DNA of 64,000 bases, taken from assembly GCA_963667785.2 (NCBI GenBank), contig CAXXMU010000002.1, positions 864,001 to 928,000 of the forward strand, read 5' to 3'. The DNA is from Alphaproteobacteria bacterium (GTDB lineage: Bacteria; Pseudomonadota; Alphaproteobacteria; UBA828). Under the pieces are notes generated by a model. It had not been told where the DNA came from and made no database searches. It saw nothing but the letters and a program-made list of their open reading frames with translations. Shown here piece after piece: positions 1 through 64,000 of the stretch (positions within the stretch are counted from its first letter, which is position 1; each line of letters opens with the position of its first letter). Both the position numbers and the translations under genes were made by a program.

Positions 1-241
1 ATCGAGGTGGCGGACGACCGGCCAGAGCGCTACCGGCGAGTACTATCTGTGGGAGCTGGCCAAGGCGGTGCAGGAAGACGGCAGCCCGGACCAGGACACC
101 TGGATCGGCGGCTGGTACGAATCCAAGTTCCGCAAGGAAGGCGGCGACTGGAAGTTCAGTCACATCGAGCTGATCCTCAAGCTGCTCAGCCCCGCCAACG
201 CGTCCTCGTGGGAGACCCCGATCCCGCCCTGGAAGGGCTGA
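1..241 (+). CDS. 3' part of a SnoaL/NTF2-like protein (runs off the window start); apparent +1 frameshift at about nt 19
   Basis: From nt 20 the frame reads GQSATGEYYLWELAKAVQEDGSPDQDTWIGGWYESKFRKEGGDWKFSHIELILKLLSP...PWKG-TGA(239-241), collinear with the 261..752 paralogue. Nt 1-18 (IEVADD) match the paralogue in a different frame. Confidence 0.8.
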   Translation, partial: SRWRTTGQSATGEYYLWELAKAVQEDGSPDQDTWIGGWYESKFRKEGGDWKFSHIELILKLLSPANASSWETPIPPWKG

Positions 242-260
242 GGTCACGCGGGAGGCGCCC

Positions 261-752
261 GTGGACATCGCGCAGCGGCTGCGGCGCCTCGAGGACATCG
301 AGGCGATCAACCAGCTCATCGCGCGCTATGCCAAGGCGGTCGATCACAACGGCGATCCGGCGCTCGTCGCACCGCTCTTCACCGAGGACGCGGTGTGGCA
401 CTGCGAGGGCATCGGCCACTGGGAGACTCGGGAAGGGATAGTCCGCGACATTCGCCCCAACTGCACCACCTTCATGCCCTGGGCCATCCACTACATGACC
501 CAGCCGGCGGTGGAGGTGGCGGCCGACGGCCAGAGCGCCACCGCCAACCACTATCTCTGGGAGCTCGGCAAGGTGACGCCGGAGGGCGGCGGGCCGACCG
601 AGGACACCTGGATCGGCGGCTGGTACGATTCGCGCTGCCGCAAGGAGGACGGCGCCTGGAAGTTCGCCCGCATCGACCTCACGCTGAAGCTCTTCAGCCC
701 GGCCTCGAGCCCTTCCTGGAAGACGCGGATCGCCCCCTGGTCGCCGGCATAG
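261..752 (+). CDS. SnoaL-like / NTF2 family protein
   Basis: LRRLEDIEAINQLIARYAKAVD...LFTEDAVW...HYMTQP...GGWYD...DGAWKF is typical of the SnoaL_4 fold; GGGAGG upstream of the GTG start. Confidence 0.85.
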   Translation: MDIAQRLRRLEDIEAINQLIARYAKAVDHNGDPALVAPLFTEDAVWHCEGIGHWETREGIVRDIRPNCTTFMPWAIHYMTQPAVEVAADGQSATANHYLWELGKVTPEGGGPTEDTWIGGWYDSRCRKEDGAWKFARIDLTLKLFSPASSPSWKTRIAPWSPA

Positions 753-779
753 CCGGCAGACGACTTACCTCGGCCGCCC

Positions 780-1376
780 TCAGTCGAGGATGTCGACGAA
801 TCCGGGGAGCGCCCGCATCCGGCCGAGCCACGCTTCGACGGCGCCGTATCCCTTCAGACTTATGTCGCCGTCGCCGCACTGCGCGATCGCGGGGAACGCG
901 GCCACGTCGGCGACCGTCGGATGATCCAGCGCGATCCAGTCGCGATCCGACAGGCGGTCGTCGTAGAGCGTGAGAGCGATGTCGCTGCGCTCGTTCACCG
1001 TCCCGGCATTGACGCAGAGCCAGGGAAAGAGCTTCGCGAGCCGCGCGTCGTAGGGCCCGAGGCGGATCTCGTAGGCAGCGGCCGACAGCCAGCCGTTGAC
1101 GGTCGCCTCCTGATCGGGATCGCGCGGCATCCACGAGTCGTCGCCGTACTTGCGCGCGATCCATACCAGGATGGCCTGCGAATCGCGGAGCACCAGCGAG
1201 CCCTCCGTCATCACCGGTAGCTGACCGAACGGATTCAGCGCGAGAAACTCCGGAGTCTTGTGCTCGTTCTCGAGCAGGTCGATGGGCTCGCGTCGATAGT
1301 CGACCCCGAGCAGCGACAGCAGCAGCCGCACCTTGTAGCAATTGAGAGCGAGCGGCATGTCGTAGAGCGTGATCAT
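780..1376 (-). CDS. Glutathione S-transferase family protein
   Basis: C-terminal part of ORF 780..2258: MITLYD..NCYKVRLLL..LNPFGQLPV..LRDSQAIL..PTVADVA; ATG at 1376. Confidence 0.9.
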   Translation of the reverse strand: MITLYDMPLALNCYKVRLLLSLLGVDYRREPIDLLENEHKTPEFLALNPFGQLPVMTEGSLVLRDSQAILVWIARKYGDDSWMPRDPDQEATVNGWLSAAAYEIRLGPYDARLAKLFPWLCVNAGTVNERSDIALTLYDDRLSDRDWIALDHPTVADVAAFPAIAQCGDGDISLKGYGAVEAWLGRMRALPGFVDILD

Positions 1377-1438
1377 TGCGGGCCTCGATCGTTCAGCACC
1401 CAGGTCACATCCTGCGCCGCCTCGTCCTGCGGCGCACG

Positions 1439-2203
1439 CTACTTCGGCGCCATCCGCAACGCGCCGTCGAAGCGGATCACCGAGCCGTTCATGAAGGTGT
1501 TCTCGGCGATGTGCACGGCGAGCGCGCCATATTCCTCGGCGGAGCCGAGGCGCCTGGGATAGACCGTCGTCTCGAGCAGCGACTCCTTCACCGGCTCCGA
1601 AAGCCCCGCCATCATGGGCGTGTCCATCAGCCCCGGCGCGATGCAGTTCACGCGAATCCCGTCGCGGGCGAGCTCGCGCGCGAGCGGGATCGTCATCGCC
1701 GCGACGCCGCCCTTCGACGCCGCGTAGTCGAGCTGCCCGATCTGGCCTTCGAAGGCGGCGACCGAGGCGGTGGTGACGATGCAGCCGCGCTCGCCGTCCG
1801 CCAGCGGCTCCATGGCGGCCATGTCGGCGGCGGCCAGCCGGCACGAGTTGATCGTGCCGATCAGGTTGACGCGGATCGCGCGGGTGAGCTTCTCCAGCGG
1901 GCTCGCGTTGCCGTCGCGGCCCACCAGCTTGGCGCCGGGCGCGATGCCGGCGCAGGCGACCATGATGCGCGCGGGCCCCAGCGCCTCGCGTACCTGGGCG
2001 CAGGCAGCCTCGTGGCTCGCCGCATCGACCACGTCGCAGGCCGCCGCCGCGCCGCCGATCTCGGCCGCAACCGACCGCGCCAGCTCCTCGTTCATGTCGA
2101 GGATGCCGACCCTGGCGCCGGCGGCCGCGAGCGCGCGTGCCGTCGCCTCGCCGAGCCCCGACGCGCCGCCGGTGACGATCGCCGTCTGCCCGCTGATGTC
2201 CAT
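1439..2203 (-). CDS. SDR oxidoreductase, 3-hydroxyacyl-CoA dehydrogenase type II (HSD17B10-like)
   Basis: TGGASGLG, TASVAAFEGQIGQ, YAASKGG, C-terminal RFDGALRM. Confidence 0.9.
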   Translation of the reverse strand: MDISGQTAIVTGGASGLGEATARALAAAGARVGILDMNEELARSVAAEIGGAAAACDVVDAASHEAACAQVREALGPARIMVACAGIAPGAKLVGRDGNASPLEKLTRAIRVNLIGTINSCRLAAADMAAMEPLADGERGCIVTTASVAAFEGQIGQLDYAASKGGVAAMTIPLARELARDGIRVNCIAPGLMDTPMMAGLSEPVKESLLETTVYPRRLGSAEEYGALAVHIAENTFMNGSVIRFDGALRMAPK

Positions 2204-2280
2204 GTCCCGCTCCTTGCGTGATGCGGGCGCCTACATAGCAAACCGCCGGCCCCTGCAAAAGGCGAAGGCCCGTTGCCGCC

Positions 2281-3198
2281 TCATGCGCCGGCTCTGCCGG
2301 GGCGGCGGCGGGCGAGGTAGGCCTCGCGGCGGGCGATGTAGACGGCGCTGGCGACGATGAAGACCGCGCCGACCCAGGTCCAGATGCCGGGAAACTCGCC
2401 GAACGCGAACCAGCCGATCATCACCGCGAAGGGGAGGCGCGTGAAGTCGAGCGGGACCACCGCCGTCGCCTCCATGATCGAGAGCGCGCGCGCCATCGAG
2501 AAGTGCGCGAGCGTCAGCACGCAGCCGATGCCGAGCAGCCAGCCGAGCTGCTCCAGGGTCGGCGTCTCCCACCACCAGAGCGCCGGGCCGAGCGAGAGCG
2601 GCGTCATGATCAGGTTCATGTAGAAGACGATGGCGAGCGGCGATTCGGTGCGTACCAGCATGCGCACCAGCGCCATCGAGACGGCGAAGAGCAGCGCCGC
2701 GAAGATCGCCAGCAGGCCGCCGACCGAAAGGGTTTCCGCCCCCGGCTGCAGCACGATCAGAACGCCGGCGAAGCCCACGACGGTGGCGATCCAGCGGCGC
2801 GCCCCCACCCGCTCACCCAGCATCAGTATGGCGACCGGAATCATCCAGAGCGAGACCGTGAAGTTGAGGGTGATGGCCTCCGCGAGCGGCGTCATCTGCA
2901 GCGCCGAGTACCAGGCCCACATGGCGAAGACGCCGATGCCCGCGCGGACCGCGAAGAGGCGGAAGCGTCGCAGGTCGAAGCTGCCGAAGCCGCTCCGGGC
3001 CATGAAGGGCACCAGGATCAGGGTGCCGATGGCGTTGCGGATGAAGGCGATCTCGAACACCGGAATCTCCGCCGAGACGTGGCGGATCGCCGCCGACATG
3101 CCGGCGAAGCAGGCGCAGGTGAAGACCATCAGGAGGACGCCTTCCCAGGTACGTCCCGCGATGCGGCTGCCCGCTCGTTCCAGGAATCCGGTGCTCAT
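2281..3198 (-). CDS. DMT/EamA family transporter
   Basis: About ten hydrophobic segments, LGERVG..RW motif, FGEFP near the C-terminus. Confidence 0.9.
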   Translation of the reverse strand: MSTGFLERAGSRIAGRTWEGVLLMVFTCACFAGMSAAIRHVSAEIPVFEIAFIRNAIGTLILVPFMARSGFGSFDLRRFRLFAVRAGIGVFAMWAWYSALQMTPLAEAITLNFTVSLWMIPVAILMLGERVGARRWIATVVGFAGVLIVLQPGAETLSVGGLLAIFAALLFAVSMALVRMLVRTESPLAIVFYMNLIMTPLSLGPALWWWETPTLEQLGWLLGIGCVLTLAHFSMARALSIMEATAVVPLDFTRLPFAVMIGWFAFGEFPGIWTWVGAVFIVASAVYIARREAYLARRRPGRAGA

Positions 3199-3412
3199 GG
3201 CGGGCGGCCTGCTCCCCGTCGCCGCCCGCCCGGCGCCGCGTGGACGGACTCAGGCGGCGGATGCGCTTGCGCGCTCCACCATGCCATAGTGCCGGGGCGC
3301 TGGCATGCCCGGCTCCGCGGGCACGCGCGCCGCGCCCGTCTCCTCGCCCTCTCCGGCCCGCGTCGGAGTCCCGGCCCGTCAACCGTGTCTCAACCCACGC
3401 GAATAGCCGTCG

Positions 3413-4645
3413 ATGATCCTCCCGCGCCGCCTGACCGAGCTCCTCGGCGATCCCCGCTACCTGCGCCTCTGGCTCATCGGCGTCTTCAGCATGGGCGCGC
3501 GCTGGCTGGAGATGCTGGTGGTCGGCGTCTTCGCCGTCGAGACGACGGGATCGCCGGTGCTGGTGGCGCTGCTGGTCATCCTGCGCATGCTGCCGCTCGC
3601 CGTGTTCGGCTCCATCGTCGGCACCGTCGCCGATCACATGGCCCCGCGGCGGCTCCTCCATCTCGGGCTGCTGCTGGCGATGCTGGTCTCGCTCACGGTC
3701 CTCGGCCTCGCGCTTTCCGGCATCGCCACCTACTGGCAGATCGCGCTTGCGACCTTCCTCTCCGGCTTGGTCTGGACCACGGACATGCCGGTGCGGCGGC
3801 GGCTGGTCGGCGATGTCGCCGGGCCGGGCCGGATCGCCGCCGGCATGAGCCTCGACAGCGCCACCAGCAACGCGATGCGCCTGATCGGTCCGCTCTTCGG
3901 CGGCCTGCTCTACCACTGGCTCGGCCTCGCCGGCGCGTTCGGGCTGGCGGCGGCTCTCTACACGCTCTGCCTGGCGCTCACGCCGGGCCTGCCGGCGGCA
4001 TTCCTCGCCCAGGATGCCGTGCGCCGCCCCGCCCGGCTGCTCGGCGATCTCGGCGAGGGCTTCCGCTACCTGATGCGGGAGCCCGAGGTCCGCCGCATCC
4101 TGTGGGTCACGGTGATCTTCAACATCTGGGGCTTCCCCTTCGTCGCCATGATCCCGGTGATCGGCACGGAGAGCCTTGGCCTGGATGCCGCCGCCATCGG
4201 CGGGCTCGCCGCGATGGAAGGCGGCGGCGCCTTCGCCGGCGCGCTGCTGATCGCGACGCTGGGCGCTCGGCCCGGCTCCTATCGTCGCCTCTACTTCTTC
4301 GGCACCGCGAGCTACTGCGCCCTCGCCTTCGTCGCCGGCTGGATGACCGGGACGGTCCCAATGGCACTGGTGATCTTCTGCGCAGGGCTCGGCGCGGCCG
4401 GGTTCTCGACCATGCAGACCACGCTGATCTACGGAATCGCGCCGCCGGAGATGCGCGGCCGCCTGCTGGGCATCCTCTCGCTCACCATCGGCGCCGGCGT
4501 CATCGGATTCACCAACATCGGCCTCATGGGGGAGCTCTTCGGCGGCGCCAATGCCGTGCGCATCGTGGCGGCCGAGGGACTGGTCGCCCTGGTCGTTCTC
4601 GGCCTGCGCTGGCCCCGGCTCTGGCGTGACGAGGGTCGCGTGTGA
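3413..4645 (+). CDS. MFS transporter
   Basis: 12-TM pattern, GTVADHMAPRRLL (motif A-like), PPEMRGRL. Confidence 0.88.
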   Translation: MILPRRLTELLGDPRYLRLWLIGVFSMGARWLEMLVVGVFAVETTGSPVLVALLVILRMLPLAVFGSIVGTVADHMAPRRLLHLGLLLAMLVSLTVLGLALSGIATYWQIALATFLSGLVWTTDMPVRRRLVGDVAGPGRIAAGMSLDSATSNAMRLIGPLFGGLLYHWLGLAGAFGLAAALYTLCLALTPGLPAAFLAQDAVRRPARLLGDLGEGFRYLMREPEVRRILWVTVIFNIWGFPFVAMIPVIGTESLGLDAAAIGGLAAMEGGGAFAGALLIATLGARPGSYRRLYFFGTASYCALAFVAGWMTGTVPMALVIFCAGLGAAGFSTMQTTLIYGIAPPEMRGRLLGILSLTIGAGVIGFTNIGLMGELFGGANAVRIVAAEGLVALVVLGLRWPRLWRDEGRV

Positions 4646-4733
4646 CCGTTGCAGAGAACGATGCGATGGTCGTATGGTTCGGGCACCCGCCGCGTCCGCG
4701 CCGGGCAGGAAGTGCACGTGGAGCGAGACCGCG

Positions 4734-5069
4734 ATGAACATCGAGGAACGGACCGGCGACTCGGCAGTCATCGTGTCCCTGGACGGCCGGCTGGACGGAA
4801 CCACCGCGCCGGACGTCGAGAAGCAGGTTTCCGCCATCGTGGACCGCGGCGACGTCCGCATCGTGCTGGACTGCGACAGGATGAGCTACGTCAGCAGCGC
4901 CGGCCTGCGCGTGCTGCTCCTCTGTGCCCGGAAATGCCAGCAGGGCGGCGGCAAGCTGGCCATCGCGGGCCTGCAGCCGGAATGCCTGTCGGTATTGGAG
5001 ATGAGCGGATTTCACAAGATCATCGAGTGCCACGAGACGAGCGAGACCGCGCTCGCCGCCGTCTCGTGA
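4734..5069 (+). CDS. STAS-domain anti-sigma factor antagonist
   Basis: MNIEE..GRLDGTTA..LDCDRMSYVSSAGLRVLL with the phosphorylatable Ser motif; ATG at 4734. Confidence 0.9.
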   Translation: MNIEERTGDSAVIVSLDGRLDGTTAPDVEKQVSAIVDRGDVRIVLDCDRMSYVSSAGLRVLLLCARKCQQGGGKLAIAGLQPECLSVLEMSGFHKIIECHETSETALAAVS

Positions 5070-5118
5070 GGCCCGGCCGCCGCCGCCGGCCCTCTTCTCG
5101 TCGTCCGGAGTCGATTCC

Positions 5119-5787
5119 ATGCTGACGTTCCACGAAGAGATCATGGTGCTCCTTCTCCATGACGAGAACGGCACCTTCCTGCCGGTGAGCGAGCACACGC
5201 TCAACCGCGCTCTGACGGGCGCGGTGCTCATGGACCTGGCGTTCGCCAACAGGATCGATACCGATCCAGAGCGGCTGGTCGTCATCGATACCACGCCGAC
5301 CGGCGATCCCCTGCTCGATCGCATACTGGCCCGCATCGCCGCCGAGACGGGCAGCGCCGACAGCAGGACGTGGATCGAGACCCTGTCCGCCGAGGAGGCG
5401 TCCTCGGAGCAGGCGGGAACGATCCGGATGGCCGCGCTCGACCGGCTCGTGGAGCGCGGCGTTCTGGAACGCCGGGAAGAGAAGTTCCTGTGGGTCTTCC
5501 GCGCCCGGCGCTATCCGACGATCGACGGGAAGGTCGAGCAGGAGGCGAAGAAGCGCATCGCGGACGTGCTCTTCTCCGAAGAGATCCCGGACCCGAGGGA
5601 CGTCGCTCTCATCTGTCTCGTCGACAGCTGCAACATCCTGCAGACCATCTTCTCGAAGCGGGAGATCGACCGGGTCGAGCCGCGCATCGAGCAGATCCGC
5701 AAGATGGACCTGATCGGGCGCGAGATGGCCGGCGCCATCGCCGACATCGAGCGGGCCATCGCCATCGCGGCGGCGCACACCTTCTGA
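5119..5787 (+). CDS. GPP34/GOLPH3 family protein
   Basis: MLTFHEEIMVLLLHDE..G..GAVLMDLA..RID..PTGDPLLD..LVERGVL..FLWVF..RYP is the characteristic GPP34 pattern. Confidence 0.85.
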   Translation: MLTFHEEIMVLLLHDENGTFLPVSEHTLNRALTGAVLMDLAFANRIDTDPERLVVIDTTPTGDPLLDRILARIAAETGSADSRTWIETLSAEEASSEQAGTIRMAALDRLVERGVLERREEKFLWVFRARRYPTIDGKVEQEAKKRIADVLFSEEIPDPRDVALICLVDSCNILQTIFSKREIDRVEPRIEQIRKMDLIGREMAGAIADIERAIAIAAAHTF

Positions 5788-5815
5788 CGCTTTCTGACAG
5801 TCCCGGACGGCAGCA

Positions 5816-5947
5816 AGAGCGTATCCGTCTTTGACGGATACGCGACAGGCCGCGACCGCGGCCCGCCGCTTATGCGGCGCCCTCGCGGAGGCGCCGGCAG
5901 GCGCGCGGAATCGCGCGACGGCCGGCTGCCGTGAGCAATAAAGAGGC
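5816..5947. repeat. Multi-hairpin intergenic repeat element, copy 1
   Basis: AGAGCGTATCCGTCTTTGACGGATACGCGACAGGCCGCGACCGCGGCC...AAAGAGGC, near-identical to 9242-9356. Confidence 0.9.
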
Positions 5948-5951
5948 GTCG

Positions 5952-6542
5952 TCAGTCGTCAGACGGCGCGGGGCGGCGGCCGAGCCCGCCCTGCCAGCGC
6001 GCGGCCGATTCCTGCCGCAGACCGAACTGGTCGAGCACGCGCGCGACGGTGTAGTCGACCATCGCGTCGATGGACCGGGGCTCGTTGTAGAAGGCCGGCA
6101 CCGGCGGCAGGATGCTCACCCCGAGCCGCGCCAGCTTGAGCATGTTCTCGAGGTGGATGGCGCTCAGCGGCGTCTCACGCACCATGAGGACGAGCGGCCG
6201 GCGCTCCTTGATCATCACGTCGGCCGCGCGGTGGATCAGGTTCTCGCTGAGCCCGGAGGCGATGGCGGCCAGGCTCCGCGCCGAGCAGGGCGCGACCGCC
6301 ATGCCGTCGATCGCAGCCGAGCCCGACGACATGAGCGCCGCCATGTCGCCCGGCCCGTAGTGACGATCGGCGAGCGCGTGAACCTCGTCGAGGCCCATGC
6401 CGGTCTCGTGCTCGAGGGTGTGCCGTCCCCACTTGCTGACGATCAGATGGGTCTCGACCGGCGTCACCGCCAGCGCCTCCAGCAGGCGGACGCCGTAGAC
6501 TGCGCCGCTCGCGCCGGTGATGCCGACGACGAGGCTCTTCAC
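5952..6542 (-). CDS. ubiX: Flavin prenyltransferase UbiX
   Basis: VKSLVVGITGASGAVYG..SSGS..APCS..RAADVMIKERRPLVLMVRETPL..PVPAFY; GTG at 6542. Confidence 0.93.
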   Translation of the reverse strand: MKSLVVGITGASGAVYGVRLLEALAVTPVETHLIVSKWGRHTLEHETGMGLDEVHALADRHYGPGDMAALMSSGSAAIDGMAVAPCSARSLAAIASGLSENLIHRAADVMIKERRPLVLMVRETPLSAIHLENMLKLARLGVSILPPVPAFYNEPRSIDAMVDYTVARVLDQFGLRQESAARWQGGLGRRPAPSDD

Positions 6543-6546
6543 CGCC

Positions 6547-7269
6547 CTAGCGCTCCGCGCTCGCGAGCCAGAGCGCGAGGAAGCGCCCGAGCCACGCGTG
6601 CACCGCCCGGTGATACCGCGCGTGGTTCGCGCGCTGCTCCGCCACGGTCTGCGCGCCCCGGCGCCCCAGGTCCTCGGCCGGCGGGTCGCGGTCGAGCCAG
6701 CGCGAGAGCACCGCGTCGTCGACCTCGGGGTGGAACTGCAGCCCCCAGGTCGTCTCCCCGTAGCGGAACGCCTGGTTCTCGAACACGTCGCGCCGCACGA
6801 GGTGACGCGCGCCCGCCGGCAGGGTGAACGCCTCGCCGTGACGATGTGCCACGGTGAGCGGCGCGTCGAGGGCGAGATCGTCGGCCGCGCCGTCCAGCGG
6901 CTCCACCGGGTAGTAGCCGAACTCGTAGAGCCCGTCGGGATCGGGCCCCACAGTGGCGCCGAGGGTCCGCGCCACCATCTGGCTGCCGAGGCAGATGCCG
7001 AGCATCGGCACACCCGCCGCCATGACGCGGGGAATCCAGTCCAGCTCCGCCCGCACGTAGTCGACATGGTCGTCGTTGGCGCTCTGCGGCCCGCCGAAGC
7101 TGACGACGCCCGCCAGCGAGTCCACGCCGTCCGGGAACGGCTCTCCCTTGTTGGCCCGGACGATCCGGGATCGCCGCCCGAGCGCGGCGAGCAGAGACGG
7201 CACGGCACCGGCGTCGATGGCGGTGACGTGGGTCACGAGCACCACGGGTGCCTCTGGGTCTGCGCTCAT
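6547..7269 (-). CDS. Class I glutamine amidotransferase-like protein
   Basis: GGPQSAND, LGICLGSQM (Cys nucleophile), GLQFHPE. Confidence 0.9.
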   Translation of the reverse strand: MSADPEAPVVLVTHVTAIDAGAVPSLLAALGRRSRIVRANKGEPFPDGVDSLAGVVSFGGPQSANDDHVDYVRAELDWIPRVMAAGVPMLGICLGSQMVARTLGATVGPDPDGLYEFGYYPVEPLDGAADDLALDAPLTVAHRHGEAFTLPAGARHLVRRDVFENQAFRYGETTWGLQFHPEVDDAVLSRWLDRDPPAEDLGRRGAQTVAEQRANHARYHRAVHAWLGRFLALWLASAER

Positions 7270-7288
7270 CCGCTCGTGCCTGCGGCGA

Positions 7289-7990
7289 TCACGTGGCGAC
7301 GAGAACGCCGTTCTCGAGCGCGAAGCGCCGGTCCATGCGCTCGGCGAGCGCCGTGTTGTGGGTCGCGACGAGCGCGGCGAGGCCGCTCACGCGCACGATA
7401 TCGAGGAGGGCGGCGAACACCGAGTCCGCGGTCTCGTGGTCGAGGTTGCCGGTCGGCTCGTCGGCCAGCAGCACCGCGGGCTCGTTGGCGATGGCGCGCG
7501 CGATGGCGACGCGCTGCTGCTCGCCGCCCGAGAGGCGGGAGGGCCGATGGCTCGCGCGCGCTTCGAGACCGAGGCGCGCGAGGAGCGCCTGTGCCCGCTC
7601 GCGCGCCGCGCGCCGGGAGCGGCCCGCGATCATCTGCGGCAGGATCACGTTCTCCAGCGCCGAGAACTCGGCCAGCAGGTGGTGAAACTGATAGACGAAG
7701 CCGAGCCGCTCACGCCGCACCCGGGTCCTGCGGCGATCGGGCAGCCCATCGCAGCGCTCGCCCGCGATGGCGATCTCGCCGGCATGAGGGCGCTCCAGCA
7801 GCCCGGCGATCTGGAGCAGGGTCGACTTGCCCGCGCCGGACGGCCCCACCAGGGCCACCATCTCGCCCGGCCCGACCGAGAGCGAGGCGCCCTTCAGCAC
7901 CTCGATGGCGCTGCCCGCCTGATGGAAGGTGTGCGCCACCCCGCGCAGCTCGAGCGCGGGCGCGCCGCCGGGTGCGGCCGGGTCACTCAT
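7289..7990 (-). CDS. lolD: Lipoprotein-releasing ABC transporter ATPase LolD
   Basis: [41 protein letters not shown]; adjacent to lolE. Confidence 0.93.
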
Positions 7991-9227
7991 AGCGGAGCGC
8001 CTCCACCGGATCGAGCCGCGCCGCCCGCCAGGAGGGGTAGATCGTCGCCAGGAACGAGAGGCCGATCGCCATCACCGCCACCATCGCCACCTCGCCCGCA
8101 TCGATCCGGGACGGGAGCTGCGAGAGGAAGCGGATCTCGGCCGGGAACAGCGCCGTATCCGTCAGGTTCTCCAGCCACAGCCTGATGGCGTCGATATTGG
8201 CGGCGAAGGCGATGCCGCCGGCGACGCCGAGCGCCGTTCCCGCCAGCCCGATCGCCGCCCCGTTCATGAAGAAGATGCGCAGGATCTGCCCGCGCGTCGC
8301 CCCCATGGTGCGCAGGATGGCGATGTCGCGGCCCTTGTCCTTCACCACCATGATCAGCCCGGCGATGATGTTGAAGGCAGCGACCAGCACGATCAGGGTC
8401 AGGATCACGAACATGACGTTGCGCTCGACCTGGAGCGCGTTGACGAACTGCGCGTTGGCCCGGCGCCAGTCGACGACCCAGCCCTGCTGCCCAACGGCGG
8501 CGCGCACGCCGGCCTCGACCGCGCGCAGGCGCTCGGGATCGGCGGCGGTCAGCCCGATGGCGGTGACCGCGCCGGGCAACCTGAAATAGATCTGGGCGAG
8601 GTCAAGCGGCATCAGGACGTAGGTGCTGTCGTACTCGAACATGCCGACGTCGAAGGTCGCCACCACGGGATAGGCGCGCGAGCGGGGCATGGTCCCCATC
8701 AGCGTCGCCCGGCCCTCGGGCGAGAGCAGCGTGATCGACTCGCCAACCCTGACGCCGAGCTTGCGCGCCATGCGCTCGCCGATCACGACCCCCTCGCCGT
8801 CGGTGAAGCCCTCGAGCCGGCCGCTGACGATGTTCTCCGTGAGCAGCGGGCGCGCCGCCAGATAGTCGTCGCGCACGCCGCGCACCTGGCCGAAGGTGGC
8901 GTTGCCCCCGGCCGCCGCGATCACCTGGCCCTCGACGGCCGGCGAGACGGAGACGACGCCGTCGACCGCTTTGATGCGGTCTGCCAGCGTATCGAAGTCC
9001 ACCAGCCTCTCGTCGAAGGAATAGACCGTCATGTGCCCGTTGAGCCCGAGGATGCGGGCCACCAGCTCCTCGCGGAATCCGTTCATCACCGACATGACGA
9101 TGATGAGCGTGGCGACGCCGAGGAAGATGCCGATCAGGGAGAACGCCGCGATGACGGAGACCAGGCCCTCCTGCCGCCGGGCGCGCAGGTAGCGAAACGC
9201 GACGAGGCGCTCGAAGGCCGAGAACAT
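7983..9227 (-). CDS. lolE: Lipoprotein-releasing ABC transporter permease LolC/LolE
   Basis: [44 protein letters not shown]. Confidence 0.92.
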
Positions 9228-9239
9228 GAGCGCCGGCCG

Positions 9240-9390
9240 CTAGAGCGTATCCGTCTTCGACGGATACGCGACAGGCCGCGACTGCGGCCCGCCGCTCATG
9301 CGGCGCCCTCGCGGAGGCGCCGGCTGCAAGCCGGCAGCCGCGAGCGACAAAGAGGCTAGAGCGTTTCCGTGCAAAGCGGACACGCTCTAG
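9240..9390. repeat. Multi-hairpin intergenic repeat element, copy 2, plus terminal TAGAGCG...CGCTCTA palindrome
   Basis: Matches 5816-5947; followed by CTAGAGCGTTTCCGTGCAAAGCGGACACGCTCTAG (9356-9390), whose end overlaps the proS stop codon. Confidence 0.9.
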
Positions 9391-10703
9391 CCGCCGATCA
9401 GGCGCGCCAGCACCGACTCGAACGAGAGCGCCTCGGCCTCGCCGCCGCTCCGCGCCTTCAGCTCGGCCGTGCCGGACTTGACGCCGCGCGGCCCCACCGC
9501 GACCTGCCAGGGCAGGCCGATCAGCTCCATCTCCGCGAACTTGACGCCCGCGCGCTCGTCCCGGTCGTCGTAGAGCACCTCGACGCCTGCGTCCGCGAGG
9601 CGGGCGTAGAGCGTATCGCACGCCTCGTCGCAGGCCGGATCGCCGGCACGGAGATTGACGAGCCCGACCGCGAAGGGTGCCGCGACCTCGGGCCAGACGA
9701 TGCCCGCCTCGTCGTGGCTCGCCTCGATGATGGCGCCCGCGAGGCGGGAGACGCCGATTCCGTAGGAGCCCATCTCGACCGCGACCTCGGCGCCCTCTGC
9801 ATCGGTCACGGTCGCGCCCATCGCCTTCGAGTACTTGGTGCCGAAGTAGAAGATGTGGCCCACCTCGATGCCGCGGCCCTGGTAGAGGGACTCGGCCGGA
9901 GCCGGGCACCGCTCGGGGTCGTGCTTGTCGTCGGTGGCGGCGTAGAGCCGGGTCCACTCGTCCACGATCGGCTGCAGGTCCGCCTCGTAGTCGATCGCCA
10001 TCGCCAGCGGGTCGGTATCGAGCCAGGCGCGGTCGCAGTAGACGGCGCTCTCGCCCGTGTCGGCCAACACGATGAACTCGTGGCTGTAGTCGCCGCCGAT
10101 GGCGCCGCTCTCCGCCTGCATCGGGATCGAGGTGAGCCCGAGCCGGGCGAAGGTGCGCAAGTACGCCACGAACATCCTGTTGTAGGAGCGCACCGCGCCG
10201 GCATGGTCGATGTCGAAGGAGTAGTTGTCCTTCATGTAGAACTCACGGCCGCGCATGATGCCGAAGCGCGGGCGCAGCTCGTCCCGGAACTTCCACTGGA
10301 TCTGGTAAAGGTTCTGCGGCAGGTCGCGATAGCTCCGCACCGACTGGCGGAAGATGTCGGTCACCACCTCCTCGTGGGTGGGGCCGAAGAGCATCGGGCG
10401 CTCGTGCCGGTCGGTGAAGCGCAGCATCTCCCTGCCGTAATCCTGGTAGCGGCCGCTCTCCTCCCAGAGCTCCGCCGGCTGCACCGCCGGCATGAGGATC
10501 TCCTGGCAGCCGGCGGCGTCCATCTCCTCGCGCACCACCTGCTCGATCTTGCGCAGCACGCGATGGCCGAGCGGCAGCCAGCTATAGATGCCAGCGCTGG
10601 ACTGCCGGATCATGCCGGCGCGCAGCATCAGCCGGTGAGACACGATCTGCGCCTCGGCCGGGTTCTCCCTCAGGGTCGGCAGAAAGTAACGTGAGCGCCG
10701 CAT
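9387..10703 (-). CDS. proS: Proline--tRNA ligase (short type without editing insertion)
   Basis: [69 protein letters not shown]; 438 aa from ATG 10703. Confidence 0.97.
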
Positions 10704-10840
10704 GGGCCTCCGCCTCGCAGGCATCGAACGCGCCGCGTTTATGCCCAAGGCCGGGCCAAAGCGCAATGCGGCGGCGCGGCAGCGGCGCGTGCGCCACCGG
10801 CGACGGTGATAGAGTCCCTCGACGCCGCCAGGAGGTCCCC

Positions 10841-11227
10841 ATGCTGAAGATCTACAATCCCGGCGATATCGCCGGCCCGTTCGGTCACTACGACCACGGC
10901 GTGGAGGCGGTGAACGTCTCGCGCCTGCTGCACGTATCGGGGCAGGTCGGCACCGATCCCGACGGCAGCGTGCCGGACGAGGTGGAGGCGCAGATCGAGC
11001 GCGTCTGGCTCAACATCGAGGCCGTGCTCGCCGCCGCCGACATGACCACCACCAACATCGTGCGCACCATCACCTACATGCTGGACCGGAGCGCCGTGCC
11101 GCTGCTCGGCGCCGCCCGGCTCAGGCATCTCGGCGCCGACCACAAGGCCGCCTCGTCGACCATCGTCGTCGCCGGCCTGGTGCGGCCCGAGTGGAAGGTC
11201 GAGATCGACGCCGTGGCCGTGGCCTGA
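10841..11227 (+). CDS. RidA/YjgF family protein
   Basis: [27 protein letters not shown]; AGGAGG RBS before ATG 10841. Confidence 0.88.
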
Positions 11228-11242
11228 GCCGGGAGAGCCGCG

Positions 11243-12508
11243 CTGACCCCCACCGCGCTCACGCAGGAGCGCTGGCGCGCCCAGCGCGCCTACGTGATGG
11301 AACGCTCGCCATTCCTCGCACGGCTCTGGGGCGACGGACCCGTGCCGGAGCGGCTGGAGGACCTGCCCGCGCTCCCCCTCTGCGACAAGGCGATGCTGCG
11401 CGAGGCGCAGGCGGCGCACCCGCCCTTCGGCGACTATCTCGCGGCCCGGCCCGAGCGTGTCGTCCGCCTGCACCGCACCTCGGGCACCACCGGTCAGGCC
11501 ATGAACATCGCCCAGACCGGGAAGGACGCGGCGCAAACGGCCGAGGTGGGCGGGCGCTGCTTCCAGGCCGCAGGGCTCGCGCCGGGCACGCTCACGGTCC
11601 ATTGCCTCAACTACCGGATGTGGATGGGCGGGGTGAGCGACCACCTCGCGCTGGAGGCGGCGGGCGCGACCGTCATCCCCTTCGGCACAGGGGACAGCGC
11701 GCTTCTGGTGCGCACCATCCTCGACCTCGGGATCGCCGCGATCCATTGCACGCCCTCCTACCCCGCCGCCCTGGAGCGGACCATCGCGGAGCATTTCCCG
11801 GGCCTCGCGCCGCGCGATCTCGGGCTCCGGCTCGGCCTCTTCGGCGGCGAGGCGGGGCTCGACAACCCGAGCTTCCGGGCGCGGCTGGAGTCGGTCTGGG
11901 GCTTCGCCGCGCGCAACGCCAACTACGGCGTCTCCGACGCGTTCAGCATCTTCGCGAGCCAGTGCGAGGCGAACGACGACCTGCACTTCCTGGCCGAGGA
12001 CGTGCTGCATGCGGAGCTGATCGAGCCGGAGAGCGCAGAGCCCGTGCCGTGGCGCGACGGCGAGAGCGGCGAGCTGGTGCTGACCCACCTCGCGCGCGAG
12101 GCGCAGCCGCTGGTGCGCTTCCGCACCGGCGACGTGATCGCGGTGACCGGAACCGGCGCCTGCGCCTGCGGACGGGTCGTGCCCCGCTTCCGCGTGCTCG
12201 GCCGCAGCGACGACATGGTGGTGGTGCGGGGCGTGAACGTCTTCCCCGCCGCGGTCGGCGGCGTGATCGCAGGCTTCGACGCGCTCTCGGGCGAGTTCCG
12301 CATCCGGCTCAAGGGCCACGGCCCCTACGACCGGCTGCCGGTGGAGGCGGAGCTCGCGGCGGGCCACGAGGCAACGGACGTGCTCGCCACTCGCATCGAG
12401 GACGCGCTGAGGGCGGCGCTCCGCGCGTCTGCCCGCGTGACCCTGCTGCCGCCTGCCGCGCTGCCGCGCACCGGCGGCAAGACGCGGCGCCTGATCAGGG
12501 AGGACTGA
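11243..12508 (+). CDS. Phenylacetate-CoA ligase-like acyl-CoA synthetase (start uncertain: CTG 11243 or GTG/ATG 11294/11297)
   Basis: RTSGTTG, NYGVSD, PLVRFRTGD, GRSDDM..RGVNVFP, GKTRRL. Confidence 0.85.
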   Translation: MTPTALTQERWRAQRAYVMERSPFLARLWGDGPVPERLEDLPALPLCDKAMLREAQAAHPPFGDYLAARPERVVRLHRTSGTTGQAMNIAQTGKDAAQTAEVGGRCFQAAGLAPGTLTVHCLNYRMWMGGVSDHLALEAAGATVIPFGTGDSALLVRTILDLGIAAIHCTPSYPAALERTIAEHFPGLAPRDLGLRLGLFGGEAGLDNPSFRARLESVWGFAARNANYGVSDAFSIFASQCEANDDLHFLAEDVLHAELIEPESAEPVPWRDGESGELVLTHLAREAQPLVRFRTGDVIAVTGTGACACGRVVPRFRVLGRSDDMVVVRGVNVFPAAVGGVIAGFDALSGEFRIRLKGHGPYDRLPVEAELAAGHEATDVLATRIEDALRAALRASARVTLLPPAALPRTGGKTRRLIRED

Positions 12509-12510
12509 CG

Positions 12511-13278
12511 ATGCCCGGCACCGTGCAGAGCGAGACGGAGGACGGCGTCGCCACGCTGACGCTCAACAGGCCGGAGCGGCTCAACGCGCTCAACGACGCG
12601 CTGCTGGCCGACCTCTGCGCCGCCCTGGACGCCGCGCTCGCCGACGATGCGGTGGGCGCGCTCGTGCTGCGCGGGGCGGGGCGGGCCTTCTGCGCCGGCG
12701 ACGACCTCAAGGAGATCGAGAGCCAGACCGCCGGCGAGGCGGAGACGCGGGCCTTCATCGAGGCGATCCAGGCGGTCAGCCGCCGGCTCGTGCTGGGCGA
12801 CCGGGTGGTGGTCGGCGCGATCCACGGCTGGGCCGTGGGCGGCGGGCTGGAATGGGCGATCAACTGCGACCTCGCCGTCTTCGCCGAGGGCACCCGGTGC
12901 TTCTTCCCCGAGATCGCGTGGGGCATGTTCCCGACCGGCGGCGTGACGGCGATCCTGCCCCGCATCGTCGGCCTCGCGAAGACCCGCGAGCTGCTGCTGC
13001 TGGGCGAGACCTTCGACGCGCACGAGGCTCAGGCGATGGGCCTCGCCTGGCGCGTGGTGCCCGAGGACGAGGTGTTCGCCATGGCGCACGAGACTGCAGC
13101 CCGCATCGCCGCCCTGCCGCAGCCTGCGGTGCGCGACCTCAAGCGGGTGCTCAACCGGGCGGGCTCCCTCGATGTCGAGGGCGCGCTCGCGCTGGAGACG
13201 GAGGCGACCGTGCGCCGCTTCCTCGATCCCGCAACCGCCGAGCGGGTGAAGGTTTTTGGCGAAAGCCGCACCCGCTAG
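12511..13278 (+). CDS. Enoyl-CoA hydratase/isomerase family protein
   Basis: TLTLNRPERLNAL, FCAGDDL, GWAVGGGLE, FPE..GMFP. Confidence 0.92.
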   Translation: MPGTVQSETEDGVATLTLNRPERLNALNDALLADLCAALDAALADDAVGALVLRGAGRAFCAGDDLKEIESQTAGEAETRAFIEAIQAVSRRLVLGDRVVVGAIHGWAVGGGLEWAINCDLAVFAEGTRCFFPEIAWGMFPTGGVTAILPRIVGLAKTRELLLLGETFDAHEAQAMGLAWRVVPEDEVFAMAHETAARIAALPQPAVRDLKRVLNRAGSLDVEGALALETEATVRRFLDPATAERVKVFGESRTR

Positions 13279-13404
13279 CCGCGCCTCTCCGCCCTCCCCG
13301 CACCTCTCCGCCCCGCCCGGCCGCTGCCGGGGCGGCGTTGCGCATAGGCGGTGCCGGGACGACAATGCGCCGGGGCAACGCCGCAGACGCGGGAGGCAAC
13401 GGCG

Positions 13405-15399
13405 ATGAACGAGAGCGCGACCAGCAATGTCACCGTAGGCGCAGAGACGCTTCGGGATCTCTACCTCACCATGCGCCGCATCCGCGCTTTCGAGGACAAG
13501 ACCGCCGACCTCTTCCAGGAAGGCGTCGTCAAGGGCACGGCCCACAGCTACAAGGGCGAGGAGGCAATCGCCGCCGGCGTCTGCGCGGCGCTGCGCGACG
13601 ACGACATCATCGCCTCCTACCACCGCGGCCACGGCCACTGCATCGCCAAGGGCGCCCGCATCGACCGCATGATGGCGGAGCTGATGGGCCGCCAGACCGG
13701 CTACTGCCAGGGCCTCGGCGGCTCCATGCACATCGCCGACATGGAGCTCAACATCATGGGCGCGAACGGCATCGTCGGCGCTGCCATGCCGCTCGCCACC
13801 GGCGCGGGCCTCGCCGCCAGGCTGGAGGGGTCGGACCGCGTGGCCGTGGCCTTCTTCGGCGACGGCGCGTCGAACCAGGGCGTCTTCCACGAATCGCTCA
13901 ACCTCGCGGCGGTGTGGAAGCTGCCGGTGATCTTCGTCTGCGAGAACAACCAGTACGCGCTGTCCACCTCCTACCGGAACACCACCGCCGTCTCCCAGGT
14001 CGCGAACCGGGCGGCCTCCTACGAGATTCCCGGCATCACCGTGGACGGGAACGACGGCGTCGAGGTCTATCTCGTGCTGCGCGAGGCGGTCGACCGCGCC
14101 CGCACCGGCGACGGGCCGACGCTGATCGAGGCGATGACCTACCGCCACGGCCAGCACTCGCTCCGCGTCAACCTGCGCGACCCGCGGCCCGAGGACGAGC
14201 TCCAGACCTGGCTCGACCGCGACCCCATCGCGCGGATGGAGAAGCGCCTCAGCAGCGAGGGCGGCTTCTCCGAGGACCAGTTCGACGAGACCAACCGCGC
14301 CGTCGAGGACGAGATCGAGACCGCCGTGACTTACGGCCGCGAGAGCCCGGAGCCGCCGGTGCACGTGATGCTCGACGCCGTCTACGCCCCCCACGCGGCG
14401 CACACCGAGCCGGGGCCGGAGACCGAGCGCATGCTCTCCTACCCCGAGGCGCTCAACGAGGCGCTGGACCAGGAGATGCTGCGGGACGACCGGGTCTTCC
14501 TCATGGGCGAGGACGTGGGCGCCACCGGCGGCATCTTCGGCGTCTCCAAGGGGCTGATGGAGCGCTACGGGGCCGAGCGCGTGCGCGACACGCCGATCTC
14601 GGAGGCGACCTTCGTCGGCTGCGGCGTCGGCGCCGCCATCGCCGGCATGCGGCCGGTGGTTGAGATCCAGATCTTCGACTTCGTCGCGCTCACCATGGAC
14701 ATGCTGGTCAACCAGGCGGCCAAGTTCCGCTTCATGCTGGGCGGCAAGCCTTCCGTGCCGCTGGTGGTGCGCGGGCCGCAGGGCGGCGGCATCCGGCTCG
14801 CGGCCCAGCACAGCCAGAGCCTGGAGGCCTGGTTCACCCACGTGCCGGGGCTCGTGGTGGCGGCGCCCTCCACGCCCTACGACGCCAAGGGGCTGCTGGT
14901 GGCCGCGATCCGCGACGAAAACCCGGTGGTCTTCCTGGAGCAGAAGCTGCTCTACCTCGGCGGCACCGGGCCGGTGCCGGAGGAGCTCTACGCCATCCCC
15001 CTCGGCAAGGCCGACATCAAGCGCGAGGGCACGGACGTCACCGTGGTCGCCACGTCCGCCATGGTGCCGCGCGCGCTCAGCGCCGCCACGGTGCTGGAGC
15101 GCGACGGCGTCAGCGTCGAGGTGATCGACCCGAGGACCCTGCAGCCCTTGGACGAGGAGACCATCCTCGCCAGCGTGCGCAAGACCAACCGGCTGCTGAT
15201 CGTGCACGAGGCCTGGGTGCGCGGCGGCTTCGGCGCCGAGGTGGCGGCCATGGTGGTGGACAAGGCCTTCGACTACCTCGATGCCCCCGTCGCCCGCCTC
15301 GGCGCCCCGCACACGCCGATGCCCTACAACGACCGCCTCGAGCTCGAGGTCATCCCCTCGCAGGAGCGCATCGTGGAGGCGATCCGCGCGCTGCTGTAA
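13405..15399 (+). CDS. Fused 2-oxoacid/acetoin dehydrogenase E1 alpha+beta
   Basis: HRGHGH, GGSMH, TPP motif [13 protein letters not shown], then beta-domain [24 protein letters not shown]. Confidence 0.92.
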
Positions 15400-15463
15400 C
15401 CCTGCCGGCGGCAGGCGGGCCGAGATGTGCGCGCCGTGCGGGACAGGGGGCCGGGGCGGCACC

Positions 15464-15591
15464 GGGATCCTGTGGGATCCTGTGGGATTCGGCGGGATTC
15501 GGCTGGAGAAGGCGGGATTGCACGGGACGGGAGCGGGGGTCCTGGGGGGCATGCGGGATTTCGTGGGATAGCGAGGGATTCCGGGCGGGAC
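15464..15591 (+). repeat. 10-bp-phased GGGAT tandem array
   Basis: GGGA(T) at 15464, 15474, 15484, 15494, 15514, 15524, then 15555, 15565, 15575. Confidence 0.8.
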
Positions 15592-15766
15592 AGGTGGCCT
15601 CCATATCCCACTTGAGCACCGGCTCCCCTGCCGTGCCCCGCTCCTTCCCGCTCGTCGCCGCTCTCCCACATCATGCCGCGACCTTCGCACGCCTCCCGCA
15701 CGAGCGGCACCGCACCATGGTCCGGGCAATGGGGTGAGGCGGCGGAAGCACGCCACCGCCAGCCGA

Positions 15767-15949
15767 CCCCTCCTCACCCCGGCCCTCTCCTCCCCGGCGG
15801 GGAGGAGAGGGAGGATAGGCGGCACCGCCACCGTCCTTCACCGCCCTCCGGGGACGTGCTTCACTGCCCTCTGGGTTTGAGAGCAAGGTCAGTGCAACCC
15901 ACGTCCCCTCTCCGCCCTTCAAGGGGGGAGAGGGACAGGGAGAGGTGGG
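15767..15949. repeat. Composite palindromic (boxC/REP-like) element, left copy
   Basis: CCTCACCCCGGCCCTCTCCTCCCC-GGC-GGGGAGGAGAGGG, GGCGG-CA-CCGCC, and CCCTCTCC..GGAGAGGGACAGGGAGAGGTGGG; reverse complement resembles 18586-18694. Confidence 0.8.
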
Positions 15950-16123
15950 TTTACTGGCTCGGCGACTCGCTCCGGCCCGCCGCGCCCTGCCCTTCCGTCA
16001 CCTCGTGATCGTCCTGGGCAGCCTCGCCCGGCGGCTTCGGCGTGACCGGACGCTGGGCCCGCGTGCTATGGTCGCCACCACCTCTGCTGGAGTGGGAGGT
16101 GCGCTGAGGGAGTGGATGACGCA

Positions 16124-16324
16124 ATGACCTCCAACCGAATGCCCGGCCTAGATTTTGGGCTCGGCGAGACGGCCGACATGATCCGCTCGTCCGCCGAGAG
16201 CTTCGCGCAGGCCGAGATCGCCCCACGTGCCGAAGAGATCGAGGCGAGCAGCCTGTTGCCTCTTCTACCCTTGCCAGCACACGAGACAATGGGCATTACG
16301 TTCACAATCATAGAAAAGCGATAG
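16124..16324 (+). pseudogene. Truncated duplicate of the ivd 5' end (about 42 codons) fused to unrelated sequence
   Basis: [42 protein letters not shown] matches the N-terminus of 17323..18495, then diverges at about 16250; stops at 16324. Confidence 0.88.
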
Positions 16325-16328
16325 CTCA

Positions 16329-17066
16329 ATGAATGACGCGTCACTTTTTAGGAAATTGAGTCCAAATACCAATATCTATAGGATATTCTCAAACAAATAC
16401 TTTTTTGAACTGTTCGAGAATAGACAAAACGCGCTAGTATTGCCAAGAAAGTGGGACGATCCATTCGAAAATGTTTTGTTGCGCTGCAAGGCCCGATCAG
16501 TCTCAGACGATGAGGAAGTTACCTTCGGATTTAGAGACCGTGTCTATGGCCAATGCTGGACACTGGAATCCGTCTCTGACGCTATGTGGCAAATATATTC
16601 ACGCAAAAGAAACGGAATCCGCGTAAGAACGACAGTTGGAAAGCTCATCGAAAGCATCCGCGCAGTGCACGGCGAAGGAGCGAATTTGAGCTGCTTTATT
16701 GGACGCGTCAGTTATGTGACCGACGAGAAGCTTCGTGAGCTTGGCAAAACACTCTTTAAAGAATGTGTCCATAGCCGCAAGGTTGCGCAGTCACTGCTCA
16801 TTAAGCGTAAAGCCTACAGATACGAAAATGAGGTGCGACTAATCTATTTCGATCATGCTCATCATCAATCCATTAGAGAGGTTTACAGATATAGCTTTGA
16901 TCCACTCTATATGATCGACCAGGTTATGGTTGATGGACGGATTCCTGTAGAAAAATCTCTTGCTTTGAAACAGGAGATTTTCGAGCGCACTGGTCTTTCA
17001 AAACGTCGCATTAGACGCTCATTGCTTTACAGTGAGCCGAAAAATTTTGTTGTATACGTTCCATAA
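16329..17066 (+). CDS. DUF2971 domain protein
   Basis: YR..W-DDPFE..YGQCWT..SDAMWQIYS..GIRV..KRKAYRYENEVR motifs; atypical codon usage. Confidence 0.8.
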   Translation: MNDASLFRKLSPNTNIYRIFSNKYFFELFENRQNALVLPRKWDDPFENVLLRCKARSVSDDEEVTFGFRDRVYGQCWTLESVSDAMWQIYSRKRNGIRVRTTVGKLIESIRAVHGEGANLSCFIGRVSYVTDEKLRELGKTLFKECVHSRKVAQSLLIKRKAYRYENEVRLIYFDHAHHQSIREVYRYSFDPLYMIDQVMVDGRIPVEKSLALKQEIFERTGLSKRRIRRSLLYSEPKNFVVYVP

Positions 17067-17322
17067 TCTATCACAATAATGCATCTCCCCTGTAGTGTTG
17101 TCCAGAAACACTTGAGAAGTGTTATTCACATTCTCAGGGCAGCTAAGCGCGCGATTCAAGCATAAGCGAGCCCCTGCTCACTACAACACCGAATAATTCA
17201 GCTATTGCTTGCGGCTATCTGATGTACCCTAGCGTGCGCGAGAGCACCGCCAAGCTTTCCGGCCCTGTGCTATTGTCACCACACCGTTGGAGTGTGAGGC
17301 AGCGAAAGGAGCCGGCATCGCA

Positions 17323-18495
17323 ATGACCTCCAACCGAATGCCCGGCCTGGATTTCGGGCTCGGCGAGACGGCCGACATGATCCGGTCCTCGGTCGAGAGC
17401 TTCGCGCAGGCCGAGATCGCCCCGCGCGCGGAAGAGATCGACGCGAGCAACGCCTTCCCGCGCGACCTCTGGCCCCGGCTCGGCGAACTCGGGCTGCTCG
17501 GCATCACCGTGGAGGAGGAGCAAGGCGGCAGCGGCCTCGGCTACCTCGAGCACTGCGTCGCCATGGAGGAGGTGAGCCGCGCGTCCGCCTCCGTCGGCCT
17601 CAGCTACGGCGCGCACTCCAACCTCTGCGTCAACCAGATCAGGCTGAACGGCACGCCCGCCCAGCGCGACCGCCACCTGCCGAAGCTCATCTCCGGCGAG
17701 CATGTCGGCGCGCTCGCCATGAGCGAGCCGGGCGCGGGCTCGGACGTGGTGGGCATGCGCACGCGGGCGGAGCGCAAGGGCGATCGCTACGTGCTGAACG
17801 GGTCCAAGATGTGGATCACCAACGGGCCGGAGGCCGAGGTGCTGGTGGTCTACGCCAAGACCGACGCAGAGGCCGGCAGCCGCGGCATCACCGCCTTCCT
17901 GATCGAGAAGGGCATGCCCGGCTTCTCCACCGCCCAGAAGCTCGACAAGCTCGGCATGCGCGGCTCCGACACCTGCGAGCTCGTGTTCGAGGACTGCGAG
18001 GTGCCGGCGGAGAACGTGATCGGCGAGGAGGGCGGCGGCGTGGGCGTGCTGATGAGCGGGCTCGACTACGAGCGCGCGGTGCTGGCCGCGGGCCCGCTCG
18101 GCATCATGCGCGCCTGCATGGACATCGTGCTGCCCTACGTCCACCAGCGGCAGCAGTTCGGCCGGCCCATCGGCACCTTCCAGCTCATGCAGGGCAAGCT
18201 CGCGGACATGTACACGGCGATGAACGCCTCCCGCGCCTACGTCTACGCCGTGGCGCAGGCCTGCGATCGCGGCGAGACCAGCCGCAAGGACGCCGCCGGT
18301 GCCATCCTCTTCGCCGCCGAGAAGGCCACCTGGATGGCGCTGGAGGCGATCCAGGCGCTGGGCGGCAACGGCTACGTCAACGAGTTCGCCACCGGCCGGC
18401 TGCTGCGCGACGCCAAGCTCTACGAGATCGGCGCCGGCACCAGCGAGATCCGCCGCATGCTCATCGGCCGCGAGCTCTTCGAGGAGACCGAGTGA
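17323..18495 (+). CDS. ivd: Isovaleryl-CoA dehydrogenase
   Basis: [58 protein letters not shown]. Confidence 0.95.
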
Positions 18496-18585
18496 CGGCG
18501 CAGCCGCCCGCACACCGCGCGGCGACGCCCCCCCTGCCCGCTTGCGCGTCGTCCGACCTGACGGGTTCACGGCGATCCGACGACT

Positions 18586-18694
18586 CCCACCTCCCCCTGT
18601 CCCCCTCCCCCAAAGGCGGAGGGGGAACTTGGGCGGCACCGCCCGTTCTCCCTCTCCGCCCCTGGGGGCGGAGAGGGCCGGGGTGAGGTGGGGG
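18586..18694. repeat. Composite palindromic (boxC/REP-like) element, right copy, inverted relative to 15767-15949
   Basis: CCCACCTCCCCCTGTCCCCCTCC..GGAGGGGG, GGCGGCACCGCC, CCCTCTCCGCCCC-TG-GGGGCGGAGAGGGCCGGGGTGAGGTGGGG; lies between convergent genes. Confidence 0.8.
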
Positions 18695-18789
18695 TAAGCC
18701 CAGGTGGCACCGCACGAGGAGTGGGCACCCGCGGCAACTCGCTGCGATCGTGCCTGAACGAAGAGTGCTCTAGTGGCAGGAACGGGACT

Positions 18790-20874
18790 CTACAACGTCC
18801 TGCAGAGCCTGAAGGCGTCGAGCACGGCGGCGTAGATGTTGCGGCTGGAGACCGCGTCGCCGATGCGGTAGAGGCGGAAGCCGCCGTCCCCTTCCCCGTC
18901 GTCGCCCCCTTCCCCGTCCGCGCCGTCTTCCTCCGGCTGTGGCCGGCCCGCCAGCAGCGCCGCCTGGTCGAGCACGCCGCGGTTGACGGCCACCCCCGCG
19001 AGGCCGCGAAAGAGCGCGTCGGCCGGGCGGGTGCCGTGCTCGACCACGATGCGGCCGGTCTCGTGCACCTCCGCCTCGTCGGTGAGCTCGTTGCGGAAGC
19101 TGACGCGGAGCCGGTTGCCCGCGCGCTCCACCCGCTCCAGCCGCCGGTCGAGCTGGGGCTCGATGCCGAGCTCGTAGGTGCGCTTGCGCCAGATCACCTG
19201 CTCGGAATAGGCCATCTCCATGGCGAGGTGGCCGTCGAGGCCGAAGAACGCCACCGCGCCGCCGGCGCTTACGATCGCCTCGGCCGCCGTCAGCGCGGCG
19301 TGGCGGCCGGTCCCGTCATAGACGATCGAGTCCTCGGCCGGCGGCACCGCGCCCGTGAGCACGTCGCGGACGCTGGTGCAGTGCTCGGCGCCGTCGATCC
19401 AGGCGAGGTCGGGCACGCCGCCGGTGGCGACGATGACGATGTCGGCGCCCTCGAGGGCAGCGTCGCCGGTCTCGACGGCCGTGCCGAGGCGGACCTCGAC
19501 GCCGAGCCGCTCGAGCTCGCGCGCCCGCCAGTCGACGATCCCCGCCAGCTCGCCGCGCCAGCTCGCCTGCGCCGCCAGCAGCACCTGCCCGCCGAGGTCG
19601 CCGGTCGCCTCGCAGAGCAACACCCGATGGCCCCGCTCGGCTGAGACCCGCGCGGCCTCGAGCCCCGCCGGCCCGCCACCCGCGACCAGCACCCGAAGCC
19701 TCGTCTCCGCCCGCTCGACCGCGTGCGGCAGCTCCCGCTCGTGGCCGGTCGAGGGATTGTGCAGGCAGGTCGGGCGCTGCGCGCTCATGCAGTGGGTGGC
19801 GCCGACGCAGGGGCGCACGCGATGCCCCTCGCCCCGCGCGAGCCTGGCGACCAGCGCGGGGTCGGCGATGTGGGCGCGGGTCATCGCCACCATGTCCAGC
19901 AGGCCGCCCTGGATCGCGCGCCGCGCCGTCTCGAGCGAGGTGATGCGCGTCGCGTGGAAGACCGGCAGCCCCACCCGCTCCCTGAAGGCGCCGGCGCGGG
20001 CGAGGAACGGCGCCTCGGGCGCGGCCATGCCGGGCATGCAGTCCTCGGCGAGCTTCCGCTCCGTGTCCATGCGGCCGTAGATCGCGTTGAAGAAGTCGAT
20101 GGTGCCGGACGCCTCGAAGAGGGCGGCGATCTCGATACTGTCCTCGAAGCTGAGGTGGTCGGGGCCCGCCTCGTCGATGATGAAGCGCATGCCGACGATG
20201 AAGTCCTCGCCCACACGCGCGCGGATCGCCTCGTGCACCATCAGCCCGAAGCGGCAGCGGTTCGCGAGCGAGCCGCCGTAGCGGTCGGTGCGGCGGTTGG
20301 TCGCGGGCGAGAGGAACTGGCCGATGAGGTGGGCGCCGGTGAAGGTCTCGATGCCGTCGAGCCCGCCGTCGCGGCAGCGCTCCGCGGCTTGCGCGAAGTC
20401 CGCCACCACCCGGCGGATGTCGCGCTCGTCCATCTCGCGGGCGAAGGCCCGGTGCAGGGTCTCGCGCACCGGCGAGGGGCCGATCGGCGGGAGCGCCGCG
20501 CCGGCATAGGGCTCGGCCCGCCCGCCGACATGGCTCACCTGGCACATGAGCGCAGCGCCATGGGCGTGGATGCGGCGCGAGAACGCCCGGAAGTGCTCGA
20601 CCACGCGCTCGTCGTGCAGCTCGATCTGCGGCAGTTGCCACGCGGACTCCGGCGAGACGTTGGACGAGCCGCCGAACATGGTGAGCGCGAGCCCGCCCTC
20701 CGCCTTGGCCTCGTGGTAGCGCTGGTAGCGCTCCCCCGGCATGCCGCCCTCGGCCAGCCCGCAGGCGTGGCTCGTGCTCATGATGCGGTTCTTCAGGGTG
20801 AGGTGCTTCAGGCGGAACGGCTGGAGCAGCGGGTCGGTCGCGGCGTCGCGCGATGACGGCACGCTCTGGGGCAT
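18790..20874 (-). CDS. NADH:flavin oxidoreductase (OYE barrel + FAD domain), StcD/N-methylproline demethylase-like
   Basis: DPLLQPFRLKHLTLKNRI, TNRRTDRYGGSL, TRAHIADP..RPCVGATHC, GGGPAGLEAA, RIGDAVSSRN. Confidence 0.85.
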   Translation of the reverse strand: MPQSVPSSRDAATDPLLQPFRLKHLTLKNRIMSTSHACGLAEGGMPGERYQRYHEAKAEGGLALTMFGGSSNVSPESAWQLPQIELHDERVVEHFRAFSRRIHAHGAALMCQVSHVGGRAEPYAGAALPPIGPSPVRETLHRAFAREMDERDIRRVVADFAQAAERCRDGGLDGIETFTGAHLIGQFLSPATNRRTDRYGGSLANRCRFGLMVHEAIRARVGEDFIVGMRFIIDEAGPDHLSFEDSIEIAALFEASGTIDFFNAIYGRMDTERKLAEDCMPGMAAPEAPFLARAGAFRERVGLPVFHATRITSLETARRAIQGGLLDMVAMTRAHIADPALVARLARGEGHRVRPCVGATHCMSAQRPTCLHNPSTGHERELPHAVERAETRLRVLVAGGGPAGLEAARVSAERGHRVLLCEATGDLGGQVLLAAQASWRGELAGIVDWRARELERLGVEVRLGTAVETGDAALEGADIVIVATGGVPDLAWIDGAEHCTSVRDVLTGAVPPAEDSIVYDGTGRHAALTAAEAIVSAGGAVAFFGLDGHLAMEMAYSEQVIWRKRTYELGIEPQLDRRLERVERAGNRLRVSFRNELTDEAEVHETGRIVVEHGTRPADALFRGLAGVAVNRGVLDQAALLAGRPQPEEDGADGEGGDDGEGDGGFRLYRIGDAVSSRNIYAAVLDAFRLCRTL

Positions 20875-21190
20875 GAGTCCGGTCTCCGGCGGCTGAGGCA
20901 CGCGGCGCAGGCCGGTGCGAGCCCATCGCCGCTCAGGATAGTGGCGTCGAAGCGTACGCGCAGCCCTTCAGCGCCGGCTTAGCCCGCGTGCCCGATTGTT
21001 CCGGCGTCCGCGCGGGTCTACACTGATACAGGCAGCCGGGGCCCGTCCGGGGCTCCGGCTCGACCGGCAGAGGGGTGCGGCCCCGCGCGCTCGACCCGCA
21101 TGGCGGCGAGAGCGGTACGCCGGCAAGAGCAACAACAGGGGCAGCGTGGCCGCCGCGCGCCGACCGCCGGTCGGGCGAGAGGGGGCGACC

Positions 21191-22492
21191 ATGACGCAGA
21201 CTCTGTTCACCAACATCATGATCTTCGACGGCTCCGGCAAGAAGACCTACCGGGGCGAGGTGCTGGTCCAGGGCAACCGCATCAAGAAGGTCTCGAAGGG
21301 CAAGAAGAAGCTCGCGCGGAACGGCGCCCAGGTGGTCGACGGCGGCGGCGCGACGCTGATGCCGGGCCTCATCAACGGTCACTCCCACATCGGCTATTCC
21401 GAGGAGGGGACGTCCCTCTACTCCCTCGGCGATACGCCGCCCGAGGAGAACACGCTCATCACGATGAAGCACGCGCAGATCCTCCACGATCACGGGTTTA
21501 CCGCCCTGGTCTGCGCCGCGACGGGCAAGACCCGAATGGACATCGTGATCCGGAACGCCGTCGACGCCGGCGAGATGGCGGGCCCGCGCATCCTCGCCGC
21601 CTCGCCGGAGCTGACGGTCACCGGCGGCCTCGGCGACGCGCGCCAGCTCCACATGCACCACGGCGCCTTCTCGATCATCTGCGACGGGGAGGAGGAGTTC
21701 CGCCGCACGGCGCGGATGCTGTGCCGCGAAGGCGTCGACATCCTCAAGATCATGCCGTCGGGCGACGAGTTCATCTATCCCTACGGCCGGGGCGACACGA
21801 CCGTGATGACGGAGGAGGAGGTGGCGGCGGTCTGCCAGGTCGCCCGGCAGCGCAACCGGCGCGTCTGCGCCCACGCGCGGACCTCGGAATCGGTCAGGCT
21901 CTGCCTCAAGTACGGCGTCAACATCATCCACCACGCGACCTACGCCGACGACGAGACCATCGACATGCTGGTGGCGGCCAAGGACGAGGTCTTCGTCGTG
22001 CCGGCCATCGGCATCACCCACAACACGGCCTACGAGTCCGCCGAGTTCGGCATGCCGCCGGAGAGCGAGATCGCGCTCCGGCACCACCACGAGCTCGCCA
22101 TCGTCAGCGAGACCATGAAGAAGCTGCATGCGCGCGGCGTGCGCGTGCTCCCCTTCGGCGACTACGCCTTCGCCTGGGTGCCGCACGGAACGGATGCGCG
22201 GGACTTCGAGCACTTCGTCAACTACTTCGGGTTCACCCCGGCCGAGGTGCTGCATGCCGCGACGAAGCTCGGCGGCGAGCTCTACGCCTTCGCCAACGCG
22301 CAAGGAACCGGGATTCCCGAGATGGGCGAGGTCAGGGAAGGCTATCTCGCCGACCTCATCATGATCGACGGCGATCCGCTGGCGGATCTCACGCTCTTCC
22401 AGGACAAGGAAAACATCCTCATGGTGATGAAGGACGGCGCCTACCACAGGCCGCCCCAGCCGCGCCGGCGGGTGGCGGCTGCGGCGGAGTGA
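21191..22492 (+). CDS. Metal-dependent amidohydrolase (prolidase-like subgroup)
   Basis: TLMPGLINGHSH, VDILKI, VCAHA, IIHH, G..ADLIMIDGDPL. Confidence 0.85.
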   Translation: MTQTLFTNIMIFDGSGKKTYRGEVLVQGNRIKKVSKGKKKLARNGAQVVDGGGATLMPGLINGHSHIGYSEEGTSLYSLGDTPPEENTLITMKHAQILHDHGFTALVCAATGKTRMDIVIRNAVDAGEMAGPRILAASPELTVTGGLGDARQLHMHHGAFSIICDGEEEFRRTARMLCREGVDILKIMPSGDEFIYPYGRGDTTVMTEEEVAAVCQVARQRNRRVCAHARTSESVRLCLKYGVNIIHHATYADDETIDMLVAAKDEVFVVPAIGITHNTAYESAEFGMPPESEIALRHHHELAIVSETMKKLHARGVRVLPFGDYAFAWVPHGTDARDFEHFVNYFGFTPAEVLHAATKLGGELYAFANAQGTGIPEMGEVREGYLADLIMIDGDPLADLTLFQDKENILMVMKDGAYHRPPQPRRRVAAAAE

Positions 22493-22609
22493 ACCCGGCG
22501 ATACCCCTTCGCACCGGCTGACGGCCCGCCCTCGGGCCGCGGTCTCTTTCCCTCCGCCGGCTCGCCTGGGGCGTGTAGGATGCGCGCGCCCCCGGAGGGA
22601 GCGAGCGGC

Positions 22610-23950
22610 ATGGAGAGATACCTCCCGAGCCTCGGAGCGGACGCGCTCAAGGGCGTGCCCGCGTTCGGCGACTACGACGTCGTGGTGATCGGCGGCGGAC
22701 CCGCCGGCATCGCCGCCTCCACCACCGCCGCCGAGCTGGGGCACCGGACGCTGCTGATCGAGCGGCTGGGCTATTGCGGCGGGGCGGCGGTCTCCGGCAT
22801 GTCGGGCACCATCTGCGGCCTCTATCTCACCGTGGAGGAGCCGCGCATCACCCAGCCGCAGCAGGTCGTCTTCGGCTTCGCCGAGCGCTTCCGCGCCGCG
22901 CTGGAGGCGGAGGGCGGCGTCACCCGCCCGCAGATCTACGGCAAGAGCTGGGTGGTGACCCACGACTGCGCGACCTACAAGCGCGTCGCCACCGACCTGG
23001 TGCGCAGCGCCGGCGTCGATGCGCTCTACCACACGCAGATGATCGACGTGATCGTGGACGACGACGCCCTCGCCGGCCTCGTCCTGCTCACCAAGTCGGG
23101 CTTCACCAGGGTGGGCGCCACGCGGGTGATCGACGCCAGCGGCGATGCCGACGCCGTCTTCAAGATGGGGCTGCACACCACCAAGGGGAACGACGGCGTC
23201 ATCCAGAACCCGACGATGATGTTCAAGATCGGCAATGTCGACGTGCCGCGCTATCTCGCCTACTGGGGCGAGGACACGATCTCGCCGCCCAAGGTGATCT
23301 CCATGCTGGAAGCGCGCGACGAGCTGGTGCGGAAGAAGGTCTGGCTCTTCCCGACCGTGAACCCCGGCGAGATGCTGGTGAACGCTACCAAGATCATCGG
23401 CTTCGACGGCCGGGCTCTGGACGTGACGGACCCGGTCGACCATACCGAAGCGGAGCAGTTCGGCATCTACCAGGCGCGCGCCTTTTTCTCCTTCCTCAAG
23501 GAGACCATTCCCGGCTGCGAAAACGCCTATTTCATCGACTATGGCGCCGAGGTCGGCGTGCGGCAAACCCGCTCGATCGACGGCGTTGCGCGCCTGATGA
23601 ACGCCGACGTGGTGGAGACGCGCAAGTGCCCGGACGCCATCGCCCGCTCGAGCTGGCCCATCGAGCTTCACCAGGGCGCCAAGCCCAAGACGGAGTGGCT
23701 GGTGGACGACTATTACGAGGTCCCCTTCGGCACTCTCGTACCGAAGGAGGGCCGCAACGTCATCGTCGCCGGCCGCTGCCTCAGCGCCGAGCACGAGGCT
23801 CTCGCGAGCTGCCGCGTCACCGCCCAGTGCTTCGAGTACGGCCGCGCCGCCGCGATTGCCACGGACCTCTCGATCCGCGACGACATCGCCTTCCGGGAGA
23901 TCGACGGCGTCGCCGTCGCCCAACGCATGGGGGCGGACCGCGCGGTCTAG
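22610..23950 (+). CDS. FAD-dependent oxidoreductase
   Basis: DVVVIGGGPAG, IDASGDAD, GVRQTRSI, YEVPFGTLVP, VAGRCLS..RVTAQC. Confidence 0.88.
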   Translation: MERYLPSLGADALKGVPAFGDYDVVVIGGGPAGIAASTTAAELGHRTLLIERLGYCGGAAVSGMSGTICGLYLTVEEPRITQPQQVVFGFAERFRAALEAEGGVTRPQIYGKSWVVTHDCATYKRVATDLVRSAGVDALYHTQMIDVIVDDDALAGLVLLTKSGFTRVGATRVIDASGDADAVFKMGLHTTKGNDGVIQNPTMMFKIGNVDVPRYLAYWGEDTISPPKVISMLEARDELVRKKVWLFPTVNPGEMLVNATKIIGFDGRALDVTDPVDHTEAEQFGIYQARAFFSFLKETIPGCENAYFIDYGAEVGVRQTRSIDGVARLMNADVVETRKCPDAIARSSWPIELHQGAKPKTEWLVDDYYEVPFGTLVPKEGRNVIVAGRCLSAEHEALASCRVTAQCFEYGRAAAIATDLSIRDDIAFREIDGVAVAQRMGADRAV

Positions 23951-23960
23951 ACGCAGCAGG

Positions 23961-24012
23961 TAGAGAGAATGAATAATCGCTTATTATCTGCTAGCTATAC
24001 TATTTAGTTAAT
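23961..24012 (+). promoter_or_regulatory. AT-rich promoter/operator upstream of the enolase pair
   Basis: AATAA-TCGC-TTATT inverted repeat (23972-23985) and TATACT (23996-24001) in an otherwise GC-rich context. Confidence 0.5.
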
Positions 24013-24031
24013 CTCGCACGAGAAGCACCGG

Positions 24032-25162
24032 ATGCTCCCTGTCACCGTCGAGCGGATCGAGCTGCTGGCGATCGGACCCGATGGCGAGAAGACCTCCTGG
24101 TCCTCCCACCTCGGTCCCATGCACGAGGCGCTGATCCTCGCGCGGCTCGGTCTCGCCAACGGTGTGGACGCGGTCGCGGGCACCACCACCTATACCGAGC
24201 ACGAGTTCGACAGGACAGTGTTCTCCGCCGCGTCGCTGATGGCGCCGTTCGTGCTGGGACGCGACGTGTTCGAGAGCGCCGCGCTCTACGCCGACATGCG
24301 CAGGCGCTCCGTGCCGCTCGGCCATATGGCGACCTCTCTTTTCGACATCGCTTTGCATGACGGCCAGGCAAAATCACTGGAGAAGCCGGCGCCGCTTTAC
24401 CGCATGCTCGGCGGCGTACGGCACGAGATCGAGGCCTATGCGTCGAGTCCGCTGTTTCCGGTCGATAGCGCCTATGTCGACTATTGCAGAACCATGATCG
24501 GCCGCGGTTATCGGGCGATCAAGATTCATCCCTATTGCGTGCTGGACGACGACCTGCGCCTGGTGCACGCGCTGGTCGAGGAATTCGCGGACCAGGAGAT
24601 CGGCTGGAGCCTGGATTCGGACGGGATGTACACGCGCGACCAGGCGCTCCGCATGGGACGGGTCCTCGATGCGGCCGGGTGGGAGTTCTTCGAGGCGCCG
24701 CTGCCCGATGCCGACCTCGACGGCTACCGGGCGCTGGCGTGCGCGCTCGACCTCGACGTGATCTGCGGCGGGAACAGCCTCCCCGACCTCCGCCTGATCG
24801 GCCTTGCGCTGGAGATGGGCGCCTGGGACCGGGTCCGCTTCGACGCGACCGGGATCGGCGGCGTCACCGGCGGCCGCGAGGCCATGGCGCTCGCGGACGC
24901 ACACGGCAGGAAGGGCGAGATCCAGAGCTGGGGCTACACGCTGACGCAGGCGGCCAACCTCCACCTCATGCTCGCCCATGCCAATTGCGACCGCTTCGAG
25001 CAGGCGACGCCGGCGGAGAAGTACGAGTTCGGCGCGCGCCAGGTCGTCCGCCCGGACGCCGACGGCCTCGTCCGCCCGAGCGGCCTGCCCGGCCTCGGCG
25101 TCGAGATGGACCGCGACGCGATCGAGCCCTTCGTCTACGCCCGCCGCGCGTTCCGGCGATGA
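24032..25162 (+). CDS. Mandelate racemase/muconate lactonizing enzyme family protein
   Basis: FDIALHD..PLYRMLGG, AIKIH, LD, FFEAP, PGLGVEMD. Confidence 0.85.
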   Translation: MLPVTVERIELLAIGPDGEKTSWSSHLGPMHEALILARLGLANGVDAVAGTTTYTEHEFDRTVFSAASLMAPFVLGRDVFESAALYADMRRRSVPLGHMATSLFDIALHDGQAKSLEKPAPLYRMLGGVRHEIEAYASSPLFPVDSAYVDYCRTMIGRGYRAIKIHPYCVLDDDLRLVHALVEEFADQEIGWSLDSDGMYTRDQALRMGRVLDAAGWEFFEAPLPDADLDGYRALACALDLDVICGGNSLPDLRLIGLALEMGAWDRVRFDATGIGGVTGGREAMALADAHGRKGEIQSWGYTLTQAANLHLMLAHANCDRFEQATPAEKYEFGARQVVRPDADGLVRPSGLPGLGVEMDRDAIEPFVYARRAFRR

Positions 25163-26304
25163 GCGTCAGCATCGAGCGGGTGGAGGTGATCTGCCTCCAG
25201 GACCCGGCAGCCCGCTACTACCGCTTCGAGGGCAGCTACCGGAACGTGCTCGTGCTCGTCCACGGCGACAACGGGCTCACGGGCATCGGCGAGAGCGACG
25301 CCCCGCCAGAGATCGTCCGGGCGGTCATCGCGATGGCGCCCTACAACGAGCGCGCCGAGGGGCTCGCCGCCATCGTGACCGGCGAGGCCGTGGACGACCC
25401 GCGCCGCCTGTGGGACGCGATGCGCGCGCGCTCGGCGTGGCACGGCCGGCGCGGCGCGGCGATGCACGCGATCAGCGCGCTCGACATCGCCATCTGGGAC
25501 CTCTTCGCCCGCTCGAACGGGATCCCGCTCTGCGCGGCGCTGGGCGGCGCGCGCCACGAGCGCCTGCCGGCCTACGCGACGCTCTATCCCCTGGAGGACG
25601 AGCCCGCGCACATCGACGCCCAGGTCGCGCCCCTGCTGGAGCAGGGCTTCCGCCACCTGAAGATCTGCGTCGAGCCGTGGTGGGCGGAGCCGGAGCGGGT
25701 GCGGCGGAACCTCACGCACCTGCGGGCGCTGGTGGGGCCGGCGCGCGGCCTGATGCTCGATGTCGCGCAGGAGTTCACGCGGCTGGACCAGCTCGCGCCC
25801 TTCCTCGACCTGCTGGCCGCGCTGGACTTCGCCTGGATCGAGTCGCCCTTCCCGCAGGAGGATGTCGCCGAGCACGCGCGGCTCGGCGCCGCGACGCGCA
25901 TCCCCATCGGCGTCGGCGACCTGGGCCTCACCACCTGCGGGGAGTTCGAGCCCTTCCTCGAGGCCGGCGCCTTCGACATCGCCCAGCCGGACCTGACCAT
26001 GTTCGGCGGCTTCACCGAGGCGCTGCGGCTCGCGCGGATGCTGGCGGGCACCGGCAGGCGGATCGTGCCGCACGGCTACAACACCGACATCACCATCGCG
26101 GCCAACCTTCACTTCATGGCGACGCTGGAGAGGGCTGACCTCGTCGAGGTCTCGACCAGCCCCTCGCGCCTTCGCCGCGAGCTGGTCCGGGGCCTCCCGC
26201 CGCTCGGAGACGACGGGACGATCACCGTTCCCGACGGGCCGGGCCTCGGCATCGAGGTGAACGCCGAGGTGGTGGACGCGCTGCGCGTCCAAGTCACTTC
26301 CTGA
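25159..26304 (+). CDS. Mandelate racemase/muconate lactonizing enzyme family protein
   Basis: GLTGIGE, ISALDIAIWDL, LMLDV, WIESP, QPDL..GGFTE, VPH, GPGLGIE; ATGA overlap with the preceding gene. Confidence 0.88.
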   Translation: MSVSIERVEVICLQDPAARYYRFEGSYRNVLVLVHGDNGLTGIGESDAPPEIVRAVIAMAPYNERAEGLAAIVTGEAVDDPRRLWDAMRARSAWHGRRGAAMHAISALDIAIWDLFARSNGIPLCAALGGARHERLPAYATLYPLEDEPAHIDAQVAPLLEQGFRHLKICVEPWWAEPERVRRNLTHLRALVGPARGLMLDVAQEFTRLDQLAPFLDLLAALDFAWIESPFPQEDVAEHARLGAATRIPIGVGDLGLTTCGEFEPFLEAGAFDIAQPDLTMFGGFTEALRLARMLAGTGRRIVPHGYNTDITIAANLHFMATLERADLVEVSTSPSRLRRELVRGLPPLGDDGTITVPDGPGLGIEVNAEVVDALRVQVTS

Positions 26305-26566
26305 AGAGGTCGGCGTGAGAGCCGGTGCGGGCCAGCTGCAATTCGTCCCCCTTCACGCGGTAGATGAGGAGCCAGTCCGGCTCGAGATGAATTTCGCGGT
26401 ACTCGTGCCATTTTCCCCGCAGCGGATGATCGCGATACCGTGCGGGCAGGAGGTCCCGCCGCATGAGTGCCTCCAGCGGCGGCCGGAGCTTGGCGAGGTC
26501 CTTGCCCCGCCTCTTCGCCCGCTTTACGTCCCGCCTGAATTGCGTTGAGGTGACGGGGGTCAGCAC
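26294..26566 (-). CDS. yafQ: YafQ-family toxin (RelE superfamily mRNA interferase)
   Basis: FRRDVKRAKRRGKDL..YRDHPLRGKW..REIHLEPDWLLIY..ARTGSHADLF. Confidence 0.93.
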   Translation of the reverse strand: MLTPVTSTQFRRDVKRAKRRGKDLAKLRPPLEALMRRDLLPARYRDHPLRGKWHEYREIHLEPDWLLIYRVKGDELQLARTGSHADLFRK

Positions 26567-26567
26567 G

Positions 26568-26825
26568 TCAGGCGCCGATGTCCTCGAACAGGTCCGCGGC
26601 GCCGGTGTGGCGCTTGCCCTTGCCGTCGTCCAGCTCCTTCATCGCTTCCACGGTGGTGGCGTTCGGCACGTGAACGGCGAACGGCAGGCGCTTCTCGTCG
26701 GCCACCCGCAGCAGCAGCAGGCGGATCGCGTCGGATACCGTCAAGCCCATGGCGTGAAGGGCCTCGGTGGCGCGCGCCTTGGTATCGCTGTCGATGCGTG
26801 CCCGCACCACGGAATCGGCCGGCAT
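26568..26825 (-). CDS. dinJ: DinJ/RelB-family antitoxin
   Basis: VVRARID..K..A..L..MGLTVSDAIRLLL..LPF..PNATTVEAM. Confidence 0.92.
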   Translation of the reverse strand: MPADSVVRARIDSDTKARATEALHAMGLTVSDAIRLLLLRVADEKRLPFAVHVPNATTVEAMKELDDGKGKRHTGAADLFEDIGA

Positions 26826-26842
26826 GTGTACCCCTCCAGGTT

Positions 26843-26863
26843 TGTGGCTATAGTGTAGCTACA
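26843..26863. promoter_or_regulatory. Probable autoregulatory operator of dinJ-yafQ
   Basis: TGTGGCTA-TAGTG-TAGCTACA, an 8-bp inverted repeat with one mismatch just upstream of the GGAGGG RBS. Confidence 0.7.
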
Positions 26864-27062
26864 TGAGGAAGCCGGTACAACCGCAGCCCGAGTGCGGCGC
26901 CGGGGCGTCCCGCTGATGGCCGGCCCTCCGCCGGAACGGTGCCGGAGGGCGTCGCGATCCGGCCAATTTGGTGCGGATTCGCAGTAGCCCCGGCGATCCG
27001 CCCCGCGATAGCCTGTGTGAAGAACCGGCCGGCCCGGCCCCCGGCACACGGAGAACGCAGCC

Positions 27063-28262
27063 ATGGCTGAGCACTGGTGGGAAAGCAGCGCGCAGGCGGC
27101 CGAAGCGCTTGCGCACGTCGTCCGCCCGATCGAGCAGGCGGGCGGCCTGCCCAACGAGGCCTACGTCTCGCACGCGTTCGCAGACTGGGAGCAGGACGTG
27201 CTGCTCGCCCGGAGCTGGGCCTGCATCGGCACCGGCAGGCGCGTGCCGGAGCCGGGCGATGCGCGACCGATCGAGTTCGCCGGCCTGCCGCTCCTCATGG
27301 TGCGCGGGAACGACGGCGCGGTGCGCGTCTTCCACAACGTCTGCAGCCACCGCGGCATGATCCTGGTGGACGAGCCCCAGCGGACGCGCGGCACCATCCG
27401 CTGCCCCTACCACTCGTGGACCTACGACCTGGACGGCTCGCTTCGCGCCACGCCGATGATCGGCGGCACCGACAGCCACACCTGCCCGAGCTTCGAGCGG
27501 GCACAGAACGGCCTCAAGCCGGTGCGGACGGCCACGTGGTTCGACGCCGTGTTCGTCAACCTGCGCGGGGACGCGGCGCCCTTCGAGACCTTCATCGCGC
27601 CGGTGGCCGAACGCTGGAAGGATTTCGACGCTGCCACGCTGCATCACGAGGCGCGCGATTCCTCCTACATCCTCGACGTCGCCTGCAACTGGAAGCTCGC
27701 GGTGGAGAACTTCTGCGAGGCCTACCACCTGCCCTGGATCCACCCCAACCTCAACAGCTACTCCCGGCTCGAGGACCACTACCAGATCACCGAGGAGGAG
27801 GACGGCTACGCCGGCCAGGGCAGCACCGCCTACCGGCCGCAGCTCGTGGAGAACGGCGACGCCTTCCCCGCCATGCCGGACCTGCCGGAACGCTGGCACG
27901 GCACGGCGGAATACGTGGCGCTGTTCCCGACCGCGCTGTTCGGCATCCACGCGGATCACTTCTACACGGTGACGCTGGAGCCGAAGGGCCCGGGCCGGAC
28001 CATCGAGCACATGGACATCTACTACTTCGCCGACGAGGCGCTGGACGAGGCCCACACCGAGCAGCGCCGGGCCAACGCCCGGCTCTGGCAGGGCATCTTC
28101 GAGGAGGACCGCTTCGTCGTCGAAGGCATGCAGCGCGGCCGCGCCTCGCCCGCCTATCGCGGCGGCGTGCTCTCGCCGGCGCTCGAGCGCACGACCCACT
28201 GCTTCTACCGCTGGGTGGCGACCCGGCTGCTGCAGGCGAGCCAGGCCAACCGCGCGGCCTGA
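27063..28262 (+). CDS. Rieske non-heme iron oxygenase alpha subunit (choline monooxygenase-like)
   Basis: CSHRG..CPYHSW Rieske motif, NWKLAVENFCEAYHLPWIHP, EED..VEGMQRG. Confidence 0.9.
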   Translation: MAEHWWESSAQAAEALAHVVRPIEQAGGLPNEAYVSHAFADWEQDVLLARSWACIGTGRRVPEPGDARPIEFAGLPLLMVRGNDGAVRVFHNVCSHRGMILVDEPQRTRGTIRCPYHSWTYDLDGSLRATPMIGGTDSHTCPSFERAQNGLKPVRTATWFDAVFVNLRGDAAPFETFIAPVAERWKDFDAATLHHEARDSSYILDVACNWKLAVENFCEAYHLPWIHPNLNSYSRLEDHYQITEEEDGYAGQGSTAYRPQLVENGDAFPAMPDLPERWHGTAEYVALFPTALFGIHADHFYTVTLEPKGPGRTIEHMDIYYFADEALDEAHTEQRRANARLWQGIFEEDRFVVEGMQRGRASPAYRGGVLSPALERTTHCFYRWVATRLLQASQANRAA

Positions 28263-28283
28263 GCGAGCGGCGGCGCGGCCGGA

Positions 28284-28598
28284 TCAGATCTCGCAGGCGT
28301 CGCCGTTGCAGCCCTGCTTGTCTCGCCCGAACAGAAGGCGAAGCGGGGGCAGGTAGAGGGCGAGGCCCAAGGGGACGTAGAGCGGCACCTGCAGGCAGAG
28401 CTTGCGCGTGGCAAAGACGCCGGTGAACGCCCTGCCGCTCCCCTTCTCGATCACCACGATCTCGCCGACGGGCACCGGGCCGAGCGGCGAGGCGTCCGTC
28501 CGCATCTCGATGTGGCCGAGCCAGTCCAGGCGCGCGGTCAGCTTCGCCTGTCGCACGCAGTCCGGGCAGCGCGGGTTGTAGTAGAGCGATACGCTCAT
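28284..28598 (-). CDS. DCC1-like thiol-disulfide oxidoreductase family protein
   Basis: YYNPRCPDC (CxxC), RLDW, C-terminal CNGDAC. Confidence 0.7.
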   Translation of the reverse strand: MSVSLYYNPRCPDCVRQAKLTARLDWLGHIEMRTDASPLGPVPVGEIVVIEKGSGRAFTGVFATRKLCLQVPLYVPLGLALYLPPLRLLFGRDKQGCNGDACEI

Positions 28599-28607
28599 CC
28601 CGTGCGC

Positions 28608-29414
28608 CTACGCTTCGGCACTCACCGGTGCGGTCCGCCCGTAGAAGCCGAGCCTCTCCGTCTCGCTGAAGACCACGTCGGGCGCCTCGTAGTAGGAGAA
28701 GACGGCGACGATGCGGGCGCGCGCGCCCTCGACCGGCGTGGTCCTATGCGCGGTGTTCTTCCCCTTGAAGACGTTGAGCGTGCCCGGGCTGAGCGGCATG
28801 GTCCGCACGTCGTCATCGTCGCCTGCGAGCAGCCGGGCGACGCCGCCATAGTTCGGGTCGATCTCGCTCCTCAGCCCGCTGCGGTACTGGAACGCGCCGC
28901 CCGCCGCGGGTGCCTGCAGGAGAATGGTGATGGTGAACTCGGCCCGGTCGAAGTGCCAGTTGAGGCGCTCGCCCGACCGGTAGGCCATGACGTTGAGGCG
29001 ACCGAGCGGGTCGGCCATGGGGTAGAGCCGGGGCTTCTCCAGCGTCGCCGCCAGGAAGTCGATGAGCGGCCGCCACTCGTAGATCCGCGCGATCGTGCTG
29101 GCCGGAATCTGGTCGCCGCAGATCGTGTGGTTGACGGTGGTGAAGCGGCCGAGCGCCGGGTGGCCGGGCGCGAGCCCCGCGATCTCGTCGTCGAAGTAGA
29201 TGTTGTGATCGCGGGCATGGGTGAAGGCGGCGGCCGCGAGAACCGGCTCGACCTCGGCGACGCAGGCCGCGAGCGCCTCGGGCCGGATGAGCCCGTCGAG
29301 GCTGAACATGCCGGCCTCGCGCAGCGCCTTCCGGCAGCGGGCGACGAGCGCCCGCGCCTGCGCGCCGCCCGGCGCGTCCACCGGCCAGCGGTCGAGATCG
29401 AGAACCCGCTCCAT
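28608..29414 (-). CDS. Fe(II)/2-oxoglutarate oxygenase of the BesD/ArpA-like family, hydroxylase-type
   Basis: HNIYF, LNWHFD (HxD), GGAFQY, PGTLNVFKG..HRTTPVEG..R; alternative GTG start at 29465. Confidence 0.8.
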   Translation of the reverse strand: MERVLDLDRWPVDAPGGAQARALVARCRKALREAGMFSLDGLIRPEALAACVAEVEPVLAAAAFTHARDHNIYFDDEIAGLAPGHPALGRFTTVNHTICGDQIPASTIARIYEWRPLIDFLAATLEKPRLYPMADPLGRLNVMAYRSGERLNWHFDRAEFTITILLQAPAAGGAFQYRSGLRSEIDPNYGGVARLLAGDDDDVRTMPLSPGTLNVFKGKNTAHRTTPVEGARARIVAVFSYYEAPDVVFSETERLGFYGRTAPVSAEA

Positions 29415-29455
29415 CGCCTGCGGCTGGCGCCGCGCGCCGGCGGGAGTCCCCTGCC

Positions 29456-30697
29456 CTACAGCCACTCCTCCTCCAGCGGATAGGAGGAGAGCTGCTCGTG
29501 GCCGTCAGCGGTGATCAGCACCTGCTCCTCAAGCTTGACCGATTCGCGGCCGCCGGCGGGCGAGGTCAGCGCCTCCACGCAGAGCACCATCCCCTCGCGC
29601 AGCACGGCGTCGTCGCCGGAGTCCTCGTCCTGCGGGTAGTGGATGACCGGATACTCGTCGCAGAGCCCCACCCCGTGCATCGCCGCCACGTAGCGCTGCT
29701 CGACGAACTCGTCGCCGAGGGGGCGCAGCCGCTCCGTCAGCTCGCGGAAGCCCACGCCCGGCTTCAGCAGCGCCTTGTTCTCCTGGATGTGCGCGTAGGC
29801 GTCGGCGTAGAGGCGCCGCTGCTCGTCGTCGGGCCGCGCGTCGCACACCCAGGTGCGCGAGATGTCGCAGCAATAGCCGTAGGGGCCCACGAGATCGGTG
29901 TCGAAGGCGACGATGTCGCCGCGCTCGATCGGCCGCAGCGAGGATTCGCGGAACCACGGGTTGGTGCGCGGCCCGGAGGCGAGCAGCCGGGTCTCGATCC
30001 ACTCGCCGCCGCCGGCGATGTTGCCGCGGTGGAGCTCGGCCCAGAGCGCGTTCTCGGTGATGCCGGGCACGAGCGCCGCCCGCATCTGCGCGATGGCCTG
30101 CTCGCACACGTGGATGGAATGACGCATCAGGGCGATCTCGCCGGCCGACTTGATGTTGCGGGCGTTCTCCATCACCTCGAAGCCGTCGAATATCTCGTAG
30201 CCCAGCCGCTGCATCTCGATGACGCCCTGCGGCGCGACCCGGTCGATGGCGATACGCCGGTTGCCGCCTGCGTCCGCCCGGATCACCGAGTCCAGATCGG
30301 CGGCCCAGGTCCTCGCCATCTCCGCGAGCTCCGTGCCGGCGATGAAGTAGAGGAAGGCGATGGCCGGGCGCACCTCGCCGATGGTGGGCAGGCCCTCGTT
30401 GATCAGCGTGCTGCCGCCGCCGAACTCGAAGAGGCGGACCGGCCCTTCCGTCGGCACGTAGAGGTAGCGCGACTCGTTGTGGGCGCACCAGATCTGCATG
30501 TTCGTCGCATCGCTGGCGTAGCGGATGTTCACCGGGTCGTAGAGGAGGATGCCGGCGAGGTCGCGCTCCGCCAGCGCCGCGCGCACGCGCGCGAGCCGGT
30601 AGCGCCGCACCGCGTCGAGATCGCACGGCGGGATGCTGTGCTCCATCGCGCCGTGCTGGCGCGGCGTGTTGGCCGTGTTGCCGCCTTCGCTATTCAT
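29456..30697 (-). CDS. M24 peptidase-fold protein, DddP (DMSP lyase)-like
   Basis: DPVNIRYASDATNMQIW, GGEWIETRLLASGPRTNPWF, FDTDL..DISRT, MHGVGLCDEYP, CVEA, KLEEQVL. Confidence 0.8.
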   Translation of the reverse strand: MNSEGGNTANTPRQHGAMEHSIPPCDLDAVRRYRLARVRAALAERDLAGILLYDPVNIRYASDATNMQIWCAHNESRYLYVPTEGPVRLFEFGGGSTLINEGLPTIGEVRPAIAFLYFIAGTELAEMARTWAADLDSVIRADAGGNRRIAIDRVAPQGVIEMQRLGYEIFDGFEVMENARNIKSAGEIALMRHSIHVCEQAIAQMRAALVPGITENALWAELHRGNIAGGGEWIETRLLASGPRTNPWFRESSLRPIERGDIVAFDTDLVGPYGYCCDISRTWVCDARPDDEQRRLYADAYAHIQENKALLKPGVGFRELTERLRPLGDEFVEQRYVAAMHGVGLCDEYPVIHYPQDEDSGDDAVLREGMVLCVEALTSPAGGRESVKLEEQVLITADGHEQLSSYPLEEEWL

Positions 30698-30758
30698 CAA
30701 GTCCCTCCGCGACGAAATAGCAGATCGCGCCGTCGATTCTGGTCACGCCCCACGGGCC

Positions 30759-31967
30759 TCAGACCTCCCTGCCGAGCAGCCGCTCGTCGAAGGGAAACGT
30801 GCTCATGGTCTCGATACCCGTCTCGGTCACCAGCACCTGCTCCTCGAGCTTCACCCCCTCGCCGCCGTCCTCGTGGCCGATGAAGCTCTCGATGCAGAGC
30901 GTCATGTCGGGCTCGACGATGCCGTCATAGTCCCGCCCGGAGTCGTAGTCGGCCTCGTAGACGATATAGGGATACTCGCCCGTGGCGCCGATGCCGTGGA
31001 TCATCAGGTAGTAGCGGCGCGCGTAGTAGGGGGCGGGGATCGTCCACGCCGCCTCCGTGATCTCCCGGAACGTCCGCCCCGGCCGGATCAGGTCCATGTT
31101 GTGGTGGATCTGCTCGTGGGCGAGGCGGTAGAGCGTCGTCTGTGCGGCGCTCGGCCGGCCGTCGCCGCAGAGGAAGGTCCGCGAGAAGTCCGCGTAGTAG
31201 CCGTGCGGGCCGACGACGTCGGTATCGTGGGCGACCAGCTCGCCGGCGCGGATCACGCGCTCGCCGCTTTCCTGGAACCAGGGGTTGGTCCGCTCGCCCG
31301 AGCTGAGCAGCCGCGTCTCCACATAGTCAGCGCCGTCCGCGATCAGATGGCGATGGAACTCCGCCCAGAGCGCGTTCTCGCTGATGCCGGGCCTGACGGC
31401 GTCCTGCAACGCCCGCTCCGCCGCCATGACGCAGGCCATCGAGCGCTTCGAGCAGGCGATCTCCTCGGGCGTCTTGATCGCCCGCGCCCTCTCGGCCGGC
31501 GCCTGGGCGTCGAGGACGGCGAAGCCCCGGTCCGCCAGATGGTTGGCGGCGCGCACGTCGATACGCTCCAGGCCGATCCGGGTCTCGCCCGGACAGTGGC
31601 GGCGCATGAGCGCGGCGATCTCGTCGGCCCAGGCCCGCGCCGTCTCGTCCAGGAGCGGCCCGCGCGCCACGTAGGAGACCGTGGTCGAGACGCGGATCTC
31701 GTCGATCGCCGGGTTGTCCCGCTCCATGTGCTCGCAGCCTGCGAACTCGAACAGCACGACCGGGCCCTCGACGGGCACGAACACGTAGCGCGCCGGATTG
31801 CGCAGGAGGAAGGGCAGCATGTTCCGCGCGCCGGTGGCGTAGCGCACGTTGTGCGGGTCGGTCAGCACCAGGGCCGCCACGTCGAAGCGCGCCATCTCCG
31901 CCCGCAGCCGCGCCAGCCGGCCGAGGCGCAGGGCGGTCTCGTCGGGCGCCGGCGGCACCGGGCTCAT
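30759..31967 (-). CDS. M24 peptidase-fold protein, DddP-like paralogue
   Basis: DPHNVRYAT, ETRLLSSGERTNPWFQE, HDTDV..DFSRT, IHGIGATGEYP, CIES, KLEEQVL. Confidence 0.8.
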   Translation of the reverse strand: MSPVPPAPDETALRLGRLARLRAEMARFDVAALVLTDPHNVRYATGARNMLPFLLRNPARYVFVPVEGPVVLFEFAGCEHMERDNPAIDEIRVSTTVSYVARGPLLDETARAWADEIAALMRRHCPGETRIGLERIDVRAANHLADRGFAVLDAQAPAERARAIKTPEEIACSKRSMACVMAAERALQDAVRPGISENALWAEFHRHLIADGADYVETRLLSSGERTNPWFQESGERVIRAGELVAHDTDVVGPHGYYADFSRTFLCGDGRPSAAQTTLYRLAHEQIHHNMDLIRPGRTFREITEAAWTIPAPYYARRYYLMIHGIGATGEYPYIVYEADYDSGRDYDGIVEPDMTLCIESFIGHEDGGEGVKLEEQVLVTETGIETMSTFPFDERLLGREV

Positions 31968-31971
31968 GGAC

Positions 31972-34080
31972 TCACTCGGCGGCGTGGATTTCCCGGTCGG
32001 GGATGGTGATCACGGGCTCGACCTCGCGCAGCTCCTCGAGCGGGATGTGGCAGGCGATGACGTGGCGCTCGGCGTTGGTCCTGACCGGCGGCGGCTCCTC
32101 CTCGCAGATGGCGCCGAGCTTGCGCGGACAGCGGGTCGAGAACGGGCACCCCTTGGGCGGATCGAGCGGGCTCGGCAGCGTGCCTTCCAGGACGATGCGG
32201 CGCTTCTCCACCTCGGGGTCCGCGATGGGGACGGCGGAGAGCAACGCCTCGGTATAGGGATGGTAGGGCGGCGCGAAGACCTCCTCCGTCGAGCCGCGCT
32301 CCATGATCTGCCCGAGATACATCACCACCACCCGGTCGGCGAGATAGCGCACCGCCGAGAGATCGTGGCTGATGAAGAGCAGCGTGGTGCGGTGCTCGCG
32401 CTGAATGTCCATCAGCAGCTCCGTCACCGCAGCGGCGACCGAGACGTCGAGCGCCGAGATCGGCTCGTCGGCGATCACCGTCTTGGGATTGCCGGCGAAG
32501 GCGCGGGCGATGCCCACCCGCTGCTTCTGCCCGCCGGAGAGCTGCCGGGGCTTGCGCGAGACGAAGGCGCGCGGCAGCTTCACCGTGTCCAGCAGCTCGT
32601 TGACGCGCTCCTTCCGCTTGGCGGAATCGCGCTCGATGCCGAAACGCTTGATGACCCGGCCGATCTGGTAGCCGACCGAGTGCGACGGGTTGAGGGTGTC
32701 GTTCGGGTTCTGGAACACCATCTGCAGCGAGGCGAGCTGCGCCGCCGAGCGCTTGTTGACCGGGACGCCGCCGAGATCGGTCCCGTCGAGCACGACCTCG
32801 CCGTCAGTCGCGGTCTCCAGCCCCATCAGCACCTTGGCGAAGGTGGACTTGCCGCAGCCGGATTCGCCCACGATGGCGACCGTCTCGCTCTCACCTGCGC
32901 GGAAGCTGATGCTCTCGTTCGCCTTGACCTGGCGCACCGCACCGCCGGAGACCAGCGCCGCCAGCGAGCGGTCGCGCACCTTGTAGTACTTGCGCATGTT
33001 CGCGACCTGGAGGACGGTCTCGCCGACCTCGATGGGCTCGCGGCTTTCCTCGACCCGCACCGCCTCGGTGACGTCGATCCCCTCCCAGCGCAGGCAGCGG
33101 ACCCGATGCGCCGGATCGTCGTCGGTATGCACGCCTTCCATCGGGATCAGGCCCTTGTCGCACCTCCCCTCCTCGAAGAACACGCAGCGCGGCCCGAAGT
33201 TGCAGCCCTCGGGCCGCTCGTGGGGAAGCGGAAGCTGGCCCTTGATCGAGACCAGCGGGCGCGCGTTCTTGTCGGCATGGGGCAGCGGGATGCAGCCGAA
33301 GAGCCCCTGCGTGTAGGGATGCTTGGGCCAGGAGAAGATCGAATCGATCGTCCCCTCCTCCACCACCTCGCCCGAGTACATCACGCAGATGCGGTCGCAG
33401 ACCTCCAGCATCAGGCCGAGATTGTGAGAGATGTAGAGCAGCGACGAGCCGGTCTTGCGGCTGAGCTCGGCGATCAGCTCGACGATGCCGGCCTCCACCG
33501 TCACGTCGAGCGCCGTCGTCGGCTCGTCGAGCAGCAGGAGCGCCGGCTGCGAGAGCAGCGCCATGGCGATCACCACCCGCTGCTGCTGGCCGCCGGAGAC
33601 CTGGTGCGGATAGGAGATCATCAGGCGCTTCGGGTCCGGGATGTGGACAGCCGACAGCATGTCGTGGGCGCGCTCGAAGGCTTCGGCCCGGCTCACGCCC
33701 TCATGGATGATCGGCACCTCCATGAGCTGCTGGCCGATGGTCAGGCTCGGATTGAGCGAGGCCATCGGCTCCTGGTAGATCATGGCGATGTCCTTGCCGC
33801 GCACGCGGCGAATCTCCTCCTCGGACATCTCGGCCATGTCGCGGCCCTTGAAGCGGATGGTGCCGCCGACGATGTCGCCGTTGTGCCCCATGTAGCGCAT
33901 GATGCCGTTGGCCACGGTGGACTTGCCGCAGCCGGATTCACCCACGAGGCCGACCGATTCGCCCTTCGCCACGGTGAGGTCGAAGTCGTAGACCGCCGGC
34001 ACCTCGCCGGCGCGGGTGTAGTAGCTGAGGCAGAGCCCCGTGATCTCGAGGACCGGCGGCTCAGCGCTGTGATCGTTCAT
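31972..34080 (-). CDS. Dipeptide/oligopeptide-type ABC transporter, fused double ATPase
   Basis: Two [13 protein letters not shown] signatures, HPYT, CxFxxRC. Confidence 0.93.
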
Positions 34081-34090
34081 TCCGCGCCTC

Positions 34091-34996
34091 CTAGTCCTTG
34101 AGCGATACTTCGCGCAGCCCGTCGGCCAGCAGGTTGAAGCCGAGCACCAGCAGCGAGACCGCGCAGGCGGGCAGGATCGCCATGTGGGGGAAGCCGCCGG
34201 AGACGAAGGCGCGGGTCTCGGTGATCATCCCGCCCCAGTCCGGGTCGGGCGGCGGCAGGCCGAGGCCGAGGAAGCCGAGCGCGCCGATGGTGATCGTCGT
34301 GTAGCCCATGCGCAGGCAGAAATCGACGATCAGCGGCCCGCGCGCGTTGGGCAGGATCTCCATCAGCATGATGTACCAGGGCCCCTCGCCCCTGGTCTGG
34401 GCGGCGGCGATGTAGTCGCGGGTCGCGATGTCCATCGTCACGCCGCGCACGATGCGCATGATGCCGGGCGAGGAGGCGAAGACGACCGCGAAGATGATGT
34501 TGATCCCGGACGCGCCGACCTTCGCGATGATCAGCACGTAGAGCACCATGATCGGGAAGGAGAGAATCACGTTGGCGACGAAGGAGAGGATCTCGTCCAG
34601 GTAGCCCCGGAAGTAGCCGGCTGCCAGGCCCATGAGGATGCCCACAACGTAGGCGCAGGCCGTCGCCGCGGTGGCGTAGAAGAGCACCCGCTGGCCGCCG
34701 AAGATGATCCGGGACAGGATGTCGCGGCCGAGATGGTCGGTGCCGAGCAGGAACACGCCGCCGTCCGGCGCGTCTGCGCCGGGGAAGGCGAAGGGCACCA
34801 TCGTCGCGTTGGGGTCGAAGGGCGCGATGAACTCGGCGAAGATCGCGAGGATCACGAAGCCGAGGACGATGCCGGCGCCCACCATGCCGACCGGGCTCTC
34901 CCTCAGCAACGCGACCGGCTTGAGGGACGCGGCGAAGCTCGCGCCGAGCCTGGCGAGCGGCGTGCTGGGGGCTCCCATGCGCGGCACGTCGCTCAT
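34091..34996 (-). CDS. ABC transporter permease (DppC-like)
   Basis: LLGTDHLGRDILSRII, ILPN, LGFLGLGLPPPDPDWG. Confidence 0.92.
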   Translation of the reverse strand: MSDVPRMGAPSTPLARLGASFAASLKPVALLRESPVGMVGAGIVLGFVILAIFAEFIAPFDPNATMVPFAFPGADAPDGGVFLLGTDHLGRDILSRIIFGGQRVLFYATAATACAYVVGILMGLAAGYFRGYLDEILSFVANVILSFPIMVLYVLIIAKVGASGINIIFAVVFASSPGIMRIVRGVTMDIATRDYIAAAQTRGEGPWYIMLMEILPNARGPLIVDFCLRMGYTTITIGALGFLGLGLPPPDPDWGGMITETRAFVSGGFPHMAILPACAVSLLVLGFNLLADGLREVSLKD

Positions 34997-35925
34997 TTGA
35001 ACCTGATCCTCGGGTTCAGATAGGTGTAGCCGAGGTCGCCGACTGTCTGCGTGAAGACCGCGACGAAGACCGCCGCCGTGCCGCAGGCCTCGATGACGAA
35101 GATGTCGCGCCGGAGCGCCGCCTCCAGCAGCAGCGCGCCGAAGCCCTTGTAGCCGAACGCGAACTCGGTCACGACCACGCCCGACAGCAGCCAATTGATC
35201 TGCAGCATGATCACGGTGAACGGCGCGATCAGCGCGTTGCGGAGCGCGTGCTTCAGGATGATGCGCCGGTAGGGCAGGCCCTTGAGCACGGCCGTGCGTA
35301 TGTAGGGCGTGGTCATCACCTCGGCCATCGAGGCGCGCGTCATGCGCGCGATGTAGCCGAAGCCGTAGAGCACCAGCACCAGCACCGGCAGGATCATCTG
35401 GACCGGGTCGAAGCCCGAGGTCATCGACGAGGTGCCCGGCAGGATGCCCAGCCAGAAGACGAAGATGCCGACCAGGAACACCGCGCTGGCGTATTCCGGG
35501 ATCGAGGTGGTGATGATCGAGAAGACCGAGATCGACCGGTCCTGCAGCGATCCCTCCTTCATGCCCGCCAGCACGCCGAGGGTGAGCGCGATCACGACCA
35601 TGATGACGAAGGTGACGCCGGCGAGGATGCCGGTGTTGCCGAGGCGGTCCCAGAAGATCTCGTTAACGGGCCGCTTGTAGATGACCGAGTAGCCGAGGTC
35701 GCCGGCGAATATTCGGCCTATCCATTCGAAGTAGCGAACGATGACCGAGCGGTCGTAGCCGTTCTCGATCACCCAGGCGTTGAGCTGCTCGGGCTGCGCG
35801 TAGGGCCCGAGAACGCTGCGGGCGACCAGCGTCGGGTCGCCCTCGTTGATGAGGAAGAGCAGCAGCGCGACGACCAGCAGGATGAGGATCATCATGCCGA
35901 TGCGCCGGATGATCAGCTGGACCAT
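34993..35925 (-). CDS. ABC transporter permease (DppB-like)
   Basis: GDLGYS, RMTRASM..YIRTA.LKG, HALRNAL, LNPRIR. Confidence 0.93.
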   Translation of the reverse strand: MVQLIIRRIGMMILILLVVALLLFLINEGDPTLVARSVLGPYAQPEQLNAWVIENGYDRSVIVRYFEWIGRIFAGDLGYSVIYKRPVNEIFWDRLGNTGILAGVTFVIMVVIALTLGVLAGMKEGSLQDRSISVFSIITTSIPEYASAVFLVGIFVFWLGILPGTSSMTSGFDPVQMILPVLVLVLYGFGYIARMTRASMAEVMTTPYIRTAVLKGLPYRRIILKHALRNALIAPFTVIMLQINWLLSGVVVTEFAFGYKGFGALLLEAALRRDIFVIEACGTAAVFVAVFTQTVGDLGYTYLNPRIRFK

Positions 35926-36032
35926 GTCAGGCTCCAGCCGTCAAGCGAAGACGCGCGGGACAGGCTCGTCCCGCGCCGGCGATAAGGGGGAACGTGGCGC
36001 GGGAGCCCGGAGACCCCCGCGCCGCTCGTCGC

Positions 36033-37754
36033 TCAAGCGTCGTCCAGCCACACTTCGTGGAACTGGTGATACAAGGTCGGGTGGACCTTCAGGCCCTTCA
36101 CCTTCTTGTTCGCCGCCTTGTACACCGAGCGCCAGAAGGGCTGCGGGATGATCGCGTCGTCCTGCAGGATCTTCTGGCAGACCGCCATCTTCTTCTTGCG
36201 CTCGTTGACGTCGAACGTGCCGTCGGCATCGTCGAGCGCCGCATCGAAGGCCGGGTTGTCGTAGGCGCACTCGTTCCACGGCACGCCGGCCCGGTAGGCG
36301 AGGCCGAGCACCATGGTGCCGAGCGGGCGGTGCGTCCACGCCGTGTAGCCCCACGGCGCCTTGTCCCAGACCTCCCAGTACTGGTTGGCCGGCATCTTGT
36401 TGATGTCGATGTTGATGCCGGCAGGCGCCGCCTGGTTCTTGAAGATCGCGCAGGCGTCGGTCATCCACGGGCCCTCGGTGTCGCCGTTGGCGATCTCGAT
36501 GGTGATCCCGTCGGGATAGCCGGCCTCGGCGAGCAGCGCCTTCGCCTTCTCGATGTCCCGCTTGAGCGGCGGCAGTTCCGCGTACTCGGGATGGATCGGG
36601 CAGACGTGGTGGTTCTCGGCGACCTGGCCGCGCCCCTGGAAGGATTTTTCCAGCAGCTCCGCGTGGTCCATGCAGGCCGCCACCGCCTGGCGCAGCTTGA
36701 GATTGTCGAACGGCGCCTCGGTGACCCGGAAGCGCATGACTGCGGTCTGCGCCGTCGTCACCGAGTGGATGTCCACGAAGGGCAGCGCCGCCACCGCCTC
36801 GTGGGCGTCGCTGGGCAGGCGGTAGATCATGTCCACCTGCTGCGAGGCGAGCGCCGCGACCCAGGCGTTGGTGTCCTCGCCGTGGTCGTAGTAGTGGATC
36901 TCGTCCAGGTAGAAGGGGCCGGCCCACCAGTCCCGCGCCTTCTTGAGGATGGCGGCCTCGCCCACGTCGTTCCGGACCAGCTCGAACGGGCCGGTGCCGA
37001 TCGGGTTCGAGGCGAGATCGGCCTCGTAGTCCACGCCGAAGCCCCGGTGCACGATGGCGGTCGGATAGTTGTAGAACTTCTCCGGCATCGCCAGGTCGGG
37101 CTGCTTCAGGTTGAACTGGATGGTGTGATCGTCGATCACCTCGATGGCGTTGGGAATGCCCCGCTTCACGCCGTCCGCATCGGCCTCGACCATGGCCCCG
37201 AAGAGCCCGAGGTTCGACGAGCCGACGGCCGGGTCGAGCCAGCGGCTCACCGTGTGGGCGACGTCGGCCGCGGTGAAGGCGTCGCCGTTCGACCAGGTGA
37301 CGCCCTGGCGCAGATGGAAGACCCAGGTCGACAAGTCGTCGGACGCCTCCCACTTCTCGGCGAGGTAGGGGACCGTGATGTTGTCCGACCGGGTCCTGGA
37401 CAGGTGCTCCACCATGAAGCGCGCGACGTTCGACCTCTCGACCCAGTCGAAGATGGCCGGGTCGTCCATCGCCTGCACCCGCTGGGAGACCTTGAGCACG
37501 CCGCCCATCTTGGGCTCACCGGCGCTGGCGGAACGGATCACGTCACCGCCGGGCATGCCGGCCATGGCATAGGCCGTGCCGGCGGCCACGCCGAGCAGCG
37601 TCGCCTGGCGCAGGAAGTCGCGCCGGCTGATCTTGCCCGTCTGCAACTGGTCGCAGAGCTCCGGCATGTAGGAATGTGTCTCCGCGCCCAACGCGCGTTC
37701 CGACGGCAGCGTGTAGCGCCGCGGATCACGGCTCAGCACTTTCTTGTCACTCAT
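36033..37754 (-). CDS. ABC transporter solute-binding protein family 5, Tat signal
   Basis: SRRDFLR, LAEKWEASDD, PIGTGPF, PFDN..RQA, AKALLAEAGYPDG. Confidence 0.92.
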   Translation of the reverse strand: MSDKKVLSRDPRRYTLPSERALGAETHSYMPELCDQLQTGKISRRDFLRQATLLGVAAGTAYAMAGMPGGDVIRSASAGEPKMGGVLKVSQRVQAMDDPAIFDWVERSNVARFMVEHLSRTRSDNITVPYLAEKWEASDDLSTWVFHLRQGVTWSNGDAFTAADVAHTVSRWLDPAVGSSNLGLFGAMVEADADGVKRGIPNAIEVIDDHTIQFNLKQPDLAMPEKFYNYPTAIVHRGFGVDYEADLASNPIGTGPFELVRNDVGEAAILKKARDWWAGPFYLDEIHYYDHGEDTNAWVAALASQQVDMIYRLPSDAHEAVAALPFVDIHSVTTAQTAVMRFRVTEAPFDNLKLRQAVAACMDHAELLEKSFQGRGQVAENHHVCPIHPEYAELPPLKRDIEKAKALLAEAGYPDGITIEIANGDTEGPWMTDACAIFKNQAAPAGINIDINKMPANQYWEVWDKAPWGYTAWTHRPLGTMVLGLAYRAGVPWNECAYDNPAFDAALDDADGTFDVNERKKKMAVCQKILQDDAIIPQPFWRSVYKAANKKVKGLKVHPTLYHQFHEVWLDDA

Positions 37755-38005
37755 AGACGTAACCCTCCTTCGTGTGATTCGCGTCGACGGTGCCGAGGCT
37801 AGACGGCGCCGGCGAGCCGGCATTGGAAGACGTGCCTTGGTCCCGTTCCGCCTGCCTGTCACCAGTCCGGTTGGAACCAAGCCTAGCCCAAAGCGGAGCC
37901 TCTGTCGCCCCGCCAAACATCTCGGAAAACGCAAAAAACCTCCCCGCAGTTCGATCTGTCAGCGAACCGGACGCGGCATCGTCATGTTTTCGCATGCCAA
38001 TGACC

Positions 38006-40504
38006 TCAGTCGCGCATGCGGCCGCCATTGGGATCGTAGAGCGGCGTGGTCTCGACCCGTGCCGGGAACATCTCGCCCAGGATCTCGATATCGAAGCGCT
38101 CGTCGGTCGCCGCGATCGCCGTCGGCACGTAGCCCAGCGCCATCGACTGCCCCACGTGGTGCGCGTATCCGCCGGAGCAGACATAGCCCACCGCCGCGCC
38201 GTCTCTCAGGATCGCCTCGTCGTTGGAGACGTCGATGGGCGCGCCGTCGATCTCCGGCGCATCGATGACCAGCGGCACCAGGCGCTTCGCAGGCCCCGAC
38301 CGGCGCTCTGCGTCCGCCGCCGCCTTGCCGACGAACTCCTTGTCCCACTGGATGAAGGCGTCGAGCCCGCTTTCCGCCGCCGTGAAGTCCGGCCGGTAGT
38401 CGAGCGTCCAGACGCCCCAGGCCTTCTCCAGCCGGAGCGACATCAGCGCCCGCGCACCGTACCAGCAGAGGCCGAGATCGGCGCCGGCGGCCTCGATCGC
38501 CTCCGCGAGCGCGATCTGGAACTGGGGTGCGACGTAGATCTCGTAGCCGAGCTCGCCCGAGAAGCTGAGCCGCGAGACGATGGCCGGGACGCCGCCGACG
38601 AAGCACCGCCGGATGTCGCGGAAGCGGAATGCGTCCGCCGACACGTCGTCGCGGGTGATGCGTGCGAGCAGCGCGCGCGAGCGCGGGCCGGAGAGGGCGA
38701 TGCCGTGCAGCGCGTCGGAGAGGTTGCGGTAGTCGACGCCCGTGCCGAGGCGCTGCACGAACCAGCGCCGGTGCGCCTCCTGCATCGCGCCCGAACCCAC
38801 CACCAGGAAGTCGTCCTCGGCGAGGCAGGCGACGGTCAGGTCGCCGTAGAGCTTGCCCTTCTCCGTCAGCATCGGCGCGAGCGCGAGACGGCCGGGCCCC
38901 GGTACGCGGCCGGCCAGCACGCGATCCAGGAAGGTGCGGGCGCCGGGGCCGGTGAACCCGTGCTTGGAGTAGTTGGCGATCTCGATGCAGCCCACGGCCT
39001 CGCGCACCGCCTTCACCTCGCGCGCGACATAGTCGTGCGCCCGGGAGCGGCGGAAGGACGGGTCCTCGTGGGCGTCCTCGGGCCCGTCGGCGAACCAGAG
39101 CGCGTGCTCCAGCCCGAAGCCCTGGTCCATCACCGCGCCCTTCGCCACCAGCCGGTCGTGGAGCGCGGTGGTCTTCTGGCGCCGGCCCTTCGGCAGGGTC
39201 TCGTTGGGGAAGGTCATCACGAAGCGGCGCTCGTAGTTCTCAGACGACTTGACCGTGCCCCAGTCGGGCGTCGCGAACTCGCCGAAGCGGGCGATGTCCA
39301 TGGCCCACACGTCGATCGAGGGCTCGCCGTCGATCATCCACTCGGCGATGCTGCGCCCCACGCCGCCGCCCTGGCAGAAGCCCGCCATCACGCCCACCGC
39401 CACCCAGTAGTTCCTGACCCCCGGCACCGGGCCGATCATGGGGTTGCCGTCGGGGCCGAAGGTGAAGGGGCCGTTGATGACGTCCTTGATCCCGGCGTCG
39501 GCGATGGCGGGGATCCGCTCGAAGGACATCTCCAGCCGGTCGGCGATGCGGTCGAGATCGGGCTGCAGCAGCTCCTGGCCGAAGTCGAGCGGCGTGCCGG
39601 CGACGTTCCAGGGCGTTGACTTCGGCTCGTAGGTTCCGAGCAGAACTCCTTGACGCTCCTGGCGAAAATAGATGTTGGCCTCGTAGTCGATGCCGCCCGG
39701 CAGGCGGCCGGCGCCGCCCTCGCCCATCCGCTCGACGATGACGGGGATCGGCTCGGTGATGAGGTAGTGGTGCTCCATCGGCTGGACCGGGAGCTCGATG
39801 CCCGCCAGCCGCCCGACCTCGCGCGCCCAGAGCCCGCCGCAGTTCACGACCTGCTCGGCGTTCACCGTGCCGCGCGGCGTCACCACGTCCCACGTGCCGT
39901 CGGAGCGCTGACTGGTCTCGACCACCGGCGTCTGCGTGAAGTACTGCGCGCCGTGAACGCGGGCCGACTTGGCGAAGGCGTAGGTCGCGCCGGAGGGGTC
40001 GAGGTCGCCGTCGAGCTCGTCCCAGAGCGCCGCGTAGTAGTGCTTCGGGTCGATGAGCGGATGGCGCTCGGCGACCTCGGCAGGCGAGATGAACTCCTGG
40101 TCGAGCCCCATGTAGCGGGCCTTGGAGCGCTCGCGCTTCAGGTAGTCGTACCAGTCCCGCGTCGACGCGAGATAGAAGCCGCCGGTCCTGTTCAGCCCGA
40201 CCGATTGCCCGGAGGTCTCCTCGATCTCCTCGTAGAGGTTGATCGTGTAGCCCTGCAGGCGGGAGATGTTGGGGTCCGACGAGAGCGTGTGGATCATCCC
40301 GGCCGCGTGCCATGACGAGCCGGCGGTGAGCTGGTCCCGCTCCAGCAGGATCACGTCCTTCCAGCCGAACTTCGCGAGGTGGAACAGGATCGAGCAGCCG
40401 ACCACGCCGCCGCCGATGACGACCACCCTGGCATGGCGGGGAAGCGGCTTGCCGGCGTCTCCGGCGCTCTCGTCTCGCCGAATCTCAGGCATCGCGGCAC
40501 TCAC
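38006..40504 (-). CDS. GcvT-family dimethylglycine/sarcosine dehydrogenase-like protein
   Basis: VVIGGGVVG, LTAGSSWHAAG (covalent-FAD His), NGPFTFGPDG, folate domain SFSGELGYEI..SLRLEK, YDP. Confidence 0.92.
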   Translation of the reverse strand: MSAAMPEIRRDESAGDAGKPLPRHARVVVIGGGVVGCSILFHLAKFGWKDVILLERDQLTAGSSWHAAGMIHTLSSDPNISRLQGYTINLYEEIEETSGQSVGLNRTGGFYLASTRDWYDYLKRERSKARYMGLDQEFISPAEVAERHPLIDPKHYYAALWDELDGDLDPSGATYAFAKSARVHGAQYFTQTPVVETSQRSDGTWDVVTPRGTVNAEQVVNCGGLWAREVGRLAGIELPVQPMEHHYLITEPIPVIVERMGEGGAGRLPGGIDYEANIYFRQERQGVLLGTYEPKSTPWNVAGTPLDFGQELLQPDLDRIADRLEMSFERIPAIADAGIKDVINGPFTFGPDGNPMIGPVPGVRNYWVAVGVMAGFCQGGGVGRSIAEWMIDGEPSIDVWAMDIARFGEFATPDWGTVKSSENYERRFVMTFPNETLPKGRRQKTTALHDRLVAKGAVMDQGFGLEHALWFADGPEDAHEDPSFRRSRAHDYVAREVKAVREAVGCIEIANYSKHGFTGPGARTFLDRVLAGRVPGPGRLALAPMLTEKGKLYGDLTVACLAEDDFLVVGSGAMQEAHRRWFVQRLGTGVDYRNLSDALHGIALSGPRSRALLARITRDDVSADAFRFRDIRRCFVGGVPAIVSRLSFSGELGYEIYVAPQFQIALAEAIEAAGADLGLCWYGARALMSLRLEKAWGVWTLDYRPDFTAAESGLDAFIQWDKEFVGKAAADAERRSGPAKRLVPLVIDAPEIDGAPIDVSNDEAILRDGAAVGYVCSGGYAHHVGQSMALGYVPTAIAATDERFDIEILGEMFPARVETTPLYDPNGGRMRD

Positions 40505-40612
40505 TCGGTTTCAGAGCCGGCGGGACGGTCCACCTCCCTCCGTCCTCATAGCACCCGAGCGCGCGCGGTCATTGGCCTCTATGAGACGTGTCCTGCTCCG
40601 ATAGCGGCAGAA

Positions 40613-42226
40613 TCACCCATTCGGCCCGCCGCCGCCGGCGCGCCAATAGGGGGTGGCCGCGGCGAAGGCGTGCCAGTCCTCCGCGATCCTGGCGCGGACC
40701 TCCTCGCGGGCGCGGGCATGCCAGCCCATCACCTGGCCGGCGCCGATCCCGAGCGCGACGCGATCCTCGCTGTCGCGATGGGCGTGGAGCAGCTCCCGCA
40801 GGCGGCGCTCCGCCACCACCGCGTCGTTGAGGTGGCCGAGCCCGTCCTGCAGCCGCCGCGCCGCCCTGATGAAGGGGCGGGGCTTGCTCTCTGGGAACTG
40901 CGCGGCGAAGAACTCGCCCGCGTAGCGCAGTTTCTTGAGCGTGATCCTGAGCCGGTGGAGGCGGTCGTCGGAGAGTCGCTCGAAGTTGCGCCCGCGCTTG
41001 AGCACCCGCGCGTGCCGCTTGTCGAGCAGGCGTCCGGCGAGGCCCGCGAGCGGCCGGTCGAGCGCGGCCTCGTCCGCGCCGATCCGCCAGCCGGCGGTCT
41101 CGATCCAGCGGCTGAAGCTGAGCAGGAACGACGTGTATGCGGGCGCACGCAGCGCCTCCGCCTGCTCGTAGGCCCGGGCGCGCTCCGTCTCGGCAGCGGC
41201 GGCGAGCCGGTCGAGAGCGTCGTCACCGGGCCGGGCCGCGCGGACGGCCGGCAGCGTCTCGATGATGAACACGTCCCAGTCGCGGGCCGGGCCGAGCAGG
41301 TCGATGAGGCGGCTCGCCTCGCGCTCGATCCAGGCGGTATCGCCCGGCGGCAGCACGGTCTTGAACGCCGAGATGGCCGAGCGCAGCCGGCGCAGGGCGA
41401 CGCGGAACTGGTGCACGCCCTCGGGATCGCTGTGGTCCAGCACCGCGTCGTGGTTCGCGGCGCAGTGGCTCGCGCAGGCGCGGAAGATCGCGGCGAGCGC
41501 GTCCTCCACGGATATCCCCGGCGCCAGTGCGAGCGCCGGCGCCTTGCAGCCGGCATAGCCCTCGCCGCCCGCCAGCACGTAGCCGCGCTTCGCCTTGCTC
41601 GCGGTCTGAATGCGAAGCGGCGCGGAGGCGTGCAGCGTCATGGCGAGCTCGTAGAGCGCGCTCGCCGGGCCCTCGATCAGCTCGAGCTCCAGCTCGGAGA
41701 TGGTGTCGTGCCGGTTCCGCGCCCTGATCTCGCCGCTGTCGAGCGCGAGCTCGACCAGCGCGGTGCCGCGACCCGGCGCGGCGACCTCGACCATGGCGGT
41801 GCGCCGCATCACGTCCGTGGAAAAGGCCGGCGTGAGCTCGGTCGACCGGAGCGGCCCCACCGCGGCGCGCACCGCCGGATCCTGCACGACGGGCAGGCGC
41901 GGTGTCGTCCCCTCGACGGGGCACGACCATTCGTTGCGCCTGAGCACGGCGCCGGCGTCCGACGGCCCCTCCGACTTGAGCGTCTGCACCAGCCGCTCCC
42001 CGTCCTCGCGGATGCGCAGCGTGAAGCCGCGCCGGCGCAGGCGGAAGTCGCCGGTATCGTAGTAGGTGCTGCGCAGCCGCTGCGCGCGCTCGTGCCCGCC
42101 CGCGGGAACCGCGGCGCGCCAGCCGCGGTCGAGGGCGGCGGGATCGCCGCCCAGCGTCAGCTCGACCTCGAGCGCGTGTCCGCTCTCTGCGGCGGCGGTC
42201 TCGGCCCCGCCGTCTTTCTCTCCCAT
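40613..42226 (-). CDS. CYTH + CHAD domain protein (inorganic triphosphatase-like)
   Basis: EVEL, YYDT..LRIR..QTLK, ELELEL, SKAKRGY; CHAD VHQFRVALRRLRS, HRLRI..KKLRY, LQDGLG.LND. Confidence 0.92.
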   Translation of the reverse strand: MGEKDGGAETAAAESGHALEVELTLGGDPAALDRGWRAAVPAGGHERAQRLRSTYYDTGDFRLRRRGFTLRIREDGERLVQTLKSEGPSDAGAVLRRNEWSCPVEGTTPRLPVVQDPAVRAAVGPLRSTELTPAFSTDVMRRTAMVEVAAPGRGTALVELALDSGEIRARNRHDTISELELELIEGPASALYELAMTLHASAPLRIQTASKAKRGYVLAGGEGYAGCKAPALALAPGISVEDALAAIFRACASHCAANHDAVLDHSDPEGVHQFRVALRRLRSAISAFKTVLPPGDTAWIEREASRLIDLLGPARDWDVFIIETLPAVRAARPGDDALDRLAAAAETERARAYEQAEALRAPAYTSFLLSFSRWIETAGWRIGADEAALDRPLAGLAGRLLDKRHARVLKRGRNFERLSDDRLHRLRITLKKLRYAGEFFAAQFPESKPRPFIRAARRLQDGLGHLNDAVVAERRLRELLHAHRDSEDRVALGIGAGQVMGWHARAREEVRARIAEDWHAFAAATPYWRAGGGGPNG

Positions 42227-42400
42227 GGTCCGCCGTTCCCGCTGCCGGATGCAGGAGTCTCGTTCGCCCGCGCCTCAGCGGGAGATAGTCACGAAACTAT
42301 CCTCGCATCGTCAAGGACAGTGAAGCGAAACCGTGACGACAGCACCCGTTGGCCCCGCTGCCGCCGCCGTTTTGAGTTGATGGAGGGGCGGCCTTCCCCT

Positions 42401-42532
42401 ATTCAGGGACGCAAGGCGCGTCGCCTCACGAAAGCACGTCAGAGCACACGTCACGAGCAGGAACGAATTCAGTGACACAAGGCACGTCGCCGCACGAAGG
42501 CACTTCGGAACACGCGTCACGAGGAGGAACGA
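42401..42532 (+). repeat. 66-bp tandem duplication in the leader of the sugar ABC operon
   Basis: 42401-42466 versus 42467-42532 align without gaps, 56/66 identical. Confidence 0.9.
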
Positions 42533-42536
42533 ACCC

Positions 42537-43871
42537 ATGGCCGACAAGGGCATGAGCTGGCCAAGAGCACCGCTCTCGCGGCGGTCTTTCCTGAAAGGCA
42601 CGGCGGCAGGCGCCGCCGCTCTCGCCGCCGGCACCGGCGCCGGCGCGTTCGCCGGTCGCGCGCAGGCGTCGGACTGGTCCGGCGAGACCCTGCGCTTCAT
42701 GATCATCAATCCGCACGCGGGCTCCATCAAGCCGCTGTCGGAAGGCTTCACCGAGCTGACGGGTGCTGCGGTCGAAGGGGTAAAGGTCCCCTACGACCAG
42801 ATCACGGCGCAGTCGACTCTGGACGTGATGTCCGGCACCAACGAGATCGACGTCTTCCAGTACTGGTACGTCGACAAGGAAGCGCTGGTGCGTGACGGCG
42901 TGCTCGCCGACATCACCGATCGCATCGCGGCGGAGGAGGCCGACATCGACCCCGCCGACTTCCTGGGCTCGCTCTACGACGCCTACACCCTGGTGGACGG
43001 GCGCCGCTACGGCCTGCCCTATGACGGCGACACGCACGTCCTCTTCTACAACAAGGAGATCCTGGACCGGAACGGGCTGCAGCCGCCGGCGACGTGGGAC
43101 GAGTACAACGCCGTCGCCAAGGCGGTGACGGATGCGGAAGCGGCCAACGGCGTCTACGGCGCGCTGCTGATGTGCAAGCAGTTCCCCATCATCCTCTGCT
43201 CGACCTACGCGAACCGGCTGGGCGGCTACGGCGGCGACTTCCTCGACGCCAACGGCGCCCCGGCGTTGACGAGCGATGCCGCCATCGGCGCGGCGCAGAC
43301 GATGCTGGAGGCCGGACCCTCTGCGGTGCCGACGCCGCTCGAGACCGAGTTCGGCAACTCGATCCCCGTGTTCCTGAGCGGCGGCGCCGCCATGATCGAG
43401 TTCTGGACCGATCTCGGCACCTGGGCGCAGGACGCGAACCAGAGCCAGATCGTCGACAAGTGGGGCGTCGTGCCCATGCCGGTCGCCGGCAGCAACACGG
43501 TCAACCGCCCGGCGATGAACGCGGGCTGGTCCTTCGGCGTCTCGTCGGGCTCGCACAATCCCGAGATGGCGTGGGAGTTCGTGCGCATGTCGTCGAGCAA
43601 GGACTTCCACGTGCGCGTGCTCACCGACAACACCACCGGCGTCGACCCGACCCGGCGCTCGGCGATGCCCGCCTATCGCGACTTCGCCCCGCTGCAGGCG
43701 GACGCCGTGGAGCAGGCCATCGACGACGCCTTCCCCTGGCCGACCAAGCCGGAATCGCCCAAGCTCATGCAGACGCTCACCGACGAGCTCGGCCTGATGA
43801 TGGCCGGCGACAAGACCGTCGAGCAGGCCATGGGCGATGCCCAGGCCGCCTGGGAGGATATTCTCGGTTAG
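42537..43871 (+). CDS. Sugar ABC transporter solute-binding protein, Tat signal
   Basis: SRRSFLK, YGLPYDG..LFYNKEIL..PPATWDE. Confidence 0.92.
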   Translation: MADKGMSWPRAPLSRRSFLKGTAAGAAALAAGTGAGAFAGRAQASDWSGETLRFMIINPHAGSIKPLSEGFTELTGAAVEGVKVPYDQITAQSTLDVMSGTNEIDVFQYWYVDKEALVRDGVLADITDRIAAEEADIDPADFLGSLYDAYTLVDGRRYGLPYDGDTHVLFYNKEILDRNGLQPPATWDEYNAVAKAVTDAEAANGVYGALLMCKQFPIILCSTYANRLGGYGGDFLDANGAPALTSDAAIGAAQTMLEAGPSAVPTPLETEFGNSIPVFLSGGAAMIEFWTDLGTWAQDANQSQIVDKWGVVPMPVAGSNTVNRPAMNAGWSFGVSSGSHNPEMAWEFVRMSSSKDFHVRVLTDNTTGVDPTRRSAMPAYRDFAPLQADAVEQAIDDAFPWPTKPESPKLMQTLTDELGLMMAGDKTVEQAMGDAQAAWEDILG

Positions 43872-43939
43872 CCTGACCGTGGACCGGGCGGCCGCACGCG
43901 CAGGGAACACCCCCGCCGCGGCCGCCCCGTCTTCCCGTC

Positions 43940-44896
43940 ATGGCTGAGCCGGACTCCGCGCCGGCGCGCGCGCGGGCGGCAGTGGACGCGGGCGGTCGCA
44001 GGGCCGGCTTGCTCGCGCTCGACCGGCGGCGGCTGATCGGCTGGGCGGTGGTCATGCCGCTCGTCGGCGGCCTCGTCGTCTTCGCCGTCTATCCCTTCAT
44101 CTACCTGATCTTCCTCTCCTTCTCCGATTCCAACCTGGGCACGCTGTTCCGCGGCTGGGTCGGCGTCGAGCACTACACGGACTCCATCGGCCAGGCGAAG
44201 TTCACGAGCTCCCTGGTCCGCTCCATCGTCTTCGCGCTGATGACGACGCTGGTATCGGTCGTGCTCGGCGTTTGCGTGGCCCTTCTCCTCGACCGCGCGG
44301 TGAAGGGCCGGCAGATCCTGCGCACGCTCATCCTGCTGCCGCTGATGACTCCGCCGATCACCGTGGCCGTCATGTGGCAGCTTCTGCTAATGCCGAAGGG
44401 GGGGTGGCTCAACAGCTTCCTCATGGACATGGCGCTCTTCAGCCAGCCGGTGAGCTTTCTGGGCTCGCCCACCATGGCCTTCCCCTTCGTCTGCCTCGCG
44501 GACGTGTGGCAGTGGACGCCCTTCATCGCGCTGATGACCTACGCGGCGCTGCAGACCCTGCCCGAGGACATCTACGAGGCGGCCAGGCTCGACGGCGCGT
44601 CGGGGCCCGCGATGTTCTGGTCCATCACGCTGCCGATGCTGGCGCCGGCGCTGCTCGCCATCGCCGTGCTCAAGCTCGTCATCGCCTTCAAGGTCTTCGA
44701 CCTGGTCTTCGTGCTGACCGGCGGCGGGCCGGGGCAGGCGACCACGGTCTCGAGCTTCTACATCTACAGGGTCGCGATCCAGCAGTTCGACATCGGCGCG
44801 GCGGCGGCGCAGACGCTGATGTTCGCGGTGGTGGTGGGGCTCGTCACCATCCCCTTCACCACCGCCCACGACGTCGCCGAGAAGAGGCTCTCGTGA
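43940..44896 (+). CDS. Carbohydrate ABC transporter permease
   Basis: DVWQWTPF, YEAARLDGA, FKVFD..LTGGGPG. Confidence 0.93.
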   Translation: MAEPDSAPARARAAVDAGGRRAGLLALDRRRLIGWAVVMPLVGGLVVFAVYPFIYLIFLSFSDSNLGTLFRGWVGVEHYTDSIGQAKFTSSLVRSIVFALMTTLVSVVLGVCVALLLDRAVKGRQILRTLILLPLMTPPITVAVMWQLLLMPKGGWLNSFLMDMALFSQPVSFLGSPTMAFPFVCLADVWQWTPFIALMTYAALQTLPEDIYEAARLDGASGPAMFWSITLPMLAPALLAIAVLKLVIAFKVFDLVFVLTGGGPGQATTVSSFYIYRVAIQQFDIGAAAAQTLMFAVVVGLVTIPFTTAHDVAEKRLS

Positions 44897-45759
44897 GGAG
44901 CGCCCGCGCCAGCGCGGCCGACGGCGGCCGCTGGCTCTCGGAGGCGCCGGTCGACCTCTGGACGCTCGCGCGCTGGGCCGGCACCGCAGCCGTGGTGCTC
45001 TTCTTCATCTTCCCCATGATCTTCATGTTCATGGTCTCGCTGAAGACGCAGCCCGACATCGCGAGCGGCGGCTTCCTGCCCGAGGAGTGGTTCTGGCAGA
45101 ACTACCCCGACGCGTGGAACTCCGTCGCCGTCGGCACCTACCTGCGCAACTCCATCGTCGCGGCCGCGCTCGGCGCGCTGGTGACGCTGGTCATCGCCGT
45201 GCCGGCTACGCACGCCATCGTGCGCTACCGCATCGGCGGCAAGTTCCTGCCGGCCTTCATCCTCGCCACCTACGTGGCGCCGCCGATCGTGGCGCTCTTC
45301 CCCCTCTTCTTCCTGCTGCGCTCGATCGGGCTGGTGAACACGCTCTTCGGCATGGCGCTGGTCTACGGCGTGATGAACCTGCCGGTCGCCTTCTGGCTGC
45401 TGTCGAGCTTCGTACGCCGCCTGCCGGAGGAGCTCGAGGATGCCGCCCGCATCGACGGCGCGGGCTACGGCTCCGTGCTGCTGCGCGTCACCGTGCCGCT
45501 GCTCATGCCGGGCATCATCAGCACCGGGATCATCTGCCTGATCCTCGCCTACAACGAGTTCCTGCTGGCCTCGTTCCTGACGCGGAGCGAGAGCACGCAG
45601 ACCCTGCCGGTGGGCCTCTCGCTCTACCAGGGGGACCGGCAGCTCAGGTACGGCCAGATGTCGGTGGCCTCGCTCATCGGCATCGTGCCGGTCTACCTGC
45701 TGGCGATGTTCTTCCAGCGCTGGCTCATCCGCGGGCTCACCGCGGGAGGCACGAAGTAG
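44893..45759 (+). CDS. Carbohydrate ABC transporter permease
   Basis: LPEELEDAARIDGA, YNEFL, TLPVG, FQRWLIRGLTAGGTK; GTGA overlap. Confidence 0.92.
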   Translation: MRSARASAADGGRWLSEAPVDLWTLARWAGTAAVVLFFIFPMIFMFMVSLKTQPDIASGGFLPEEWFWQNYPDAWNSVAVGTYLRNSIVAAALGALVTLVIAVPATHAIVRYRIGGKFLPAFILATYVAPPIVALFPLFFLLRSIGLVNTLFGMALVYGVMNLPVAFWLLSSFVRRLPEELEDAARIDGAGYGSVLLRVTVPLLMPGIISTGIICLILAYNEFLLASFLTRSESTQTLPVGLSLYQGDRQLRYGQMSVASLIGIVPVYLLAMFFQRWLIRGLTAGGTK

Positions 45760-45761
45760 CG

Positions 45762-46349
45762 ATGACCGCACCCGTCGAGATCGCGACCATGCTGCGCGGG
45801 CTGGTCGACGTGCTGCTGCCGGGCGACGGGCGCTTTCCCGCCGCCAGCGCCGCCGGCACCCATGGCGCGGTGGCGGAGCGGCTGCTGGCGCAGGTGGGCG
45901 ACAGCGCGCTCGACGACCTCGCGGCCGCTCTCGTCGACTGCGGCGGGCCGCTCGCGCCTCTCGACAAGGCGGGGCGTGAGGCGGTGGTGCGCCGCTTCGA
46001 GGAGACCCGCCCCGAGCAGTTCGAGACGCTCCGCATGGTGAGCGTCCTCGCCTACTACGAGAGCCCCGCCGTGGTGCGCGCCGTGCGCGCCCTCGGCCAT
46101 GACTACAACGACGCGCCGCAGCCCGCGGGCTACGCCATGGCGCCCTTCGACGAGCACGACCCGCAGCAGGCGCCCGCGCACCGGCGCGGGAGCTACGTCA
46201 GGACCGAGGACGTGACCCGTCTCGACCTCGCGCCGCTGCCGGCCGATCCGCTCGCGCCGGAGACCGTCACCGGCGACGACGCGGTGGCGAGCGGCCGCGG
46301 CGCCATCGCCAGGGGCGCGGGCAGCCGGCCGGCAAGCGAGCGGACATAG
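45762..46349 (+). CDS. Gluconate 2-dehydrogenase subunit 3 (gamma)-like protein
   Basis: LVDVLLPGD..FPAAS.AG..F..LR....AYYESP.V..LG..Y..PQP.GY; precedes the GMC gene. Confidence 0.65.
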   Translation: MTAPVEIATMLRGLVDVLLPGDGRFPAASAAGTHGAVAERLLAQVGDSALDDLAAALVDCGGPLAPLDKAGREAVVRRFEETRPEQFETLRMVSVLAYYESPAVVRAVRALGHDYNDAPQPAGYAMAPFDEHDPQQAPAHRRGSYVRTEDVTRLDLAPLPADPLAPETVTGDDAVASGRGAIARGAGSRPASERT

Positions 46350-46370
46350 GGCCGGGAGCAGGGACGAACC

Positions 46371-47450
46371 ATGGCCAGCGTCGAGATCAGGAACGTCTAC
46401 AAGTCCTTCGGGCCCGTCGAGGTGATCCACGGCATCGACGTCGACATCGCCGACAAGGAGCTGGTCGTGCTGGTGGGGCCGTCGGGCTGCGGCAAGTCGA
46501 CGCTGCTCAGGATGATCGCCGGCCTCGAGGACATCACCGCCGGCGAGATCGCCATCGGCGAGAGGGTCGTCAACCGGGTCCCGGCCAAGGATCGGAACAT
46601 CGCCATGGTGTTCCAGTCCTACGCGCTCTATCCGCACATGACCGTCTACCGCAACATGTCCTTCGGCCTGCGCATGCGGAAGATCCCGAAGGACGAGCAG
46701 GATCGCCGCATCGCCTGGGCGGCGGAGATCCTGGAACTCACGGACTACCTCAAGCGCTATCCCCGCCAGCTCTCGGGCGGGCAGAGGCAGCGCGTCGCCA
46801 TGGGGCGCGCCCTGGTGCGCGAGCCCATCGCCTTCCTCTTCGACGAGCCGCTCTCGAACCTCGACGCCCAGCTCCGCGTGCAGATGCGGACCGAGATCCG
46901 CGAGCTGCACCAGCGGCTGCAGACCACCATGATCTACGTCACCCACGATCAGGTGGAGGCCATGACGCTCGCCGACCGCATCGTCGTCATGCGCGACGGC
47001 TACATCGAGCAGATCGGCGCGCCCGCGCACGTCTACGACCGGCCGGCCAACACCTTCGTCGCGGGCTTCATCGGCTCGCCGCAGATGAACCTGCTGCCCG
47101 GCACGCTCGGCGCGGACGGCGGCATCGCGCTGGAGGGCGGCGTCACCGTGCGCCCGGATGGCGGCCTGCCGGCGGAGCCCGGCCGGGCCGTCCTCTACGG
47201 CATCCGGCCGGAGGACCTCCGCCTCGTCGGCGAGGGCGAGGGCTTCGCGCTCACGCTCGACGTGGTCGAGACCACCGGCCGCGAGATCGAGCTGTTCGGC
47301 ACCCTCGGCGCGCGGCGACTCTGCGTGCTGCTGCAGGCGCGCGCCTCCGTCCGCCCCGGCGAGACCGTGTGGATCAGCCCCGACCCGGCGCGCGCCCACA
47401 TCTTCGACGCGGAAACCGGCGTTCGCCTGGACGCCGCCGGTACGGCCTGA
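46371..47450 (+). CDS. Sugar ABC transporter ATPase (MalK/UgpC-like)
   Basis: [49 protein letters not shown]. Confidence 0.95.
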
Positions 47451-47460
47451 GGCCCGCGCC

Positions 47461-49116
47461 GTGGCGACACGGACGAAGAACGAGCACGCCGACGTCGTCG
47501 TCGTCGGCTCCGGCCCCGGCGGCGTGATCCCGGCCCTGGTGCTGGCGCGGAAAGGGCTCCGCGTGGTCTGCCTCGAGCAGGGCTCGTGGTTCCCGCCGTC
47601 CGCGCGTCCCCATCACGGCCGCGACTGGGAGTGGCGGCGCGCCACCGACTGGGCGATCGCCGTCAACGTGCGCGCGCACCCGCACGACTATCCGGTGGAC
47701 ACCGAGGACGAGACGACGCTGATGTGGAACGGCGTCGGCGGCTCCACCGGCATCTACACCGCCACCTGGCCGCGCTACCGGCCGTCAGACTTCCGCAAGG
47801 GCACCGAGCACGGCCTCGCGCCGGACTGGCCGATCGCCTACGAGGACCTGGCGCCCTACTTCGAGATGGCGGACGAGGCCTGCGGCGTCTCCGGCTGGGC
47901 GGGCGATCCCGCCATGCCGCCGCGCGGCCCCTTCCAGACCCGCCCCGGCCCGCGCGGGGCCATGGGCGCGGTCGTCGCGCGCGGCTTCGATGCGCTCGGC
48001 TGGCACTGGTGGCCCATGCCGTGCGCCATCCTGGCGGAGGGCTACGACGGCCGCCTCGCCTGCAACAACTGCGGCGCCTGCCAGAGCGGGTGCCCGCGCG
48101 GCTCGCTCAACGACATGGCGGTGACCCACTGGCCGAGGGCGCTTGCCGCAGGCGTCGAGCTCAGGACCGACAGCCGGGTCGAGCGGATCGAGACCGATGC
48201 CGCGGGCCGCGCCACCGGGGTCGTCTACGTCGAGCGCAACACCGGCGTCCGCCACCACCAGACGGCTGACGTGGTGATCCTCGCCGCCAACGGAGTCGGC
48301 ACGCCGCGCCTGCTGCTGCTCTCGGAGAGCGCGGCGCACCCGAAGGGCCTCGCCAACCGCTCCGACCAAGTGGGCCGCAACCTGATGCACCACACCCTCG
48401 GCATGGTGGAGTGCTGGGTCGACGCGCCGACGGAAGCGCACAAGGGGCTGATCTCTGCCATCGCGATCTGCGAGGAGTTCGCGGAGAGCGACACGTCGCG
48501 CGGCTTCGTCAACGGCTTCACGCTGCACATCGTCCGCCAGAACGGCGCCGGCTATCAGGCGCTGGGCTCGCACTCCGGCAACGCCGCGCCTTGGGGGGCG
48601 GCGCACCATGCCTGGTTCGCCCGGCACTTCGGGCACGGCATCGGCATCCTGATCGTGGGCGACGACCTGCCGCGGCCCGGAAACCGCGTCACCCTTTCCG
48701 ACGACGTGGTCGATTCCTCGGGCCTGCCGGCGCCCCGCATCGCCTACGGCATGTGCGAGAACGACGGCAGGCTCGCGCGCTTCGGCATCGACCGCGCGGT
48801 GGAGCTGGCAGGCGCCATGGACGCCTGGGACATCAAGGTCAATCCCTTCCGCGATGCGAGCGGCGTCTACGCCCCGCCCGCCTGGCACCTGCTCGGCACC
48901 GCGCGCATGGGCGCCGACCCGGAGACCTCCGTCGTCACCAAGTGGCACCAGAGCTGGGACTGCCCCAACCTCTACATCACCGACGGGTCCGTCATGGCCA
49001 CCGGCGCCGCGATCAATCCGACCAGCACGATCTCGGCGCTGGCCTACCGCGCCGCCCACCGCCTCGCCGACAATTTCGCCGACGCCCGCCGGGCGCAGGG
49101 CCCGCTGCTGGAGTAG
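47461..49116 (+). CDS. GMC family oxidoreductase with Fe-S Cys motif
   Basis: VVVGSGPGG, GVGGST, CNNCGACQSGCP, VGRNLMHH, HLLGTARMG, NPTSTI. Confidence 0.92.
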   Translation: MATRTKNEHADVVVVGSGPGGVIPALVLARKGLRVVCLEQGSWFPPSARPHHGRDWEWRRATDWAIAVNVRAHPHDYPVDTEDETTLMWNGVGGSTGIYTATWPRYRPSDFRKGTEHGLAPDWPIAYEDLAPYFEMADEACGVSGWAGDPAMPPRGPFQTRPGPRGAMGAVVARGFDALGWHWWPMPCAILAEGYDGRLACNNCGACQSGCPRGSLNDMAVTHWPRALAAGVELRTDSRVERIETDAAGRATGVVYVERNTGVRHHQTADVVILAANGVGTPRLLLLSESAAHPKGLANRSDQVGRNLMHHTLGMVECWVDAPTEAHKGLISAIAICEEFAESDTSRGFVNGFTLHIVRQNGAGYQALGSHSGNAAPWGAAHHAWFARHFGHGIGILIVGDDLPRPGNRVTLSDDVVDSSGLPAPRIAYGMCENDGRLARFGIDRAVELAGAMDAWDIKVNPFRDASGVYAPPAWHLLGTARMGADPETSVVTKWHQSWDCPNLYITDGSVMATGAAINPTSTISALAYRAAHRLADNFADARRAQGPLLE

Positions 49117-49133
49117 GCCTCCGCCCGGCCCTC

Positions 49134-49928
49134 CTACTGCGCGGTCCAGCCGCCGTCGATCAGGAGGCTCGTGCCGGTGATCAGGCTGGCCGCGTCGCTC
49201 GCGAGGAAGACCACCGCCCCCATCACGTCGGGCAGCTCGCCGAGGCGGCCGAGGGCGATGCGGCTCATCGTGTCCTCCCGGAAGACCGGGTCGTCGAGGA
49301 AGGGCCGCGTCATCGGCGTCGATATGAAGGTGGGCGCGATGGCGTTGACCCGGATGCGGTGGGGCGCGAGGTCCATCGCCATCGCCTTGGTCATGCCCTC
49401 GACGGCGTGCTTGGTGGCGCAGTAGACCGTGCGCCTCGGCCCGCCGACATGGCCCATCTGCGAGGACATGTTGATGATGACGCCGCCCCGCCCCGCCGCC
49501 ACCATCTCGCGGGCGGCGGCCTGGGCGCAGAAGTAGGCGCCGCGCACGTTGATGTCCATGACGGCGTCGAAGTCGGCCACCGTCACGTCGAGGAGGGGCG
49601 CCGGGCGGTTGCCGCCGGCGTTGTTGACGAGAGTATCGACCGGCCCGAGCGCAGCCAGCGCCGCCGCCGTCCGCTCCACATCGGCGATGTCGAGCGGCAG
49701 CGTCTCCGCAGAGCCGCCCGCCGACGCGATCTCGTCCGCCACCCGCTCGAGCGCATCCCGGCCCCGCGCCGCGAGCACCACGTGGGCGCCGGCCTCGGCG
49801 AGCGCCGCGGCGCAGGCGCGGCCGAGGCCGCGGCTCGCGCCGGTGACCAGCGCCCGCCTGCCGTCGAGCCGGAACGACGGCGTTCGCGGCAGGGCGTCGT
49901 CGGCCGTACCGGCGCCGGAATCAGGCAA
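49134..49928 (-). CDS. SDR family oxidoreductase
   Basis: [31 protein letters not shown]. Confidence 0.92.
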
Positions 49929-51210
49929 GGTTCCTGCCGCCGTAACGGCGCACGCGGATGTCCGCCTGCTCCTTGTGCCCGGCGAATCCCTCCAGCGCGC
50001 AGAGGCGGGAGCAGTACTCGCCCACCATGGCGGAGGCCTCGTCGGTCAGCACCCGCTGGTAGGTGCAGGTCTTGAGGAACATGCCGACCCAGAGGCCGCC
50101 GGTGTAGCGCGCGGCCCGGCGCGTCGGCAGGGTGTGGTTGGTGCCGATCACCTTGTCGCCGTAGGAGACGTTGGTGCGGGGCCCGAGAAAGAGCGCGCCG
50201 TAGTTGGTCATGCGCGCGAGGAACCAGTCCGGGTCCCCGGTCATCACCTGCACGTGCTCGGCGGCGATCTCGTCCGCCACCGCCACCATCTCGTCGAGCG
50301 ACTCGCAGACGATCACCTGGCCGTAGTCGCGCCAGGCCTGGCCCGCGATCCCGGCCGTCGGCAGGACGGTGAGCTGGCGCTCGACCTCGGCCATGGTCTC
50401 GCGCGCGAGCCTCTCGGAGTTCGTCAGCAGCGTCGCCGGCGAGGTGGGGCCGTGCTCGGCCTGGCCGAGAAGGTCGGCGGCGCAGAGCTCGCCGTCCACG
50501 CTCTCGTCGGCGATCACCAGGGTCTCGGTGGGGCCCGCCAGCAGGTCGATGCCGACGCGGCCGAAGAGCTGGCGCTTGGCCTCAGCCACGAAGGCGTTGC
50601 CGGGGCCCACCAGCATGTCGACCGGCGCGATGCTGCCGGTCCCCAGCGCCATCGCGCCCACCGCCTGGATGCCGCCGATGACGTAGATCTCGTCGGCGCC
50701 CGCGAGGTGCTGGGCGGCGACGATGGCCGGCGCGGGCCCGCCCTCGAAGGGCGGCGCGCAGGTGGCGATGCGCTCGACGCCCGCCACCTTCGCCGTCACC
50801 ACCGACATGTGGGCGGACGCCAGCAGCGGATACTTGCCGCCGGGCACGTAGCAGCCGACAGCGTTCACGGGGATGTTCCTGTGGCCGAGCACCACGCCGG
50901 GCAGGGTCTCGACCTCGACGTCCTGCAGCGCGTCCCTCTGGACCTGCGCGAAGTTCCGGATCTGCTCCTGCGCGAACAGGATGTCGTCCCTGTCCTGCCC
51001 CGTGAGCCGGGCGAGGCAGGCCTCGATCTCGCCCGCGCTCAGCCGGAAGTCCTCGCGCTCCCAGTTGTCGAACTTGAGCGACATCTCGCGCACCGCCGCA
51101 TCGCCCCGGCTCGCGATGTCGTTCAACGCGTCCTCCACGACGCGGCGGACCTTCTCGTCCGCCGCCGCCGCCTCGGCATCGCTGATGCCGGTCTTCAGGT
51201 ATCGAGGCAT
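49921..51210 (-). CDS. Histidinol dehydrogenase-family paralogue, HpsN (sulfopropanediol 3-dehydrogenase)-like
   Basis: [41 protein letters not shown] (GDK rather than the HisD GDY); no his genes nearby. Confidence 0.8.
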
Positions 51211-51244
51211 CGGGATTTCCGCTCCCTGTTGCGCCGCGGGGCCT

Positions 51245-51529
51245 TCAGGTCTCGACCGTGACCCCGCGCCAGAAGGCGACATGGTCGCGGATGTTCGCGG
51301 CGGCCGGTTTGGGGTCGGGGTAGTACCAGGCGGCGTCGGCGTTGCGCTCGCCCGCGATCTCGATGGTCCAGTAGTGCGCCGTGCCCTTCCAGCCGCAGAC
51401 GGTCGTCGTCTCGCTGGGGCTGAGGAACGCCTGCCTCACCGAGCCCGGCGGGAAGTAGAGGTTGCCCTCGACGGTCTCGCAGTCGTCGCTCTCGGCGATG
51501 ATCTGCCCTCGCCAGATCGCGCGCGCCAT
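51245..51529 (-). CDS. DUF427 domain protein
   Basis: [30 protein letters not shown]. Confidence 0.9.
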
Positions 51530-51542
51530 GGTGCGCCCGCGA

Positions 51543-51860
51543 TCAGGCCGCGGTGGAGATCGCGCCCATGTCGTTGTCGACGATCACCGGCGATTCGAAG
51601 TACTCGATCTCGGGCTCGACGCCCAGGCGCTCGCGTATACCGGCCCGCCAGGCCGCGTCATAGAGGCGCTCGGCATCCTCTCGCGACTCGAAGAGATAGA
51701 CGCCGCCGCCGGTCCGGCCGTCCTCGGACAGGAGATAGTATTTCCGGATCAGGCCCTGGACGCCCTGGTAGAGCGGCGCGGACGCCTCGAACGCGGCCCT
51801 GGCCGCCTCGCGCGTCTTGTCCTCGGGCAGCGCGAAACGGACGATTGCGGTTACCGCCAT
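51543..51860 (-). CDS. YdhR-like dimeric alpha/beta barrel protein
   Basis: GLIRKYY..GGGVYLFESREDAE..F..PVIVDN. Confidence 0.75.
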   Translation of the reverse strand: MAVTAIVRFALPEDKTREAARAAFEASAPLYQGVQGLIRKYYLLSEDGRTGGGVYLFESREDAERLYDAAWRAGIRERLGVEPEIEYFESPVIVDNDMGAISTAA

Positions 51861-51957
51861 GGTTCAGCCTCCTCGGTTCGCCATTCCGTCCCCAGAATAC
51901 CGCCCGCACCCCACGGGGTCATCAGACGCGGTGGGCGACCGCCCCCGCCCCATGCCG

Positions 51958-52251
51958 TCATTCGACGCCCTCGGTCACCCGGAAGTCGCGCTCGACCGCG
52001 CCTTCGAGCTTCGCGGCCGCGGCCTGGTAGGCGGAACCCTTGTAGGTGGCGAGCGCCTGTTCGAAGCTCGGGAACTCGACGACGACGGTGCGCTCGACAA
52101 TGCCGGCACCGAAGGCCTGGACCCGGCCGCCGCGCGCCAGGAACGTGCCGCCACCGGCCAGGATCGCGGGCCTTGCGAGCTTGGCGTACTCCGCGAGCGC
52201 GTCGGGATCCTTGATCTCCCGATAACAGCTTACCCAGTAACCCTTCGCCAT
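51958..52251 (-). CDS. DUF1330 domain protein
   Basis: MAKGYWV..Y..GGTFLARGG..RTVVVEFPS..YQAA..VEG-like end. Confidence 0.88.
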   Translation of the reverse strand: MAKGYWVSCYREIKDPDALAEYAKLARPAILAGGGTFLARGGRVQAFGAGIVERTVVVEFPSFEQALATYKGSAYQAAAAKLEGAVERDFRVTEGVE

Positions 52252-52382
52252 TCCGTCCTCCTTCTGGTCGTGCGACCGACGCCCTCCGGGTCGTCGGCGC
52301 ATCGACAGCCTAATGTCCCGTTTCCAAAGTTCATACGGCCTAGCTAGTAGGTGATCTCACCGATCCCGCCCCTCCCACAAGT

Positions 52383-52477
52383 CGTCATGCCCGGGCTTGT
52401 TCCGGGCATCTTTCTCGGCAAGGCCCACCCGTCGCCGGGCAAGGGCGTGGATGCCCGGAACAAGCCCGGGCATGACG
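52383..52477. repeat. Alphaproteobacterial GTCATGCCCGGGCTTG-type palindromic element
   Basis: Perfect 28-bp inverted repeat (52383-52410 / 52450-52477) around a 39-nt spacer; each arm is itself a hairpin. Confidence 0.92.
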
Positions 52478-52561
52478 GCAGGGGGGGAGAGCACGGACGA
52501 CTCCATGCGCGCGACCGGCCGTACTAAGATGCACGCACGCCTCGGCCGGGCGGAGGGGAGC

Positions 52562-53845
52562 ATGACCGGCTACACGAGCGAGCAGTTGCAGGCGATGGTG
52601 CAGCCCGACCGGGTGCACCGCGCCATCTACACCGACCCGGCGATCTTCGAGATCGAGATGGAGAAGATCTTCCGCCGGGTGTGGCTCTATGTCGGCCACG
52701 AGAGCCTGGTGCCGAACCCGGGCGACTACTACTGCACCCACCTCGCCCGCCAGCCGGTGGTGCTGAGCCGGCACGCGGACGAGGGCATCTGCGTGCTGTT
52801 CAACCGCTGCGGCCACAGGGGCGCCAAGGTGCTCAACGCCGAGCGCGGCAACGCCAAGGTCTTCACCTGCATGTATCACGGCTGGAGCTTCCGGCCGAAC
52901 GGCGCGCTCGCCGGCGTGCCCATGCGGAAGGACTTTCCCGAAGAGGCGCTCGGGGACCCGCAGTCCGGCATGACGCGGCTGCCCAGGGTGGAGAGCTATC
53001 GCGGCTTCGTCTTCGCCTCCTTCAACCCGGACGCCGAGCCCCTGCTGGACTATCTGGCCGAGGCCCGGCGCGGCATCGACGAGCTGGTGGACCGCTCGCC
53101 GGACGGCCAGGTGGCGCTCTCGGCCGGCTGCCACCGCTACCACTATCGCGGCAACTGGAAGCTCCAGCTCGAGAACCTGGCGGACATGTACCACCCTGCC
53201 GCCTGCCATGCGTCGACCGTCGGCCCCGACGGCCGGCAGTTCAAGCGCCGCGCCGGCACGCAAGGCGGGGACGCCGCGTTCTTCGCGCCCAACGGCGAGG
53301 CCATCGTCGCCCAGACCGGCGTGCGCGGCCTCAACAACCGACACAGCTCCGAGGCCTCGCTCTTCGACCGCGAGCAGTCGGGCGGGCACTGGGACGACTA
53401 TCGCGCCATCATGGTGCAGCGCTACGGCGAGGAGCGCACCGCCGACATCCTCAAGAACCGCCGCCACAGCATGACCTTCTTCCCCAGCTCCGACATCCTG
53501 CTGGCGCAGACCTCGGTGCGCGTGATCCGGCCGGTGGCGGTGGACTTCACCGAGGTCGAGGTCTGGCCGGTCCGCCTCGAGGGCGCGCCGGAGAGCATCT
53601 CGGACGACCTCGTGCGCTTCGTGAACATCACCCATGCCGCCGCCTCGTTCATCCAGTCCGACGACATGGAGGCCTTCGAGCGCTGCCAGGAGGGGCTCAC
53701 GACGCAGGGCTCGGACTGGGTGCTGGTGGCGCGCGGCCTCGGCGCCGAGATCGACGAGGGCTCGGGCGTGCTCTTCGGCCCGCGCTCCAGCGAAGTCGGC
53801 CAGCGCGCCCAGCACGAGGCCTGGCGCGACCTGATGGGCGCATGA
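52562..53845 (+). CDS. Aromatic ring-hydroxylating dioxygenase alpha subunit
   Basis: NRCGHRG..CMYHGW, NWKLQLENLADMYH....H, DDMEAFERCQEGL. Confidence 0.92.
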   Translation: MTGYTSEQLQAMVQPDRVHRAIYTDPAIFEIEMEKIFRRVWLYVGHESLVPNPGDYYCTHLARQPVVLSRHADEGICVLFNRCGHRGAKVLNAERGNAKVFTCMYHGWSFRPNGALAGVPMRKDFPEEALGDPQSGMTRLPRVESYRGFVFASFNPDAEPLLDYLAEARRGIDELVDRSPDGQVALSAGCHRYHYRGNWKLQLENLADMYHPAACHASTVGPDGRQFKRRAGTQGGDAAFFAPNGEAIVAQTGVRGLNNRHSSEASLFDREQSGGHWDDYRAIMVQRYGEERTADILKNRRHSMTFFPSSDILLAQTSVRVIRPVAVDFTEVEVWPVRLEGAPESISDDLVRFVNITHAAASFIQSDDMEAFERCQEGLTTQGSDWVLVARGLGAEIDEGSGVLFGPRSSEVGQRAQHEAWRDLMGA

Positions 53846-54363
53846 GCAGCGTCACCGCACAAGCCCGCGCCGCCGCCGGCTCCAACGTCGTCGGCCTCGA
53901 CGAGCTGCGCCGCTTCATCGAGCACGAGGCCGACCTGCTGGACGAGCGGCGCTTCGACGAGTGGTGCGACCTCTACACCGAGGACGCCGCCTACTGGGTG
54001 CCCGCGGCGCCCGAGCAGGAAAGCTGGCTCGACCACGTCTCGCTCTTCTACGACGACAAGGCGACGATGCGGACCCGCGTCCAGCGCCTCAACCACCCGA
54101 GGATCCACTGCCAGAGCCCGCCCAGCCGCTGCGTCCGCGTCATCTCAGGCGCCGTGCTCGACGGGGTGTCGACGGACGGCGCCTGGCTGGTCCGCTCCAA
54201 GTTCGTGATGGTGGAGGACCGCCCCGGCAGCCCGCAGCGGGTCTTCGGCGGCCGCTACGCCCACACCATCGTGCACGACGGCGAGCGGCTCCGCATCCGG
54301 CTCAAGCGGGTCGATCTCACCAACTGCGACCAGAGCTTCCCCATGCTCACCCAGCCGTTCTGA
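53842..54363 (+). CDS. Aromatic ring-hydroxylating dioxygenase beta subunit
   Basis: EADLLDERRFDEW..LYTEDA.YWVP, R..RL, KRVDL.NCD; ATGA overlap. Confidence 0.92.
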   Translation: MSSVTAQARAAAGSNVVGLDELRRFIEHEADLLDERRFDEWCDLYTEDAAYWVPAAPEQESWLDHVSLFYDDKATMRTRVQRLNHPRIHCQSPPSRCVRVISGAVLDGVSTDGAWLVRSKFVMVEDRPGSPQRVFGGRYAHTIVHDGERLRIRLKRVDLTNCDQSFPMLTQPF

Positions 54364-54432
54364 GCGGCGCCCGGCCCGCGCCCCTCCGCCCGCCACCCTG
54401 CCCTGCAATTCGATTGACGACGCAACCGAGGC

Positions 54433-55434
54433 ATGTCCATGAGTTTGGCTCCAGACGCGCAGACCGACGCAACCCGACGCGGCGCGCTCACCTACATGGC
54501 GACGTCCGCCGAGGCCTCGCTCTATCGCAACGGCAAGGTGCTCACGCGTCGGGACAGCCAGGGCAACGACGGCGGCAGGGCCGGCCTCGATCTGGAAGAG
54601 CGGCAGATGCCGGTTCACGACGCGCGGCGTCTGGCGAGGCCCGAGCGGCGCACGCTTCACGCCAACGGCTTCGAGCTGCTCGAGCGCCCCCTGCCCGCCC
54701 CCGACATCGATTTTCTCAACCACGACCGGGTCGTGCGCGACTACTACCCGCACTGCGCCGACATCGTCCGGGAGGCGAGCGGCGCCAGCCACGTCGCGGC
54801 GTTCGACCACAACGTGCGCTCGGCGTCGGGCAAGGAGAGCGGGCGCCGCATCGAGGGCGGCCAGCACGTGCAGCCTCCCGCCCACCTGGTGCACGGCGAC
54901 TACACGCTGACCAGCGGACCGCAGCGGTTGCGCGATCTGGCGAAGCCGCCCTCCACCAACGACACCTACCGCACGCTGCTGGCGGACGGCGCGACGCTCC
55001 TCGACGAGACGCGCGTGGCGCGCGCGCTCGATGGGGGCCGCTTCGCGATCATCAATCTCTGGCGCAGCATCGCGCCGGAGCCGGTCGCCACCCACCCGCT
55101 CGCGCTCTGCGACGCGACCAGCGTGCGCCCCGACGACCTGGTGGTCTTCGAGATCCACTACACCGACCGGATCGGCGAGAACTACTTCGCGAAGCACGCC
55201 GACCACCATCGCTGGTACTTCTATCCGGCCATGACAGGCGACGAGGCGCTGCTCATCAAGCAGTGGGATTCGGCGGGCGGGCTGGCGCGCTCCGAGGGCG
55301 CGAAGGCGGATGCGATGTGCCCGGACTCGCCCTGCACCTTCAGCTTCCACAGCGCCTTCGAGGATCCGACCACGGCACCGGACGCGCCGGATCGCTGGAG
55401 CATCGAGGTCCGCTGCGTCGCGCTCTACGACTGA
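54433..55434 (+). CDS. CmcJ/NvfI-family Fe/2OG-like oxidoreductase
   Basis: GFELL, YYP, FDHNVR, VHGDY, INLWR, PLALCD, HRWYFYP.M, HSAFEDP, R.SIEVR. Confidence 0.85.
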   Translation: MSMSLAPDAQTDATRRGALTYMATSAEASLYRNGKVLTRRDSQGNDGGRAGLDLEERQMPVHDARRLARPERRTLHANGFELLERPLPAPDIDFLNHDRVVRDYYPHCADIVREASGASHVAAFDHNVRSASGKESGRRIEGGQHVQPPAHLVHGDYTLTSGPQRLRDLAKPPSTNDTYRTLLADGATLLDETRVARALDGGRFAIINLWRSIAPEPVATHPLALCDATSVRPDDLVVFEIHYTDRIGENYFAKHADHHRWYFYPAMTGDEALLIKQWDSAGGLARSEGAKADAMCPDSPCTFSFHSAFEDPTTAPDAPDRWSIEVRCVALYD

Positions 55435-55534
55435 GTCCCCGTTCCGTCGATTCGTTTCGCCCGGGCTGCTCCGCCTGCGGTCGCGCCGGGACAAGCGGCT
55501 GTTTCCGGGCGATGCCCAGGCGGTAGGGTGAGGT

Positions 55535-56479
55535 ATGGGAAAGGAGTCGCCGCAGGCAGCGCCAAAGCCGGGCGGGCCCGCACGCACGGGCCAGGCGCAC
55601 GCGCATGTGCTCGCCTTCCTCATCATCGTCATCATCTCCACGTCGTTTCCCCTGGGCGAGCACATCACCCACGGGCTCGACCCGGCGGTGATGATGTGCA
55701 TCCGCTTCGTCCTGGCTGCGCTCCTCATGGCGCCCATCGTGGCCTGGCGCGAAGGGCTGGCGCTGCCGACGGCCCGCTCGTGCCTGCGCTATCTCGCGCT
55801 CGGCGCGCCGCTCGCCTTCTTCTTCTGGTGCATGTTCGAGGCGCTGCGCTACACCAGCGGCCTCAACGAGAGCGCGATCTTCACCATCGTGCCGGGCCTC
55901 TCCGCCCTCTTCGGCGCGGTGCTGGTGGGCGAGCGCCTCGGCCTCCATCGTCTGGCCGCCCTCGGCCTCGGCATGATCGGCGCGCTCTGGGTGATCTTCC
56001 GCGGCGATCCTGCGCGCCTCTTCGATCTCGACGTCAACATCGGCGACGGGATCTTCCTCGCCGGCTGCTTCGGCTACGCCATCTACAGCTCGCTCATCAA
56101 GCTCCTGCACCGGGGCGAGCCGATCGTGGTGCAGTCGTTCTGGACGATGGCGGCGGCCGGGCTCTGGTTGCTGGCGGCGAGCAACGTCAAGCTCTGGCGC
56201 ACCGACTGGGCCGAGGTCGAGGCGGTGGTGCTCGGCGGCATCGTCTACCTCGCGGTGCTGCCGACCCTCGTCACCTTCTTCCTTACCCAGTACACGACGC
56301 TGCGCCTCGGCCCGACGCGGGTGCAGGCCTACGGCTACGCGCTGCCGGCGATCGTGCTCCTGCTCGACCTCGCGATCGGCAAGCCCGCGCCGCCGCTGAT
56401 GACGGTGCCGGGCCTCGCCATCGTGCTGCTGGCGAGCTTCGTGGTGCAGCGCGGCGCGATCCGCGAGTTCCGCCCCTGA
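55535..56479 (+). CDS. DMT/EamA family transporter
   Basis: About ten TM segments, IRF..A, VGERL, LGPTR. Confidence 0.88.
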   Translation: MGKESPQAAPKPGGPARTGQAHAHVLAFLIIVIISTSFPLGEHITHGLDPAVMMCIRFVLAALLMAPIVAWREGLALPTARSCLRYLALGAPLAFFFWCMFEALRYTSGLNESAIFTIVPGLSALFGAVLVGERLGLHRLAALGLGMIGALWVIFRGDPARLFDLDVNIGDGIFLAGCFGYAIYSSLIKLLHRGEPIVVQSFWTMAAAGLWLLAASNVKLWRTDWAEVEAVVLGGIVYLAVLPTLVTFFLTQYTTLRLGPTRVQAYGYALPAIVLLLDLAIGKPAPPLMTVPGLAIVLLASFVVQRGAIREFRP

Positions 56480-56504
56480 GGCCGCAGCCAAGCGAGACGG
56501 TGCC

Positions 56505-57089
56505 GTGCCCGACGTCGAAGCCTCGTTCCACATCGACCAGCCCGCCGGCCGCGTCTGGGACTTCTTCCAGGACGTGCCCGAGGTCGTGACCTGCATGCCG
56601 GGCACGGAGCTCCTCTCCCAGACCGGCGAGGCGAGCTATGCGGGCAGGGTCACCGTCAAGCTCGGGCCGGTGACGGCCGCCTTCGAGGGCGAGGCCACCA
56701 TCGTCGAGACGGACCGCTCCGCCCGTACCGCCACGATCGAGGCGACGGGCGTGGACCGCCGGGGCAACAACCGCGCGACGGCGCACATGGCCTACGAGAT
56801 CCAGGAGCATGACGGCGGCGCCCGCGTCAGGCTTCACGGCACCGTCAAGCTGAGCGGCGCGCTCGCGCAGATGGGCCGCGGCGGCATCGTGCAGGACGTG
56901 GCCAGCCACCTCACCGCGCAGTTCTCCGAGCGCCTGCACCAAAAACTCGCCCGGCGCGGGCAGGACGGCGATCTCGACAGGGACGCTCAGGCGCCGCCCG
57001 GTGCGATCGCGGGCACCCGCGTGGCGCGCATCGTCGCCCTGGCCTGGATAAGACGGGTGCTGGCATCGCTGTTCGGGCGGAGGGGCTAA
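56505..57089 (+). CDS. CoxG/SRPBCC family protein
   Basis: VW..D...V.CMPG, VKLGPV..F.G, LSGALAQMGRG. Confidence 0.88.
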   Translation: MPDVEASFHIDQPAGRVWDFFQDVPEVVTCMPGTELLSQTGEASYAGRVTVKLGPVTAAFEGEATIVETDRSARTATIEATGVDRRGNNRATAHMAYEIQEHDGGARVRLHGTVKLSGALAQMGRGGIVQDVASHLTAQFSERLHQKLARRGQDGDLDRDAQAPPGAIAGTRVARIVALAWIRRVLASLFGRRG

Positions 57090-59482
57090 CTCTTCCGCGC
57101 CCGGTTCAGCATCCTGTGGATCGCGTCGGGCGTGAGCGGCGCCTCCCGGATCGGCGCGATGCCGAAAGGCTGCAGGGCATCCTCGACTGCCGACGCGTAG
57201 ACCTGCGCCACCGGGATGGTGCCCGCCTCGCCCACGCCCTTGACGCCGAGAGGGTTGAGCGGCGTGGGCGTTTCCGAGTGCAGGATCTCCACGTCCGGCA
57301 CCTCGGTCGCGTAGGGCATCAGGAAGTCCATGAAGTTGGCGTTGAGCGGCGTGCCGTCCTCGTCGAACTCGCAGCGCTCGTAGAAGGCGCCGCCTACGCC
57401 CTGGGCTATTCCGCCCATCACCTGGCCTTCGACGATGGTCGGGTTGATCATCCGCCCGCAGTCGTGAATGCAGACGTAGCGCCTGACCTCGATCGTGCAG
57501 AGCTCGGGGTCCACCTCGATCACCGCGGCATGGGCGCCGAAGGCCCAGGTCGCATGCGGCGGGCTGTAGTAGTCGGTCGCCTCGATCCCCGGAGTCCGGC
57601 CTTCGGCGAGCTGCGGCCCGTCGTGGCGGCTCGCCGGCGCGAACTGGGTGGCGCTGGCCGACGGCTTGTTGAAGGCGTAGCGCAGCGGGTTGGTCGCGGT
57701 CGCGATCTCCGCCAGCGTCGCCGAGCGGTCGGTCCCCATCACCCAGGCCGCGCCGTCGCGCAGCTCGATGTCCTCCTGGCTGCACTCCATCATGTTGGCG
57801 GCGGCCTCGACGATCTGGGCGCGCGCCTTCACCGCGGCCATGTGGATCGCGTTGCCGCTGCACACCGCCGCGCGGCTCGCGAAGGTGGCGACTCCCCACT
57901 CGAACGCGCCGGTGTCGCCCTCGACAACGATCACGTCGTCCACGCGCGCTCCCGTCTGCTCGGCGGCGATCTGGGCGAAGACGGTCTCGTGGCCCTGGCC
58001 CTGATCGGTGAGCCCGGTGTTGACGTAGACCTTGCCGGTGATCGGGTGGATCTTGACGTGGCCGCCCTCGTAGGGGCCGAGCCCGGTTCCCTCGACGTAG
58101 AAGCCGAGGCCGAGGCCGAGGTAGCGCCCTTCCTCGCGGGCGGCCGCCTGGGCCGCGCGAAAGCCGTCCACGTCGATGGTCCGGCAGAGCGTCTCCAGCG
58201 CCTCCTCGTAGGCGCCGCTGTCGTGGCTGACGTGCAGGCCGTCGGCGAAGATCAGCCCCTCGCGCAGATAGGGGAACTCGTCCTTGCCGATGAAATTCCG
58301 CCGCCGGACCTCGAAGCGGTCGAGACCGAGCTCGCCGGCGAGCTGATCCATGGCGCGCTCGATCGCGTAGCAGGCGTGCGGCCGGCCGCAGCCGCGATAG
58401 GGCGTCACCTGCACCGCCGGCAGGTAGACGGGGCGGAAGGTGACCCGGAAGTTCGGGATGCGGTAGGGACCGGCGATCGACGTCGCGCTCACCAGGGCGA
58501 CCGCGACCCCGTAGGGAATGAAGGCGCCGGTGTCGTGCAGGAAATCGTCCCTGAGCCCGATCACCCGGCCGTCCTTCATGGCCGCGATCTCGAGGGTGTG
58601 AATCTGCGCGCGCTCCTGCGAGGCGCCGATGAAGTTCTCGACCCTGTCCTCGATGTACTTGACCGGGCGGCCCAACTCCATCGCGGCCAGCGGCACCAGC
58701 ATTTCGTCGGGGTGGAACATCATGATCTTCTGGCCGAAGCCGCCGCCCACGTTGGGTGCGATCACCCGCACCTTGTCCTCGTCGATCCGGAAGAGCGAGG
58801 CCAGCCCGCCACGCACCGAGAGAGTCGACTGCGTGCTGTCCCACACCGTGAGCTCGCCGGTCACGGCCTCCCAGCGGGCCGCGATGGCGCGGCATTCCAG
58901 CGGCGCAGCGGTGCTGCGCTCGAGCCGGACCTCGATGCGCGTGACGTGCTCGGCCCCGGCGAACGCCGCGTCGGTATCCCCGGTCTCGACGCAGAAGCGC
59001 CCGGCTACGTTGTTGGGCACGTCCGGGTGAACGCGCGGGGCGTCGTCGCCCACCGCCTTCTCGAGGTCCATCTCGACCGGCAGGGGGTCGTAATCGATCT
59101 CGATCAGACGCACCGCGTCCTCTGCGACGTAGCGGTCGACCGCCACCACCATCGCGATGCACTGGCCGACATAGAACACGTCGTCGCGCGCGAGCGGCCG
59201 CTGCGTCTTCGGATGGGTAAGGTCGGGCGCGGGGATCAGCAGAGGCAGCGGGGCGTCGAGCGCGCCGATGTTCTCGCAGGTGTAGACCCTGACCACGCCG
59301 TCGAGGGCTTCCGCCGCGCTGACGTCGACGGAGCGGAGCTTCGCCCTCGCGACCGTGCTGCGGGCGAACGCCGCGTGCAGCGCGCCGGGCAGGTCGATAT
59401 CGTCGATGAAGCTCCCCTCGCCGCGCAGGAGAGCGGCATCGGCATTGCGCTCGATGCGTTCGCCGAACTGCCGGGTCGACAC
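57086..59482 (-). CDS. Molybdenum hydroxylase large subunit (CoxL-like; not form I CODH)
   Basis: VGGGFGQK, PYRGCGRP, QGQGHET, TFASR, GVKGVGEAG. Confidence 0.9.
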   Translation of the reverse strand: MSTRQFGERIERNADAALLRGEGSFIDDIDLPGALHAAFARSTVARAKLRSVDVSAAEALDGVVRVYTCENIGALDAPLPLLIPAPDLTHPKTQRPLARDDVFYVGQCIAMVVAVDRYVAEDAVRLIEIDYDPLPVEMDLEKAVGDDAPRVHPDVPNNVAGRFCVETGDTDAAFAGAEHVTRIEVRLERSTAAPLECRAIAARWEAVTGELTVWDSTQSTLSVRGGLASLFRIDEDKVRVIAPNVGGGFGQKIMMFHPDEMLVPLAAMELGRPVKYIEDRVENFIGASQERAQIHTLEIAAMKDGRVIGLRDDFLHDTGAFIPYGVAVALVSATSIAGPYRIPNFRVTFRPVYLPAVQVTPYRGCGRPHACYAIERAMDQLAGELGLDRFEVRRRNFIGKDEFPYLREGLIFADGLHVSHDSGAYEEALETLCRTIDVDGFRAAQAAAREEGRYLGLGLGFYVEGTGLGPYEGGHVKIHPITGKVYVNTGLTDQGQGHETVFAQIAAEQTGARVDDVIVVEGDTGAFEWGVATFASRAAVCSGNAIHMAAVKARAQIVEAAANMMECSQEDIELRDGAAWVMGTDRSATLAEIATATNPLRYAFNKPSASATQFAPASRHDGPQLAEGRTPGIEATDYYSPPHATWAFGAHAAVIEVDPELCTIEVRRYVCIHDCGRMINPTIVEGQVMGGIAQGVGGAFYERCEFDEDGTPLNANFMDFLMPYATEVPDVEILHSETPTPLNPLGVKGVGEAGTIPVAQVYASAVEDALQPFGIAPIREAPLTPDAIHRMLNRARKS

Positions 59483-59502
59483 GGTCGCTGCCCTCCCCCG
59501 CC

Positions 59503-60036
59503 TCAGCCCGCGCCGCGCATCAGCGCAGCGCTGCGCCGGAAGGCGGCCACGATGTCCTTGTAGCCCGTGCAGCGGCAGAGGTTGCCCGAGAGAACCGCGC
59601 GAATCGCGTCATCCGAAAGGTCGGGATCCTCGTTGCCCTCCAGGTAATCCACGATCGCCATGACGAAGCCCGGGGTGCAGTAGCCGCACTGCAGGCCGTG
59701 GCACTCGCGAAAGGCGCGCTGGACGGGATGAAGCGAGCCGTCCGGCGCAGCCACGCTCTCGATCGTGCGGATCTCGGCGCCGTCGGCCTGCACGGCGAAG
59801 GCGAGGCAGGACCGCCCTGCGTGTCCGTCGATGATCACCGTGCAGCACCCGCAGACGCCGTGCTCGCAGCCGACATGGGTGCCCGTGAGCCGCAGCTCGT
59901 GGCGGATGAAGTCGCTCAGCAGCATGCGCGGGCTGACCTCGCGCTCGATGCGCTCGCCGTTCACGGTCATCGACACCGCGACGCGCGGATCGGGAGACGG
60001 GCGGGTCGAGGTCCCCTGTACGATCCGTCCCGCCAT
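59503..60036 (-). CDS. Molybdenum hydroxylase 2Fe-2S subunit (CoxS-like)
   Basis: GTHVGCEHGVCGCCTV, LQCGYCTPG, NLCRCTGY. Confidence 0.93.
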   Translation of the reverse strand: MAGRIVQGTSTRPSPDPRVAVSMTVNGERIEREVSPRMLLSDFIRHELRLTGTHVGCEHGVCGCCTVIIDGHAGRSCLAFAVQADGAEIRTIESVAAPDGSLHPVQRAFRECHGLQCGYCTPGFVMAIVDYLEGNEDPDLSDDAIRAVLSGNLCRCTGYKDIVAAFRRSAALMRGAG

Positions 60037-60905
60037 CACGCCCGCCCCTGCGCCCGCCCGGCGGCCTTCGCGACGGTGCGCCGGACCAGGGCCGCCACGA
60101 GGTCCTTGCGGTAGTCGAGGCCGGCCTGGCGGTCATCGCCCGCCGTGACGCAATCGCGCGCGGCCTCGGCGGCGGCCGCCAGCGCCTCTCCCTCCGGCGG
60201 GGCGCCCAGCAGCGCGGTCTCGGCCGCGGCGAGGCGCGTCGGCTTCGAGGCGATGCCGCAGGCCGCGAGCCGCACGGCGCTGCAGGCGCCGTCCCTCAGC
60301 GTCACCAGGGCGCAGACGCCGGCGAGCGCGTAGTCGCCGTGGCGGCGCGCGACCTCCTGGAAGGCGTAGCCGGTACGGGGAGGAAGGGTCGGTATGCGCA
60401 CCTCCGTCAGCAGCTCGCCCGCCTCGAGCGCCGTCGTCATGTGAAACAGGAAGAGCTCTTCGGCGGCAATCGTCCGCTCGCCCCCAGTGCTGCGCGCCAC
60501 CGCCGAGCCGCCGGTCGCCACCAGCATGCAGGGCAGCTCAGCCGCGGCGTCGGCATGGGCGATGCTGCCGCCGACCGTGCCGCGATTGCGGATGACGATG
60601 TGCGCGACGTTGCCGAGCACCTCCGCAATCAGGGGATTCGCGCGCCGAACCGCCTCGTCGCGCTCGAGGTCCCGCTGGCGCGTCATCGCGCCCACCCTGA
60701 TGACGTCGCCCTCGACCGCATACCCGTTGAGCGCGCCGATCCTGCGCAGGTCCACCAGCGTGGACGGCGCGGCGATGCGGAAGTTCATGGTGGGAACGAG
60801 GCTCTGCCCGCCGGCCAGCGGCCGCGCCATCTCGTCGCCCGCGAGGGCCTCCAGCGCCTCCTCGACGCTGCGCGGCGCCACGTACTCGAACAGTGCAGGC
60901 TTCAC
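60036..60905 (-). CDS. Molybdenum hydroxylase FAD subunit (CoxM-like)
   Basis: MKPALFEY, LAGGQSLVP, IRNRGTVGGSIAHAD, RRHGDYA. Confidence 0.93.
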   Translation of the reverse strand: MKPALFEYVAPRSVEEALEALAGDEMARPLAGGQSLVPTMNFRIAAPSTLVDLRRIGALNGYAVEGDVIRVGAMTRQRDLERDEAVRRANPLIAEVLGNVAHIVIRNRGTVGGSIAHADAAAELPCMLVATGGSAVARSTGGERTIAAEELFLFHMTTALEAGELLTEVRIPTLPPRTGYAFQEVARRHGDYALAGVCALVTLRDGACSAVRLAACGIASKPTRLAAAETALLGAPPEGEALAAAAEAARDCVTAGDDRQAGLDYRKDLVAALVRRTVAKAAGRAQGRA

Positions 60906-61090
60906 TCCGCAGCCTCCTGGGCCGTGTCGGCGACGAGCCCCCCGGTCACCGGGGCGGTCATGGCCGCCACGACCGGACTAGAGGGCTCCACCCGGACTGA
61001 TCGAGAGACGTGGTGCAGCCCCGCCGGCCCGCGCCCGTGCTGCCGTCGGCAGCCTCGGGGCCAAGCCGGCGGGGCGATGAGTGACGATCC

Positions 61091-62395
61091 TCACGCGGCG
61101 AGGAAGCGGTTCCACTCCTTGATGAAGAGCGTGATGTTGCGCGGCCAGATCATCCAGTAGGCGATGTTCGACTGGCGCCGGAGCTTCGGCCCGGTGTCGC
61201 GCCCGCGGCCCTCGTACCACTTCAGCCACGAATCCTCGGACATGTAGTTGCGCGCGGTGTCGGGGCAAGGCGAGTAGTAGCCCTGCTCGGCGTCCGCCGC
61301 GCCGCGCCAGCCTTCGAGGCACCAGTCCATGTAGGCCATGGCGACCTCCGGCTGTTCCGCCTCGCTGGAGAGGCACATGCCGTAGTACCAGGCGCCAGTG
61401 CCCTCCCACACGTCGACGTACCAGCACGGGATGCCGCGCTTCCTCACGTCCTCGATGACCGGGTTCCAGCAGTCGATGCCCCACACCTCCTCGGAGGCGA
61501 GCAGGTTCACCGCCTCGCCGTAGTTGGTCCAGAGCGCGCGGAAGACGCCGTCCTGCTTGGCGCCGATCAGGAAGTCGATGACGTTCTTGAGCTCGTCCGG
61601 CTCGAGATCGCCATAGCCCACCGTCACCGGGTCCATCTTGCGGTTCTTCACGAGGTAGCTCGCGCAGCGAGGCGGCCCGATCAGGTCCTCGTTCTGGATC
61701 GAGACCTTGCCGCGCACGTCCACGTCGCGCCACTGGCCCTCGTAGAGCACGCCGAGGGTGTCCGGCGTGTTCCGGTCCGCCTGCGTGTCGGCGAACTTGT
61801 GGGGCAGGATGCCCAGCGCATCCATGTTGTAAATCTGCGGCAGCATCCCGAACGAGGTGCGGCTGTCATCCCAGTAGACCATCGCCACCGGCCAGCCGCT
61901 GGTGTGGTCGGCGCCGACATGGGCCGGGTCGGTGAAGAGCGTGTCGGCGAACTCCCAGTTGGTGATCTTCTCGGCCGGGATTGGCGCGATCGTCCCCGCC
62001 TCGCGCAGCGCAGGCACGCGGAAGGCGTTGGTCTCGATCATCGAGAAGGTCTCGTAGCCGCCGGTGATCCACTTCTGGACCGAATCGGCGAGGCTCGCGA
62101 CCTGGCCCGTGACCTGCAGGCCGCCGCTCATCTCCTCGAACTGCTTGAAGAAGCGCTCCTGCGCGGAGACGCCGGTGCCGATGAGCTGCATCGGCTCGTC
62201 CTGGGTGATGCCGGCGACCCGGTCGGAGAACGCGGCCTCGGCCTGGCTCGCACCCAGGCCGGCCGCCGCAACCGCGGCCGTAGCCCCCGCCGCCGCCATG
62301 AACTCGCGCCGGTCGAGCCATGCCGCCGTACGCGAGCGTTCCTCGGCCTTGTCGCAGAACTGCTCGTGTCTCTTGTCTAGGTGTCCGTCGTCCAT
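61091..62395 (-). CDS. ABC transporter solute-binding protein (PotD/AfuA-like), Tat signal
   Basis: DRREFMAAAG..AEA signal, P.IYNMDA, W..YGEAVNLLAS.EV, GYYSP, EWNRFLAA. Confidence 0.8.
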   Translation of the reverse strand: MDDGHLDKRHEQFCDKAEERSRTAAWLDRREFMAAAGATAAVAAAGLGASQAEAAFSDRVAGITQDEPMQLIGTGVSAQERFFKQFEEMSGGLQVTGQVASLADSVQKWITGGYETFSMIETNAFRVPALREAGTIAPIPAEKITNWEFADTLFTDPAHVGADHTSGWPVAMVYWDDSRTSFGMLPQIYNMDALGILPHKFADTQADRNTPDTLGVLYEGQWRDVDVRGKVSIQNEDLIGPPRCASYLVKNRKMDPVTVGYGDLEPDELKNVIDFLIGAKQDGVFRALWTNYGEAVNLLASEEVWGIDCWNPVIEDVRKRGIPCWYVDVWEGTGAWYYGMCLSSEAEQPEVAMAYMDWCLEGWRGAADAEQGYYSPCPDTARNYMSEDSWLKWYEGRGRDTGPKLRRQSNIAYWMIWPRNITLFIKEWNRFLAA

Positions 62396-62458
62396 CTCTG
62401 CCTCCCTGAGCCTGTCGAATGCTTCGGCGGCGCCCGACCTGCGCCGGGCGTCCCGTGA

Positions 62459-63217
62459 CTATTCGGCGGCAGCCCTGCCGGCCGGAGCCTCCGTGCCGAA
62501 CTGCTGCAACATCCCGGTAAAGGCCTTCTGCTCCGGGAACCTGTAGGTCTTCCACTTGCTTGTCTTGCGGCCGATCTCGACGATGCTCTCGGCCATCTTG
62601 GTGGCGCACACCACCCCGTCGAGCACCGGAATGCCGAGCTCGGCCTCCAGCCCGTCGGCGAACTCGGCGAAGCCGGCGCAGCCGAGGCAGATCGCCTCGG
62701 CATCGTCCTCGTCGCGGGCGCGGTAGCATTCCTGACGCAGCTTCTCGAGCGAGCCCTCGTAGTCCCGCTCCACGTCGAGCACATAGACCGGCGAGGTGCG
62801 CACGCTCACCCTGTGGCTGAGCCCGTAGCCGGCCACCATGTCCACCACCGGCACCCGGAAGCGCGGGATGATGGTGACGATCGCCACGCGGGCGGCGAGC
62901 TGGCACGCCATGTAGAGCGACGCTTCCGCGATCCCGATCACCGGCTTGTCGGTCATCTCGCGCGCGGCGTGCAGGCCGGGGTCGCCGTAGCAGGCGATGA
63001 TGTAGGCGTCGAAGCCCTGCTGGTCGCCCTTGCGGATCTCGTTCAGGATGCCGGGCACGCACAGGTACTCGTCGTAGAAGGATTCGATCGAGGCCGGCGC
63101 GTAGTCGGGCGTCACCGCCGCGACCTCGGTTCCCTCCCGCGCGACCGAGCGCCCCGCCACCGCGTCGGCGTCCGTCATGTCCTGCGACGAGTTGGGGTTG
63201 ATGATCATGATCTTCAT
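62459..63217 (-). CDS. Hydantoin/allantoin racemase (Asp/Glu racemase family)
   Basis: MKIMIINPNSS..MT, IACYGDPGLHAARE, ICLGCAG (two catalytic Cys), PVLDGV. Confidence 0.9.
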   Translation of the reverse strand: MKIMIINPNSSQDMTDADAVAGRSVAREGTEVAAVTPDYAPASIESFYDEYLCVPGILNEIRKGDQQGFDAYIIACYGDPGLHAAREMTDKPVIGIAEASLYMACQLAARVAIVTIIPRFRVPVVDMVAGYGLSHRVSVRTSPVYVLDVERDYEGSLEKLRQECYRARDEDDAEAICLGCAGFAEFADGLEAELGIPVLDGVVCATKMAESIVEIGRKTSKWKTYRFPEQKAFTGMLQQFGTEAPAGRAAAE

Positions 63218-63365
63218 GGTGACCGCCTCCCTGTCGCAGCCGGGACCGCACGCGTCCCATGCTGCCTGATCCCTGAGCGAAGCGTACAACCGCGCGCGCG
63301 CCCGAGTCCACAATCGCGCCGCCCGAGACTCGCGCCGTCCGCGCCGCGGGTCCGCGCGCTCCCGC

Positions 63366-64000
63366 TCAGTAGCCGCACCAGCGGCGGGCGAGGATTTCGT
63401 AGACCTCCGCCGCCTGCTCGATGTGAGCCACCGGGCAGTACTCGTCCGTCTGGTGCGCCATGTGCATCTCGCCGGGGCCCAGGATGACGGTCGGCGGCCG
63501 CCCGTAGGCGGGGCTCAGCGCGGACGCATCGGTGAAGTAGGGAGCGCCGCGCGGCTCGATCGGCTCGCCGAGGATCGGCTCCATCACCGCGTAGATCTCC
63601 TGAATCCACGGGTGGGTGTGCGGCGTGTGCACGCCGCCGCAGTCGACGATGCGGGCAATCCTGTTCTCGTCGCCCAGATACCCCTCCAGCCCGGAGAGGA
63701 TCTTCGCGTGGTCCTGCTCGGGCAGAGTCCTGATGTCGACGGTGAACTCGGCGTGGTCCGGCACCGAGTTGAGGTTGAGGCCACCCTGCATGGTGCCGAC
63801 GTTGAGGGTCGAGCGGCCGAGCAGCTCGTGGGGCATCACGTTGAAATCGAACTCCTCGAGCCTGGTCACCGAGCGCGCCGCCTTGTAGAGCGCGTTGTCG
63901 CCGTGCTCCGGCATCGAGCCGTGGGAGGTGATGCCCTCGGTCTCCACCTTGAGCCAGAGCGCCCCCTTGTGGCCGAGAATCGGGTAGTTGGAGGTGGGCT
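63366..64000 (-). CDS. M20 family metallopeptidase (ArgE/DapE-like), 5' end beyond the window
   Basis: HKGALW, SHGSMP..G.NA, NVG..QGG..N.VPD, FTDAS, GPG..AHQTDEY. Confidence 0.88.
   Translation of the reverse strand, partial: PTSNYPILGHKGALWLKVETEGITSHGSMPEHGDNALYKAARSVTRLEEFDFNVMPHELLGRSTLNVGTMQGGLNLNSVPDHAEFTVDIRTLPEQDHAKILSGLEGYLGDENRIARIVDCGGVHTPHTHPWIQEIYAVMEPILGEPIEPRGAPYFTDASALSPAYGRPPTVILGPGEMHMAHQTDEYCPVAHIEQAAEVYEILARRWCGY

Follow-up and report, generated by a model that had tools for sequence, protein, structure and literature searches.

How did a single low-GC gene come to lie between two diverged copies of the start of a housekeeping gene? We addressed this question in the window, which refers to the whole 64-kb stretch of DNA analysed here, and in L003, the closest relative compared. 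At the DNA level, the comparison of islets covers these two genomes (n = 2).

Anatomy of the islet upstream of ivd

The intact gene occupies 17323..18495 on the plus strand (ATG at 17323) and encodes a product of 390 aa. The first-pass annotation identified it as ivd, a gene of leucine breakdown, and this assignment stands. The product contains three acyl-CoA dehydrogenase domains, and its closest solved relatives (4kto, E=1e-198; 4o5m; 1ivh) are isovaleryl-CoA dehydrogenases. No NCBIfam equivalog reached its cut-off for this product.

A direct repeat of 131 nt locates at 16120-16250 and 17319-17449, in two copies that are 92% identical at a spacing of 1199. The homology extends upstream of the ATG to about 16056 and 17261, respectively, a stretch that aligns at 50 matched and 9 mismatched positions plus 12 gap columns. 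Once this ~68-nt extension is counted, the full repeat reaches ~190 nt and includes the promoter-proximal region. Copy 1 (16056..16250, plus strand) is a displaced 5' fragment composed of ~68 nt of promoter-proximal DNA and ivd codons 1-42/43, and its left side adjoins native high-GC DNA without a break. Copy 2 (17261..17449, plus strand) contains the promoter-proximal region with a conserved CCGGCC-CTGTGCTAT element, followed by codons 1-42/43 of the working ivd.

The insert between the two copies (16251..17260, plus strand) has 33-54% GC versus 70% GC in the window, and is the sole low-GC patch within these 64 kb. The motif CCCTTGCCAGCAC (16268..16280, plus strand) marks its left edge. This foreign-looking piece of ~1 kb holds one gene (16329..17066, plus strand; GC3 0.45, with 0.97 for ivd), a 245-aa cargo that profile matches and the predicted fold assign to DUF2971 / PADLOC PDC-S31. 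The right spacer (17067..17260, plus strand) is non-coding, shows neither terminator-like sites nor Rfam matches, and folds no better than its shuffles (z -0.68). Scanning 15900-17500 for promoters and terminators returned 0 terminators and two promoter-like sites, both on the minus strand, versus 1.0 +/- 1.0 expected.

GC-rich REP-like hairpins are present upstream of the module (15767..15949, no strand assigned), and within the window their other copies occur only downstream of ivd. These matching hairpins (18586..18693, likewise without strand) include a 126-nt fold of -93.5 kcal/mol (z -6.5). The same REP-like hairpins bracket the ivd hot spot in both the window and L003. A structured RNA or riboswitch in the islet was rejected, as only three sub-threshold microRNA-model matches were found, all within the flanking hairpins.

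The first-pass annotation described the islet as integrase-less, which holds within the range covered: no recombinase or transposase Pfam family was detected in the islet, nor in any of the 41 nearby ORFs tested, chosen at a length of at least 150 aa between 2.5 and 32 kb of the window. The six L003 ORFs tested upstream of ivd also lack recombinase families. A transposon, insertion sequence or MITE was rejected on the basis of no transposase in the ORFs tested, no terminal inverted repeats, and a duplication of ~190 nt that is 8% diverged.

The cargo and the ivd site in relatives

We take PDC-S31 to be a candidate defence family only, and its name had no match in the literature searched. The cargo matches the PADLOC profile of this family (PDLC04993) with E=7.4e-78, aligning residues 8-242 to profile positions 9-242 of 245, and scores 28.4 bits against Pfam DUF2971 (PF11185; cut-off 22). 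In its structure model (pLDDT 88.6), the cargo is predicted to be a DarT-like protein with the ADP-ribosyltransferase fold. All six PDB matches of the model at E<=0.001 are DarT, although the TM-scores are low (0.37-0.46) and no DarG-like partner is present. Among 37 aligned homologues, E168, Y90 and S91 are invariant and E166 is at least 90% conserved. In the available text of PMC12522546, a predicted DarT/AbiGi-like ADP-ribosyltransferase family has a conserved Tyr and ExE catalytic motifs, and we infer that the conserved E166-x-E168, Y90 and S91 together would correspond to its motifs II and III. DUF2971 also includes Aristaios, which lactococcal plasmids encode as a single-gene system of abortive infection (PMC11381338). 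As far as these two partial sources go (PMC11381338, PMC12522546), the cargo shares with Aristaios and the predicted family the DUF2971 assignment, an ExE motif, an ART-like fold, DarT as the nearest solved structure, and the single-gene format. In contrast, it has 245 aa versus 316 aa given for Aristaios in that part of PMC11381338, and the likeness is at the family level rather than by direct comparison. The cargo is a probable anti-phage candidate, and a defence of the abortive-infection type is expected of it.

On plasmids, every homologue of the cargo falls below 60% identity, and Klebsiella accounts for 181 of the 216. No flanking repeats were found at two such distant plasmid homologues, L001 (Shinella) and L002 (Phenylobacterium). 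The N-terminal extension of P0006, a 332-aa homologue, showed some resemblance to the ivd 5' region read in another frame (score 40 versus 26.8 +/- 4.7; 5/300 shuffles reach it), and was discounted after ~45 frame-and-target combinations.

Upstream of ivd in L003, we observed a different low-GC, single-gene defence candidate, PD-T4-7 (E=1e-39). It stops just before CCRGCC(A)CTGTGCTAT, ~68 nt ahead of the ivd ATG, which is the right junction of the window islet. The first-pass annotation had suggested a hot spot at the ivd start and, as its check, a search for other cargo upstream of ivd in relatives. PD-T4-7 in L003 versus PDC-S31 in the window is such a case, and the suggestion gains further support from the protein collection, where 14 more short ORFs of this clade are fragments of the ivd N-terminus. 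Seven of them end after residue 49 and may be ORFs cut by contig ends. The ivd coding sequence, 93% identical in nucleotides, is all that the L003 locus and the 64-kb window have in common; the upstream neighbours are unrelated, with an E1 dehydrogenase in the window versus pyrF, pyrD and pyrB in L003. A strong GC drop upstream of ivd occurs in 2/81 sources, the window and L003. A second high-identity copy of the ivd 5' end occurs at 0/80 related genome loci, and the nine second matches there are downstream paralogues of 35-46% identity.

Two coincidences give indirect signs of linkage. One ivd fragment and one IVD share the longest-contig figure 111827, and one cargo homologue (60% identical) shares the figure 15024 with one IVD.

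On the left side, the CCCTTGCCAGCAC motif is matched at 12/13 positions to the left of the L003 cargo (5933-5945; 9/500 shuffles reach the score). It could be the decayed tail of an ivd fragment or a conserved cassette end. Aligned in register with ivd codons 43-56, the tail at 16250-16290 agrees at 18/41 positions, a weak similarity (P about 0.01-0.06) that 8.7% of random high-GC 30-mers equal. To the left of the L003 cargo no ivd fragment is detectable (score 20 versus 19.1 +/- 2.4 in shuffles; 75/200 reach it), and therefore the repeat architecture is not universal.

These junctions bear on one alternative, which sees the islet as what is left of a site-specific integrative element, or as a satellite of one. 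Such an element would have the 5' part of ivd as its target and supply a replacement promoter and 5' end, its integrase having been lost or acting in trans from another place in the genome. The order of a displaced 5' remnant, cargo and element-borne 5' end is known from dusA islands, in the accessible part of PMC4482086. The right junction is identical in the window and L003, the left-edge motif is common at 12/13, and seven fragments in relatives share the end residue 49. Judged on these sequences, a trans-acting site-specific recombinase would fit the shared right junction and the left motif as well as common descent of the frame. On the other hand, no integrase is seen in the islet, in the 41 ORFs at 2.5-32 kb, or in the upstream ORFs tested in L003, and the two elements are each ~1 kb with one gene. 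The repeats of ~190 nt are orthologue-like, include non-coding promoter DNA and lack an identical core, whereas the similarity at the putative core, between the tail and ivd codons 43-56, is the above 18/41 only. We regard this alternative as doubtful.

Divergence between the two ivd 5' ends

Between 16121-16250 and its counterpart, the first-pass annotation counted 10 mismatches, 8 synonymous and 2 replacements, and we reproduced this count codon by codon. The synonymous differences (fragment/intact) are CTA/CTG, TTT/TTC, CGC/CGG, TCG/TCC, TCC/TCG, CCA/CCG, CGT/CGC and GCC/GCG, and the replacements are A24V and E40D. Right at the edge, position 16251 adds an 11th difference, again a replacement (S43N). 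Over 43 codons, 8 synonymous versus 3 non-synonymous differences are thus found, a small count of 11 in all. By the Nei-Gojobori method (29.8 synonymous and 99.2 non-synonymous sites), dS is 0.33, dN 0.031, and dN/dS ~0.09. Under neutrality, 8 or more synonymous changes among 11 differences have a binomial probability of 6.8e-4, and with a neutral fragment facing a constrained intact gene the excess remains at P=0.016. The earlier argument that neutral decay of a duplicate should not give this bias is borne out statistically under both models.

By type (fragment/intact), the mismatches are A/G twice, T/C twice, C/G five times, C/T once and G/A once. They are not adenine-specific, and no reverse-transcriptase family occurs in the ORFs tested; a diversity-generating retroelement was rejected. 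The longest exact runs between the copies, 30, 30 and 29 nt, are in the coding part, and there is no identical core.

The divergence between the copies at unconstrained sites is about that between the ivd genes of two genomes, the window and L003. In codons 1-42 the copies have dS 0.34, their upstream non-coding DNA has a JC distance of 0.17 plus the 12 gap columns, and dS between the window and L003 ivd is 0.21-0.24. As a possible recombination signal within ivd, dS for the latter pair is 0.59 in codons 1-42 versus 0.21 in the remainder (Fisher P=0.006), and in the control pair L004/L005 it is also mildly up (0.87 versus 0.71).

The residues A24, E40 and S43 of the fragment occur in 0/120 related IVDs, of which 119 have V/D/N and one has I/D/N. 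Because its three amino-acid changes are absent from all 120, the fragment is decaying and is not maintained as IVD. Polarised with L003, most unique changes fall on the fragment. At third positions, four of these replace G or C by A or T, a pattern with which AT-biased decay would agree as well. At the neutral ratio, the three replacements predict ~1 synonymous change since the loss of function, and hence ~7 of the 8 synonymous differences predate the joining of the copies. The first-pass annotation had offered two explanations for the bias. The joining of two functional alleles agrees with a divergence like that of ivd between genomes, whereas selection on the fragment as a protein does not agree with its residues, seen in 0/120 IVDs.

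An old in-place duplication would explain the anatomy differently: either the target was duplicated over a long stretch, or the insert truncated a tandem ivd paralogue, and the upstream copy has since been decaying. Over 126 nt the copies indeed show fewer mismatches with each other (10) than with L003 (16 and 12 for copies 1 and 2), and the fragment has three unique replacements and a GC3 of 0.83 versus 0.93 for its intact counterpart. However, this history leaves the synonymous excess to chance (P=7e-4 under neutrality, P=0.016 with the fragment alone neutral), and at the 80 related loci the ivd 5' end never occurs twice at high identity. Truncation would, moreover, need a chance end ~68 nt before the ATG, the same as for the L003 cargo. 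We consider such a duplication very unlikely.

Meanwhile, the fragment opens a 66-codon ORF (16124..16324, plus strand; ATG 16124) with 43 ivd-like codons followed by 23 unrelated ones. It scores 20.9 bits for Acyl-CoA_dh_N, under the 22.9 cut-off. The ivd-type GGGAG ribosome-binding sequence is kept ahead of its ATG, and its stop (TAG, 16322-16324) lies 4 nt upstream of the cargo ATG, a spacing at which the ORF may still serve as a translated leader. Selection could then keep the fragment as a translated leader for the cargo ribosomes, or as a small protein of its own. The open frame of 66 codons, the retained GGGAG and the adjacent stop agree with this, as do a cargo ATG without its own Shine-Dalgarno-like sequence and the lack of a terminator-like site between leader and cargo. 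Nevertheless, a constraint to keep the frame open leaves the synonymous-only divergence unexplained. The three replacements fall at positions that are V/D/N in 119/120 IVDs, the fragments of relatives have 1-10 replacements apiece, and L003 has no such leader. As the cause of the pattern, leader selection appears unlikely.

Finally, the repeat could be an assembly chimera of islet-bearing and islet-free strains, joined within their shared ivd 5' sequence. The window apparently belongs to a 973,932-nt assembled contig, and many cargo homologues are on contigs of 1.2-3 kb, as if assemblies break at such repeats. Yet the longest exact matches between the copies span 29-30 nt, less than we would expect to mislead an assembler at its customary final k-mer lengths. 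In an islet-free strain nothing corresponds to the point where codon 43 meets low-GC DNA (16250/16251), and therefore a molecule joining the fragment to the cargo must exist regardless. A chimera seems highly improbable.

A proposed origin and comparison with known systems

Our findings favour, at somewhat better than even confidence, a hot spot that is anchored on the ivd start and holds, in the window, a one-gene anti-phage islet without an integrase. Here two once-functional alleles would have been joined by homologous recombination. The donor DNA, from a related lineage, would have carried in order an old fragment tail, the low-GC defence gene, and the promoter and 5' end of the donor's ivd. 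RecA-type homologous recombination with the resident chromosome would follow, with both homology arms in ivd sequence. A ~1.2 kb circle could enter by one crossover; linear DNA would instead need two, the left homology arm then lying in the 5' fragment and the right one deeper in ivd. The promoter and first ~43 codons of the resident copy would be pushed leftward, to the place where they now decay, and the working ivd would be headed by the incoming promoter and 5' end. By coupling, the cargo would probably be driven by the displaced promoter, its ribosome-binding site and the open 66-codon leader.

We also entertain, more tentatively, that the islet is a self-propagating recombinase-free cassette, whose repeat is itself the mobility device, the cassette looping out by RecA as a ~1.2 kb circle or travelling on linear DNA. 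It would re-insert in any related genome in which ivd alone supplies both homology arms, and each insertion would leave the resident 5' end as a new fragment and install the donor's. If true, this would explain how the hot spot follows ivd into unrelated neighbourhoods, and how the cargo is expressed from a captured host promoter via a leader ORF.

The joining of two alleles by recombination would provide a route by which a genome without visible nearby mobile-element genes acquires and exchanges anti-phage genes, using as landing pad a housekeeping gene's own start while the gene remains intact. Synonymous-biased divergence between repeats would be a simple signature that separates recombined alleles from duplication on the spot, and it is searchable genome-wide. 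With two unrelated defence candidates in the two genomes compared at this site, a survey of the ivd start across this uncultured Rhodospirillales-like clade may be a practical way to discover new defence systems of the single-gene type.

In Campbell-type integration, one homologous crossover leaves the insert between two homology copies and makes neighbours of the donor and recipient alleles. The ivd islet resembles such a product, in that copy, insert and copy follow each other with two alleles adjacent. This type of integration is known chiefly from plasmids and laboratory constructs, and we know of no demonstrated case of a natural 1.2-kb circle that bears a defence gene and has nothing but a gene start for an 'attachment site'. 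Comparable exchange at conserved flanks is reportedly found in the minimal mobile elements of Neisseria. SXT in prfC is an island that, like the dusA islands, integrates in the 5' end of a gene and replaces that end.

The dusA-specific GEIs have a dedicated integrase and 21-bp semiconserved att repeats, as given in the available portion of PMC4482086. The same portion describes a working 5' end that adjoins the insert and a remnant 5' end on the far side, as at ivd. Unlike these GEIs, so far as this text describes them, the ivd islet lacks an integrase, and its ~190-nt repeat is an orthologue-like allele that includes promoter DNA.

The core defence hot spots cDHS1/2 of P. aeruginosa exchange cargo by homologous recombination at conserved flanks (excerpts of PMC10250203), and the integrase-free TA islets do so as well (excerpts of PMC13617665). 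Within what these excerpts cover, the ivd islet is like both in having differing defence cargo at one site, low GC and no mobility genes, with spread proposed via recombination in conserved neighbouring sequence. Relative to the multi-system islands of the cDHS1/2 type in that part of PMC10250203, the ivd islet is one gene of ~1 kb. As for membership among integrase-free hot spots, different cargo was found at the same site (n=2 genomes), and conserved core genes were not found on both flanks. Unlike cDHS1/2 and the TA islets as portrayed in these partial sources (PMC10250203, PMC13617665), the ivd site is conserved on one side only and is marked by a duplicated promoter and gene start, a duplication through which one gene could provide the homology arms on both sides.

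Duplicated start of ivd and the low-GC cargo

A direct repeat of 131 nt (identity 92%) occupies 16120–16250 and 17319–17449 with a spacing of 1199 nt, where the first-pass annotation had placed it. Copy 1 begins a 66-codon ORF (ATG 16124, stop 16322–16324), referred to as the fragment, and copy 2 begins the intact ivd gene (17323–18495, 390 aa). The ivd product contains three acyl-CoA dehydrogenase domains, and its closest solved structures are isovaleryl-CoA dehydrogenases (IVDs; 4kto, E=1e-198). The duplication had been described as 130 bp. Homology extends beyond this length, reaching approximately 68 nt 5' of both ATGs, to ~16056 and ~17261; this upstream alignment has 50 matching and 9 mismatching positions and 12 gap columns. 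The repeat unit thus consists of the promoter-proximal region plus 43 codons. We notice that GTGCTAT, some 55–60 nt 5' of the ivd start codon, is conserved in all three promoter-proximal regions: 16056–16075 and 17261–17275 in the window, and 6931–6946 in L003, the corresponding locus of the closest relative. This motif could serve as a -10-like or operator element. Units containing GGGAT(T) are arrayed at a 10-nt period at 15464–15580, in the long non-coding region upstream of the fragment, cargo and ivd.

The insert at 16251–17260 has 33–54% GC, compared with 69.8% for the window, and it is the sole stretch of the 64 kb in which 300-nt windows fall below 58% GC. It holds one gene, the cargo (16329–17066, 245 aa), with a GC3 of 0.45 versus 0.97 in ivd. 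The cargo matches Pfam DUF2971 (28.4 bits, cut-off 22). Its full length also matches PDC-S31, a PADLOC candidate family (E=7.4e-78) whose name was not found in a literature search; no NCBIfam model matched. At E<=0.001, 362 of 1048 candidates are homologues, the best non-self one being 80% identical. In an alignment of 37 homologues, every sequence has E168, and E166 is nearly invariant. The structure model built from this alignment has a mean pLDDT of 88.6, and all six of its PDB matches at E<=0.001 are DarT toxins (DNA ADP-ribosyltransferases); the TM-scores are modest (0.37–0.46). A conserved Tyr and ExE mark the DarT/AbiGi-like ADP-ribosyltransferases among which DUF2971 has been placed (PMC12522546), and the DUF2971 protein Aristaios is described as a single-gene abortive-infection system (PMC11381338). 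The predicted DarT-like fold of the cargo and its conserved glutamates agree with these descriptions.

Homologues of the cargo often lie on very short contigs (for example 1165, 1210, 1214, 1231 and 1285 nt), near the 1199-nt repeat period. Such lengths would be expected from assemblies that break at flanking repeats, or from circles, if these exist. One homologue, P0006 (332 aa, 64% identical), has an 87-residue N-terminal extension with weak likeness to the ivd 5' region read in an alternative frame. It may be another fragment-cargo junction, but the likeness is not significant once multiple testing is taken into account.

Divergence between the two copies

Within 16121–16250, codon comparison reproduced the 10 mismatches of the first-pass annotation, eight synonymous and two replacements (A24V, E40D). 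One more replacement, S43N, lies at the repeat edge (16251). The comparison covers 29.8 synonymous and 99.2 non-synonymous sites and gives dS 0.33 and dN 0.031 (dN/dS 0.09). At least 8 synonymous changes among 11 differences would occur with P=6.8e-4 under neutrality, and with P=0.016 if the intact gene is constrained and the fragment alone drifts. Among the IVDs of the best 120 longer matches, 119 have V24, D40 and N43, and the remaining one has I24. A24, E40 and S43 of the fragment occur in none of the 120, so the fragment is no longer under IVD constraint. At the neutral ratio, its three replacements over ~97 non-synonymous sites correspond to about one synonymous change expected since that loss, so that about seven of the eight synonymous differences would date from a time when both copies stood in working genes. 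Duplication of the ivd start in place is disfavoured by this substitution pattern. It is possible that the two copies were joined by a chimeric assembly; however, the exact runs common to both are no longer than 30, 30 and 29 nt, and some molecule must carry the fragment-cargo junction anyway.

Divergence of the copies at free sites (dS 0.34, with a JC distance of 0.17 and indels in the upstream part) is comparable to that between the ivd genes of the window and L003 (dS 0.24 overall, 0.21 outside codons 1–42). The copies show 10 mismatches with each other, and 16 and 12 with L003. Being nearer each other than to L003, they appear to derive from related lineages. Synonymous divergence between the window and L003 is approximately threefold higher in codons 1–42 (window 17323–17448, L003 7001–7126) than in the rest of the gene (0.59 vs 0.21, Fisher P=0.006); the same comparison in a control pair gave 0.87 vs 0.71. 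This hints at a separate history of the ivd 5' end in one or both genomes, which may be a recombination mosaic. GC3 of the L003 ivd is 0.79 at the 5' end vs 0.96 for the whole gene.

The ivd locus in relatives

A genome scan with residues 1–60 of the intact IVD kept 80 loci from 293 relatives. None of the 80 carries a second high-identity ivd 5' copy or a cargo homologue, and the nine second matches are downstream paralogues (35–46% identical). The only close locus is L003 (10.8-kb contig, Rhodospirillales MAG), with an ivd identity of 93.1% over 1169 nt. Outside ivd, neither DNA nor translated comparison matched L003 to the window. Upstream of ivd, L003 has pyrF, pyrD and pyrB, and the window has a fused E1 dehydrogenase.

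L003 too has a low-GC stretch (38–55%) immediately before ivd, with a cargo ORF of its own (6001–6909, 302 aa) that matches PADLOC PD-T4-7 (E=1e-39) and no Pfam family. An ivd fragment is not detectable to its left. The L003 cargo ends 22 nt before CCAGCCACTGTGCTAT, and the insert of the window ends at CCGGCC-CTGTGCTAT. Of the 16 positions in these right-edge motifs, 15 match, a score reached by 12 of 500 shuffles. Both motifs lie approximately 68 nt before the ivd ATG. A left-edge motif, CCCTTGCC(A/G)GCAC, is common to both loci at 12 of 13 positions (9 of 500 shuffles). Among 81 sources, only in the window and L003 does GC fall by more than 0.25 upstream of ivd, the next largest drop being 0.14.

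GC-rich REP-like hairpins at 15767–15949 and 18586–18693, in inverted orientation and nowhere else in the 64 kb, bracket the fragment-cargo-ivd module. The L003 module is bracketed likewise by its own repeats, at 4814–5588 (a 300-nt unit, twice) and 8177–8450 (a 97-nt unit, twice, inverted). The two sets have identical cores of 17–18 nt in common. Possibly, the ivd module itself has been transferred from one genomic context to another.

Searched among short proteins, the 66-aa ORF gave 26 matches including itself, of which 15, its own included, have the clade N-terminus. Seven of these 15 end after residue 49, with 4–10 replacements each, and such ORF ends may be contig ends. One of the 15, P0139, departs from the ivd sequence at residue 28. 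The fragment P0127 and the IVD P0259 are listed with longest contigs of equal length (111,827 nt), as are the cargo homologue P0007 (60% identical) and the IVD P0165 (15,024 nt). The breadth of a putative ivd hot spot is indicated by two DNA loci and, indirectly, by evidence at the protein level.

Possible route of insertion and known islets

We infer that homologous recombination with DNA of a relative already carrying cargo before its ivd would be the simplest recombinase-free route. In the product, the start of allele A would be followed by the foreign gene and then by the start of allele B with the rest of the gene. It could form by single crossover of a circle made of one repeat plus cargo (1199 nt), or from linear DNA by a double crossover whose left arm lies in the fragment and whose right arm lies within ivd. 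Both routes need ivd homology only, which would explain why the hot spot goes with ivd rather than with a flanking gene pair.

Alternatively, a trans-acting recombinase may use a site within ivd, by analogy with dusA-type islands (PMC4482086). The fixed right junction would fit such a possibility, but the repeat is long and orthologue-like, an identical core is lacking, and no integrase was found among the tested ORFs of either locus. In the window, recombinase and transposase families are absent from the islet and from all 41 tested ORFs of >=150 aa at 2.5–32 kb. The islet also lacks terminal inverted repeats, terminator-like sites and Rfam matches above threshold. Apart from the islet and unrelated to it, a full-length GPP34 (Golgi phosphoprotein 3) domain ORF lies at 5119–5787 (+) (E=5e-50), a family name unusual for bacteria.

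The fragment retains GGGAG before its ATG, and the cargo ATG has no such sequence. The leader ORF is open throughout; its stop and the cargo ATG are 4 nt apart, with no terminator-like site in between. These features together suggest that the displaced host promoter and leader may drive the defence gene, and that the second copy would drive ivd.

Published accounts already describe integrase-free defence or toxin-antitoxin islets whose spread relies on recombination in conserved flanks (PMC10250203, PMC13617665). In contrast to those islets, the ivd locus is anchored on a single gene, its repeat consists of a promoter and gene start in duplicate, and its cargo is one gene.

Follow-up and report, generated by a model that had tools for sequence, protein, structure and literature searches.

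Among enzymes of the M24 fold, prolidases cut bonds to an N-alkylated nitrogen, and creatinase, itself an M24 enzyme, yields sarcosine, which is oxidised by DAO-GcvT enzymes; creatinase is not known to make use of that fold's metal site. Within the DddP family, confirmed DMSP lyases share 32-77% identity with one another (PMC4108388), and a symbiont DddP at 55% identity is active (PMC10989825); all known DMSP lyases, moreover, also cleave DMSOP (PMC10686828). A published marine-bacterial glycine-betaine cluster joins MtgB to genes for "subsequent demethylation"; the accessible part of that paper mentions no M24 or DddP-like gene, the terms "peptidase", "creatin" and "DddP" each having 0 occurrences in it (PMC12478193). 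In the HalD family, the solved members have lysine and ornithine as substrates (PMC10041140).

The locus considered here lies in a 64,000-nucleotide stretch of a contig from a marine alphaproteobacterium (the window, GC ~70%) and brings together a peptide-type importer, two relatives of DddP, a HalD-type hydroxylase and a DMGDH-like flavoenzyme. Pfam and NCBIfam profile searches recovered each gene named in the first-pass annotation on the strand given there, so that the gene run is real and its make-up as described (Table 1); GC3 is 0.90-0.95 in all ten genes. Three starts were corrected. That of the substrate-binding protein (SBP) moves to the ATG at 37754, which is supported by a ribosome-binding site (AGGAGG upstream), so that the gap to the DMGDH-like gene is ~250 nt and not 71 nt; that of DppC moves to ATG 34996, overlapping the dppB stop; and that of the hydroxylase moves to ATG 29414, giving a length that matches its homologues (mostly 263-276 aa and unnamed). 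The remaining intergenic gaps in the operon are 4-107 nt, and the Pfam and Rfam searches found neither a regulator gene nor a riboswitch within it. An Rfam match to Cis52 (73.7 bits, gathering score 56, E 1.6e-12) lies antisense to dppB; the cis52 of Ruegeria pomeroyi lies opposite SPO1658, which likewise encodes an oligo/dipeptide ABC permease (PMC4809877, Table 1). The match may reflect conserved coding sequence only.

Table 1. Features of the operon and its convergent neighbour (positions in the window)
Feature	Position	Strand	Length, domains or models
DMGDH-like flavoenzyme	38006-40504	-	832 aa; DAO + FAO_M + GCV_T + GCV_T_C
Tat-exported family-5 SBP	36033-37754 (longest ORF to 37934)	-	SBP_bac_5, TIGR01409
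DppB-type permease	34993-35925	-	BPD_transp_1 + BPD_transp_1_N
DppC-type permease	34091-34996 (longest ORF to 35194)	-	BPD_transp_1 + OppC_N
Fused DppD/DppF ATPase	31972-34080	-	702 aa; ABC_tran x2 + oligo_HPY x2
M24_2, DddP-family, Gly377 subfamily	30759-31967	-	402 aa; Peptidase_M24 + Creatinase_N
M24_1, DddP-family, full catalytic signature	29456-30700	-	414 aa; Peptidase_M24 + Creatinase_N
HalD/BesD-family Fe(II)/2-oxoglutarate hydroxylase	28608-29414 (longest ORF to 29465)	-	268 aa; PF23169
Small CxxC protein, candidate DCC1-like thiol-disulfide oxidoreductase	28284-28598	-	104 aa; CPDC
Rieske oxygenase alpha subunit, convergent on operon	27063-28262	+	Rieske + Ring_hydroxyl_A
Rfam Cis52 sRNA match, antisense to dppB	35238-35409	+	RF02647

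The reading that we favour, with a probability of roughly 0.45, is that this is an accessory operon for breaking down a zwitterion of the betaine or onium type, N-methylated and amino-acid-like, that the cell imports, and that it is neither a classical DMSP-lyase locus nor a dipeptide system.

The two M24 proteins are, as first annotated, of the DddP family and not ordinary prolidases or creatinases. For both, DddP is the best NCBIfam model (M24_1, 429 bits; M24_2, 329 bits; cut-off 600), and the closest solved structures are RlDddP 4rzy for M24_1 (E 4.5e-100) and RdDddP 4b28 for M24_2 (E 3.8e-79), whereas prolidase and creatinase models reach at most 54 bits, prolidase/aminopeptidase models at most 57 bits, and prolidase or creatinase structures E 1e-15 or weaker. 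Judged by sequence, neither is an orthologous DddP: both score under the equivalog cut-off, and neither falls in the clade whose members pass it. M24_1 belongs to a 45-row clade (SH-aLRT 100) separate from the clade with the six over-cut-off DddPs, and M24_2 to a separate Gly377 clade of 10 rows (SH-aLRT 100). In both proteins the match to the DddP model starts at profile position 48-49, leaving the N-terminal loop-helix extension of DddP (PMC4108388) unmatched.

The catalytic core tells the two proteins apart. Both keep the six metal ligands and Tyr366, which are common to DddPs; M24_1 retains all eight DddP catalytic residues (signature DDDYHDEE), including the proposed base Asp377, which in M24_2 is replaced by Gly (DDDYHGEE). 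Between the M24_1 and true-DddP clades, 98 conserved columns are common to both and 12 are clade-specific, none of the latter within the catalytic motifs; the core of M24_1 being thus nearly that of true DddPs, DMSP itself may be a substrate. M24_2 departs at 23 columns that both of these clades conserve; among them are 346-348, where LCD becomes ATG. Members of its clade elsewhere function without a D-type partner; modelling predicts a DddP-like dimer interface for the M24_1/M24_2 pair. An unlikely alternative is that M24_1 is a divergent but genuine DMSP/DMSOP lyase, and that the operon is an osmolyte island which adds unrelated betaine-demethylation and transport genes to DMSP cleavage. The low identity (down to 32%) at which functional DddPs are found, the active symbiont enzyme and the activity of known lyases on DMSOP suit this alternative as well as the intact core does, and acyl-CoA and enoyl-CoA genes whose products might process acrylate occur near some relatives (MaoC at locus L021; ECH with AMP-binding genes at L107 and L118). 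The sub-threshold score, the missing match to the extension and the well-supported separate clade weigh against it, as does the presence in genomes of up to five paralogues within 20 kb (L096), which argues for several substrates; release of DMS would also give no account of the tight linkage to DMGDH-like, MttB and HalD-like genes.

The importer bears on a second alternative. The SBP (SBP_bac_5, 253 bits) carries a Tat signal (TIGR01409, 22 bits, cut-off 16.7), which spans residues 102-121 when counted from the start of the long ORF; its closest solved relatives are 8upi (E 1e-38) and 5u4o (E 2e-36), and it scores 105 bits on the DppA model (cut-off 1005). The two residues that anchor the dipeptide in DppA are absent, which counts in favour of the first-pass interpretation: the position of Asp408 is Trp in 19/19 aligned rows, the window's included, whereas at Arg355 the rows have Gly or vary, the window's SBP having Gly. 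The halves of the fused ATPase match DppD- and DppF-type models, and the transporter parts score best on models of dipeptide, oligopeptide and nickel types. DppB identity is 92-95% in the in-clade loci and 55-82% among the transporter orthologues fetched. Importer orthologues (51-82% identity) are widespread, 83 of 401 genomes having them, and those fetched are mostly on their own among unrelated genes; hence, their distribution does not bear out the proposal that the importer was repurposed for an onium compound. It is conceivable, if still less probable than a DMSP lyase, that the system takes up small peptides with N-alkylated or hydroxylated residues (Xaa-Pro-, Xaa-Sar-like) and that the M24 pair are peptidases; of the products set free, an amino acid would be the target of the hydroxylase, and an N-methyl amino acid would be demethylated by the DMGDH-like enzyme. 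Such a system would fit the transporter scores, the prolidase fold of the M24 proteins with every metal ligand kept, the loss of the lyase base in Gly377-type enzymes, and the M19 dipeptidase, amidase and CN-hydrolase genes beside HalD-M24 pairs, as well as an amidohydrolase in the adjacent + strand cluster that matches an "Xaa-Pro dipeptidase" model, albeit at 212 bits under a cut-off of 500. The replaced anchors, the low prolidase and aminopeptidase scores next to 329-429 bits for DddP, and the DddP-shared Tyr366 in both M24 proteins speak against it.

The hydroxylase matches PF23169 with 48 bits (cut-off 26) and the solved Halogenase B 7u6i with E 9.7e-5; similarity to solved HalB and lysine hydroxylases is only E 1e-4 to 0.02, with the alignment spanning the 2OG core; in HalB, Arg83 binds the carboxylate. 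The H-x-D...H triad is intact in all 13 aligned rows, including the window's, so the enzyme is a hydroxylase; a halogenase was rejected because the motif is H-x-D and not H-x-G/A. The 104-aa protein has its CPDC motif at residues 11-14 and matches PF04134 (DCC1-like) at a sub-threshold 23.6 bits (cut-off 27.8); Atlas clusters named DCC1-like score 0.90-0.94 for it, as a lead only, and among the loci compared it is restricted to the seven in-clade ones.

The DMGDH-like protein (DAO 231 bits, GCV_T 179 bits, with FAO_M and GCV_T_C) has the architecture of an FAD amine dehydrogenase that carries a folate-binding GcvT domain in the same chain; among solved structures, mitochondrial dimethylglycine dehydrogenase 5l46 is the closest (E 1.6e-168). 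The window's own genome is well stocked with methylamine genes, in keeping with the favoured reading: 5 DMGDH-like (the other four being 35-39% identical), 13 TMADH/OYE-like, ~10 Rieske, 2 MttB, 1 Tdm-like and 1 FMO gene. An M24 enzyme beside a DAO-GcvT enzyme recalls creatinase and the oxidation of sarcosine, so that a creatine-like pathway deserves mention, though we consider it improbable: an M24 amidinohydrolase would split off urea and so yield an N-methyl amino acid for demethylation by the DMGDH-like enzyme, the hydroxylase acting on a basic, arginine-like side chain. The lysine and ornithine substrates of solved HalD-family enzymes (PMC10041140) are compatible with such a side chain, and at loci L113 and L154 members of the ADI/DDAH/amidinotransferase superfamily are encoded next to DddP-like or HalD-like genes; yet the creatinase matches are weak (E 3e-7 to 7.6e-5), both M24 proteins keep the metal site that creatinase is not known to use, and Pfam finds no urease or urea-related gene in the operon.

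The operon is complete in seven closely related MAG loci only, whose proteins are 72-95% identical, so that their synteny says little, but its parts recur elsewhere; the otherwise syntenic L010 lacks the DMGDH-like gene, and none of the three same-family genomes has a DddP-like gene. HalD-like genes occur at 68 places in 49 of 401 class genomes; at 10 places, in 9 of the 49 and in seven GTDB families, one is co-directional with and directly adjacent to a DddP-like gene, and in two further genomes the two genes are no more than 7 kb apart. Leaving aside the window's clade, we counted, around 89 loci with a DddP-like gene, MttB (within 6 kb) at 15, PhyH at 22, homocysteine methyltransferase at 17, HalD-like at 5, TMADH-like at 4 and Rieske genes at 4, with none of these at 40; as many positive loci are close kin, the counts overstate independence. 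No counted methylamine or hydroxylase neighbour was found at any of the five over-cut-off DddP loci that have ~8 kb of sequence to either side, which further disfavours a DMSP lyase.

Some relatives of M24_1 stand next to DMGDH-like genes and MttB, others next to PhyH and a homocysteine methyltransferase gene. In 10 loci (L023, L035, L040, L054, L056, L102, L107, L131, L132, L138), an M24_1-type gene has beside it a DMGDH-like gene with 50-54% identity to that of the window, and in genome G382 one of two MttB copies directly adjoins an M24 gene. L131 also has a corrinoid protein and a RACo activase; regulators of betaine type occur close by, GlxA/AraC in L040 and L118 and a BetI-type TetR in L116. 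Three independent clusters resemble the window's: L138 (HMT, M24, SBP5 at 45%, HalD-like, DppDF, DMGDH at 52%), L100 (amidase, HalD-like, Gly-type M24, SBP5 at 57%) and L116 (PhyH, DppDFCB, SBP5, M24, BetI-type regulator, TMADH-like, MttB). The methyl-onium link is thereby upheld, since M24 relatives in other lineages recur with DMGDH-like, MttB, homocysteine methyltransferase, TMADH-like and Tdm-like genes, and also with GlxA- or BetI-type regulators and 2OG oxygenases. Other HalD-M24 neighbours are amidase, M19 dipeptidase, CN-hydrolase and ADI-like genes, with which amide or guanidino substrates fit as well as betaines. The operon appears to be the union of two modules that recur separately: a Gly377-type M24 enzyme paired with a HalD-like hydroxylase, to which this SBP is added in some cases, and an M24_1-type enzyme with a DMGDH-like demethylase.

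The Rieske gene, on which the run converges according to the first-pass annotation, probably ends the + strand operon next door, inasmuch as L010 has it in one contiguous, co-oriented series with the two enolase-superfamily genes and the FAD oxidoreductase. Its product is closest to carnitine monooxygenase CntA 6y8j (E 1.9e-37) among solved proteins and scores 130 bits on the GbcA model (cut-off 670), which none of the ~10 Rieske paralogues in the genome passes.

Under the favoured reading, catabolism of a betaine- or onium-type zwitterion, the Tat-exported SBP, DppBC and the fused ATPase would import the compound, and the HalD-type enzyme would hydroxylate one of its sp3 carbons. The two binuclear-metal M24 enzymes may then cleave it: M24_1, with the DddP base, most likely by DddP-like beta-elimination on a carboxylate bearing an onium leaving group, and M24_2 most likely in a different, possibly hydrolytic reaction, alone or as a heterodimer with M24_1. 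The DMGDH-like flavoenzyme, by virtue of its domain architecture, would transfer N-methyl groups onto tetrahydrofolate. The initial interpretation is thus upheld in part: the DddP family and the methyl-onium neighbours stand, while importer repurposing and a place for the Rieske gene are weakened; nothing was found that favours the substrates it named (gonyol, trimethyllysine, a DMSP analogue). The literature searched describes no pathway with this gene set, as had been supposed.

Among known systems, DddP (RdDddP 4B28; RlDddP 4RZY/4S01) resembles the M24 proteins in fold, two-domain build, metal ligands, Tyr366 and, for M24_1, Asp377, as well as in the dimer interface predicted by modelling; the differences lie in model score (429 and 329 bits, under the DddP cut-off of 600), clade, N-terminal extension, the residue at 377 of M24_2 and gene neighbours. 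With E. coli DppABCDF the importer shares families and a five-part architecture, but its ATPases are fused, its SBP is Tat-exported, and Trp and Gly stand for Asp408 and Arg355. The hydroxylase shares the Pfam HalD family and an aligned 2OG core with the BesD/HalB/HalD halogenases and lysine hydroxylases; unlike the halogenases, it has H-x-D, as hydroxylases do, in a catabolic and not a biosynthetic context. Creatine catabolism, with creatinase and sarcosine dehydrogenase or oxidase, likewise couples an M24 enzyme to an N-demethylase of DAO-GcvT type, and AraC regulators of GlxA type adjoin relatives, although similarity to creatinase is weak and the metal ligands are kept here. Finally, while the operon has no MttB gene, the glycine-betaine clusters, as set out in the accessible part of their description (MtgBCD plus genes that demethylate dimethylglycine and sarcosine; PMC12478193), find a likeness in other lineages, where DMGDH-like (50-54%) and MttB/MtgB-family genes stand beside M24_1-type genes.

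The genes at 27-40.5 kb lie in DNA of about 70% GC, as across the window, and a third-position GC filter leaves one coding frame for each of them. Every gene family that the first-pass annotation had named there was recovered by Pfam and NCBIfam searches. Re-reading of three starts (ATG 37754, with AGGAGG ahead, for the binding protein, SBP; ATG 34996 for DppC; ATG 29414 for the hydroxylase, yielding 268 aa, the same size as its homologues) upholds the tight spacing of the minus-strand run, with gaps of 4-107 nt, except between the DMGDH-like and SBP genes, where the corrected gap is about 250 nt. The reading that we favor, at a probability of roughly 0.45, is the catabolism of an imported N-methylated, amino-acid-like onium compound: the importer would take up a non-peptide zwitterion, the HalD-like enzyme would hydroxylate it, the two DddP-family enzymes (M24_1 and M24_2) would cleave it, and the DMGDH-like enzyme would N-demethylate onto folate. 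This mechanism is based on the gene families, their catalytic signatures, the packing of the operon and recurrent gene partnerships.

Features of the operon and of the surrounding DNA
Feature	Coordinates	Strand	Remark
Neighboring gene group	18790-26304		OYE/FadH-like FMN and FAD enzyme (-) and others
Amidohydrolase	within 18790-26304		'Xaa-Pro dipeptidase' model, under cut-off
FAD oxidoreductase	within 18790-26304		PF12831
Two enolase-superfamily genes	within 18790-26304; second ~25159-26304	+ (second)	second absent from longest-ORF list
RelE/YafQ-type toxin gene	26294-26566	-	between Rieske and enolase-superfamily genes
RelB antitoxin gene	26568-26825	-	between Rieske and enolase-superfamily genes
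Rieske alpha-subunit gene		+	convergent on operon
104-aa CxxC protein		-	DCC1-like match below threshold
HalD/BesD-family 2OG oxygenase		-	Pfam, NCBIfam
M24_1, Peptidase_M24/Creatinase_N	29456-30700	-	top model DddP
M24_2, Peptidase_M24/Creatinase_N	30759-31967	-	top model DddP
Fused DppD/F ATPase		-	Pfam, NCBIfam
DppB, DppC permeases		-	Pfam, NCBIfam
Rfam Cis52 sRNA match	35238-35409	+	antisense to dppB; 73.7 bits, gathering score 56
Family-5 binding protein (SBP), Tat signal	36033-37934 (longest ORF)	-	Pfam, NCBIfam
DAO-FAO_M-GcvT flavoenzyme (DMGDH-like)	38006-40504	-	Pfam, NCBIfam
CYTH-CHAD gene	40613-42226	-	directly upstream of operon
Second Rieske alpha-subunit gene	52355-53845	+	nearest benzoate 1,2-dioxygenase BenA, 240 bits (cut-off 781)

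When considering the two M24 proteins, the central question is how far they resemble DddP. Among solved structures, their top relatives are indeed DddPs (RlDddP for M24_1, E 4.5e-100; RdDddP for M24_2, E 3.8e-79), with prolidases, aminopeptidase P, creatinase and ectoine hydrolase matching both at E 1e-15 or weaker. However, against the DddP equivalog NF043017 of NCBIfam, with its curated cut-off of 600 bits over the whole protein, M24_1 scores 429.2 bits and M24_2 329 bits. DddP has six metal ligands (Asp295, Asp297, Asp307, His371, Glu406 and Glu421); Tyr366 and Asp377 are also invariant, Asp377 being the favored base, and residues 10-50 form a loop-helix extension (PMC4108388). In alignments and signature columns, all six ligands are present in both proteins; M24_1 also keeps Tyr366 and Asp377, that is, all eight residues, and M24_2 keeps Tyr366 and has Gly at position 377. 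The N-terminal extension is unmatched in both proteins, since their profile matches start at position 48-49 of 443; residue 27 of M24_1 pairs with RlDddP residue 51.

In a 90-row tree, the 83 rows that do not belong to the M24_2 group all carry the DDDYHDEE signature. The six sequences that pass the cut-off group in one 15-row clade (SH-aLRT 98), and M24_1 belongs to a separate 45-row clade (SH-aLRT 100), with M24_2 placed elsewhere; the Gly377 state makes up one 10-row clade (SH-aLRT 100) once loci from other genomes are added, in trees built without the confirmed fungal DddPs and O. doudoroffii DddP2. The M24_1 clade and the true-DddP clade have 98 conserved columns in common; the 12 at which they differ all lie outside the catalytic motifs. 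M24_2 departs at 23 columns conserved in both other clades, including 346-348, where LCD is changed to ATG. Judged by signatures, tree and conserved columns, M24_1 probably performs a reaction like that of DddP, and the reaction of M24_2 is probably a different one. Hence, the label "DddP-like" that the two enzymes had been given holds as regards closest solved relatives and metal ligands, but both are under the DddP cut-off and outside the true-DddP clade. The eight residues and the shared columns of M24_1 are what would be expected if it were a genuine DMSP/DMSOP lyase inside an osmolyte island; this appears unlikely, given its score, its separate clade and neighbors that differ from those of five true-DddP loci, which have about 8 kb of flanking DNA on either side and show none of the neighbor classes counted around DddP-like genes.

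A complex of M24_1 with M24_2 was predicted with a score of 0.92 in all three runs (best control 0.00), contact agreement between runs of at least 84% and partner pLDDT of at least 91; of 80 solved complexes, 58 attain this score mark, as do 2 of 110 mismatched pairs. The predicted heterodimer is thus structurally plausible, in a model that cannot separate it from two homodimers, and the high score may come from likeness alone, because the DddP homodimer is already solved. An obligate heterodimer with a dead M24_2 was dropped as the main reading, since Gly377-type genes occur without an Asp-type partner at eight loci elsewhere.

The window hydroxylase scores 48.2 bits against PF23169 (BesD/HalD family; gathering cut-off 26), and the iron triad H-x-D...H (WHFD...HR) is intact in 13 of 13 aligned sequences. 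Since H-x-D marks hydroxylases and H-x-G/A halogenases, the enzyme is of the hydroxylase type. HalD-like genes were found at 68 places in 49 of the 401 genomes sampled from the class, and at 10 of these places, in nine genomes (G039 twice), such a gene is co-directional with, and directly beside, a DddP-like gene; in G381 and G043, the two genes are within 7 kb. Where the DNA was fetched, the M24 partner is Gly377-type at L099, L100, L148 and L149, Asp-type at L103, L138, L151 and L008, and carries Asn377 with Asn366 at L150; a LysR regulator flanks six of the HalD-M24 loci. The closest outside orthologues of the window hydroxylase (72-74% identity; G006 and G369) each contain an internal stop, the orthologue next to M24_1 at L008 is truncated, the adjoining M24_1 gene at L151 is split into two pieces, and transposases lie around L151 and L155; therefore, the HalD-M24 module appears to be mobile and often decaying.

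Orthologues of the SBP (E up to 1e-80) are present in 83 of the 401 genomes; those fetched are 51-82% identical and have the same four-gene layout, mostly in unrelated contexts. Such an orthologue abuts a DddP-like gene in G039, G129 and G283, lies within 7 kb of one in G234, G384 and G166, and in G104 and G267 abuts a HalD-like gene, with no M24 gene. The DppA equivalog model scores 105 bits against the window SBP (cut-off 1005). In mature E. coli DppA, Asp408 and Arg355 anchor the amino and carboxyl ends of the peptide. Unlike in DppA, these anchors are not conserved in the SBP: in an alignment that rests on about 25% identity, with residue letters checked, Trp occupies the Asp408 position in each of the 19 SBP rows, and the Arg355 position is Gly or variable. 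The anchor loss argues against classical dipeptide binding, without establishing an onium ligand. A modified-peptide system, toward which the nearby amidohydrolase points with its sub-threshold match to the 'Xaa-Pro dipeptidase' model, seems less likely still than a DMSP lyase in view of these anchor positions and of the weakness of all prolidase-type matches to the M24 proteins.

The last enzyme of the favored onium route, the DMGDH-like protein, contains all four DAO-FAO_M-GcvT Pfam domains, including the folate-binding GcvT part, and matches human DMGDH over residues 24-823 (E 1.6e-168); by this architecture, it is putatively of the dimethylglycine/sarcosine dehydrogenase type. Genes 50-54% identical to it adjoin an M24 gene at ten other loci; its paralogues in the same genome are only 35-39% identical, that is, below the M24-linked genes elsewhere.

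For 89 loci with DddP-like genes outside the clade of the operon, neighbors within 6 kb were classed by tblastn against a reference set and by Pfam. PhyH (22/89) and homocysteine S-methyltransferase (17/89) genes, the counts of which are not independent because many of these loci are close kin, are accompanied by MttB (15), HalD-like (5), TMADH-like (4), Rieske (4), FMO (3), GlxA-type AraC regulator (2) and Tdm-like (1) genes; 40 of the 89 loci have no counted class. One of only two MttB genes in G382 abuts an M24 gene. L131, one of the loci with a DMGDH-like gene beside the M24 gene, additionally has a corrinoid protein and a RACo activase, which matches the published MtgBCD glycine-betaine system, where later demethylation genes are often co-located; the passages on that cluster name no M24 gene (PMC12478193). 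Locus L096 (G103:C2:628000-647999) contains five DddP-like genes in 20 kb, one with Asn377, and among them an MttB gene, an enolase-superfamily gene and a LysR regulator.

At L113 (G006:C1:2185000-2203000), a DddP-like gene is found amid three ADI/DDAH-superfamily genes, an NMT1-type binding protein, an ABC permease and a Rieske gene, a context suggesting that substrates of that subfamily may be methylated arginines or guanidino compounds. The ADI/DDAH-superfamily genes would also fit a creatine-like guanidino pathway, which the distant creatinase matches of both M24 proteins make the least probable of the alternatives considered here.

Relatives of M24_1 were found at 58 loci in a scan of species-representative genomes, mostly marine proteobacterial MAGs. 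The complete operon, its proteins 72-95% identical, was seen only in L002, L003, L005, L010, L013 and L038, plus L001, truncated at its end; L010 is without the DMGDH-like gene, and a CYTH-CHAD gene abuts its SBP gene at that place. A DddP-like gene (E up to 1e-60) is present in 77 of the 401 class genomes, in six of which it passes the DddP cut-off, and in none of the three genomes of the window's own family in this sample; M24_1 and M24_2 are the only DddP-like genes of their own genome (4.09 Mb, 14 contigs).

The Rieske gene had been included in the system as its convergent member. The convergence stands; however, the gene probably belongs to the neighboring operon, which may be functionally related, because in L010 it forms an uninterrupted, same-strand run with two enolase-superfamily genes and an FAD oxidoreductase gene. 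In the window, the enolase-superfamily and FAD oxidoreductase genes lie upstream of it on the plus strand, and between them and the Rieske gene is the RelBE pair, which is absent from this place in L010. The top solved relative of the Rieske protein is the carnitine monooxygenase CntA, and it scores 130 bits against GbcA (glycine betaine monooxygenase, NF058607; cut-off 670); among some 10 similar Rieske paralogues of the genome, none exceeds that cut-off, the top place having at most 138 bits. The gene group at 18790-26304 is possibly related to the operon in function. Beyond it, at 16001-18000, GC dips to 0.568, compared with about 0.70 for the rest of the window, and position 17233 is the start of an acyl-CoA dehydrogenase gene.

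Searches of the window yielded no riboswitch at E up to 0.1, no promoter-like site and one terminator-like site (4.1 expected). The Cis52 match may reflect conserved coding sequence instead of an RNA gene; cis52 of Ruegeria pomeroyi runs antisense to the permease gene SPO1658, and for the function of the R. pomeroyi orthologue (SPO1655-1660), the main texts of the literature searched yielded the sRNA paper alone. The CxxC protein has its motif and scores 23.6 bits against PF04134 (DCC1-like; gathering score 27.8), the Atlas match to DCC1-like being a lead only. Shares of window words in two RNA libraries are small (0.08 and 0.05); one library contains 45 pieces at least 99% alike to window DNA, one of them an exact match of 231 nt (36240-36470). 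As these pieces are assembled contigs, with carry-over of DNA possible, they demonstrate neither expression nor an operon transcript. For this organism, which is rich in methylamine genes and is represented in a library labeled sponge metatranscriptome, the findings on the operon point to a host- or plankton-derived nitrogen compound as food.

Taken together, the clades formed by DddP-like genes under the cut-off have nitrogen-osmolyte demethylation genes and 2OG hydroxylases as neighbors, and one of these clades has lost the proposed base. A broader scenario, speculative and rather unlikely as a whole, is that most of the "DddP family" are not DMSP lyases and that two subfamilies are cleavage enzymes of an undescribed nitrogen-osmolyte route, in which an imported, HalD-activated amino-acid betaine would be converted by the Gly377-type M24 enzyme and the Asp377-type lyase to glycine betaine or dimethylglycine (or a methylamine plus an unsaturated acid), to be passed to the DMGDH, MtgB or Bhmt lines. 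If so, "dddP" counts in ocean metagenomes would partly tally nitrogen-osmolyte genes. According to one study, dddP outnumbers every other DMSP-lyase gene in ocean surveys, accounting for about 65% of ddd genes (PMC10686828); another reports that DddP acts poorly on DMSP, its Km being 13.8 mM (PMC4108388). The long-doubted primary role of the family becomes directly testable, with M24_1, the Gly377 type, the HalD-like partner and one binding protein as a concrete set for testing the roles of other members, and the results bear on the thresholding of environmental dddP counts.

The open-access literature, searched in its main texts, yielded no function for sub-threshold or non-canonical DddP-like proteins, no description of the HalD-M24 gene pair and, in keeping with the original suggestion, no described pathway with this gene set. 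Catabolic operons for osmolytes have precedents; the novelty lies in the combination of enzymes and in the Gly377 subfamily, as variants of that familiar type.
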